Below, in pieces: positions 1-43,028 of a DNA stretch of 43,028 nucleotides. A program made the translations under genes and the position numbers. Each line of letters begins with the position of its first letter. Positions within the stretch are counted from its first letter, which is position 1. The stretch covers positions 1 to 43,028 of the forward strand of contig JBHLLP010000029.1 in the NCBI GenBank assembly GCA_048885525.1. Direction: 5' to 3'. Source of the stretch: Candidatus Hermodarchaeota archaeon (lineage in GTDB: Archaea; Asgardarchaeota; Lokiarchaeia; Sigyniarchaeales; SOKP01). The notes below the pieces were generated by a model, which saw only the letters and a list, made by a program, of their open reading frames with translations, searched no databases and was not told where the DNA came from.

Positions 1-120
1 AAAATATCTTGGTGGTAAGTAAATATTAATATCTCTATCCACAGGACTGTTCAATGGATTGTTTTCCAATGATTTCGCATGAAAATTATCAATTCTATAT
101 CTTTCATTCGGGCTAAACAT
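1..120 (-). CDS. N-terminal part of a putative esterase (Fes/enterochelin-esterase-like alpha/beta hydrolase), runs off the window edge
   Basis: Not in the ORF track. Minus-strand frame from ATG at 120 reads MFSPNERYRIDNFHAKSLENNPLNSPVDRDINIYLPPRYF..., resembling the 'L..NPL..P..R...YLPP.Y' N-terminus of putative esterases. Open to position 1. Confidence 0.7.
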   Translation of the reverse strand, partial: MFSPNERYRIDNFHAKSLENNPLNSPVDRDINIYLPPRYF

Positions 121-336
121 ATCATTTCACGTTATTATGGACTATAAGTTATAATTTTTTTAAGTGATAAATTAAAGAAAAGGTTTTCCCAATCAACCTA
201 TTTGCTAATTAGAAAAAAGTAAGATTTGGTTATTAATCAGAGTTTTTCTGAAAGACTTGAAGTAGTATGAAATAATCTAAAAAAGATGAAATATTAAGAA
301 AAGTTTAAAAAATAGATAAGGTGAAATTAACCTATT

Positions 337-690
337 ATGGATGCAGAAGATATTAAAATTATTGAGAAAATTATTTCAGACAGGAAAGAAGCCCATAATT
401 TTCTAATAAACAAAAAATCAGAGGTTTATAGAACCTTCCTCAAATTAGAAGAACTTACATATTCTAATGGCGCCTTAAAGAAAATATATAAAGAATTAAT
501 AGCAGTTGGAATTTCTGTAATAATTAATTGTGAATCCTGCATGGAATGGCATATAAAGCAAGCATTTAACTCCGGAGCTAGCAAAGACCAAATTCTTGAA
601 GCAATAGAAGTAGCTATTGAAATGGGAGGAGGTCCCGCAACTGTGTCAAGTAGGTTCGCGCTAAAAGTTTTTAAATATTATCAAAAATAA
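337..690 (+). CDS. Carboxymuconolactone decarboxylase / AhpD-like protein
   Basis: 117 aa with KELIAVGISVIINCESCMEWH (CxxCxxxH) and GAS..QILEAIEVA...GGGP, typical of the CMD/AhpD family. Confidence 0.9.
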   Translation: MDAEDIKIIEKIISDRKEAHNFLINKKSEVYRTFLKLEELTYSNGALKKIYKELIAVGISVIINCESCMEWHIKQAFNSGASKDQILEAIEVAIEMGGGPATVSSRFALKVFKYYQK

Positions 691-717
691 TAATTCTTAA
701 AATTATTTCTGACTACA

Positions 718-2229
718 ATGCAAAGTCTAGAAGAATTGGGTTCTCCAACGGAGGTTTGGGATTATTTTTATAAAATTACTAAAATCCCTAGATGTTCTCA
801 AAAAGAAGATCAAATAATAAATTTTATAAAAACTGAGGCTGAGAAGTTTAGTTTCTCTACAGAAGTAGATAGAGCAAAAAATTTAGTTGTTAGAATTAGA
901 TCAGATTCAAATAGCAATGTAAAAAAGTTGAAAATTGTTTTGCAAAGCCATATGGATATGGTTTGCGAAAAAGAAGGAGATTCTCTACATGATTTTTCAA
1001 AAGACCCATTAAAATTAAAAATTATCGAGATTAATAACGAAAAATGGCTAACTGCAGATGGTACATCATTAGGGGCAGATAATGGAGTTGGTATAGCCTA
1101 TCAACTAGCCCTCATGAAAAAAATTTACAATAGTAAATTAAATTTTGGCCCTTTAGAATTTGATTTATTATTTACTGCTAGCGAAGAACTTCATCCATTT
1201 GGCGTCACTTTAATGGACAAAAATTTAATTGATGGAGATTATCTGATAAATCTTGATGGAGAAAAAGAAGACACATTTTTTATTGGTACTGCCGGGGGTA
1301 TTGTATGTAGAAGCGAGATGAAAATCAATAGGATTTCATTAGACTCGGATTTAGTTAGCTTGATTCCCCTAAAGATAAGTATTGCGGGTTTAATAGGAGG
1401 ACACTCAGGGATGGATATTAATAAAGGCCGAGCAAATGCTATCAAACTTCTTACTCAAATACTATGGAAATTAAATAAAAGCTATGAATTGTACATAAAT
1501 TCTATAGAAGGCGGAAGTGCTATGAACAGTATCCCTATTGAATCTCAAGCTAGAATTTTTGTCAATCTTCAAAATTATAATAATATTATTCATGATATAA
1601 CAGAGATTACAGGGAAAATTAAGAAAATATTTGATGATGTTGAAACGGATCTAACTATATCTGTGGATAAATTGGATAATTTTAAAGAGATTACCGTTTT
1701 CCCTGAAAATATAAAAAATTCATTGTTGGATTTATTATATATTTATCCGTCTAGGCCAATATCATTTCATCCAAAAGATAAAGATTTAGTTCTCACATCA
1801 ACAAATCTGGGTGTAATCAAATCAGCAAAAGACCTTATTGAGATGGATTTTTTCCATCGAAGTTTATCAAATTATGAGCTGGAGATTATAGATGAAAAAA
1901 TTTGTTTATTGTTCAAATATTTTAACTCTGACTGGGAAGTAATGCAACTCGATAAACTCCCTTGCTGGACTCCAGATTATAACTCTAATATTGTCAAAAC
2001 TGCAACAAAAACATATAGAGAAATATTTAATAAAGACATTCAAGCTCAAGCGGTTCATGCTGGATGCGAATGTAGTGAATTTAAACGATATTATCCAGAT
2101 ATAGAAATGATAGCTATTGGACCTACTATTAAGGATGTTCATTCTCCAAGTGAACGTTTAAAAATAAGCAGTGTAAATAATATTTGGAACTTCTTAATAG
2201 AACTAATTAAGAATTTAAGTCAAAATTAA
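718..2229 (+). CDS. pepD: Aminoacyl-histidine dipeptidase (peptidase M20C, PepD-like)
   Basis: Motifs IPRCS..E, LQSHMDMVCEK, HDFSKDP, LGADNGVG, EE, NLDGE, GGHSG.DI..GRANAIK, HAGCEC, HSPSE. Confidence 0.92.
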   Translation: MQSLEELGSPTEVWDYFYKITKIPRCSQKEDQIINFIKTEAEKFSFSTEVDRAKNLVVRIRSDSNSNVKKLKIVLQSHMDMVCEKEGDSLHDFSKDPLKLKIIEINNEKWLTADGTSLGADNGVGIAYQLALMKKIYNSKLNFGPLEFDLLFTASEELHPFGVTLMDKNLIDGDYLINLDGEKEDTFFIGTAGGIVCRSEMKINRISLDSDLVSLIPLKISIAGLIGGHSGMDINKGRANAIKLLTQILWKLNKSYELYINSIEGGSAMNSIPIESQARIFVNLQNYNNIIHDITEITGKIKKIFDDVETDLTISVDKLDNFKEITVFPENIKNSLLDLLYIYPSRPISFHPKDKDLVLTSTNLGVIKSAKDLIEMDFFHRSLSNYELEIIDEKICLLFKYFNSDWEVMQLDKLPCWTPDYNSNIVKTATKTYREIFNKDIQAQAVHAGCECSEFKRYYPDIEMIAIGPTIKDVHSPSERLKISSVNNIWNFLIELIKNLSQN

Positions 2230-2256
2230 AAAAAAACTAAATATTATTAAAAATAA

Positions 2257-2445
2257 TCACTCATAAGTTAAAAGTGGGCAATGAACTCTTCCACTTGTCT
2301 TAAATTCTTTGAGTTCCTCTTTTGTTATTGTTTTTCCTTGCATTTCACAAGTTAAGCAATTCCATGCATATTTTTTTCGATCATCACTATCAATTATAAC
2401 TCCAGTATCAAAGTTATGTTTGACTCCGCATGTGAATTTTTGCAT
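2257..2445 (-). CDS. Small Cys/His-rich hypothetical protein (possible metal binder)
   Basis: About 62 aa from ATG 2445, preceded by a GGTGA RBS (2455-2451). Contains C-x3-H, CxxC and HCP. Confidence 0.6.
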   Translation of the reverse strand: MQKFTCGVKHNFDTGVIIDSDDRKKYAWNCLTCEMQGKTITKEELKEFKTSGRVHCPLLTYE

Positions 2446-2779
2446 GTTTTTCACCAGAAAAAATCTTCAATTTGGTACTTTTTTGAATAAATTTTCAGAT
2501 AATTCTTTAATAATCTGAACTATATATCAATTTTTTTATTTTTTATTAATATTAATATCTATTTTAACTATTTAAACTTTCCCCTTATTTTCCCACTTGT
2601 ATAAATAACGCAACGACAAAAAACAAGACAAGAGAAAAAAAGGAAAAAGTGAACAAATCTCTATAAATTAAAACTTTTACTGAACAAAACTAGTATCGAA
2701 AACCATAGATTTTTAAATAGCCACTTTTTAATTTAAAGAATGTTCAATTTATTCTATACCATCAAAAAGATGATAAAAA

Positions 2780-3407
2780 ATGTCTAAATCTGAGCCCGAT
2801 ATATATCGAAAATTACAACAACATCTTGATATGTTTCCAGTTGGGTTTCCTTCAACAAAATCGGGTACAGAAATTCGTATCTTACAACAACTCTTCACTC
2901 CTGAAGAAGCAAAAATAGCCTTAAATTTGAAGTTTGCTCATTCATTCGAAGATTTTGAACTCTTAGATAATATTTATGAACGGCTAAATTCAGAGGGCCT
3001 TACATATTCAAAAGAGGAATTAGAGAATCATCTTGATAATCTAGCTAAAAAGGGGGCAATAAAGTCGTTGAAACAAGGTGATCAAAAAACTTATAGTGCT
3101 GCGGTATTCATAATTGGGATGTTTGAGTATCAGGTGAATAAATTAACAAAAGAGTTTGCAGAAGATGCTAAACAGTATATGGAAGATGTTCTTACATTAG
3201 ATATGGCTAGAACACCTCCAATTCAAATGCGTACTATTCCTGTTGGTGTAACAGTCGATCATGATATTGAGGTAGCAACTTTTGATAGTGTTAGAGAACT
3301 GCTTGAAAATGCTGAAGAACTAATTGGAATACAGAATTGTGTATGTCGACAAGCAATGGAAGTCTTAGGAAAAACCTTGTAAAGTGACTTCACGAATGGA
3401 AAAATAG
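2780..3407 (+). pseudogene. Truncated, frameshifted 4Fe-4S-dicluster-type protein (N-terminal domain only)
   Basis: The N-terminus YRKLQQHLD.FPVGFP.TKSG.EIRIL..LFTPEEA...GMFEYQ...RTIPV...CVCR matches a family that normally ends in ferredoxin motifs. The frame stops at 3382. Dropping one A from the A5 run at 3370-3374 restores GKPCKVTSRMEK, which then stops at 3407. No CxxCxxC motifs follow. Confidence 0.7.
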
Positions 3408-3475
3408 TTAATTATAAAATAATCTTCTTTTTTCTTTTTCTAGATTTTTATTAATGATTTTTTAAATTAATATTT

Positions 3476-3495
3476 ATGTAAAGTTAGCTTAACAT
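3476..3495. promoter_or_regulatory. Imperfect palindrome, candidate operator for the downstream XRE-HTH proteins
   Basis: ATGTAAAG-TTAG-CTTAACAT (7 of 8 arm positions pair), ~200 bp upstream of the 3693 operon. Related ATGT...ACAT element at 3564-3582. Confidence 0.4.
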
Positions 3496-3692
3496 TAATC
3501 CTAACATAAAAAGAACATCCATAGAATGACTTTTTGAATATTTATCGATAGATTTAAATATGAATGTTAATAAATATTACATAAGTAAATAAATTTTGAA
3601 AAAAATATGTTTCAAGGTTTAATAAATTAAAATCTAAGTACAAATAAAGTTTACATAAAATAAAAAAATAATAAAAAAATGGAGGAAAAAAA

Positions 3693-4520
3693 ATGAGTAA
3701 ACGTGAATTGACATACAAAGGAACTATTTCTCGTAAATATGCATCTAAACAGATTCTAAAAACTATAATTGGTTATATTTTGTTTTATGCATCTTGGGTA
3801 ATTTTATCAATTTGGTTGATCTACTTATTTGAAGCACCATTTCCATTTATCTGGACTCTATGGATAATATTTTATGCTGTGGTGATACCATTTATAGTTG
3901 TTCTATTACTTACAATCTGGTATTCTTATCGATATATAAGCATGTTTTCCTATGAGATATTAGAAAGCGACATCATTATCCAACATGGAGTTTTCAATAG
4001 AATCAGAGCTACTATCCCACATAGCAGAATTCAGAACATAAATATTACTAATGGAGTCTTTGATAGAATGTTTAAAATTTATACTGTTAAAGTTGAGACG
4101 GCGGGATCTGCAGCGGCAGCAGCAGGAGCTAAAGGAGGTATCGTTCGCCCAGAAGGTTATATTCCGGGGCTAATTGACCCCAATATCATCGAGGAGAAAA
4201 TAAAAGATAGGCTAACCAAATATTCTACAATTCCAAGCGGTTTAGAAGATAAAATCTTTAAACCTGAAGAAATTGCTTTCGATAATTTTATTAGCTACAT
4301 TCTCTCAAAAATGCGAGAGGGAGAATATTTAAAAACAACAATAAAAGAAAAAAGAGAAAATGTTAATATGACTGCTGCAATTTTAGCTGAAAAAGTTGGA
4401 GTTCCAATTCAAACTATCAATTATTTAGAAGAAGGTCGATATAATCCAAGTTTAGCATTAGCTTTCAAAATAGCAGAAGTTTTAAAGTGTAAGGTTGAGG
4501 ATTTGTTTAAGTTAGCATAA
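3693..4520 (+). CDS. Membrane protein: 2 TM + bacterial PH (bPH_2/YdbS-like) domain + C-terminal XRE/HTH_3 domain
   Basis: Two hydrophobic helices, then Y.I....I.IQHGVF.....TIP..RIQNI.ITNG.FDR.F....VKVETAG (bPH_2 pattern), then IKEKRE..NMT...LAEKVGV..QTINYLEEGRYNPSL.LAFKIA..L...VEDLF (XRE HTH). GGAGG RBS. Confidence 0.88.
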   Translation: MSKRELTYKGTISRKYASKQILKTIIGYILFYASWVILSIWLIYLFEAPFPFIWTLWIIFYAVVIPFIVVLLLTIWYSYRYISMFSYEILESDIIIQHGVFNRIRATIPHSRIQNINITNGVFDRMFKIYTVKVETAGSAAAAAGAKGGIVRPEGYIPGLIDPNIIEEKIKDRLTKYSTIPSGLEDKIFKPEEIAFDNFISYILSKMREGEYLKTTIKEKRENVNMTAAILAEKVGVPIQTINYLEEGRYNPSLALAFKIAEVLKCKVEDLFKLA

Positions 4521-4587
4521 AAGATCTTTTTTTTTTGAATTATTTAAAGTTAAAACTCAAGTTTAAAATAAATTTGGTGAGACGCAT

Positions 4588-5007
4588 CTGAAATTTGTAA
4601 AAAGAATTAAATCAAATGTTAGAGATTATAGAGAACAACTCGGCTTAACCCAGCAACAGTTAGCTGATAAAGTAGGTGTTTCTCGCCAGACGATTTATTA
4701 TTTAGAAAAAGGGGATTATAATCCTTCTCTAACATTATCCTTTAAACTTACAGAAATTTTTGAAAAACCGTTAGATAAAATTTTTTATCAGGAACCAATA
4801 ATTAAAGATATCTTAGAGGGTAAATCGTTAGCAGAATTAAAAGAGGTTGCTGAAGTGGCTGGTGTCAACCTCGAAAAACTAGCTTCTTTGAGTGAAATAG
4901 ATGATGAAGAGCTAACCTCACTTTTTAACGATAGTTTATTAGTTAAAATTGCAATGAGCTTAGGATTGGAGTTTGAGGATCTATTCGAGAAGGAAGCTGA
5001 AAAATAA
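4588..5007 (+). CDS. XRE-family transcriptional regulator with a second degenerate HTH; probable CTG start
   Basis: Not in the ORF track. The 139-codon frame reads (M)KFVKRIKSNVRDYREQLGLTQQQLADKVGVSRQTIYYLEKGDYNPSLTLSFKLTEIFEKPLDKIF...LKEVAEVAGVNLEKL...LLVKIAMSLGLEFEDLFE. In-frame TAA at 4564, no ATG/GTG/TTG ahead of the HTH, and GGTGAG (4576-4581) lies 6 nt before CTG 4588. Confidence 0.85.
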   Translation: MKFVKRIKSNVRDYREQLGLTQQQLADKVGVSRQTIYYLEKGDYNPSLTLSFKLTEIFEKPLDKIFYQEPIIKDILEGKSLAELKEVAEVAGVNLEKLASLSEIDDEELTSLFNDSLLVKIAMSLGLEFEDLFEKEAEK

Positions 5008-5054
5008 AAATCAAAAAAAAATAAAAATCAAAATTTTGGAAGTGATAAAAAAAA

Positions 5055-5870
5055 ATGGAAAAATTGGCAATAGCAACCCAAGATCTCACAAAAATCTTTG
5101 GTAATATTGTAGCTGTACAAGATTTAAATATTGAAATCAAATATGGTACTACTTATGGGCTATTAGGGCCGAATGGAGCAGGTAAAACTACAACTGTTAG
5201 GATGTTAAATGCTATTATTTCACCTACAAATGGTACAGCTTTAGTGGGGGGGTATAATATCCTCACCCAATCTAACGATGTGAAGATGATCTGTGGATTT
5301 CTACCAGAATCACCTGGACTATACTCAAAATTAACTGCAAAAGAGTTTTTGGAATTCATAGGTGAATTATATTATTTACCGAAGGCAACAATTTCAAGTC
5401 GTATTGATGAACTTCTTGATATCTTCGACCTTGAAGGTAGGGAGAATGACTTGCTTGAGGGATACTCTCGCGGTATGAAGCAAAAAGTGTGTTTATGTGC
5501 CGCATTAATTCAAGATCCTAAGATCATTTTTTTAGATGAACCTACATCTAATTTAGATCCTGCTGCAGCAAGAATGGTAAAGGATCTAATTTCTGATTTA
5601 GCTAAAAAAGCAGATAAAACGATTTTTATGTGTACTCATCTATTAGATGCAGCTGAAGAACTCTGTGATATTATAGGAATTATTGATAGAGGAGAATTGA
5701 AGTTACAAGGAAGTCCTAAAGAAATTATAGAATCTCAAAATGCAAAAGACTTGGAGGATGCATATCTTAAAATTATGGGTGCCACTCGCATGGAGGACTT
5801 ATTATCCTGGCGTGAAAATGGTCCGAATAATGAAAATCTAAAAAAGAAAGGAAAAAAGAAAAGGAAGTGA
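5055..5870 (+). CDS. ABC transporter ATP-binding protein (exporter type)
   Basis: Walker A GPNGAGKTT, signature YSRGMKQK, Walker B IIFLDEPT, H-loop TH. Confidence 0.95.
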   Translation: MEKLAIATQDLTKIFGNIVAVQDLNIEIKYGTTYGLLGPNGAGKTTTVRMLNAIISPTNGTALVGGYNILTQSNDVKMICGFLPESPGLYSKLTAKEFLEFIGELYYLPKATISSRIDELLDIFDLEGRENDLLEGYSRGMKQKVCLCAALIQDPKIIFLDEPTSNLDPAAARMVKDLISDLAKKADKTIFMCTHLLDAAEELCDIIGIIDRGELKLQGSPKEIIESQNAKDLEDAYLKIMGATRMEDLLSWRENGPNNENLKKKGKKKRK

Positions 5871-5876
5871 TATACC

Positions 5877-7490
5877 ATGGCTCTATGGATGAAAGTTGCT
5901 AAGAATGAAATAAGGGTTAGGACCTCTAAATTTCGCAAAAACAGGCTAGCCTTTTTCTTAGTTTTATATTCTTTCCTTATCTTCTGGGCGTTTTTTCTAT
6001 GTCCACTGATCTTTGACCAGTTTATGCCAACATTAGTCCAAATGGAAGAGATTTCCCAATATTTAGTCCCTTCCATCGCGATGATAATTGAACAGTTGAT
6101 GATGATATTTTTTATTATGGTAATGATCTATCCTCTAAATAACATATATCGTCAAACTGAGATAGGGTTTAAAGAAATCTTATTAGCATCCCCAACCACT
6201 GCAGGTGATATCTTTTTGGGAGAATTTTCGGGAAAGATACCAATACTTGTTTCATATGTATTTGCTCTTACCCCCATACTCGTAAATATGTTGAATCCAA
6301 TTTTTAACTTAACGTTTTTACATACTCTAGTAATTTACTTATGTGTATTTGGGCTTGTATTTCTTGCAACATTAATTGGTACCGTTATAATGAGTTGGAT
6401 AGAGCATAAAATTGCTCAGAGTGCGAAAGCAAGAGATATTGCTAAGGCATTATTGATGATACTTTCAATTGGAATGGTAGCACTTATCTATACATTACAG
6501 TTTGGTTTCCAGTTCATTATGGAACATCCAGAACTGAAAAATTATCTTATGTGGTATCCACCTCTATGGTTTTCTAATGTTATCCTCTATACTTTCGATG
6601 CTACATTATTAGATACCTATATCTTAAATATTTGGGTTAGTTTAGCTCTTGCTATTCTTGTACCTTTGTTAATCTTATATATTTCTTATAAGAAGGCGGA
6701 TAATTTCTATACACTTGAAGGAGGTATTGAAAAAGTTAGCTCAATTATAGAAAAAGAGAACTTATTTTACAAATTAAATAGACGGATCATTGGTACAAAA
6801 TGGGAGGGACTGATAATTACTCAGTTTAAGGAGTTTTTCCGAAAAAAGGAAAATATTACTAAACTAGTTTATTTAGGGGGGCTTACCTGCGTTTATGGTG
6901 TAATCTACACTTTCTCTATGAGGGGTGCTGAAATTACTGTTTTATGGAGTGGGTTTACAAAGTTAATTATAATATTTGTTGGTGGGATGATTTATGGGCT
7001 TATGCTAGGGAGTTTCATCTTTGTGGGAAGTAAAGATTTACTATGGGTGTATAAAAGGAGTCCAAGGAACGTGAACGGTCTGGTTTATTCATATATTTTT
7101 GCGATGTTAATTATTAATATTATCTTAGCCATAGTAGTAACAATATTCTATACAATTCTATTTGAATTTGATGTGTTTTATGCAATTGTTTTTTTCATAG
7201 CATATTTAACATTTGGTATAATGGTATTGATTGAAGCAATTGGAATACAAGGATTTAGTCCAGCATTCGAAGAGAAAGGAAAACACATGGGAATGAATAT
7301 GTTTAAACTTATGAGTATCCAAATGGGAGTATTCATGGGTTATATATTCTTAATAGTTTGGTTGGGGGATATGTACCCTAACCTCTTTGCTTGGGAATTA
7401 ACCCCTACCATGTTATTTATTTCAATACATCTTTTAATATCAATTCCTTTATTCTTTATGGGTTTTAGACACTTAAAGAAAATAGAATAG
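5877..7490 (+). CDS. ABC exporter permease (multi-pass membrane protein with two similar halves)
   Basis: 537 aa with about 12 hydrophobic segments, 6 bp after the ABC ATPase. Each half begins with an amphipathic 'KNEIR' or 'QFKEFFR' segment and has an 'L.SP' or 'KRSP' loop. Confidence 0.8.
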   Translation: MALWMKVAKNEIRVRTSKFRKNRLAFFLVLYSFLIFWAFFLCPLIFDQFMPTLVQMEEISQYLVPSIAMIIEQLMMIFFIMVMIYPLNNIYRQTEIGFKEILLASPTTAGDIFLGEFSGKIPILVSYVFALTPILVNMLNPIFNLTFLHTLVIYLCVFGLVFLATLIGTVIMSWIEHKIAQSAKARDIAKALLMILSIGMVALIYTLQFGFQFIMEHPELKNYLMWYPPLWFSNVILYTFDATLLDTYILNIWVSLALAILVPLLILYISYKKADNFYTLEGGIEKVSSIIEKENLFYKLNRRIIGTKWEGLIITQFKEFFRKKENITKLVYLGGLTCVYGVIYTFSMRGAEITVLWSGFTKLIIIFVGGMIYGLMLGSFIFVGSKDLLWVYKRSPRNVNGLVYSYIFAMLIINIILAIVVTIFYTILFEFDVFYAIVFFIAYLTFGIMVLIEAIGIQGFSPAFEEKGKHMGMNMFKLMSIQMGVFMGYIFLIVWLGDMYPNLFAWELTPTMLFISIHLLISIPLFFMGFRHLKKIE

Positions 7491-7548
7491 ATATTTTTTT
7501 CTTTTTTTAATTTTTTTAAATTTTTGAACAAATCTATTAGGAGAAATA

Positions 7549-9891
7549 TTATCTATTAATGAAAGACATTGAAAGACTCTCGTTAAGTTTATCAAGATTT
7601 CTTTTTAGTTCATTAATAATCGGATTAATTTCTTGCCCTAAATTTGGGTCAATCTTAATAGCTTTTTGAATGTATTCAATTGCATGATTATAGTCTTTTT
7701 TATCGAAATAAGCGCACCCCATAAAAAACCAAGCTTTTGCGAAATCAGGTTTTACTTCTGTGGCTTTAGTATAATTAGAAATAGCATCGTCAAATTCTTT
7801 TTTTAATTTATATGCATTCCCTAGATTATACCAACCTTCGGCAAATTCAGAATTAATTTGTACTGCTTTATTTAATTTCATAATGGCATTATCATATTCT
7901 TCTTTTGCCTCATATGCTAATCCCATAGAATTCCAAGAGTTTACATGTTTTTCATTATATCTAACAGCTTTTTGAAAATTCTCTATAGCGGCATCATATT
8001 TTTTCTTATCATGATAAGCTAAACCAATATGGTAATAAGCCTCAACATATATTTCATCAAGATCTAAAGCTCTATTGCAGTTTTTGATAGCATCATCATA
8101 ATTTTTATTATCAATCTCCAATTTTGCTCTATTTATTAATTCTTTTTTGTAAGAACTTTTAATTAAATCCTTATTTTTAACATCTGGAGATTCCATCATT
8201 TCATTGACTTTTAAAGCTTTTTCATAAAACTCAAATGCTTCATCATAGTTTTTTAAATCTGCGAGTTGATTTCCTTGTTCTATTAATAACTTTATTTCCT
8301 CAGAATGAACATCATCAATTAATTTTTTAATTTTGCTCATTTCAGTAGCTCTTCTATTTGGATCATCTATTGATTGCGCATAATTAAGACGTTTTTGGAG
8401 TTTCTCAATTTCTTTTTCTTTTAACTTTTGTTGTTCTGTTAACTCCCCCTTTCCAACTAATAATTTAACCTCAGTCTCATATATTAAACTCTTTATCATA
8501 CCAACTTCTTTTTCCATTTCCTCTGTTAAATACATTTTATTAGTCATGGTCAATGCGTCATTATATGTTTCTATAGCTTTTGTATACTCTTTTTGTTCAA
8601 CCAATTTATTTCCTTTATTTACAACTTCTGTGACCTCAGCAGAATAGACCTTATTTACTAATTTTTTAAGGTTTTCTAATTCAGGGTTTATATCTTCAGG
8701 ATATGCCATTCTTTTTGCTAAACTTAAGGCAATATATAAATCACTTACAGCTTCATCATATTTCTTTTGGACGATATATTGAATCGAATTATCTTTAATT
8801 ACACTTATTCCTGAAGCGCATGCTTTATTAATCAGATCACTAATTTCTTTAACTTTTATTTCTCTTCTCTCTGATACTACCATTTTTTGAGCAATTTCAA
8901 GGCCTTGTTGGAATAAATCAACTGCTTCATTAATTGAGTTTACTGATTCCTCAAATCTATCTTTTTTGGTTATTTCTATTCCTTTTTCTATTAATAGGGT
9001 AATCCTTCCAATATAAATAGGATTTAATACTTCAGTAATTAAGTTAAGTTCAAGATTTTTAAGATCTGAGTCATACATTTTAATTCCTAAAGACAATGCC
9101 TTCTGTAACTCAGATACTGCTTGTTCGGTTAAGTTTTGATTTAAGAAATCTTTTCCTTTCTCTATTAAGGGTTTAATTTGATTAGAATATATTTCATTAG
9201 ACAAATTTTTAATAGTAGTGATTTGTTTTTTTTTTTCGTCGGGATCAAAGAATTTTTCAATAGTTTTTAAAGCATCTTCAAAAGTTTTAATTGCATCGGT
9301 ATCTTGTCCTTTTTCTTTAAATTCTTTTCCTTTCTCAACAATTCCATCGATTTGAGAATCATAAATCTTTGTAATCTCTTTTTTAACTCTGGATAACGCT
9401 TCAGATCCAATATCAGAATCATAAGTATTTTCAGCAATGCTTAATCCCTTTTTAAACATTTCGATAGCTTCATCTAATTTATTCTGATTTTTTAGTTCAA
9501 GTCCTTTTACTAATAACTGTTCTATTTCATTTTCATTAATTAGTTTACTTATTTCATCTATTTCGGCTTTTTGAAGATCTAAGTCATCTATATTATTGCA
9601 AAATTGTAGAGCGTTTTCGAATTCCTCTTTGGCTTTCTCAAACTTTTTCTGTGCTGTTAAATGTATTGCTTGAGTAACAATACCATCAACTTGAATTGAA
9701 TAAGTTTGATTAATCGCATTTTTTATATTTTCCATTTCAATTTTTTTATCTTCTGGGTTTTTAACTTTATCTTCTATAAAACTTAATGCTTCTTGGAACT
9801 TTTGAATTGCTTTTTGGAATTTATTTTTATCTTTTAAAGCATTAGCTTCTTCAATTATTAGATTAAATTTTTTCAAAAGTGATGCTTTCAT
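7549..9891 (-). CDS. Tetratricopeptide repeat protein
   Basis: Canonical 34-aa TPRs at the C-terminus (AYYHIGLAY...YDAAIENFQKA; SWNSMGLAY; GWYNLGNAY; AWFFMGCAY) and longer TPR-like helical repeats at the N-terminus. Confidence 0.9.
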   Translation of the reverse strand: MKASLLKKFNLIIEEANALKDKNKFQKAIQKFQEALSFIEDKVKNPEDKKIEMENIKNAINQTYSIQVDGIVTQAIHLTAQKKFEKAKEEFENALQFCNNIDDLDLQKAEIDEISKLINENEIEQLLVKGLELKNQNKLDEAIEMFKKGLSIAENTYDSDIGSEALSRVKKEITKIYDSQIDGIVEKGKEFKEKGQDTDAIKTFEDALKTIEKFFDPDEKKKQITTIKNLSNEIYSNQIKPLIEKGKDFLNQNLTEQAVSELQKALSLGIKMYDSDLKNLELNLITEVLNPIYIGRITLLIEKGIEITKKDRFEESVNSINEAVDLFQQGLEIAQKMVVSERREIKVKEISDLINKACASGISVIKDNSIQYIVQKKYDEAVSDLYIALSLAKRMAYPEDINPELENLKKLVNKVYSAEVTEVVNKGNKLVEQKEYTKAIETYNDALTMTNKMYLTEEMEKEVGMIKSLIYETEVKLLVGKGELTEQQKLKEKEIEKLQKRLNYAQSIDDPNRRATEMSKIKKLIDDVHSEEIKLLIEQGNQLADLKNYDEAFEFYEKALKVNEMMESPDVKNKDLIKSSYKKELINRAKLEIDNKNYDDAIKNCNRALDLDEIYVEAYYHIGLAYHDKKKYDAAIENFQKAVRYNEKHVNSWNSMGLAYEAKEEYDNAIMKLNKAVQINSEFAEGWYNLGNAYKLKKEFDDAISNYTKATEVKPDFAKAWFFMGCAYFDKKDYNHAIEYIQKAIKIDPNLGQEINPIINELKRNLDKLNESLSMSFINR

Positions 9892-10024
9892 TTTTAAATT
9901 TCAAGTTTTTCCCTATTGATTAATCCTAAGAATTATTTTATATTTTTAATATTTTTCTTATAATCTTTTTATTTTTTAAAATGTAAGTAATAAGTATTAA
10001 ATTCTATAATTAGAAGGTTCAATT

Positions 10025-10603
10025 ATGTCTCAAAAATATCCAATCAAGAAATACCCTACAATTGCTTGCTGTGGATTAGATTGTGGGTTATGTCCAGTAT
10101 ATTATACTAAAGGCCCTTCAAGATGTCCCGGTTGTTGTGGTTCTAACTTTCATAATAAACATCCTTCCTGCTCAATAATTACGTGTTGTGTAAAACAGTA
10201 TGATTTTGAGACATGTGCAGAGTGTAATGAATTTCCATGTTCAAAAATAGATAAATGGGATAAAGGTGATTCCTTCATTTCTCATAAAGCATCGCTATTG
10301 AATTTGGAAATGATCAAAGAAAAAGGAATTGTACACTTCTTAACTCAACAGAAAAAAAGAATTGAATTACTTGGAATCATGTTAGAGGATTTTAATGAAG
10401 GAAGATCCAAGAGTTTCTATTGTATTGCCACTGCTTTACTTCCAATAGAGGATTTAGAAAATAGCTTACAAGAAAGCAAGCAAAAAATTAAACAGGCAAA
10501 GATTGATGCAAATGACTTAAAAACTAAATCTAAGATACTCAGAGAAAATCTTAATAAATCAGCTAAAGTTAAATCAATAGTATTAAGACTACGAAGAGAT
10601 TAG
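10025..10603 (+). CDS. DUF3795-like Cys-rich protein
   Basis: ACCGLDCGLC...CPGC...CSIITCC...TCAECNEFPC pattern. Confidence 0.8.
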   Translation: MSQKYPIKKYPTIACCGLDCGLCPVYYTKGPSRCPGCCGSNFHNKHPSCSIITCCVKQYDFETCAECNEFPCSKIDKWDKGDSFISHKASLLNLEMIKEKGIVHFLTQQKKRIELLGIMLEDFNEGRSKSFYCIATALLPIEDLENSLQESKQKIKQAKIDANDLKTKSKILRENLNKSAKVKSIVLRLRRD

Positions 10604-10751
10604 TCCCTTAAAATGATAAGAAAGAACAATATCATATGTAAAATATCTGAAAAAAAATTTCATTTTACCAAAATTTTTTGACATTTTAATCTAAAAGTAA
10701 ATATATTTTTAAGGTATTAAATTAAATTAGACTTTAAAAACCTTAAAAAAC

Positions 10752-11135
10752 GTGAAATCTATTTCTGAATCAAATTCAACAGACTCATACCGAGAACCTA
10801 TTTTAAAGAAAGGATATGTGAAGATATTTATTGTAGGTATTACTTTCGCAATAGCTGGATTATTAGTATTATCTCTTTTAAATATGGTTCCGAGAATTTC
10901 ATATGGAGATCCAGGTTATTATGATTATATTAATTTAGTGAGGATTTTATCATCACTTTCGAGACTATTATTTCAAATTGGATTAGTTTTATTTATATTA
11001 TCATTTTTCATTGGTGGTTTGACTGATAGAACACTTTCAGATAATATTCGAAAAGGATTGGTTTTAGCTTCGGGTGTTACAATATTTGGATTAGTAATAC
11101 TAATTATGTATAGTTCAATTATATATTATTATTAA
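10752..11135 (+). CDS. Hypothetical membrane protein (3 TM)
   Basis: 127-aa ORF with GTG start and three hydrophobic segments. Confidence 0.7.
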   Translation: MKSISESNSTDSYREPILKKGYVKIFIVGITFAIAGLLVLSLLNMVPRISYGDPGYYDYINLVRILSSLSRLLFQIGLVLFILSFFIGGLTDRTLSDNIRKGLVLASGVTIFGLVILIMYSSIIYYY

Positions 11136-11285
11136 TTCTCTATTTTTCAACCTTCTAATAGAAATAAAATCGATTAAATGAGAATTAAGAGTTAATAAAA
11201 ATATTTTTTTTTAAAAATATTTTTGAAATCTTGAATGTTATTTATAAAATAATTCATTTTTCCTTTATAAAGGAGTCAATCTTAA

Positions 11286-12902
11286 ATGGATTCTAAAGAA
11301 TTAGAGAAAAACGTGTATTTTGGTGGAAGGATCCTCACTATGAATGATCATCAACCATTCATAAATGCTGTAGGCATTGAAGGAGAGAGGATAATAGCAA
11401 TAGGTAGTCTTGAAGAAGTAAAAAAGAAAATGAAGAAAGATTTAAAATTAATTGATTTGAAAGGAAAAACAATGCTTCCAGGATTTATAGAATCCCATAT
11501 GCATCCTATAACTCTACTATTCTTTCTTTTAAATGTAGATCTTTCTTTTTGTAAAAGTTTAACAGAAGTTCAAGAGGCTATAATTGAATCAGCTAATGAA
11601 AAATCCCAAGATGAATTAATCTTTGGACATAGTTTAAAAGAAGAACAATTTGATGTCCCTATTTTACCCACTAAATGGGATCTTGATATATGCACGAATC
11701 CTGTATTCATTTTGCGATATGATGGTCATATAGGAGTTGCAAATTCGAAGGCATTAGAATTAATGGGAATAGATGCCAACACAAAGGTTCCTGATGGCGG
11801 AGAAATCAGACGGAATGAGAATGGTGATATTACTGGAGTTATTTCCGAGGAAGCATTAGAATTAGTGTATTCAACAGCAGCAAAATACTTAATGCCTAAA
11901 CCTGATGTGATTAAAAAAACTGCTATCAAAGCTTTCAACTTTTTAGCTAAGAAAGGGATAACATCAATTCAAGGAATCTTTAATTATGATAAAGAAGAAG
12001 GTGGATTAAGCCTTGTTGAAGTTCCCATTTATAAAACAATTCAAGATTATATATTACAGAATTGCTATGCAATGATATGTACAGATAAACCTAAAAAGCT
12101 AACCAGATTAAAAAAGAAGCCTTTAGATGGTGGCAAAGTTGATAGTAAGTTTAAATTGAATACTCTGAAGTTATTTTTGGATGGAAGTTTCGGAGCAAAA
12201 ACAGCTTGTATGTGGGAACCATTTGCAGATGCTCCTAATATGTGTGGTTTCTGTGTAGTAGAAGAAGATGAGATTTATGAAAAAATGAAATCAGCCCACA
12301 AGTTAGGTTTTCAAATTATAACTCACGCCATTGGTGATAGGGCTAATAGAATTGCAGTTAATTTGTATAAAAAGTTGCTAGATGAATTTCCAAAAGAAGA
12401 TCATCGACATAGAGTTGAACACGCCTCAATGCTCACCAACGATGTAATAAAAGATATGAAAGAATATGGTATAATTGCTTCATGTCAACCACCCTTCATT
12501 AATTCAGAGTATATGTGGCTAGAGAAGAGATTGGGTAAAGAAAGATGCAAATATACTTATCCAATGAAATCCATTGTAGATGCAGGAGTTATACTTATTT
12601 CGGGTTCTGACTGTCCAATTGAGGATCCTAGCCCGATTTTAGGATTACATGCTTTAGTTAATAGAAATGGATTTATTCCTGAGCAATGTATTACAATAGA
12701 AGAAGCATTAAAAACTTATACAATAAATGCTGCCTATGGAGCATTCGAAGAAAAAATTAAAGGGAGTATAGAAATTGGAAAGTTAGCAGATTTAGTCATT
12801 TTAGACAAAAATCCTCTTGAAGTTCCAAACGATCAAATCAAGGATATTCAAGTAATCGAAACTATCATTAGAGGGAAATCAGTATACAAGCAAGAAAGTT
12901 AA
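11286..12902 (+). CDS. Amidohydrolase family 3 (YtcJ-like) metal-dependent hydrolase
   Basis: DLKGKTMLPGFIESHMH, KLFLDGSFGAKTA, HAIGDRA, HRVEHA, GSDCP, YTINAAY, GSIEIGKLADLVIL. Confidence 0.92.
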   Translation: MDSKELEKNVYFGGRILTMNDHQPFINAVGIEGERIIAIGSLEEVKKKMKKDLKLIDLKGKTMLPGFIESHMHPITLLFFLLNVDLSFCKSLTEVQEAIIESANEKSQDELIFGHSLKEEQFDVPILPTKWDLDICTNPVFILRYDGHIGVANSKALELMGIDANTKVPDGGEIRRNENGDITGVISEEALELVYSTAAKYLMPKPDVIKKTAIKAFNFLAKKGITSIQGIFNYDKEEGGLSLVEVPIYKTIQDYILQNCYAMICTDKPKKLTRLKKKPLDGGKVDSKFKLNTLKLFLDGSFGAKTACMWEPFADAPNMCGFCVVEEDEIYEKMKSAHKLGFQIITHAIGDRANRIAVNLYKKLLDEFPKEDHRHRVEHASMLTNDVIKDMKEYGIIASCQPPFINSEYMWLEKRLGKERCKYTYPMKSIVDAGVILISGSDCPIEDPSPILGLHALVNRNGFIPEQCITIEEALKTYTINAAYGAFEEKIKGSIEIGKLADLVILDKNPLEVPNDQIKDIQVIETIIRGKSVYKQES

Positions 12903-12916
12903 TATAGTTTTTTATC

Positions 12917-13102
12917 TCACATTTTTCTTTTATAACCTTCCAAATAATTATGTGGTGCTATTACTGTCATTCTTTCTTTAAAGAATGGAATTTGGAAGAT
13001 CCAGCTCAATTTAGTTCCCATTCCACTGATTAATACAATTGGTTGGCCCTCACCTTCTTTTATCTAATATAATTGTATCCCATTGTACTTAAAATAAGGT
13101 AT
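12917..13102 (-). pseudogene. Remnant of an alpha/beta hydrolase N-terminus
   Basis: Reads IPYFKYNGIQLY*IKEGEGQPIVLISGMGTKLSWIFQIPFFKERMTVIAPHN then YLEGYKRKM*. ATA sits where Met is expected, there is an in-frame TAG at 13066-13064, and the catalytic part is absent. Confidence 0.75.
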
Positions 13103-13180
13103 TTTTACTCATCTCATCTATTTTGGCATTTTACAATCTTATAAGAAAAATTTAAAATATTAATTTGGTTAAAAAAGAAT

Positions 13181-14356
13181 TTAATCAGTAAAATACAAGT
13201 GCTCATCGAAGCCAGTTTCGGCAATCAAATCCTGTCCAAGTTTTTGAATAGCTTTCTTAGTTGGTTCCTGTAGTATTCTTCTCGCTATGTTTATGACTTT
13301 TGTTAACTTAGGATCTGGAAAATCTCTTATAATTTGATCATAGCGCCCAAAATTAATTCCTGCGGTATATACACCTGCACTTCCGTGACCCGCCGCACTA
13401 CTTGTCTGCCAATGTTCAACCTTTACTTCAATGTTAGATAAAAGATGTGAACAAAAAAACCATTCTAAATAGAGATTCATTCTTTTAGATTTTCTTTTCG
13501 TATCTTTTAGCATTTTAAGAGCTCGATTTAGTCGATCAGGGTGAATCTGTCTAAATACTCTTTCATAGCTTTCATTCATATTATCTCTTACATGATCCTT
13601 AATAGTCTGGATTATCTCTTCAACTTTCTTTGCTCTTTCTCCAGTTATTTCATGTTCGATTGAACGTAAATGTTGTTCAATGGCATTTTGTGATTGCTGG
13701 CTTCTTTCAATCGAAACAGTTTCGGTTGATGAAATTTGTTGATCTCTTGATGAAGGACTACTTCTCGCTTGGATTTCTGAGGGCACACTGTAAATTTCTT
13801 TGGGAGGTAATGTAAATAATGTATCTAATTTAGAAGGATCTTCTCTCACTTCATTAAATTTTTCTTGTATCTCTTGAATATTATATCCAATTGATTGTAA
13901 GTAAAACGCAGCACTAGCAAGTTGCTGTTCTAATGCGGATGATTCACTATATGTAGTTCCGGTTCCAAATTCCTTTTCTATCTGTTCATCAGCAATTAGA
14001 CTAATTTTCTTCTGTTTAATTTCATTTAAATTTAATGAACCTAATTTGGTAAGGATGTATTGGATTTGATTAGTGCTTAAATAATTCAATTTTCCTGTAG
14101 GTCCGATCATATGAGAAATTTTTTCCATTTTTCTAAGGGTTTCAGCAATGTCTTCTTGTTTTCTTCCCTTTGATATTATTAAAAAGTATTCTAAGAAATT
14201 TTTATCGAACCCAGCAATTATTCTAAGAAAATTTTCATCATATTTATTAAGATGCTCATGTAATTGATTTCCGCGAAGATCCTCAGGTAAACTAATCTGA
14301 TACACCATGATATTATCAGTAATCATATAGATATAGTCTGATTTTTGCATAAGCAT
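13181..14356 (-). CDS. Hypothetical protein (391 aa, two helical regions joined by a Ser/Gln-rich linker)
   Basis: Long ORF with no recognised motif. The start could be a later Met. Confidence 0.75.
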   Translation of the reverse strand: MLMQKSDYIYMITDNIMVYQISLPEDLRGNQLHEHLNKYDENFLRIIAGFDKNFLEYFLIISKGRKQEDIAETLRKMEKISHMIGPTGKLNYLSTNQIQYILTKLGSLNLNEIKQKKISLIADEQIEKEFGTGTTYSESSALEQQLASAAFYLQSIGYNIQEIQEKFNEVREDPSKLDTLFTLPPKEIYSVPSEIQARSSPSSRDQQISSTETVSIERSQQSQNAIEQHLRSIEHEITGERAKKVEEIIQTIKDHVRDNMNESYERVFRQIHPDRLNRALKMLKDTKRKSKRMNLYLEWFFCSHLLSNIEVKVEHWQTSSAAGHGSAGVYTAGINFGRYDQIIRDFPDPKLTKVINIARRILQEPTKKAIQKLGQDLIAETGFDEHLYFTD

Positions 14357-14434
14357 CTAAAATTTAAGGCTTTTTACCATTAAAAAAATTATGATCTTAA
14401 TAATAAAATAGATTCTATTCTTATATATTTTACA

Positions 14435-14926
14435 TTAATGATGATTTCGATACTTTATAGCTATTTTTCGTGCTAATTCCATTTGTTCTTTTGTTTCAAG
14501 GCAGCATGGTCTAAATTTTCGAATCCATTTTACTGGATCCAAGCCATCTGGAATATGACCATTAAAAGCAGCCCATGCTACGATCATTATACCCGTTCTT
14601 CCACAACCTGCTACGCAATGTACTACAATTGGTTCTTTATTCACTTTAAGCTTACTAGTAATATCTAGAAATTTTTCAATTTGAGAATCTGTAGGAATGC
14701 CAAAATCGGGTATATTAATATGAAAATATTGAAACTCATTTGGTATGTCTTTCCGATTATCAAATTCAGAACAATTTATAATACATTTAATGCCTTCTTT
14801 TTTATATTTCTCAAATAAGAGAGCGTCTGGCCACCAAGAAGCAGCAATTTTTCCCTGTACGATCCAAGTAAATGGAGAAGTTTTTTCAGGCATACCATTT
14901 TTAGGCCAATACCAAGGACGAACCAT
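14435..14926 (-). CDS. Dual-specificity / protein-tyrosine phosphatase
   Basis: Catalytic VHCVAGCGRTG (HCx5R), upstream IPDFGIP acid loop, and IRKFRP...ETKEQ. Confidence 0.92.
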   Translation of the reverse strand: MVRPWYWPKNGMPEKTSPFTWIVQGKIAASWWPDALLFEKYKKEGIKCIINCSEFDNRKDIPNEFQYFHINIPDFGIPTDSQIEKFLDITSKLKVNKEPIVVHCVAGCGRTGIMIVAWAAFNGHIPDGLDPVKWIRKFRPCCLETKEQMELARKIAIKYRNHH

Positions 14927-15007
14927 AGATCAACTTATCTTGAAATTTTTAAATATTTTAGTAATTAGGAAGTAACATTTTAAAACTTTATATGAATTTA
15001 GATAACT

Positions 15008-15538
15008 ATGAATCTTTGGAAAGATATTCCCTCTGGAGATAATCCACCAATTATTCTAAACGCAGTAATAGAAGTGATTAGTGGTTCGAGAGACAAATAC
15101 GAGTATAAACCTGAATGGGAAGCTTTTTTACTAGATCGAGTGATTCCTTCATCTGTAATTTTTCCTGTTGAATATGGTTTTATCCCTCAATCATGGTCAG
15201 ATGATGATGATCCTCTTGATATAATGGTATTAAGTTATGAACCACTTGAAGTAGGGTGTATTGTAAAAGTTCGAGTTATAGGGGCTTTAATTATTGAAGA
15301 TGAGCATGGAGATGATCCGAAAATTCTTTCTGTTCTAATTAATGATGCTAGATTTAGTGGGTATAATGATATAAGTGATGCCCATAGCCACAAACTTAAG
15401 GAAATTCAAGAATTTTATGAAACATATAAGCGATTAGAACCACATAAATGGGTAAAATTTAAGGAATGGAAAAACGCTAAGGAAGCCCAAAAAATTGTCA
15501 AGTATTCTCTAAACCTATTCAAAAGTAAAAGATTTTAG
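15008..15538 (+). CDS. ppa: Inorganic pyrophosphatase (family I)
   Basis: VIE...GSRDKYE, LDRV, P.EYGFIPQ, DDDDPLD, DPKIL, FYETYKRLE. Confidence 0.95.
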   Translation: MNLWKDIPSGDNPPIILNAVIEVISGSRDKYEYKPEWEAFLLDRVIPSSVIFPVEYGFIPQSWSDDDDPLDIMVLSYEPLEVGCIVKVRVIGALIIEDEHGDDPKILSVLINDARFSGYNDISDAHSHKLKEIQEFYETYKRLEPHKWVKFKEWKNAKEAQKIVKYSLNLFKSKRF

Positions 15539-15584
15539 TTAAAATTTATTAAATATAAAAAAAAATTTTGAAAATTAAATAAGA

Positions 15585-18500
15585 TTATTTCAATATACGT
15601 ATTCTTTTCCATTTTTTAAGCATTATCACACAAATGCCTAATGCCGCTAATATTAAGAAAGATATGCTATATCCTGAGATCCTCCTCCCTGGTGATGGAA
15701 TAGCAACTGTAATCTTAACACAATTAGAAAGAGTTAAGCTAAAATCATTTTTAGCTACAGCAATGAAGTAATATATCCCATTCTGATACTCACTTAAAGG
15801 GAGTGCTTGTTCTGTAATCTCTTCTGCTAGGAGTGTTAAACTTCCATTAATTACAGTTATATAACTGGAATACTGATATACTGAATAACTTTTTGCTCCA
15901 ATCGATTCAGTCCAGGAGAGATTAAATGCACCATCATTATCATGTGGAGTATCTGCATCAGAACTTAAATCAAATGGTTGAGGTGGTTGTGCTATTTTTA
16001 CATTAACTTCTATACAGTTTGATTTTGTTTCACCATTATTATTATATGCAACTACAATAAAGTAATATTTTCCATCAGAGTATCCATCTAAGTGTAATTG
16101 AAGATCTTTCGTATCTTCTATTAGAATGGTTAGAGTTACATTAATTATCGTTATATAACTGGAATGTTCATAAACAGTATATGATAGAACCCCATGTGCT
16201 TCTGTCCACATTAAATCAAATATGCCATCATCATCAAAAGGTGAATTAGCATTTGTTATTAAATTAAAAGTGTCTGGAGGCTCATATGTTCCTGAAGAGT
16301 AAATTAAAATATCATCAATAAGCCAACCTCTATAATAATTATTTATTGAATCATACGTGTCAAAATGAAATTTCAATTGGATAACCATTCCAATATAAGC
16401 AGAAATATTCAATATTATTTTCTCCCATGGTTTAATGTACATAGAGTCGCTTTGATATAAAAGGTTCCAATCAATACCATTTGTTGAGATATAAACAAAT
16501 GATTCATCCCAACCAAATCCTTCAGCTTCTCTCCAATGATAGAATTCTAATGTAGCATCCATGTAACTAGATAAATTTATAGGAATGGAAGTAAAATTAC
16601 CCATTTCTCTGAAGCCTGTATCAAAAGTTCCTGTTGATTCATCACCAAACCACATCGAATGAGTTGGAGAATTATATGGATTGGACCATAAGCTACTATC
16701 ATCTGTTAAATGCCATAAACCTGTAATAGATTCCCAATTAGATAACCCGTTTTCAAAATCATCGAAAAACACTTCTATGCTAACAGTAATTAACTTGCTC
16801 TGAAAATTGTTAGAAATGTAAACTTCTCCTATTATTGGAGGAGTAAAAACTGTAAAATTATGGGTTGTATAGTTGAGGGGAGTCCAAGAATAAGTTATAC
16901 TTCTATTTTCACCTGAAGGTAAATTTGGAATCAATGTTGAGTTGATAATACTACCATCTAAATACAAAAATAAATCAATATTAGACTCATTATTCAACCC
17001 AAAATTAGTCACTGTTCCCTTAATTTGATAGGTTGTACCTACTTCACAGAAGGTTGGAACACCCATTGATACACTCAATTCATGATCAATATAGGTAAAA
17101 ACAATGTTAGATTCTACAAACTTACACGAATAGGTGCCTAATCCTCCCAAATAAAAAAATGTACCATGTAATAAGATTCCAGTATTTTTGTCATAATATG
17201 CTATCCCACCAGGAATACTCAAATCTTCTAATACCCATACTTGAACGGAACCATAACCAGGTAAAATATAATACGATTCTCCAGTAACCTCAAATAGATG
17301 ATTTCCTTCAGCATCAACTGCAATATATATCAGATCACCAATTGAAACTTCAGTAAAAATCCATATAGGTGTATAAGTTCCATTCCCAAATTGCCATCCA
17401 TCTCCTCCAGAATTTTCCATAATCCTTGTTTTAGCATTTACATCCCAAAACATATGAGATAAAGACCCATATTCATATACATACCAATCAACATTAAATA
17501 TAGGTCCTGAAATATGAGAATAGTTAACTTGTGATGGTTTTTCATAACCGAAAATGGTAAAAGTATAATTAATGTGCAAACCATCAAATAAGTGGATTTC
17601 ATGAATGGATATAATTTTAGTTGCGAAGTTGTTTGCTGTATAAAATTCACTCACTACTGGTGGACTATAACAAGAGAAATTATAGGTTCCATAATCAAGC
17701 GGAGTCCATGAATAGCTAATGGTCTCATTTTCACCAGAAAGTAAACTTGAAATTATAGTTGAGTTAACTGTGAGATTATCGAGATAAAGAAAAAAATCAA
17801 CATTAGATTCAGTAAAATTTCCATTATTAATAACTGTAGCATTAATGATATAAGTGTTATAAATATCCGGCATGCTTGGGACATCTAATATAACTTTTAA
17901 TTCATGATCTAATTCTTTAAAAAAGGTATCTGCATATCCCGGGGTATGTATAGGAACGCTCGGAGATTCAGGTGTAGTTTCTTCTAAAATCCCTGATACA
18001 TATCTTTCAATTTTGAATGAAGAGATAGTACCTATCAAATCCGAACTCCCTATGTCTAGAAAAAAGTTAACCTCATTATTTGCATCGTAATATGTTTGAA
18101 AGTCAGAAATATCTAAAGTCATAAATTCTGGAAGTAGATTAGCTCCATCAAATTCATAATAAGGAGTTTTCTCAGCTAATGGGGCATTGTGAGGGCCTAT
18201 TCCTAATGTAGTAAGATTAATCATTCGAGTAGGAGCAGGATCAAACTCCCAATTAGCAATTAAACTAGGAAGATAATCTATTCTATCCTCAATAACACAT
18301 AAATGAAGTAAAAAATCACCTAAAGCAAACCCAATTTCTTTTAAAGTTTCATATGTTAACCAATAATATCCATTATCTCCAAAGGATAAACCCCATGAAT
18401 TTACTACGCGAAATGCTCCTATATCTCCATCATCCGTTATGCTATCATCAAATCCAACAATGCATTGAGCATGGTTGTAACCAAGCGAGGTATACTCTGT

Positions 18501-19394
18501 AGATGATATTATATAATTACCATCTAAAAAACCAGCATCATATTCCCAAGCATCAAGAGCAAAAGTAACTGGAGACCCTCCTGAAATCATACTTTTAATG
18601 GCATCAATAGTAGAATCTGGATTTCCTTCATCAAAATCCATGAGATAATAATCATATGCTCTATGATAGGGGGCTTCTCTCCACGCTGTTTCGTTTCCCC
18701 AATTATCAACATCAGTATCATCGTATTGCATTGACGACATCGTTGCGCAACCCCAATCTACAAGTATTTGAGCATTGGTTGTCATCCAAGAACCATAATC
18801 TATAGGAGCTACTTTATTATAAGACCAAGCAGGACTCATTAAATAATCAGAATTACCGGATTTTGCATTCCATCCATAATCTTTTGCCTCTAAATATCCA
18901 TACGAATAATAAGTTGAAGCCCAAGCAGCGCAAGAACTTTGATACATTTGATCCCCAACAGCCGGAAACCAAATGTCAGCAGAAAGATCGTGAGTTCCTT
19001 TAGGTTTTTGATGTTCAGATTCTGATATTGCACTAATTATCGATAATTTACCGATAAGTTGCTCTAATTCTTCTTGTGTAGGTGGTGCTAAACCTGTACC
19101 ATGATCATCGATAATAATATTATAATTTTTTCCTTCTTCTCTTAGATCAATCTTTGATTTCATAAAATCTACTTCCTCTTGAGTTAAGTATTTAGCCAAA
19201 TACTCTTTGCCATTCATAGTGCATACAAAAGTTTCAGAGGGATAATATCTACTCAAATTGGCCTCAATTTCGCTATGCTCTGGTTGATCATTTATAACAA
19301 AGATAATACCAGAATTTGAAGTAGTTAAAAATGAAAAAAACAGGAGAAAGATAAAAAACCAAATAAAGATTGCTTTTTTGTTTAAAAATTTCAT
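15585..19394 (-). CDS. Cell-surface papain-like (C1) cysteine protease with 2 CARDB-like, one beta-sandwich and 2 FN3-like domains and a Loki-CTERM-type anchor
   Basis: Signal peptide; VGDQMYQSSCAAWA (Gln/Cys), NHAQCIVG (His), VVNSWG..FGDNGYYW (Asn); duplicated 'DHEL...N.G...ESN.D.FLYLD...SYSWTP' and 'PP..F.L...A..P.D.DG.F.L.WTE...YYFI.VA.N...SNC' modules; C-terminal ISGY-TM-basic tail. Confidence 0.88.
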   Translation of the reverse strand: MKFLNKKAIFIWFFIFLLFFSFLTTSNSGIIFVINDQPEHSEIEANLSRYYPSETFVCTMNGKEYLAKYLTQEEVDFMKSKIDLREEGKNYNIIIDDHGTGLAPPTQEELEQLIGKLSIISAISESEHQKPKGTHDLSADIWFPAVGDQMYQSSCAAWASTYYSYGYLEAKDYGWNAKSGNSDYLMSPAWSYNKVAPIDYGSWMTTNAQILVDWGCATMSSMQYDDTDVDNWGNETAWREAPYHRAYDYYLMDFDEGNPDSTIDAIKSMISGGSPVTFALDAWEYDAGFLDGNYIISSTEYTSLGYNHAQCIVGFDDSITDDGDIGAFRVVNSWGLSFGDNGYYWLTYETLKEIGFALGDFLLHLCVIEDRIDYLPSLIANWEFDPAPTRMINLTTLGIGPHNAPLAEKTPYYEFDGANLLPEFMTLDISDFQTYYDANNEVNFFLDIGSSDLIGTISSFKIERYVSGILEETTPESPSVPIHTPGYADTFFKELDHELKVILDVPSMPDIYNTYIINATVINNGNFTESNVDFFLYLDNLTVNSTIISSLLSGENETISYSWTPLDYGTYNFSCYSPPVVSEFYTANNFATKIISIHEIHLFDGLHINYTFTIFGYEKPSQVNYSHISGPIFNVDWYVYEYGSLSHMFWDVNAKTRIMENSGGDGWQFGNGTYTPIWIFTEVSIGDLIYIAVDAEGNHLFEVTGESYYILPGYGSVQVWVLEDLSIPGGIAYYDKNTGILLHGTFFYLGGLGTYSCKFVESNIVFTYIDHELSVSMGVPTFCEVGTTYQIKGTVTNFGLNNESNIDLFLYLDGSIINSTLIPNLPSGENRSITYSWTPLNYTTHNFTVFTPPIIGEVYISNNFQSKLITVSIEVFFDDFENGLSNWESITGLWHLTDDSSLWSNPYNSPTHSMWFGDESTGTFDTGFREMGNFTSIPINLSSYMDATLEFYHWREAEGFGWDESFVYISTNGIDWNLLYQSDSMYIKPWEKIILNISAYIGMVIQLKFHFDTYDSINNYYRGWLIDDILIYSSGTYEPPDTFNLITNANSPFDDDGIFDLMWTEAHGVLSYTVYEHSSYITIINVTLTILIEDTKDLQLHLDGYSDGKYYFIVVAYNNNGETKSNCIEVNVKIAQPPQPFDLSSDADTPHDNDGAFNLSWTESIGAKSYSVYQYSSYITVINGSLTLLAEEITEQALPLSEYQNGIYYFIAVAKNDFSLTLSNCVKITVAIPSPGRRISGYSISFLILAALGICVIMLKKWKRIRILK

Positions 19395-19581
19395 AAGGAT
19401 TTCCTAGTTTTATATTTAATCTTTAAAGTTTAAGATTATTAATATTAAAGATTTATAGTTTAATATTTATACATTATTATCTTTAAAATGGATAATATAT
19501 ATAATCTAAGTTATGTAATAATGAATCTTTATAATCTTTCTATCGTTTTATTAGGTAAAGTGCGTCATCAAATTTAGAATT

Positions 19582-20049
19582 ATGGTAGATAAAGAAAATT
19601 TAACAGCTTTTGATACCCGAAAATATCCTGTGAGACCACATGTAGGAGTAGGGGTGTTATTAACACGTAATAAGCGATTATTATTGGTCAAAAGAAAATA
19701 TAGTCCTGATGCAGGCTATTGGAGTATTCCTGGAGGACATTTAGATCTTGGAGAAAGAGTGGAAGCCGCAGCAGAGAGAGAGGCATTTGAGGAAACCGGA
19801 TTTAAGGTAAAAATTTCAAGATTGGCGGGGATAATAGATAAAATTATGTATGATGATAATGGAAAAATAGAATATCATTATGTTTTAATCAACTATTTTG
19901 TTGAACAAATAGAAGGAGATCCGAATCAACAACCTAAGGCTGCAGATGATGCTCTAGCTGCAAAATTTGTTTCTTTTGATGAATTAAAAGATTATAAGCT
20001 AACTGAATCTTTAATTGAACTTCTAAAACAATTAAAAATAGGTTTTTAA
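19582..20049 (+). CDS. Nudix hydrolase (ADP-ribose pyrophosphatase-like)
   Basis: Nudix box GGHLDLGERVEAAAEREAFEETG. Confidence 0.93.
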   Translation: MVDKENLTAFDTRKYPVRPHVGVGVLLTRNKRLLLVKRKYSPDAGYWSIPGGHLDLGERVEAAAEREAFEETGFKVKISRLAGIIDKIMYDDNGKIEYHYVLINYFVEQIEGDPNQQPKAADDALAAKFVSFDELKDYKLTESLIELLKQLKIGF

Positions 20050-20196
20050 TAAATCACATTTTATTTTTAGAATCATAAATATCATTGTTTTATTTCTAAT
20101 AATCAATTATATTTATGACAAAAAAGTAAATATTTAAATCGTAAATTATAATCATTAGAATTGCATCGAAATCTAATTATTAAGAAAATATTAAAG

Positions 20197-20535
20197 GTGA
20201 GTATCATAACAATTCTTTTTTCGAAAGTTTGGTTTCCAGCAGATCAATCAAATAAAGTAGCGAAGAGATATATCGATTGGCTGAAAGACAATCCACCTGA
20301 CAAAACAGTTGAAATAAATGTTCGCATAGGGGTTTTATCAGATGAGAATGGAAATATTTTGGTAATTAGTATGGCTGACATAGTGAAAGGAAAAGAACAA
20401 GAAGCATTGAATAATGTACATAAACAAAATGTATTCATGGCCGCAGGTATTGAAGGATTCAAATACAAATGTGAAATAATATTGGATTTTAAGGAGGCAT
20501 ATAAAATACTAAACATGACCGCACCAGAAGTATAA
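20197..20535 (+). CDS. Hypothetical protein (start uncertain: TTG 20161, GTG 20197 or ATA 20206)
   Basis: Open frame ...TILFSKVWFPADQSNKVAKRYIDWLKDNPPD...IEGFKY...EAYKIL. GGTGAG at 20196-20201 precedes ATA 20206. T-rich tract after the stop. Confidence 0.7.
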   Translation: MSIITILFSKVWFPADQSNKVAKRYIDWLKDNPPDKTVEINVRIGVLSDENGNILVISMADIVKGKEQEALNNVHKQNVFMAAGIEGFKYKCEIILDFKEAYKILNMTAPEV

Positions 20536-20707
20536 ATTTTTAATTACTTTTTTTTTAATTTTTGTTTTACTACTAATGTTCTTTAATCATAGTTTAATTA
20601 GGAATTTTTTATAATAAGACAAAAGAATATAATTTTACTAATATTATTTAGCAATAGAGAATGCTCGATGGATTTATAAAAAAAATATTTTTAGTAGGTT
20701 CTAGAAT

Positions 20708-22024
20708 TTGTCTACATTAATGAAAGTTGCGAAGAACGGAAATACGACTAGAGACATGGAAATTGTCGCCAGAAATGAGCAGTTGGATGTGGAATTTATA
20801 AGGCGAGGAATCGAAAAAGGAAGGATAATTATACCTAAATCAAATGTAAGAGAATTAGATCCACCTATAGGTATTGGTAAGGGATTATTAGTTAAAATCA
20901 ACGCGAATGTTGGTTCTTCTAAAACTGTTTGTAATATTAATGAAGAGGTTGAAAAAGCTAAAATAGCTGTTAAATATGGTTCAGATACAGTTATGGATTT
21001 AAGCACAGGTAAAACTGAAACTGATATTCAAACAATTAGGAAGCAAATCATTAATGAACTTAAAGTTCCGATAGGAACTGTTCCTATTTATCAGACTGCT
21101 TTAAGAGCTATTGAGACTAAAGGTGCTATTATTCATATGGATGAAGATGATATGTTCAATGTTATAGAGGAACAAGCAAAAGAAGGTGTTGATTTCTTTA
21201 CCATACATGTGGGAGTTACAAAAGAAATTATAAATTACTTAGTTAAGCATCCACGAACAATGGGTGTCGTATCAAGAGGAGGAACATTTTTAGCATCTTG
21301 GATATTAGAACATGAAACGGAAAATCCATTTAATAGTAGATATGATTATTTACTTGAAATGGCCCAAGAATATGATTTCACATTATCTCTTGGAGATGGT
21401 TTGAGACCTGGGTGTATCTTTGATTCTACAGATTATGTTCAGATACAAGAGTTACTTGAAATTTCCAAATTAGTAAAGCGAGCATGGAAAGCAAATGTTC
21501 AAGTTATGGTTGAAGGGCCAGGACATATTCCTGCTGATGAAATTGAGAGAAATGTTAAATTACAAAAATCTCTTTGCGATGAAGCACCTTTTTATGTCTT
21601 AGGACCATTAGTTACCGATATAGCTCCAGGATATGATGATATTGTAAGTGCAATAGGAGGTACTATTGCAGGATTAGCAGGTGCTGATTATTTATGTTAC
21701 GTAACCCCCTCAGAACATCTGGGACTTCCTACAAAAGAAGAAGTCAGGAGAGGTGTAATTGCGTCTAAAATTGCTGCTCATGCTGTTAATATTGCCAAAT
21801 ACGGTAAAAGAGCTTCTAATTGGGATTATAAGATGGATATTGCTCGAAAAAACTTGGATTGGGAAAATATGATTCAACATTCAATCGATCCTGATTTGGC
21901 AAGAGAAGTTCACTATAGAAATGGAAATTCTATTGATAGTGAAGTTTGTAGTATGTGTGGAGAATTCTGTGCTATTAAACTATTAAAAGATACTTTAGAA
22001 AGTAAGAAGAAATCTAAAAAATAA
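20708..22024 (+). CDS. thiC: Phosphomethylpyrimidine synthase ThiC
   Basis: KINANVG.S, DTVMDLSTG, GTVPIYQ, GVDFFTIH, VSRGG, SLGDGLRPG, VEGPGH, PFYVLGPLVTDIAPGYD, LCYVTPSEHL.LP, CSMCGEFC. Confidence 0.97.
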   Translation: MSTLMKVAKNGNTTRDMEIVARNEQLDVEFIRRGIEKGRIIIPKSNVRELDPPIGIGKGLLVKINANVGSSKTVCNINEEVEKAKIAVKYGSDTVMDLSTGKTETDIQTIRKQIINELKVPIGTVPIYQTALRAIETKGAIIHMDEDDMFNVIEEQAKEGVDFFTIHVGVTKEIINYLVKHPRTMGVVSRGGTFLASWILEHETENPFNSRYDYLLEMAQEYDFTLSLGDGLRPGCIFDSTDYVQIQELLEISKLVKRAWKANVQVMVEGPGHIPADEIERNVKLQKSLCDEAPFYVLGPLVTDIAPGYDDIVSAIGGTIAGLAGADYLCYVTPSEHLGLPTKEEVRRGVIASKIAAHAVNIAKYGKRASNWDYKMDIARKNLDWENMIQHSIDPDLAREVHYRNGNSIDSEVCSMCGEFCAIKLLKDTLESKKKSKK

Positions 22025-22107
22025 AAGGATAATCTATATTAATTCATACCAAATATTTTTTAGGTTTGATAAATCCTATATTGGTATTAAATAATTAAAA
22101 CTTATTT

Positions 22108-22548
22108 TTATATTAGGTCTGTTGGTCTTGTTTTCCAAATTTTAATAGATTCAAAAATAAATACTGTTGTTCCAAAAATCAAAAAGAACAGTAATATTAT
22201 ACTACCTGGATTGCTAATAAAATTGTCACCATAAATACAAGCAAAAATTGTATAGACTATAAAACCTAGAACATTGACAATTAAGTATAATGAATATCGA
22301 GGTATCATCAAAAAACCGATACGGATATAAAAACCCAGCATTCCTTTTTTTAATTCTTCATTCACGTAATATTTTCCATCTTTATCATTTTTTGATATAA
22401 TTCCAGCATCTGATAATTTTTTTATTTGATAAGATACGGTTCCAGGAGACGAAATTTTCAATGACTTCTGAATTTCCCTTACTCCAGCACGCTTGTGAGT
22501 TAATATATACCAATAGATTTGAAGAGTTTTGCCTCTTAATACTTTTTC
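22108..22548 (-). repeat. Copy 1 of the duplicated wHTH-2TM module (copy 2 at 25051-25491)
   Basis: About 146 aa align without gaps; ~33 differences by hand count (~77% identity). Identical DNA stretches such as ttcaatgacttctgaatttcccttactccagcacg. Confidence 0.92.
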
Positions 22549-22677
22549 ATGGCTAATATTAATAACTTTTGTTTTAATGTCCGTTTTTGATATTACTTGC
22601 TTTGTTTCAATCTGATATATAGATTCTGGTTGTGTCTTTAGTCTTTCAAGTTTATGCTTTAATTTCTCAGGTGTCAT
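22108..22677 (-). CDS. Membrane-anchored winged-helix transcriptional regulator (wHTH + 2 C-terminal TM)
   Basis: LRGKTLQIYWYIL...GVREIQKSL.ISSPGTVSYQIKKL..AGII...DGKYYV (wHTH), then two hydrophobic helices. The start overlaps the upstream stop (ATGA, 22677-22674). Confidence 0.85.
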   Translation of the reverse strand: MTPEKLKHKLERLKTQPESIYQIETKQVISKTDIKTKVINISHEKVLRGKTLQIYWYILTHKRAGVREIQKSLKISSPGTVSYQIKKLSDAGIISKNDKDGKYYVNEELKKGMLGFYIRIGFLMIPRYSLYLIVNVLGFIVYTIFACIYGDNFISNPGSIILLFFLIFGTTVFIFESIKIWKTRPTDLI

Positions 22678-24803
22678 GATACATCATACTCTTCTTTGAT
22701 TTTTTTCATTAAATTACGATTTTTATTTAAAACCACACTTATTAAGACAATGATTGGCCCAATAATGATGAGGATAATTGGAAGATATCTAAACGTCAAT
22801 AATATTAAATTTATGTCACCGAGACGAAGAATTGCATTTCCTTTTAATTGAATTTCAGAAAAACGTAGATTAATATTTGAAGCGACAATTTCCAATTTGT
22901 TCCAGGACTGACTGCTATAATTCCATTGAAAAATTTCTTGTTCTTTAAGTCGAGTAGAAGAATGAATCTCATCTAAATCATAATAACACCTTATTTGATA
23001 TTCTAAATCAGAATTATTAACCTGAAGCTCATAAAACTTACCTGCTTCTTGTTGATTAGGAATAAGATTCTTAAATTGATGTGTCATTGTCATGTTCCAT
23101 TCAAGTTCGTGGTCTTGTAGGCTGACAAGACCATCTGTAAATGGAAAATAAATAGGTTCGGAAGACACTTCGATTTCTTCCATATTATAGATATCAATAT
23201 CTTGATTTTCAGGAAAATACTTAAAGATAAGTCGTCCAACCTTATCCATCTGAATAAAGGGGGCCACGTGAGTTGCTTTTAAGTAAGTCTTTTTTGTTTC
23301 TTGTAATAAAAGAAAGGGAGCCTCTTCCTGAGCAATATTTTGCACTTGAAAATAATAATACTCACGTTCTTGTTGAACAGGTGTTTGTTGACCTAAATCT
23401 GTATACATATCAATCTCAGCATTTGAATAACCACCGTAATTATCAGTCCCTGAAGTATGAAGAAGACTTCTGGAAACGCTAGGATCCGTTAACGGTAACC
23501 ACCCCAGGATAAAAAGATCAAAATCTCCTGCAAGAAGTTTCGATAATATTTCATCAAACGCACCAGTGACAATATAACAACGGATACCAACCAGATCGAG
23601 ATCTGCTTTAATTGCTTCTAATTCTTCATTACCCCATCCTACTAGTTCAATATCAAAACGATACCCATCACCAAGTCTGTGATATCCCGCATTATCTAAT
23701 ATGGTATTTGCAATATCAATATTATATGGATACCCTTGAATTGATTTATCATGATATGGATCTCCAGAATAAATTACGCTCCGAAGAGGGTTTACTCCTT
23801 CGTTTAAATTTGCATACTGATAATCGGTAAATTGTTGCTTATTGATAGCATAATTTATCGCTAATCTTACATTTTGATCATTTACAATTGGGCGGGAATG
23901 ATTGAAACATCCAATGCGCAGGCCATAAGGATTACCCAAAGACGCTTCCCAGTATGTATCACTTACCGGTAATAAATCCACTCGTATAGTGGTGAGATCT
24001 CCCTCGTGTGCTAGCACGGCAGCTTGAAAGTCCTCCTCAGAACTATATTTGAAATATTGGATTTCTTCAAAAGGTGGAACTCCACGAAAATGTTGTTCGT
24101 TTCGGATAAATTTCTGAAAAGTTTCATTACTAGCAATCACATCTAAATAATATGGTCCAGTTCCAATTGGTACAGTAATATTCGGACCCCCTCCAAAACT
24201 ATTTGGTGAAAAAATCCCAATCCACGGAGCTTCATAATATATAAAGGGAGCATAAGATTCATTAAAGTTAATAGACACTTTGAATTCTTCTAAAATTTCA
24301 ACAGACTCTAATGGCATATGGCTTAGGTCTGTCTGCGGAACAGCTACATAGGCTGGATGTGTAGGGTCAATAAATCGATCATAAGTGAACTTAACTGAGG
24401 ATGCGTTAAATTTTGTACCATCGTGGAATGTTACATCATCTCTGAGCGTAAAAATCCAGTGTTTACTATCATTTGTAACCACCCATTGCTTAGCTAATGC
24501 TGGCATAAGTTCTTCTGTATCAAATGAATATTCGACTAGGGGATCGTAAACAAACGAGGCTATATATGAAGGTGTACGAATAATATCATAATCAATCCCC
24601 CAATCAAAATAGGGAGGTGAAATGTATTTCAGTATTATAGGAGGGTCAAGATTAGCTGATGATTCGATCCCGTGAGAAATTACGTCTTCAGAATCTTGCT
24701 CTGAAAAGTTAGATTTCATCGAATTTATTGGGATAAATTGAATTGTGATTAAAAGAAGAAAGCAAATGGCAATAAAACGACGAGTTTTTAGCTTATCGTA
24801 CAT
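22674..24803 (-). CDS. Family 5 (Opp/Dpp-type) solute-binding protein with C-terminal TM anchor; no cognate permease or ATPase nearby
   Basis: VYDPLV...PALAKQW...WIFTLRDDVTFHDGTKFNASSVKFT, PIGTGPY, VRLAINYAINK, NYGGYSNAEID, ERE..Y..VQ....EEAP; N-terminal signal and C-terminal hydrophobic helix with basic tail. Confidence 0.9.
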   Translation of the reverse strand: MYDKLKTRRFIAICFLLLITIQFIPINSMKSNFSEQDSEDVISHGIESSANLDPPIILKYISPPYFDWGIDYDIIRTPSYIASFVYDPLVEYSFDTEELMPALAKQWVVTNDSKHWIFTLRDDVTFHDGTKFNASSVKFTYDRFIDPTHPAYVAVPQTDLSHMPLESVEILEEFKVSINFNESYAPFIYYEAPWIGIFSPNSFGGGPNITVPIGTGPYYLDVIASNETFQKFIRNEQHFRGVPPFEEIQYFKYSSEEDFQAAVLAHEGDLTTIRVDLLPVSDTYWEASLGNPYGLRIGCFNHSRPIVNDQNVRLAINYAINKQQFTDYQYANLNEGVNPLRSVIYSGDPYHDKSIQGYPYNIDIANTILDNAGYHRLGDGYRFDIELVGWGNEELEAIKADLDLVGIRCYIVTGAFDEILSKLLAGDFDLFILGWLPLTDPSVSRSLLHTSGTDNYGGYSNAEIDMYTDLGQQTPVQQEREYYYFQVQNIAQEEAPFLLLQETKKTYLKATHVAPFIQMDKVGRLIFKYFPENQDIDIYNMEEIEVSSEPIYFPFTDGLVSLQDHELEWNMTMTHQFKNLIPNQQEAGKFYELQVNNSDLEYQIRCYYDLDEIHSSTRLKEQEIFQWNYSSQSWNKLEIVASNINLRFSEIQLKGNAILRLGDINLILLTFRYLPIILIIIGPIIVLISVVLNKNRNLMKKIKEEYDVS

Positions 24804-24875
24804 TTTTTCTTTTTTAAAAATTTTAATGAAAAAATATTAGTTGTTAAATAATTCATTCATTTGCTATGTTATATA

Positions 24876-24912
24876 ACTATGTTTTGTACACTCTGTTCAA
24901 AATATCGTACAC
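24876..24912 (-). promoter_or_regulatory. 37-bp conserved upstream motif, copy 1 (three GT[A/T]CA boxes)
   Basis: actatgttttGTACActctGTTCAaaatatcGTACAc; 30/37 identical to 29902-29938; about 73 bp upstream of the SBP start. Confidence 0.7.
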
Positions 24913-25050
24913 TATTACTTTTATAGGATTATGGTTCACTTTAAGAAATTCAGACAATAAAGGAATAATATATTGAGATTTTTGTATGATAAAATTATTA
25001 AAAGATACTTTAGAACGTAAGATAAAGTTCATTTATTTCATATCTCATTT

Positions 25051-25491
25051 TTATTTTAACTTAGATGGTCTAGTTTTCCAAACTTTAATAGATTCATAAA
25101 TAAATATAGCAGTCCCAATAATCAAAAAAATTAGTAGAAGTAGACTCCCTGGATTGGTAATAAATCTGTCGCCGTAAATACTAGCAAACATTATATAGCC
25201 TATAAAGCCTAGAACATTGATTATTAAGTATAACGAGAAACGGGGTATCATAAGATAACCAATATGAATATAAAATCCTAATATCCCCCTTCTTAATTCC
25301 TTATTCACATAATACTTTCCATCTTTATCGTTTTTTGATATAATACCTGCCTTTAATAATTTATTTATTTGATATGATACGGTTCCTGGTGATGAAATAT
25401 TCAATGACTTCTGAATTTCCCTTACTCCAGCACGATGGTGAGTTAAAATATACCAATAAACTTGAAGAGTTGTACCTCGCAATAATTTTTC
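25051..25491 (-). repeat. Copy 2 of the duplicated wHTH-2TM module
   Basis: See copy 1 at 22108-22548. Confidence 0.92.
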
Positions 25492-27918
25492 TTGATTAAC
25501 GATAAGAGGTTTTTTTTTGATTTCAGTTTTTAATCTTATTTGTGTGAGTTCCTTATTGAATTTATAGCCTGATCGTATCTTTCCTATTCCCTTGTTTGGT
25601 TTCTCAGTTAGAATTATCGATAAAATAGATAGTGTACCAAGAGAAGTAAGAGATAGAATAAATATAATGCCAACTCTTGGATTTAATATATTTTCTGGTT
25701 CTATACAGCTGTTATCAGGTATTTCATAATAATCTGCATCCGTATTGTTCATAAATATATTCCCGTTTACAGTATTATAACAGGAAAGTTCTAGATATAT
25801 TCCAATCTCGTTGTTACTTACTATATTTCCCAAAATTGAGTTATAATTACTCATATTTAAACCAATGCCTATCCACATATTATTATTTGCGGTATTCCCT
25901 GAGATAGTGTTATTATCGCTATCTTGTAGGGCGATCCCCGCAAGAGTATTGTAGTTTGCGGTATTTCCTGAAATATTATTATTGGTACTATTAACTAAGC
26001 CTATACCAAGAATATCATTATTATTTGCGATATTTCCTGATATAGTGTTTCTATCACTATCTATTAAAACAATCGCTGCAAGATTATTATTTTTTCCAGA
26101 GTTAACAGAAATTAGGTTCCCGCTACTGTTTAGAATTAATATAATGCCAACATCATTATAGTCAACAATGTTTTCTGTAATATTAGTGTAATCACTGCTC
26201 GATATGAATATCCCATTATCACTAGTAGTCACAATGTTTTTTGAAACGATATTATTATCACCACGTATATCTATTCCATTACCAGTATAAGTGATAGTGT
26301 TTTCCGAAACAAAATTATTATTACCGTCAATAGCTATCCCTAAATATTCATTATCAATTGCTATATTTCTCGTAAAGCTATTATTTTCACTAGAATACAA
26401 ATAAATACCATGATCGTTGTTATATACGGTGTTTTCCGAGAAAACATTAGAATTACTAACAAATATATAGATACCATGATAGCTGTTATTTACGCTGTTT
26501 CCTGAGATATTATTATAATTACTGAAATATAAAGAAATACCATTATAGCTGTTATATATGCTGTTTCCTGAGACATTATTATAATTACTATCTACCAAGA
26601 TCCCATTATCTGTGTTATTGGTTATTGTGTTTTCGGAAACATGATTATTGTTACAATTTGATGATAATTCTATCCCATTATCGTTATAATTTGCAGTATT
26701 TCTTGAGAAAATATTATAATTACTAGAAACTAAATAAATACCGCGAGAGTTGTTATACACGGTGTTTCCTGAGAAATTATTATAATTACTATAACGTACA
26801 TTGATCCCGTTAAAACCGTTACTATGTGCGTTATTTTGGGATATAGTGCTATAATTACTCTCATATAAATGTATCCCATCAAATATATTATTGTTCACTG
26901 TGTTCTCTGTGATGTTGATATTATTGGAATAGTATAAATTAATTCCTGCAGAGCAGTAAGAAATATTCAAATTTGATATAATTGAATCACTACAATTAAC
27001 CAAAAAGACCTGTCCAGCATTAGTGAAATTGTTTGGGCTTAAACTGATTTCATTTGTATAGTAATATATAGGTTTTCCATTCACGAGATTAGTAGTATCG
27101 AAATTATATGAATTTAATTCTTCAAGTGAACCCTCTATGCCAAATCCCCCTTTATCCATTATATTTCCAGTAATGGTATAATTATTACCACCGTTAATGT
27201 CCATCCCGTAAGTATTATTATTTAAGTTATTTCCAGATAAAATATTATTATTACCACAGATCCTCATCACATAAAGATTGTTATTTAATGTATTCCCAGA
27301 AATGCTATTATTATCACCATATATATCCATTCCGAGAAAATCGTGGTTATTGAAAAAGTTACCTGTAATAGTGATATCTTGGCATCTCTGTATAAATATC
27401 CCGTAAATATTATTATTTACAATGTTTCCAGAAATAGTGTTATTGAAACAATTTTCTAAAAATATTCCACACCAATTAAATGAGCAATTATTATTGATTA
27501 ATCGAGAATTATTCACATACGATAATACAATTCCCCCTCCCCAAAAGGAATCCCAAAAAGAAATAAATATTGTATTATAGACAGTAATATTTTCAATCCT
27601 AAAATATACGCTAGAGTTTTCAATAAAGATACCATATGACATACTTTGGGCATCTATAATTAAATCCTCTATGACATATGGATCAGAGAAGTTGCCTGAA
27701 CCAGTTACTATGCCCACACTCTTCGCGTCCGTCCAATTATTATTAATATGAATGCTCCCTAAAATTTTTGAAATTTTTAAATTTCTGGTATCTAAATTAA
27801 TATCATTGCTTTTTTCGCGATTTCCAGTATTAAGCATGAAATTGTAATATATTTTTATTGAGAATGCGAAAATAATTCCAAAAGTTATTAAAATTATAAT
27901 TTTTGGTTTTGATTTCAT
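25051..27918 (-). CDS. NosD-like parallel beta-helix surface domain fused to TM + wHTH + 2 TM
   Basis: Signal/TM, TGSG...DPYVIEDLIID entry motif, many 22-23 aa 'GI.L..S..N.ISGN...NN' repeats, a TM (VGIIFILSLTSLGTLSILSIIL), then the same wHTH-2TM module as 22108..22677. Confidence 0.9.
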   Translation of the reverse strand: MKSKPKIIILITFGIIFAFSIKIYYNFMLNTGNREKSNDINLDTRNLKISKILGSIHINNNWTDAKSVGIVTGSGNFSDPYVIEDLIIDAQSMSYGIFIENSSVYFRIENITVYNTIFISFWDSFWGGGIVLSYVNNSRLINNNCSFNWCGIFLENCFNNTISGNIVNNNIYGIFIQRCQDITITGNFFNNHDFLGMDIYGDNNSISGNTLNNNLYVMRICGNNNILSGNNLNNNTYGMDINGGNNYTITGNIMDKGGFGIEGSLEELNSYNFDTTNLVNGKPIYYYTNEISLSPNNFTNAGQVFLVNCSDSIISNLNISYCSAGINLYYSNNINITENTVNNNIFDGIHLYESNYSTISQNNAHSNGFNGINVRYSNYNNFSGNTVYNNSRGIYLVSSNYNIFSRNTANYNDNGIELSSNCNNNHVSENTITNNTDNGILVDSNYNNVSGNSIYNSYNGISLYFSNYNNISGNSVNNSYHGIYIFVSNSNVFSENTVYNNDHGIYLYSSENNSFTRNIAIDNEYLGIAIDGNNNFVSENTITYTGNGIDIRGDNNIVSKNIVTTSDNGIFISSSDYTNITENIVDYNDVGIILILNSSGNLISVNSGKNNNLAAIVLIDSDRNTISGNIANNNDILGIGLVNSTNNNISGNTANYNTLAGIALQDSDNNTISGNTANNNMWIGIGLNMSNYNSILGNIVSNNEIGIYLELSCYNTVNGNIFMNNTDADYYEIPDNSCIEPENILNPRVGIIFILSLTSLGTLSILSIILTEKPNKGIGKIRSGYKFNKELTQIRLKTEIKKKPLIVNQEKLLRGTTLQVYWYILTHHRAGVREIQKSLNISSPGTVSYQINKLLKAGIISKNDKDGKYYVNKELRRGILGFYIHIGYLMIPRFSLYLIINVLGFIGYIMFASIYGDRFITNPGSLLLLIFLIIGTAIFIYESIKVWKTRPSKLK
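26471..26589. repeat. 66-bp-period tandem repeat inside the beta-helix gene
   Basis: ataccatgatagctgttatttacgctgtttcctgagatattattataattact (26471) versus ataccattatagctgttatatatgctgtttcctgagacattattataattact (26537). Looser copies near 26700-26790. Confidence 0.75.
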
Positions 27919-28277
27919 TCCATATTCTCCAAAATATCATTTATGTTAGGGAATTGTAAAGTAGTTATGTCTTCCACTTTTTCAAAAATAAGATCTCAAA
28001 TTAAAGGTCAGATGTAAACGTTGAATAACATATTTATGAAAATTATATTATGACTGTGGTTTTTCATCCTTTTCGATATTTCTCTGCTTTTTAAAGTTTT
28101 ATTAAGTTTTTAACTATAATAAAGGTTAGTATAATAAATTAATAGAATGTTATTTTAACATTAATTCACATTTCCGAGTTTAGAAATAGAACTAAGATTT
28201 TTCGATATGAATTTAAAAATCATGAATTTAAAAAAAGAGTCAATTGGAATATTTTTATACTAAAATTTCGATAAAAT

Positions 28278-28334
28278 TAAAAAAAAAAGAATTTTTTAGC
28301 TATAGTAAATCGAGAATACGTCCAGCTCGATTTA
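28278..28334 (-). terminator. Hairpin plus U-tract after the Kelch-repeat gene
   Basis: Perfect 9-bp inverted repeat TAAATCGAG-N11-CTCGATTTA (28306-28334) just past the stop at 28344, followed on the minus strand by a T run. Confidence 0.5.
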
Positions 28335-28343
28335 ATTTAATTT

Positions 28344-29813
28344 TCACGATTTTTTAATTTTTTTACTTATAATGACTACTACAATAGATAGAGTGCCAAT
28401 TAGAAAAAATATACTATATCCTGGAATTCCTTCCTCTTGTACTTTAATAAAAGGGGAATTAGATGGTCCTGAACTTCCAGCTACATTATTAGCAATAATG
28501 GCATAATACCAACTTCCTAATCCCGGTACAGTATCTGTAGTGCTGGTTCCTGTAATAGTTTTTATTTCTGTGGCCGAATTCAGATTACCAGAAGTAATTT
28601 CTGAGGTGTGGCGATAAAGCGTATAATTATCAGCACCACTAGACGCAGTCCATTGAAGTGATATATTATAACTTGTTGTTGGAGAAGATGTTGTTATTGT
28701 TAACGTTGGTGGGTCTGGCGGTATTATATTTTTTCTCTCCCAACTGTTAGTATTTACGTCGTATGCCCACGTCTTGCCTTGTATGTCATCAATAAGGGTA
28801 GAACCAGAATCCCAGGGACCAGTAGTACCACCATAGATTATGACTCTATCTGACTCTGAGTCATATGCAGCTGCATGACGACATCTAGCAGAAGGGCTTG
28901 TAGTGGGACTCATTTGATCCCAAGTATTGTTGTTATAATTATATAACCAAGTATCACCGTAAGTTGAAAACACAGTACCCCCACCAAAAAGCACAACCCT
29001 ATCGGATTCGCTGTCGTATGCCATTTTATGTTCTGATCGTTTTGAGGGATGGGTATTACTAGTCAGGTTTTCCCAAGTATCGCTGTTATAATCGTAAGCC
29101 CATGTCTCATCAAGGGAATCAAATCCTAAACCTGGACATCCTCCGAAAAGGATTATTCGGTCGCTCTCGCTATCATAAACCATATCATGATTGACTCGTG
29201 CCAAGGGAGATTGAACGGGGCTCATTTTTTGCCAAGTATTGCTCCCTGGATCATATGCCCAAGTTTCATTGAAAAAAATTGCCACAGGATATGGGAATTC
29301 CTCCATTCCTCCAAACAGGATAATCCTATCACTCTCTGAATCATACGCCATACTATGGGCCCTTCTTTCTGACGGAGCGCTAACTGGAAAAAGCTGAGTC
29401 CAAGTATCTGAATTGTAATCATAAGTCCAGGTATCATTACGCTCCCCCGAGACTGTCCAATTTTCCATGCCACCAAAAAGAACTATCTTATCCCTTAATG
29501 AATCATAGACCATACCCATTTCTGCTCTTCGACGGGGTGCCGGTGAAGGTGTTTTTTTAGTGTATGTGTCACTGTTGAAATCATATATCCATGTGTCTTG
29601 ATGTGATGGAGTTGTTGACATGTTCCATCCTCCGAATATGACGATTTTGTCTGATTGACTGTCGTATGCCATTCCAGGATTACCGCGAGTTGGAAGATCG
29701 GGTGAATCAGCCATAGCTCCTGGTGATATATTTATTAACACGATGAGAAGAATACTAGCTATTATGCCAGATATCATTAACTTATTCTTTCTGTAATTCT
29801 TATCTCTTTTCAT
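28344..29813 (-). CDS. Cell-surface Kelch-type beta-propeller protein with FN3-like domain and Loki-CTERM-type anchor
   Basis: Six ~50-aa repeats 'P..R..H.MAYDSESDRIILFGG...TW.YDYNS.TW', a signal peptide, an FN3-like module, and GIPGY-TM-KKIKKS. Confidence 0.9.
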   Translation of the reverse strand: MKRDKNYRKNKLMISGIIASILLIVLINISPGAMADSPDLPTRGNPGMAYDSQSDKIVIFGGWNMSTTPSHQDTWIYDFNSDTYTKKTPSPAPRRRAEMGMVYDSLRDKIVLFGGMENWTVSGERNDTWTYDYNSDTWTQLFPVSAPSERRAHSMAYDSESDRIILFGGMEEFPYPVAIFFNETWAYDPGSNTWQKMSPVQSPLARVNHDMVYDSESDRIILFGGCPGLGFDSLDETWAYDYNSDTWENLTSNTHPSKRSEHKMAYDSESDRVVLFGGGTVFSTYGDTWLYNYNNNTWDQMSPTTSPSARCRHAAAYDSESDRVIIYGGTTGPWDSGSTLIDDIQGKTWAYDVNTNSWERKNIIPPDPPTLTITTSSPTTSYNISLQWTASSGADNYTLYRHTSEITSGNLNSATEIKTITGTSTTDTVPGLGSWYYAIIANNVAGSSGPSNSPFIKVQEEGIPGYSIFFLIGTLSIVVVIISKKIKKS

Positions 29814-29901
29814 TTTTCAAAACCTTTTTTTTCTCTATTATTAAGTTGTTAAAGATTGTTCAAAAATTGTTGATTTATAGTTTCTTTTTCTGTTTTTTAA
29901 C

Positions 29902-29938
29902 ACTATTTTTCGTACATACTGTTCAAAAAGTTGTACAC
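29902..29938 (-). promoter_or_regulatory. 37-bp conserved upstream motif, copy 2
   Basis: actatttttcGTACAtactGTTCAaaaagttGTACAc; about 89 bp upstream of the Kelch gene start, same orientation as copy 1. Confidence 0.7.
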
Positions 29939-30330
29939 AATAATCACTTTACAATTTGCTGAATTCAAAAATAAAAAATACAGGCGATTTTTTAATAATG
30001 GTGATGTGAATATAATATATGGGTCATGTTGTGTGAATATGTCATTAAAAGATAAATTAGAAAAAATTGAAACACTAATTTAATAAATAGATGGATCTTT
30101 ATAATGTAAATCTTATATAATGGATTTTAGAGTCCTGATCTAGCTTAAAAAATTCAGTGAAAAATGGTAAAAATATTGATTATGAAGTTTAAAGGAGGTA
30201 TGTGGAAACTTATGCAATAAATCTCTAAAAAGAAGTGTTGGAAAATAAAATAAAATTAAAGAATTAGATTAATAATATTAATCTTTTATACTTTTATTTA
30301 AAAAGTCAATTTTTTTTAATAGTAATAATC

Positions 30331-31164
30331 ATGAAAAAAGTTTTAACAATAGCAGGTTCAGATTCAGGTGGGGGTGCCGGAATTCAAGCGGATTTAAAAA
30401 CTTTTTCTGCACGCGGAGTTTTTGGAATGAGTGCAATTACAGCACTTACAGCTCAAAATACCGTAGGTGTTCAAGGTATTTTTGAAGTTGATCATGAATT
30501 TGTTGCTAAACAAATCGATTCAGTAATGACCGATATAGGAGCTGATGCTTGGAAAACAGGTATGCTTTCAAATGCAGAAATAATACAAGTTGTGGCTGAT
30601 CGAGCATCTTTTTATAATGTTGAGCTCCTAATAGTTGATCCTGTAATGGTTGCAAAAAGTGGAGATCCATTATTAAAGGCTGAGGCAAACTATACTCTCA
30701 TCTCAAAGCTCATCCCGTTGGCTCATGTAATAACACCAAATCTTCACGAAGCCCATATTTTAACGGGAATTGAAATAAGTAATATAAATGAGGTTCAAGA
30801 ATCCGCGGTAAAAATCTTCGAGATGGGTGTTAAGAACGTGGTTGTAAAAGGAGGACATTTGAAAGATATTAATGAATCAATAGACATCCTTTATAATGGA
30901 AAAAAATTTATAGAATTTCGTTCTCCTCGCATTAATACAAACAACACACATGGAACGGGTTGTACATTTGCTTCAGGCATTGCAGCCGAGTTGGCTAAGG
31001 GAAAAGACATAATAAATGCTGTACATATCGCTAAAGCATATTTGACGAATGCCATTCAAAGAGCGGATGTTCTTAATATAGGTAAAGGTCATGGTCCGAC
31101 TGATCATTCACTGGGGAGTGAATTAAAAGTGAATCTTGATTTGGTTAGTGTTAGAGAAATTTAG
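30331..31164 (+). CDS. thiD: Hydroxymethylpyrimidine/phosphomethylpyrimidine kinase ThiD
   Basis: VLTIAGSDSGGGAGIQADLKT, TAQNT.GV, KTGML, VDPVMVAKSG, TPNLHEA, VKGGH, HGTGCT, GHGP. Confidence 0.97.
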   Translation: MKKVLTIAGSDSGGGAGIQADLKTFSARGVFGMSAITALTAQNTVGVQGIFEVDHEFVAKQIDSVMTDIGADAWKTGMLSNAEIIQVVADRASFYNVELLIVDPVMVAKSGDPLLKAEANYTLISKLIPLAHVITPNLHEAHILTGIEISNINEVQESAVKIFEMGVKNVVVKGGHLKDINESIDILYNGKKFIEFRSPRINTNNTHGTGCTFASGIAAELAKGKDIINAVHIAKAYLTNAIQRADVLNIGKGHGPTDHSLGSELKVNLDLVSVREI

Positions 31165-31745
31165 ATTTTGTTTTTCTTAATTAATTTAATAATTTGGTCT
31201 AGTTTGCTTATTATATCATTAGAATTTTTACCGAATAATCTCATCATTGGTTCTTTCCCAATTGCGCCTTTATCCCAGATTATATCGGGTATTTTCCCTT
31301 TTTTTTTTACACTCTCATTTATCAACCACTGCATTGTAGAATATTCTTTCTCTTTTACGCTCTCTGGTTGTTCTTCTCTAAGGATCTCCTGTAGTTCTAG
31401 ATTTGAGTTCTTCTCAATTGATTCAATTAATTCGGGAATATATCTTAGATTAATAACAAAATTAATTGAATTATCAAATTCTTTGGCAGTAAGAATTAGT
31501 CTAGCGGTATGATCAGATACTCCAAACTTAATTTCCCCTGAAGCTTTTGGGAAACCATTTATTATTGTAATGCGACCCTCAATTCCAGCTATATCACTTT
31601 TACTTTTTGCATTAGAGAGGGATCCAGAAATATTCATTCTTACTTCTGGTATTAATTTGCTGAAATTTTTGTTTTTAGATATTATACTATATACTTTCCT
31701 AATTTGATCAATTATATTCTTTTTTTCTTCAGATATTTGCGTCAT
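31161..31745 (-). CDS. thiN: Stand-alone ThiN-type thiamine-phosphate synthase domain
   Basis: LIPEVRMNI, IAGIEGRI, FGVSDHTAR, NLRY, R.EQP..VK.KE.STM.W, PDIIWDKG.IGKEPM.RLFG. Confidence 0.85.
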   Translation of the reverse strand: MTQISEEKKNIIDQIRKVYSIISKNKNFSKLIPEVRMNISGSLSNAKSKSDIAGIEGRITIINGFPKASGEIKFGVSDHTARLILTAKEFDNSINFVINLRYIPELIESIEKNSNLELQEILREEQPESVKEKEYSTMQWLINESVKKKGKIPDIIWDKGAIGKEPMMRLFGKNSNDIISKLDQIIKLIKKNKI

Positions 31746-31791
31746 TATATTTCTTAAGACTACAATAGTTATAGGTTAAAGAAAAATAAAA

Positions 31792-32376
31792 TTATATGCC
31801 TTCTTTAATTCTGTCAAACGCCCATTTAGCTTTATCGTGAAGTCCAAGTCTTTCATATGCTTTTCCTAAATATAAAAAACCATTTGGATAATTATAACGT
31901 ATTTTAACTAACTTAAATAGAAAATTGATTGCTAAGTCGTATCGTCCTTTTAGATAGTTTGCTTTTCCTAAAAGATAAAGAATATTTAAATCTCTTTCAT
32001 CAGTAGAATTTTCATTATATAAGTCCAATAGCTTTTCTATTGCTTCATTATAACTTTCTTCTTCTATCAAATGTTCAATTGACTCAACAAATTTAAGGAA
32101 TAAAATCTTATCCGCAACTTCTTGCATTTTTTTTCTTGATTCTTCTTGTAATTCTTTTTCTAAAACAGCTTGTTTCTCTTGTTCTTTCTTGTCTTTATAA
32201 TCTTTAAATTGATCAATTAAACTTTGAGGGTATGGTTCACTACATAATGGACAATTATCTGAATGTAATAACCATTCAGCTATACATATTTTGTGAACAA
32301 GGTGTAAATTTTTACAAGCTTTAAAAGAATCTGTGTTCTCATTTATGTTTAAATGGCAAATTATACAAGAAGGCAT
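31792..32376 (-). CDS. RING-H2 finger + coiled coil + TPR protein (putative E3 ligase)
   Basis: C-x2-C...C-x3-H-x2-H-x2-C-x3-W...CPLC at the N-terminus; TPRs LYLLGKANYLKGRYDLAI and FLYLGKAYERLG. Confidence 0.88.
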   Translation of the reverse strand: MPSCIICHLNINENTDSFKACKNLHLVHKICIAEWLLHSDNCPLCSEPYPQSLIDQFKDYKDKKEQEKQAVLEKELQEESRKKMQEVADKILFLKFVESIEHLIEEESYNEAIEKLLDLYNENSTDERDLNILYLLGKANYLKGRYDLAINFLFKLVKIRYNYPNGFLYLGKAYERLGLHDKAKWAFDRIKEGI

Positions 32377-32564
32377 TATTATTTATTTTACTTTTTTTTG
32401 AAAATTTTCAGTACTCAACGTGTAATATAATAAATTAAAAAAAATAGCAATTTATAAGAATATGTATTTCGAAACAACGATTTAATAAATAATAAAAATA
32501 ACTTTTTTTATAGGGATCATAAAGATAATTTCACCAATAAAATAAAACAAGAGAATAAAAAGAC

Positions 32565-34151
32565 ATGACGATTAATAGGAATCAACTCTTTAATGAATTA
32601 TTCAATCAATTCTTAGAACTAAATGATGATGTAGAGGCTGTAATTGTAAGTGATAAACAAGGATTAGTTATTGCCGGTGAAAAAAGAAGCGATGTGGATA
32701 TGGAAATCGTTTCTGTTTTAACTTCTATAATAAATCCGATTGTTGAGAGAATTCGCGATGAGTTTATGTTTAAAAAGTTCGGTACTGCAAGTTTTGATAC
32801 AGAATTCTATAGACTTTTATTTATATCTTTAGATGAGAGTAGAACTCTTAGTGTTGTATTGAATAATTTAGCATCTATAGATAAAGCTAGTCCATATGCT
32901 TATCTTCTAGCTGAAAAATCAGTTCAAATTCTTAATGCTGAAGAGGGTGACAATATTCAACTTGCAATTCCTAATTTTGAATATGAAACTGATGAAGCAA
33001 CACATTATGAAAGGGTTAAGAATCAAATCTATCAAATGAGGTTAGATGAAGGAGGAAAATATAGGTTTAAATTTGTAATTATAGGAGATCATGAAGTAGG
33101 TAAAACATCATTGGTACGACGCTTTGTAGAGAATAAATTTTCTCATGATTATCGTGCTACCATAGGATTAAATATTTTATCTCATTCCATTGAATTTTTT
33201 GGAAATGAGATCATTTATAGTCTCTGGGACGTTGGAGCTCAAGTTTATTTCAAACGTTTCCGGCAAACTTATTATTTAGGTACACAAGCAGCATTTATTG
33301 TATTTGATTTAACAAAAAAAGAGTCATTTGAAAATGTGAAACAATGGTATGCTGAATTAGAAGAATTCATAGGTGGAAGGGAAATTCCTATTATAATTAT
33401 TGGAAACAAAACCGATTTAAAGGAACAAAGAGTAGTCACATATCAAGATGGTGTACAACTAGTTAGTGAATTATCCAAAAAGCTAAATTTTAAAATCTCT
33501 TATATTGAAACTAGTGCATTATCAGGAGAAAATGTTGAAGATGCCTTTACTTTAATAGCATTTCATTACATTTCTAAAAGTAAAGAAGAAGAGGAGGATG
33601 TTGTTAAGCAAGATCTTTTAGAAGAGCTTAACTCTATTATAATTAAAAGAAGACAAGAAGTAGAAGATCAAAGCTCTTTATTAACCTTAACGGTTATATC
33701 AGAAAATGAATTTTGGAGCCCAGGACTTCAAATTCTCTCAGAAATTAACGCACCATATGAATGTGAGAGAATTAGGGATGCGAGAGATGAAAAAGCCTAT
33801 AAATTTTCGAATGGGGTCATTATAAAGAATTATCTTTACAATAATTTTGATGTCTCTAATTCTGATGGAGTTTTCTGCATTTTTGATGCACGAGAAAAGG
33901 AACATATTATCCAAGATTGGAAAAATGTTGTTATTAGAATTATAAACGATATAGAAGAGAATAAAGTAGTATTGATAGGAATTAGAGTATCAGAAAAAAG
34001 CGATTGGTCTGTAATCATGGAAGATTTCAACGTAAATGAATTATTAGAACAGAAAATGGTATCGCTTTTATTCTTTAAAATAGGACTTGAATATAGGTTA
34101 GAAATTTATGATCAATTAAAGGTTATGTTAAATACTATTAAATATCTTTGA
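32565..34151 (+). CDS. Roadblock/LC7-like domain + Rab-like small GTPase + degenerate second G-domain (paralog 1)
   Basis: VEAVIVSDKQGLVIAG (Roadblock-like); G1 GDHEVGKTS, G2 YRATIG, G3 WDVGAQ, G4 GNKTD, G5 ETSAL; C-terminal SDGVFCIFDA...W...VVLIG. Confidence 0.9.
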   Translation: MTINRNQLFNELFNQFLELNDDVEAVIVSDKQGLVIAGEKRSDVDMEIVSVLTSIINPIVERIRDEFMFKKFGTASFDTEFYRLLFISLDESRTLSVVLNNLASIDKASPYAYLLAEKSVQILNAEEGDNIQLAIPNFEYETDEATHYERVKNQIYQMRLDEGGKYRFKFVIIGDHEVGKTSLVRRFVENKFSHDYRATIGLNILSHSIEFFGNEIIYSLWDVGAQVYFKRFRQTYYLGTQAAFIVFDLTKKESFENVKQWYAELEEFIGGREIPIIIIGNKTDLKEQRVVTYQDGVQLVSELSKKLNFKISYIETSALSGENVEDAFTLIAFHYISKSKEEEEDVVKQDLLEELNSIIIKRRQEVEDQSSLLTLTVISENEFWSPGLQILSEINAPYECERIRDARDEKAYKFSNGVIIKNYLYNNFDVSNSDGVFCIFDAREKEHIIQDWKNVVIRIINDIEENKVVLIGIRVSEKSDWSVIMEDFNVNELLEQKMVSLLFFKIGLEYRLEIYDQLKVMLNTIKYL

Positions 34152-34299
34152 TGCTTGCTAATAATTTATATCTTGAAATCGACTAATCAAAAAAATACTA
34201 TTTATAGTTAATAATCAATAATAATAAAAATCCAATTAATAATTATTAAGTAAGTAGGATAAGTTCATTTAAAAAGAATTTGTATTGAGAGAGACGTTC

Positions 34300-35859
34300 A
34301 TGGCAGTACAAAAAAACAAACTATTTAGAGAGTTATTTACCAAGTTTTTAGATTTTAATAACGAACTAGAATCTGTGATTGTTTCTGATTCTGAAGGATT
34401 AATTATTGCTGGTGAAAAAAGAAAAGATATCGATATGGAAATTGTATCAGTTTTAACCTCTATCATAAATCCAATCTTAGAGAGGATGCGTAATGAATTT
34501 GAATTCCAAAAATTTGGGAATGCGAGCTTTGATACTGAGGATCATCGCCTTTTATTTATTTCGGTTGATGAAGAAAGAATTCTAAGTTTAGTTTTAGATA
34601 ATATGGCTTCAATTGAAAAAATATCTCCATATGGATTTTTTCTTGCTGAAAAAACTGCCCAAATTCTTACTGCTGAAGAGGATGAGAAAATCCAAGTGTC
34701 GATTCCAAACTTTGAATATGAAGCAGGAAATGTTCAAAGATTAAAGAATCAACTATATCAAATGGAATTGGGTTTAAATGGTGAGTATCGTTTTAAATTC
34801 GTAATTTTGGGAGACCATGAAGTTGGAAAAACTTCAATCATCCGAAGATTTGTTGAAAACAGATATACTACAGATTATAGAGCAACTATTGGTATTAATA
34901 TCTTATCACATGAATTTCAATTTTTTGGAAATAAAATTGGTGTAAGTTTATATGATCTGGGAGCTCAAAAATATTTTAAGAGATTTCGAAAAGTATATTA
35001 TTTAGGAGCTCAAGCAGCTTTCATCGTGTTTGACCTCACAAATCGCGATTCTTTTCAAAATGTTAAAGATTGGTACGAAGAACTAAAATTATTCACAGAG
35101 GAAGAAGATATACCAATCATAATTGTTGGAAACAAAACTGATTTAGTTGAAGATAGAAAAGTTTTTTATCAAGAAGGGGCAAAATTAGCTAATATTCTTT
35201 CAAAAGGTGAAAAAATTAAATTATCTTATATTGAAACTAGCGCTTTAACTGGTAGTAATGTTGAAGATGCTTTTAACTTAATTTCATATCATTATGTAAT
35301 GAGGAGTAAAGAAATTGAAGATGAAAGACGTAGTGAAATTTTACTTGATATTATTCGTTCTATCCTGAAAAAAAAAATTGTTTTTACTTTATCTTTTATA
35401 ACTGAAAGCTCAATTTGGAGCCCTGGGTTACAAATTATTGCTAAGATAAGCAAATTAGGAGAAAAATCATTGATTAGAGATTATGATGATGAACAGGTTT
35501 ATCAATATACAAATGGAATGATAATAAAACAACATGAATTCTCTGCAATTGATGATATTTCCAGTTCTGATGGAATTTTTTGCATTTTCGATGCACATTC
35601 CAGAGAAGAAATTAATTCAAATTGGAGAGATATTGTAGTAAATCTAGTTGAAAAGTCAAAAGAAAATGCTGTGATTTTAATTGGAGTACGAGCATCTGAG
35701 AGTAGTAATTGGTCAGAGATAATTGACCAGTTAAATGTGGATGAATTACTTGATAAAAAAGTAGTAGATCTCTTATTCTTTAGAATTGGGATGCAATTTC
35801 GGTTAGATGTATTCGATCAATTGAAAGCTATGCTTTCTGCTATTGATGATAAGTATTAA
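34300..35859 (+). CDS. Roadblock/LC7-like domain + Rab-like small GTPase + degenerate second G-domain (paralog 2)
   Basis: Collinear with paralog 1: LESVIVSDSEGLIIAG; GDHEVGKTS, YRATIG, YDLGAQ, GNKTD, ETSAL; SDGIFCIFDA. ATG 34300 aligns with the start of paralog 1 (the track uses TTG 34285). Confidence 0.9.
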   Translation: MAVQKNKLFRELFTKFLDFNNELESVIVSDSEGLIIAGEKRKDIDMEIVSVLTSIINPILERMRNEFEFQKFGNASFDTEDHRLLFISVDEERILSLVLDNMASIEKISPYGFFLAEKTAQILTAEEDEKIQVSIPNFEYEAGNVQRLKNQLYQMELGLNGEYRFKFVILGDHEVGKTSIIRRFVENRYTTDYRATIGINILSHEFQFFGNKIGVSLYDLGAQKYFKRFRKVYYLGAQAAFIVFDLTNRDSFQNVKDWYEELKLFTEEEDIPIIIVGNKTDLVEDRKVFYQEGAKLANILSKGEKIKLSYIETSALTGSNVEDAFNLISYHYVMRSKEIEDERRSEILLDIIRSILKKKIVFTLSFITESSIWSPGLQIIAKISKLGEKSLIRDYDDEQVYQYTNGMIIKQHEFSAIDDISSSDGIFCIFDAHSREEINSNWRDIVVNLVEKSKENAVILIGVRASESSNWSEIIDQLNVDELLDKKVVDLLFFRIGMQFRLDVFDQLKAMLSAIDDKY

Positions 35860-35981
35860 TTTTTAAAAATATTAGTATAAAATTCTTTTTTACTTTAACA
35901 ATTACTAAATGTAGAAGATATTTTATTAATTTTTAAATTATCATACATTAGAACTAGTAATTCAAACTCGAAAGATGATTA

Positions 35982-36911
35982 ATAATTCAATATGGAGTAA
36001 TCCTTCATTCAACAGCGCCTTATGCTGATTGGGAGGAGTTTTTAAAAATTGCACTTGAAGTTGAACAACTGGGATATGATTCTCTTTGGATAACTGATCA
36101 TCTAATCTCTCCAAAAGGGCGATCACATGGATTAGAAGCATTAACAATTCTTTCAGCATTGTCAACGGTAACAAAGAAAATTCGTTTAGGTACATATGTA
36201 CTCTGCAACCAATTTCGACATCCTTCGCTTCTGGCAAAAATGGTTTCTACAATAGATCACGTATCTAAAGGGCGTATAAACCTAGGAATTGGTGCCGGTT
36301 GGTATAAAACTGAACATATTTCATTTGGATTTAATTGGGATAAACTTTCTATTAGAGTAAATCATCTTAAAGAATCAATTTTGCTTATGAAAAAATTGTG
36401 GACAGAAGATAATGTATATTTTAATGGAGAATATTATAGGATTAAAAATGCAACTCTAGAACCAAAGCCAATACAAAAACCTCACCCACCTATTTGGATT
36501 GGTGGCAAATCTCCCGCAATTAAACAATTAATAGTAGAAGAGGGAAATGGTTGGATTCCTGTTTTACCTTCACCAGAGCAATTATTAAAAGATCTCGAAG
36601 AAATCAAAGAAAATATGGAAAAATTTAATCGAGATATCACTAATCTAGAAGTTGCATTTGGAGGGGCTGCATACACCCTTATAACTGATGATGAAAAATT
36701 AGCTAACATGGAATTAAAAAAAATATCCAATAATCGAAATATACCAATTGATAAGTTAAATTGTATGATAGGAAATTCTTCTTTCATTAAAAAGAGAATT
36801 CAACTTTATAAAAATATTGGAGTAGAACATATTGTTACAGGATTTTTAGATTTTCCAAAGCTAACTAGTTTGAGAAAATTCGCAAAATTAGTTATACCTA
36901 CTTTTAAATAA
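35982..36911 (+). CDS. LLM-class flavin/F420-dependent oxidoreductase; true start upstream of the track call, probably non-canonical
   Basis: The frame is open from 35979 and adds IIQYGVIL...WEEFLKIALEVEQLGYDSLWITDHL...LEALTILSAL, the typical LLM N-terminus, before TKKIRLGT..LCNQFRHPSLLAKM.STIDHVSKGR..LGIGAGW and PKPIQKPHPPIWIGG. Confidence 0.85.
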   Translation: MIQYGVILHSTAPYADWEEFLKIALEVEQLGYDSLWITDHLISPKGRSHGLEALTILSALSTVTKKIRLGTYVLCNQFRHPSLLAKMVSTIDHVSKGRINLGIGAGWYKTEHISFGFNWDKLSIRVNHLKESILLMKKLWTEDNVYFNGEYYRIKNATLEPKPIQKPHPPIWIGGKSPAIKQLIVEEGNGWIPVLPSPEQLLKDLEEIKENMEKFNRDITNLEVAFGGAAYTLITDDEKLANMELKKISNNRNIPIDKLNCMIGNSSFIKKRIQLYKNIGVEHIVTGFLDFPKLTSLRKFAKLVIPTFK

Positions 36912-36986
36912 AGGAACATTAATTTTTTTTAATTATCAGAAATGGGATTTAAAAAGGATTAAAATAATTTACAAAAGGAAACCAAA

Positions 36987-37556
36987 ATGGCTGTGACTAT
37001 AAAGCCTTTATCCCCAGATCTTATTGATGATTTTCTATACTATTTCGATAATGTTGCTTTTTCAAATAATCCTAATTGGGCTACATGTTATTGCCATTTT
37101 TATCATTTTGCTGGAACAAATGAGCAATTTTTTAAAAGAACTGCTGAACAAAATAGAACTATGTCAAAAGAATTAATTCTTGCCGGTAAGATGAATGGAT
37201 TTATTGCATATTTAGATGAAAAGCCAGTTGGATGGTGTAATATTAATAATAAGGAAAATTATGCAAAAATTCCTTATAATGAAGAATCAGAGGCTAAAAT
37301 TGCCTCACTTATATGCTTTGTAATCTCTCCTTCACATAGAAAACAAGGTATAGCTAGGCAAATTCTGATTTATGCGAGTTCTAGTTTGAAGGATGAAGGT
37401 TATGATTTTATTGAAGTATACCCGCGAAAAGGAGAAAATTTATCAGATGCTCATAGTTATAGAGGACCGTTTTCATTATATACCTCTGAAGGATTTTCTA
37501 TCTATAAAGAATTTAATGATTACTATGTAATGCGTAAAAAACTCAGAAAACACTAG
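36987..37556 (+). CDS. GNAT-family N-acetyltransferase
   Basis: W..CYC N-terminal motif, PVGWC, ICFVISPSHRKQGIA (acetyl-CoA motif A), IEVYP, YRGPFSLY...GF. Confidence 0.88.
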   Translation: MAVTIKPLSPDLIDDFLYYFDNVAFSNNPNWATCYCHFYHFAGTNEQFFKRTAEQNRTMSKELILAGKMNGFIAYLDEKPVGWCNINNKENYAKIPYNEESEAKIASLICFVISPSHRKQGIARQILIYASSSLKDEGYDFIEVYPRKGENLSDAHSYRGPFSLYTSEGFSIYKEFNDYYVMRKKLRKH

Positions 37557-37786
37557 TTTTATTATATATATAATAAAATGGGTTAAAAGATCTATCTATT
37601 TAACCTTCTTTAATTAAAAGATTTAAAATAAAAAAAAATCTTAGATCTAAAAGCTCAGATCGATATCTATCGGTGTTCTTCTCAGACATCGCAATTTTGT
37701 CGATCGGAAGAAATTATTAACCGAAACATACGCTACCGAAAATTTTACGCAAGTTTTAAATATTTGAAAGAAATAATATAATATAA

Positions 37787-37816
37787 TAAAGTTCATGTTA
37801 AAAAATATGAACTTTA
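37787..37816. promoter_or_regulatory. Perfect 10-bp inverted repeat upstream of the histone gene
   Basis: TAAAGTTCAT-N10-ATGAACTTTA, about 40 bp before the ATG and upstream of the GGAGG RBS. Confidence 0.55.
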
Positions 37817-37856
37817 GATAACTAACTTAAAAAATTAAAAAGTGGAGGAATAAGAA

Positions 37857-38069
37857 ATGGCAAAAAAAGTATTTGCCTGGTCTCCCGTCCGAAAATTGAT
37901 GAAAGATAATGGAGCTGAGATGGTTGCTCGAGATGCAGTTGATGCCTTAATTGATTATTTAGAAAAATTAGCAAAAGGCATGACTAATAAGGCTCTTGAA
38001 ATGACCCGACACGCAGGAAGGAAGAAATTAACGCTTGAGGACATGGACTTGGCAATGAAATTAGTTTAA
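37857..38069 (+). CDS. Archaeal histone (HMf-like histone fold)
   Basis: 70 aa, PVRKLMK..GAE.VARDA...L..YLE.......KALE...HAGRKKLT.ED..LA; GGAGG RBS; poly-T tract at ~38096-38114. Confidence 0.93.
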   Translation: MAKKVFAWSPVRKLMKDNGAEMVARDAVDALIDYLEKLAKGMTNKALEMTRHAGRKKLTLEDMDLAMKLV

Positions 38070-38287
38070 ACTAAATCAATTTATACTACATAATATTTTT
38101 TTTCTTTTTTTTTTAAATTTCAAAATATTCATTCCAGCTTTATTTAATTCTAATTTAATCAATTATCTCCTTTCTTTTGCAAAATTAAAAATTAAAGGAC
38201 TATCAGGACTAATTATCTAATTTTCCTTCAAAAGTTCACAAAAAGTTCAGATTAGAGCTCTATTTATACTATTAGGTATTTAAAATT

Positions 38288-39499
38288 TTGATGAAAACAA
38301 GTGAAATCTTAGATTTTGCAATTGATGAGAAAAAGTGTAAATTAAATATTTTCAAATCATATATCTTGTATTTTATTTTAGGAATTCATACAGTTAGAGC
38401 TGTTTATTATGCATTTAGTACAGAATGGGGCGGACTTAATTTCTTCGAAATAATGATTTTACAGAGTTATTTTATGTTTATGATTTTTATTTTTGAGATT
38501 CCATCAGGCGCTATAGCTGATTATTTAGGAAGGAAAAAAGCGCTCTCATTGTCAGGTATTTCTTTAGTAGCAGCAGCTACTTTTTATGGTATCTATCCAC
38601 ATATTTTTTTATTTTTTATAGGAGAAACATTTTGGTCATTTAGCATAGCCTTAAGTTCAGGCACTCTAGAAGCATTCTTATATAGCACCCTCAAATTATA
38701 TGGCAAAGAGAATGAACTCTCTAAAATTTTAGGACGAACACAAACATTGAATTTAATAGCCTTAACATTATCAGCTCCACTGGGGTCAATTATAGCTGCA
38801 ACAGTTTCTTTACAATTTACTATGAATTGTTTAGCAATAGTCTATTTTGGAGCTTTCTTAATTACATTAACATTAAAAGAACCTCCATACAGAAATGAAA
38901 AATATTCTAAAAATTATTTAAATATCCTAAAAGAAGGATTTAAAGAACTAAAAAGGAATAAAGTATTAAGAATTTTATGTTTCGACAGGGTAATTATAGG
39001 TGTTTTAATCTATTTTCTTTTTTGGACTTACCAACCCTATCTTCAAGCAGTCAATGTTCCTTTACTATTATTTGGTTTTATAACTTCTTTAATGAATATT
39101 ACAAATGCAGTATTTATGAATTTAATCCCAAAATTATTTAAGAGTATTAAAAAGAAAGCCATGCTTTTAATATTGATTGATTTAATTAACGGATTTGCCT
39201 TTATTCTATTAGGTTTAACTTTGAATCCAATATTAGGAATATTTATTATTTTAATTATAGTGGGATTTGGATATCCAAGATTTTTAATTTATGTTAAGGG
39301 AATAAATAAACAAATCGAATCCGAAGATAGAGCAACTGTACTTAGCACGATTAACATGTTTGGAAGTTTAATAATGGCAATCATATATCCGTTTGTTGGT
39401 ATAATTGTGATGTGGAATCTTTTTGCTGTTTTTATAGTAATAGGTGCAATGATATTAACTCTCACCTTAACAACTCGAGTAAGAAGTGAATATCTTTAG
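38288..39499 (+). CDS. MFS transporter
   Basis: About 12 TM; FEIPSGAIADYLGRKKAL (motif A), SGTLEAFLY, RATVLS. Confidence 0.9.
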   Translation: MMKTSEILDFAIDEKKCKLNIFKSYILYFILGIHTVRAVYYAFSTEWGGLNFFEIMILQSYFMFMIFIFEIPSGAIADYLGRKKALSLSGISLVAAATFYGIYPHIFLFFIGETFWSFSIALSSGTLEAFLYSTLKLYGKENELSKILGRTQTLNLIALTLSAPLGSIIAATVSLQFTMNCLAIVYFGAFLITLTLKEPPYRNEKYSKNYLNILKEGFKELKRNKVLRILCFDRVIIGVLIYFLFWTYQPYLQAVNVPLLLFGFITSLMNITNAVFMNLIPKLFKSIKKKAMLLILIDLINGFAFILLGLTLNPILGIFIILIIVGFGYPRFLIYVKGINKQIESEDRATVLSTINMFGSLIMAIIYPFVGIIVMWNLFAVFIVIGAMILTLTLTTRVRSEYL

Positions 39500-39587
39500 C
39501 TAAAGAACATAGACTCTGGGATTAAATTAGATTGATTTAAATTAATTTATACAAATTACTTTTTATTTCTTTTTTTAATTAAAAATT

Positions 39588-39953
39588 CTAATCTGGTAAT
39601 GTTATTATGAAAGTACTACCTTTTGTATAATCGTCTTTTATTCTATTTTCAACCCAAATTTTTCCATTTAAAGATTCAATTATTTTACTGACTAGAGAGA
39701 GTCCTAATCCCATTCCCTTAGTACCCTTCAGTTCTCTATTACCTCGCTTGAATATAATTTCCTTCCTCTCATCTGGTACTCCAATCCCATTATCAATGAA
39801 TTCAATTTTATTATACGTCTTATCATTAATTTGAATTTTAGAGACTTCTATTGTAATAATTATCTCAGAATTTTCATCATATTTTACAGAATTAAGCAAA
39901 ATGTTTTCAAAAACATCTTGTAGAATCTCATTGGCATTTAAAATCTTAATTTC
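39588..39953 (-). pseudogene. Orphan HATPase_c fragment of a histidine kinase
   Basis: ANEILQDVFENILLNSVKY (N box), DNGIGV (G1), IF (F), GMGLGL (G2), GKIWVE, GSTFII.LP. The frame is closed upstream by TGA at 39956-39954. No HisKA or sensor domain, and no start codon ahead of the N box. Confidence 0.75.
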
Positions 39954-40020
39954 TCAGAAGGTTCATAAAATTTAAAATAACATATTTATTTCATTTATCA
40001 ACTTTTTTAATTTTTCAAAA

Positions 40021-41250
40021 ATGGATATTTTGATGGATTATATATCAAAAATAGCTATTCAAAGGATAAAAAATGATGATATAAAAACGGCTGTTTTTAC
40101 AGCGCTTGAGATGATAAATGCCCAAAAATTAATGAAAAAAGAGGACATGACTGTAATGATAAAACCAAATATATTAATGGGTAAACCACCTGAAAGAGCT
40201 GTTAATACACATCCAGAAGTAGTAAGATTTGTAATTCAATGGGTAAAACAATTTAATCCTTCAAAAATTTATGTATGTGATTCATCTGGAGGACAAAAAC
40301 CGGGCATTACAAAGGTTGCAATGAAAGATAGTGGTATTTTAACAGTTTGCGAGGAAGAAGAAGCAGAATGTGTTCCTTTTGAAAGAACTACAATAGAACA
40401 GTATAAAGTTCCAGAACCTCTTGAATTAAAAGAATTTGCTAGTTCACGGTTGATTAAAGATGCTGATATTATAATCAATATACCTAAAATTAAGACACAC
40501 TGGCAATGCATTCTTACTTGTTGCATTAAAAATATGTTTGGAATAATATTATTAGGGAATAAAGCTAAAATTCATGGACAATTTCCTAAATTAGACAGAT
40601 TTAATGCTGCTTTGACGGATATTTATTCAGTTTCTAAGCCACAATTAACTGTAATAGATGGTTTTTTCTGTCAAGAAGGAAATGGGCCAACTAAAGGTGA
40701 GGTTGTTAAATTAGATCTGATTTTAGCGGGTTATGATGGTGTTGCTTTAGACACAGCTGTCTGCAAAATTATTGGTTTTGATCCAAAAGAGATATTATAT
40801 TTAACAAAAGCAGAACAAAAGAAACTCGGAACTACTAATTTAGAAAATGTGGAGATTCTAGGAGAAAAGATTGAAGATGTTTTCCATGAATTTAAACGAC
40901 CTAAAAGACGTTCGATATCAGTGCCATTGCCGAGATGGTTATCAAATTACATAGGTGATACAATTTTTAAACCAACAGTTAAATTCAATGGTAAGTGTAA
41001 ATTATGTAATACATGCTGGAGTAACTGCCCTACGGGAGCTATAACAAGGCCAAGCCTATTCAAGAAAATAAGCACACCAAAATGGAATAAAAAACAATGT
41101 ATAGGATGTTATTGTTGTGTTGAATTATGCCCACACGAGGCTATTAGTTTTAAGATTAATTATGTTAAAAATGCAATATTCTCATGGTTATGTATTGGTT
41201 TAATTTCGATCATAGCTATTTTAATATTATTAATTATTTGGATTTTCTAA
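40021..41250 (+). CDS. DUF362 protein with 2x[4Fe-4S] ferredoxin domain and C-terminal TM
   Basis: IKPN, THPEV, INIPKIKTH, T..IKNMFG, IDG...EGNGP..G, D.VALD; CKLCNTC...CP and CIGCYCC.E.CP; hydrophobic C-terminus. Confidence 0.9.
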   Translation: MDILMDYISKIAIQRIKNDDIKTAVFTALEMINAQKLMKKEDMTVMIKPNILMGKPPERAVNTHPEVVRFVIQWVKQFNPSKIYVCDSSGGQKPGITKVAMKDSGILTVCEEEEAECVPFERTTIEQYKVPEPLELKEFASSRLIKDADIIINIPKIKTHWQCILTCCIKNMFGIILLGNKAKIHGQFPKLDRFNAALTDIYSVSKPQLTVIDGFFCQEGNGPTKGEVVKLDLILAGYDGVALDTAVCKIIGFDPKEILYLTKAEQKKLGTTNLENVEILGEKIEDVFHEFKRPKRRSISVPLPRWLSNYIGDTIFKPTVKFNGKCKLCNTCWSNCPTGAITRPSLFKKISTPKWNKKQCIGCYCCVELCPHEAISFKINYVKNAIFSWLCIGLISIIAILILLIIWIF

Positions 41251-41328
41251 TAATTGCTCATTTGAAATTAGATAAAATATTAGTATTTATAAAAAAATAA
41301 GAAAAAAAAAAATAATTAAAAAGGAGGA

Positions 41329-41574
41329 TTATCCTCCTCCTATTGGCGGAAAAATTGAAATTGTATCTCCATCTTTAAGAATTGTCTTAACATCTTTATG
41401 TGGTCTCCCATTAACCAATATAATTGCTCTTCTCTCATCTTGTGGGATATTGTATTTATCAAATAACACTTTAACTTTACTAGATTCTGGAATATTCAGA
41501 ATTTCTTTATCTGGTCCATATTCTCGTAATGTGGCAAAAAATTTGACTGTTACTGAAATTGTATTGTTATTCAT
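41329..41574 (-). CDS. moaD: MoaD/ThiS/SAMP-type ubiquitin-like sulfur carrier
   Basis: VKFFATLRE...ILVNG...LKDGDTISIFPPIGGG. ATG 41574 with an AAGGAG RBS is preferred over the track start at 41646. Confidence 0.85.
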   Translation of the reverse strand: MNNNTISVTVKFFATLREYGPDKEILNIPESSKVKVLFDKYNIPQDERRAIILVNGRPHKDVKTILKDGDTISIFPPIGGG

Positions 41575-41851
41575 CTCCTTCCCGCTTAAAATACCATTTG
41601 TATAATAAACCCATATTTCTAGGGAATAATGCCACAGTATCACCATTTTTTACTTCTTTCATTAGTCCAGAAAAACTACCATTGACAAATATATGGCTAA
41701 CATCTTTTTCTTCAATGTTTAACTTTTCTAGAATATCTGTTATAAGTTTTATTTCTGAATCCGTAATATTGAAACGTAAGGGAGCAGTTCCTGAAATTTC
41801 TGGTTTCACTTTCCTCCTTAAATCTCCAAATAACTTCAGTTGGATTATCAT
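41567..41851 (-). CDS. MoaD/ThiS-like beta-grasp protein lacking the C-terminal di-Gly
   Basis: LKLFGDLR...IFVNG...VKNGDTVALFP, then RNMGLLYKWYFKREGDE instead of PP.GG. Confidence 0.8.
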   Translation of the reverse strand: MIIQLKLFGDLRRKVKPEISGTAPLRFNITDSEIKLITDILEKLNIEEKDVSHIFVNGSFSGLMKEVKNGDTVALFPRNMGLLYKWYFKREGDE

Positions 41852-41870
41852 AGTTTATTTCTTATTTATG

Positions 41871-43028
41871 TTAAAAAACACTATCCAAATCACCATCTGG
41901 TACATCGAAAACCGTATTATGTGGTGGAAGCTTCTCTTCCATAAAGAATTCTGGAAGTCTATCATGAACAGGAGTGAATCCTGCTTTTTTATTGAATTCT
42001 AATTCTTTATCGATTATTTCTTTTCCAATTCTTCCAACATCATCTGTTGTATAATTTGTACCCATAACTCCATTAAGAGATTCTACAATGCCTTCTAATC
42101 CTGACGCGATATCAAGAATTGCAAAAGCCACAAACAAACAATATCCTGTGTAGTCTAAGAATGCTGTAGCTATTTGCAAATTACGAGAGACTTCTGCTTT
42201 TTCAGGACTCAATGGATCTAATTCTCCTCCCACTCCTAAAATTTCTGGAGCGATAGCATAACCAGCTGTATGATCTGCGCCCATAGGTGTAGTTGCATAA
42301 GTTACACCAATTCCTTTCACAGCTCGTGGATCGTATGCAGGTAATCCTTGACTTTTGACTGTGGGAATCCTTGTTACTCCAAAAATCTTGCCGGTGATTT
42401 CTGTTCCATTGGATAGTATCTTCCCCGTAGGCGTTCTTTTACGAATTTCATCCATAAGTTTTAATGCGCCCTTACCATCTCCAAAATTAATTAACTTACC
42501 CTCCATAGCTACACCTATAGTATCTCCCATTTCGATAGTGTCAACACCTAAATCATTACAAGCACGATTGAGTTCCCCCACATCATCCAAATTATATATC
42601 CCACAATTAGCACCTAATGCCCATACAGATTCATATTCTAAAACTCCAACTGGGTCTTTCCCACCAGGTTTCGTCCAAACTTCTGAACATTGAATAACAC
42701 ATCCGGGACTACAGAAATGTGGACGAACTCCTCCTCTCTTCTTAATTTCTTCTGCTTTTGCCTCGCCTGATATTTTTTCAGATCCATCATCTTGACCACT
42801 TGAAAAATTCCTCTGTGGTAACCCACCAGCTTCATTCATAATATTAACTAGAACACTTGTTCCATAAGAATTTAAGGCTCCTTCTGGTTTAGTAACATCA
42901 TGTTCATTGAGAGCATCACCTAACTTTGCATTACCTTGATTAAATAATTCTTCATTAGCAATTTCCACTCCTGGTGCGCCAGTTTCATCAACAACAATAA
43001 ACTTTAATCCTTTAGATGCCATTACAGC
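41871..43028 (-). CDS. aor: Aldehyde:ferredoxin oxidoreductase (AOR family), C-terminal part; start lies beyond the window
   Basis: AVMASKGLK, YGT, LP.RNF, C.PGC.IQC, EYES..ALG, C..LG.DTI..G, PAYDPR, GADH, DRLP..F. Confidence 0.9.
   Translation of the reverse strand, partial: AVMASKGLKFIVVDETGAPGVEIANEELFNQGNAKLGDALNEHDVTKPEGALNSYGTSVLVNIMNEAGGLPQRNFSSGQDDGSEKISGEAKAEEIKKRGGVRPHFCSPGCVIQCSEVWTKPGGKDPVGVLEYESVWALGANCGIYNLDDVGELNRACNDLGVDTIEMGDTIGVAMEGKLINFGDGKGALKLMDEIRKRTPTGKILSNGTEITGKIFGVTRIPTVKSQGLPAYDPRAVKGIGVTYATTPMGADHTAGYAIAPEILGVGGELDPLSPEKAEVSRNLQIATAFLDYTGYCLFVAFAILDIASGLEGIVESLNGVMGTNYTTDDVGRIGKEIIDKELEFNKKAGFTPVHDRLPEFFMEEKLPPHNTVFDVPDGDLDSVF

Follow-up and report, generated by a model that had tools for sequence, protein, structure and literature searches.

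Two copies of a membrane-tethered module

By what route does an Asgard archaeon carry a signal from outside the cell to its genes? To our knowledge, almost nothing is known about such routes, and the window analysed here (the whole 43,028-nt stretch of contig JBHLLP010000029.1 of a Candidatus Hermodarchaeota archaeon) raises the question in concrete form. It holds two copies of a module composed of a winged helix-turn-helix (wHTH) and two transmembrane segments (TMs), which share 76% identity over 148 aa by tblastn, or 73% over 165 aa and 81% over 499 nt. As a preliminary description had stated, one copy is free behind the gene of a family-5 solute-binding protein (SBP5), with an ATGA overlap, and the other is fused behind a beta-helix (Table 1). 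Two further regulator paralogs of this genome (C31 and C16) had been overlooked there, likewise the conserved partner tail and the operator described below.

The sequence being a metagenome assembly, a frameshift might have split one gene at the overlap, or the fusion might be an assembly chimera. Both suspicions are refuted by recurrence: of 71 coupled non-identical loci, 51 have the -4 overlap and 6 a -1 overlap, and the fusion with its gene order is repeated in five other assemblies.

Table 1. Features of the locus and parts of its proteins (nucleotide positions in the window; aa, residues of the protein)
Feature	Position	Strand	Length	Remarks
Free regulator gene	22108-22677	(-)	189 aa	ORF call
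Free regulator, parts			189 aa	N-terminal 40 aa low-confidence; wHTH ~43-105; beta-hairpin 117-126; TM1 127-149; TM2 157-183
ATGA stop/start overlap, partner gene/regulator gene	22674-22677	(-)		Probable translational coupling
Conserved partner tail, coding segment	22674-22787	(-)		
Partner gene (SBP5)	22674-24803	(-)	709 aa	ORF call
SBP5 partner, parts			709 aa	Signal 10-28; family-5 solute-binding domain 98-449; further domain about 525-670; TM 674-692; tail
TATA-like TTATATAA at candidate operator 1	24869-24876	(-)		
Candidate operator 1	24876-24911	(-)		TGTWC-N8-GWACA 18-bp palindrome 24894-24911; third half-site 24886-24890; then BRE-like bases
Fusion gene	25051-27918	(-)	955 aa	ORF call
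Fusion, parts	module 25051-25500; connecting TM 25612-25668	(-)	955 aa	Signal 3-21; NosD-type beta-helix; TM 751-769; basic linker; wHTH+2TM module with TMs 889-907 and 926-944
Kelch beta-propeller surface protein gene	28344-29813	(-)		Loki-CTERM anchor; candidate regulator target
Candidate operator 2	29902-29937	(-)		Layout as operator 1; 124 nt upstream of Kelch gene

For the free regulator, AlphaFold gave a wHTH at a pLDDT of about 90 and two long helices, with ~20 residues between the wing and TM1, and hydropathy placed the TMs at residues 123-141 and 160-178. The modelled wHTH resembles those of the ArsR/MarR/MecI type and its neighbours in the Atlas are LexA/ArsR-like, while Foldseek returned generic wHTH matches only (best E 0.003). 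All Pfam wHTH families stayed below cut-off (HTH matches at E 2e-4 to 2e-3, HTH_24 at 2e-4), and a PDB sequence search with the family profile gave no match. The two TMs are joined by an outer loop of about 8 residues that carries an invariant Gly-Asp, and the membrane part holds in addition an invariant Pro-Arg and Glu-Ser; these residues go beyond the needs of an anchor. The positive-inside rule and the distribution of N-glycosylation sequons (29 in the 725-aa outer part vs 1 in the 115-aa inner part) support a cytoplasmic wHTH, and an extracellular placement was not predicted. With a predicted DNA-binding domain and at least one predicted TM (hydropathy, model), the regulator is a probable member of the transmembrane transcription regulators (TTRs, Demey et al., PMC10269533), a class that also binds promoter DNA and changes transcription from the membrane, a feature to which the operator-like motif found with the cassette would correspond. 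The earlier proposal of a membrane-tethered wHTH regulator in Asgard archaea is supported, with its fold modelled and its topology predicted.

Partner genes and their common tail

The association of the module with ectodomain genes holds across genomes. In Loki and Hodarchaeales, 71/74 free clade members sit at most 100 nt behind a same-strand, C-terminally anchored gene, a count that overstates independence because the loci are heavily related, many being near-identical Loki beta-helix cassettes; the controls gave 2/41 for family members outside the clade and, with a stricter filter, 7/2928 for the genes of this genome. The partner gene is upstream of the regulator in all coupled loci, and stop and start overlap in 58 of them. 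Three free clade members are without a directly coupled partner, clade members with extra TMs of their own (the 4-TM and C-extended classes) have one in 0/11, and the wider family (Thor-type, Bathyarchaeota, Nitrososphaerota, other Hodarchaeales paralogs) is mostly without such a partner. The partner ectodomains belong to four unrelated classes, SBP_bac_5 (SBP5), SBP_bac_1 (SBP1), NosD/beta-helix and SBBP propeller, and are thus interchangeable, as had been supposed. In the tree the coupled clade (support 100/97) has two-gene SBP cassettes as its basal members, and the norm is a two-gene cassette of an anchored surface gene and a free regulator.

The SBP5 partner of the window (SBP_bac_5, E 4e-52 in Pfam) bears an extra domain that folded from the single sequence at a pLDDT of 41, the TM-tail helix alone being confident, and for which an Atlas search gave nothing above 0.75. 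No ABC permease genes lie beside the SBP5 gene in the window, the BPD_transp_1 genes of this genome being on other contigs, and none lie beside the SBP in related loci; the partner might still serve a distant Opp/Dpp-type ABC transporter. A receptor-like TM-TIR protein of this genome likewise has SBP5 and beta-helix as its outer part.

One tail of roughly 38 residues is common to the four ectodomain classes: Y-x-P, a TM of ~20 residues, an invariant Asn, a basic stretch and an acidic-hydrophobic end. Its profile, built from other genomes, picked out, of about 3000 proteins here, the two coupled partners alone (E 7e-26 and 4e-16; next 0.008). One SBBP partner tail shares 63-68% identity with beta-helix partner tails, the corresponding regulators 79-83%. 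The dN/dS ratio is 0.30 in the cytoplasmic part of the tail and 0.07 in its last residues, compared with 0.42 in the adjoining ectodomain, and the tail TM is under weak constraint (0.56). The histories of tail and regulator correlate (r = 0.92), which is expected from linkage alone because both are neighbours on the DNA. At one locus (L190) no regulator follows a beta-helix gene whose tail is of the SBP type. The Loki-CTERM model (NF033507, cut-off 19.9 bits) found no match in the partner tail of the window and gave the C31 tail 13.4 bits. Complex prediction of the regulator with the partner tail scored 0.13 (mark 0.32), evidence neither for nor against binding. A derivation of the N-terminal TM pair in the 4-TM class from a captured partner tail was unsupported, with generic hydrophobic scores only.

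Candidate operator and target genes

The palindrome TGTWC-N8-GWACA stands upstream of 34/52 partner genes, compared with 0.3 in shuffles; it is specific for a spacer of 8 and occurs in both Loki and Hodarchaeales loci. The candidate operators 1 and 2 reach PWM scores of 42 and 41 (shuffled maximum 9.5) and are two of the three outstanding sites in this 3.58 Mb genome, each located before a secreted-protein gene. Distances from operator to TATA-like box cluster at 17-20, 30 and 39-42 nt. The exact pattern is present in 12/20 genomes with a close regulator vs 6/114 others, in counts that include some of the genomes from which the pattern was derived; a reversed control pattern is present in 26/135 genomes. 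Five genomes hold the pattern and gave no regulator: four of these sites are on contigs of 3.7-6.9 kb ending downstream, one right after a tail-bearing gene, and the fifth looks like chance. The Kelch protein behind operator 2 passes Loki-CTERM (23.6 bits), and operator-bearing targets other than partner genes likewise carry ordinary anchors.

Readings of the cassette and known systems

Because the regulator is paired with surface proteins of the same tail, and a matching palindrome precedes these genes, the cassette is probably a kinase-free route from outside to gene. We favour, with a probability of roughly 55%, the reading of a co-component-like, kinase-free sensor/activator pair that controls a small regulon of surface-protein genes, its own included. 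The free wHTH+2TM protein would be a transcription factor tethered to the membrane, its DNA-binding domain facing the cytoplasm, as model and predicted topology suggest. Its dimer very probably binds TGTWC-N8-GWACA upstream of BRE/TATA, to judge from the motif, and would probably activate the operon that encodes it, together with a few genes of surface proteins. The upstream gene would provide the outer domain with the conserved TM and tail, and the ATGA overlap would have both proteins made together. Conservation and linkage incline us to the view that the tail packs against the membrane hairpin of the regulator; that a ligand on the ectodomain alters this contact, and with it the dimer state or stability of the regulator, has about even chances. 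The ancestral input would be an SBP, with beta-helix and SBBP propeller swapped in later in one Loki branch, the tail staying with the regulator. More tentatively, Lokiarchaeia and Hodarchaeales may possess plug-in receptors, in which any ectodomain that gains the TM-tail would sense a ligand on behalf of a dedicated membrane-tethered activator, through intramembrane helix contacts; no kinase would take part, the regulator would have no outer domain, and the system would share no homology with bacterial co-components.

The preliminary description had seen instead a modular one-component receptor family, with the fusion as its working unit, the split pair as its dissociated form, and the two together as a Rosetta stone. 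The fusion (ectodomain NosD/Beta_helix, E<1e-58 in Pfam) does match the split pair in order and topology, it is intact in six assemblies with its module under purifying selection (dN/dS 0.11-0.14), and one fused gene (L196) has an operator of its own, although the upstream spacer of the fusion gene in the window has none. As a general model, nevertheless, this reading is already largely refuted and very improbable. The family search returned 237 matches of 103-331 aa, nearly all free modules, vs about 6 beta-helix fusions, so that a putative input domain and the output domain share one chain only in the 955-aa fusion and not in the large majority of the family, whose basal coupled members are two-gene cassettes. 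Fusions have a single origin (support 93/89), nested among SBP5-coupled regulators and apart from the beta-helix-coupled branch; they occupy one locus, always directly upstream of an intact SBP5 cassette, where other genomes have, as a free gene, either a duplicate regulator or a beta-helix protein (L004, L037, L040). The connecting TM is without the conserved partner tail, poorly conserved (dN/dS 0.62, relaxed constraint) and, by eye, similar to the IPGY-type anchors of ordinary surface proteins. Being one derived event at one locus, without the tail, the fusion has little force as a Rosetta stone, and one-component signalling is not the main mode of the system. Rather, the fusion arose late and locally, when a tandem copy of the regulator became joined to the gene of an ordinary anchored beta-helix surface protein, and forms a side branch whose module is still under selection. 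The tree and the absence of the tail led us to reject its origin by read-through of a tail-type beta-helix cassette, and scores below the cut-off (no match for the window fusion, 8.3 bits for the fusion TM of P0122) an assignment of its TM to Loki-CTERM.

It is unlikely, in our view, that the tail is a structural cofactor which stabilises, anchors or protects the regulator, with the ectodomain as surface cargo and the hairpin reading the state of membrane or envelope. Such an associated-protein role is documented for bacterial TTRs, where TcpH and ToxS protect their partners from proteolysis (PMC10269533); moreover, four unrelated folds on one tail, with beta-helices ranging from about 370 to 830 aa, are hard to square with a single mechanical coupling, and the 4-TM members function without any ectodomain. 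Basal members, however, retain an orphan SBP, a ligand-binding fold, with up to several paralogous cassettes per Hodarchaeales genome, and the TM-TIR protein mentioned above uses two of these ectodomains in a receptor-like setting. We likewise hold it improbable that the cassette is a plain autoregulated operon, the regulator being the last gene among its own targets and the tail a sorting or anchoring signal, specific to the lineage, which linkage carries along, even though the operator precedes partner and unrelated surface genes alike, pf1089/tfb-rf1 offers a precedent (PMC5937170) and linkage accounts for the shared history of tail and regulator. A sorting signal is expected on many proteins, as the IPGY-type C-terminal end is on 19 of this genome, whereas only two carry the tail, each encoded immediately ahead of a regulator; the gene adjoining the regulator has this tail whatever its ectodomain, and the ordinary anchors are those of the other operator-bearing targets.

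The cassette offers a complete, small and testable circuit, with a 189-aa regulator, an 18-bp candidate operator at three genome sites, named candidate targets and a 38-residue candidate docking tail, which can be tested in vitro or in a model archaeon without culturing the host. If the tail is indeed a docking module, it would be a prokaryotic example of receptors diversified by swapping ectodomains on a fixed membrane adaptor, found also in Hodarchaeales, which are proposed close relatives of eukaryotes; we found no link to eukaryotic receptors and claim none. Literature searches on this architecture, on Loki-CTERM and on Asgard TTRs, with subscription journals mostly outside their coverage, brought up no published account of the system.

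Among known systems, CadC-type one-component TTRs unite an outer domain, a TM and a cytoplasmic wHTH in one chain, as the 955-aa fusion does (PMC10269533, PMC9214523), but the fusion has the reverse order, with an N-terminal ectodomain and two extra TMs after the wHTH, and is rare and derived. In Vibrio cholerae, the solute-binding protein CBP activates ChiS, a DNA-binding regulator bound to the membrane, probably through direct contact; unlike in the Asgard cassette, CBP is free in the periplasm, and ChiS is a hybrid sensor kinase of large size that has a periplasmic domain of its own (PMC11856585). ArnR/ArnR1 of Sulfolobus acidocaldarius, also archaeal, share the N-terminal HTH and two C-terminal TMs, bind inverted repeats and activate surface-structure genes, whereas in ArnR HAMP and sensory domains separate the HTH from the TMs in place of a short hairpin, no coupled ectodomain partner is described, and the box, TCGAC-N5-GTCGA, is unlike the candidate Asgard operator (PMC6396743). 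TFB-RF1 (PF1088) of Pyrococcus furiosus is likewise encoded downstream of a membrane-protein gene (pf1089) in one operon, and shows autoactivation, a very small regulon and a palindrome with conserved spacing to the BRE/TATA downstream of it, as proposed for the Asgard cassette; its motif is TCTGAANTTCAGA, no membrane anchor is described for it, and PF1089, with 4 TMs, has no large ectodomain (PMC5937170).

VtrA/VtrC, ToxR/ToxS and TcpP/TcpH likewise combine, without a kinase, a membrane-tethered wHTH regulator and a membrane-anchored extracytoplasmic partner encoded by overlapping adjacent genes (PMC9214523; PMC10269533). In VtrA/VtrC-like systems, however, the partner gene is downstream of the regulator, which has an HTH, one TM and a periplasmic VtrA/ToxR domain, the partner has a lipocalin-like fold, and the two products form an obligate heterodimer (PMC9214523). 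The Asgard cassette, with no homology to these bacterial co-components, has its partner upstream, a regulator with two TMs and no outer domain, and as partner a type I protein with SBP5, SBP1, NosD beta-helix or SBBP propeller, and any contact between the two proteins must be made in or under the membrane.

Gene coupling, a conserved tail and exchanged ectodomains

The free regulator, the solute-binding protein (SBP) gene in front of it and the fusion were recovered as three ORFs with the coordinates and the 4-nt ATGA overlap of the preliminary description, which had also correctly recognized a family-5 SBP and, in the long ORF, a beta-helix, here found as NosD-type repeats. The two copies of the module, a winged helix-turn-helix (wHTH) followed by two transmembrane (TM) segments, are about as similar as claimed (76% identity over 148 aa, 81% at the DNA level). 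The wHTH falls slightly below Pfam cut-offs; the fold predicted for the regulator is a confident winged helix, then a beta-hairpin, then two membrane helices, and neither a PDB profile search nor Foldseek found a solved structure of a relative. In agreement with the topology first proposed, the charge distribution and the N-glycosylation sequons (29 outside and 1 inside in the fusion) place the wHTH, by prediction, in the cytoplasm.

The module tree (114 modules, just 145 columns) sets one clade, with support of 100/97, apart from the remaining modules; Loki and Hodarchaeales lineages are both represented in it, at 43-55% identity. Of its 74 free two-TM members, 71 are placed no more than 100 nt behind a same-strand gene ending in a TM, with stop/start overlap at 58 of those 71, versus such coupling in 2/41 outside the clade, counts that are not independent because the loci are related. 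Clade members with extra TMs of their own have a coupled partner in 0/11 cases. Three residue pairs of the regulator are invariant across 68 sequences: Pro-Arg, which precedes TM1, Gly-Asp, located in the outer loop, and Glu-Ser, with which TM2 closes.

The outer domains of the partners belong to four unrelated types (SBP_bac_5, SBP_bac_1, NosD beta-helix and SBBP propeller), and all types share one end, in which Y-x-P is followed by a TM of some 20 residues, then by an invariant Asn, basic residues and an acidic-hydrophobic terminus. A profile of this tail, built from other genomes and run on the roughly 3000 proteins of the window's genome, matches exactly two, both coupled partners (E 7e-26 and 4e-16; next 0.008), and does not match the fusion. 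The tail tracks the regulator and not the ectodomain: that of a propeller partner is 63-68% identical to those of beta-helix partners of sister regulators, and one beta-helix gene bears an SBP-type tail (L190). SBP partners are basal in the module tree, and beta-helix and propeller partners are restricted to one Loki branch. By rough pairwise dN/dS estimates (cytoplasmic part 0.30, last residues 0.07, TM 0.56, adjoining ectodomain 0.42), the cytoplasmic part of the tail is selected at the protein level.

Coordinates of the features discussed
Feature	Location	Remarks
C1 (papain-like) protease	15585-19394 (-)	1269 aa, secreted; CARDB repeats, C-terminal anchor
thiC and thiD/thiN-like genes	20708-22024 and 30331-31745	bound the islet
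Free regulator	22108-22677 (-)	189 aa
SBP partner	22674-24803 (-)	709 aa
Operator candidate, SBP gene	24876-24911
Fusion	25051-27918 (-)	955 aa
Kelch gene	28344-29813 (-)
Operator candidate, Kelch gene	29902-29937
RING plus TPR protein	31792-32376 (-)
Ras-type pair	32565-34151, 34285-35859 (+)	tandem, 528 and 524 aa; central Ras-family GTPase domain, flanking regions
Operator site on contig C7	L185:3731-4826; G000:C7:77730-78825	334-aa secreted protein without Pfam match; candidate remote target
C16 paralog and alpha-2-macroglobulin	L002:7373-7885 and 8009-14035; G000:C16:45372-52034	paralog directly precedes the 2008-aa membrane-anchored protein
Truncated regulator copies	L008:7644-8564; L052; L094	86-104 aa, overlap partner stop; in L008 and L052 a full copy follows (small tandem duplication at junction)
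Regulators with C-terminal multi-TM domain, and similar free protein	L010:8019-9077; L012:8019-9077; L040:2934-3491; L007:8804-9361	~350 aa fused, 185 aa free
Beta-helix gene with SBP-type tail	L190:3378-4487	operator present, no regulator gene behind; action in trans or remnant
Receptor-like protein	L200:2-4933; G000:C54:2-4933 (+)	at least 1643 aa, 5' end cut by contig edge; SBP_bac_5, NosD beta-helix, one TM (1215-1233), cytoplasmic region, C-terminal TIR_2 (E 1.5e-13)

The L200 protein has a receptor-like layout (ectodomain-TM-TIR) with the same two outer domains as the partners.

The fusion and the wider family

The fusion is genuine, being present in six assemblies; in all five that show its context, the locus is the same one, and the operator, SBP5 gene and free regulator follow the fusion directly. 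In the tree all fused modules fall into a single clade (93/89), next to the SBP5-coupled regulators and away from the beta-helix-coupled branch, and the fusion has a single origin. Other genomes (L004, L037, L040) have at the same position either a second, unfused regulator copy or an unfused beta-helix gene whose anchor is IPGY-like; the fused junctions resemble this anchor by eye, below the Loki-CTERM cut-off. A Loki-CTERM match elsewhere in the window's genome points to a Lokiarchaeon-type Asgard archaeon. The simplest history would be that the regulator was duplicated in tandem and one copy then became joined to an adjacent surface gene. With dN/dS of 0.11-0.14 the wHTH and hairpin are under strong selection, versus 0.62 for the connecting TM, and that the fusion acts as a one-chain receptor is possible but less likely than not. 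As a one-locus event of single origin, it does not serve as the guide to the split pair's working that it had been taken for.

Two further paralogs reside in the genome: that on C31 again shows the ATGA overlap, here with a separate beta-helix gene that ends in a C-terminal TM, and the C16 copy, a distant one, lacks a partner of this kind. Orthologues of the latter (L157-L163) are also followed by a long gene for a secreted protein, probably the alpha-2-macroglobulin again. The module occurs in 228/400 Asgard genomes, with relatives in Bathyarchaeota and Nitrososphaerota, and clustering at 50% identity gave 691 clusters. A separate paralog group (L151-L154, L168, L183, L184) stands behind a secreted 730-750 aa gene without C-terminal TM (DUF3160 in L151). 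A monophyletic 4-TM class of ~250-262 aa ORFs (L021, L023, L025, L027, L029, L031, L036), with an N-terminal TM pair, wHTH and two TMs, has no coupled partner, and several members are divergent from ABC permease genes. The distant module P0126 (548 aa) has a long C-terminal extension ending in a further TM, perhaps with an outer domain after the third TM. The ~350-aa multi-TM forms are a second case in which the regulator has been joined to the gene next to it; other loci have a similar membrane protein of 185 aa as a free gene, downstream or behind an operator.

Candidate operator and surface-gene islet

The motif GTWC-N8-GWAC stands in 34/52 partner promoters, where dinucleotide shuffles give 0.3, and among spacer lengths 8 is strongly favoured. 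Each of the two lineages has the palindrome, and so does each of the four ectodomain types; in Loki sites a third half-site is present as well, together with a BRE/TATA-like block. Distances to the TATA-like box, located by crude pattern match, group at 17-20, 30 and 39-42 nt, steps of roughly one or more full turns of the helix, the same kind of upstream, phased position at which the archaeal activator TFB-RF1 binds (PMC5937170). A weight matrix made without the sites of the window's genome and scanned over 3.58 Mb picked out three places, in front of the SBP gene, the Kelch gene and the secreted 334-aa gene on C7; they score 42, 41 and 34, respectively, against 14 for the next best and at most 9.5 in shuffled sequence. 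The exact pattern is found in 12/20 family genomes with a close regulator versus 6/114 others, four of these six carrying it on short contigs cut downstream, a test that is partly circular and whose reversed control pattern is present in 26 genomes.

The thiD/thiN-thiC interval of related genomes holds a variable islet of surface genes, and most of these genes have an operator each; no two relatives compared have the islet genes in common as a set, and the flanks are constant. The Ras-type pair and the RING/TPR gene are kept beside it in relatives. The operator scan found no site upstream of the C1 protease gene.

Proposed mechanism and known systems

We propose that the ectodomain would sense a ligand, that the tail would contact the membrane hairpin of the regulator, and that the regulator would bind DNA and activate transcription; to this full sensor-regulator model we give a probability of about 0.55. 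A structural-cofactor model appears unlikely, and a plain autoregulated operon less probable again. The one-component system of the preliminary description, for which the fusions speak, is not supported as a general reading since short free forms (237 matches of 103-331 aa) outnumber the roughly six beta-helix fusions, and we regard it as very improbable.

Our literature search found no published description of this system, which is real and apparently an undescribed variant. Judged by its predicted DNA-binding domain and TM segments, the regulator qualifies as a transmembrane transcription regulator (PMC10269533). It shares its outline with ArnR, which differs in having HAMP and sensory domains (PMC6396743). 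Bacterial co-component pairs resemble the sensor-regulator model in their way of working, but the present system is not a member because three of their defining features are missing (PMC9214523). Finally, CBP-ChiS offers a precedent in which an SBP drives a membrane-bound DNA binder (PMC11856585).
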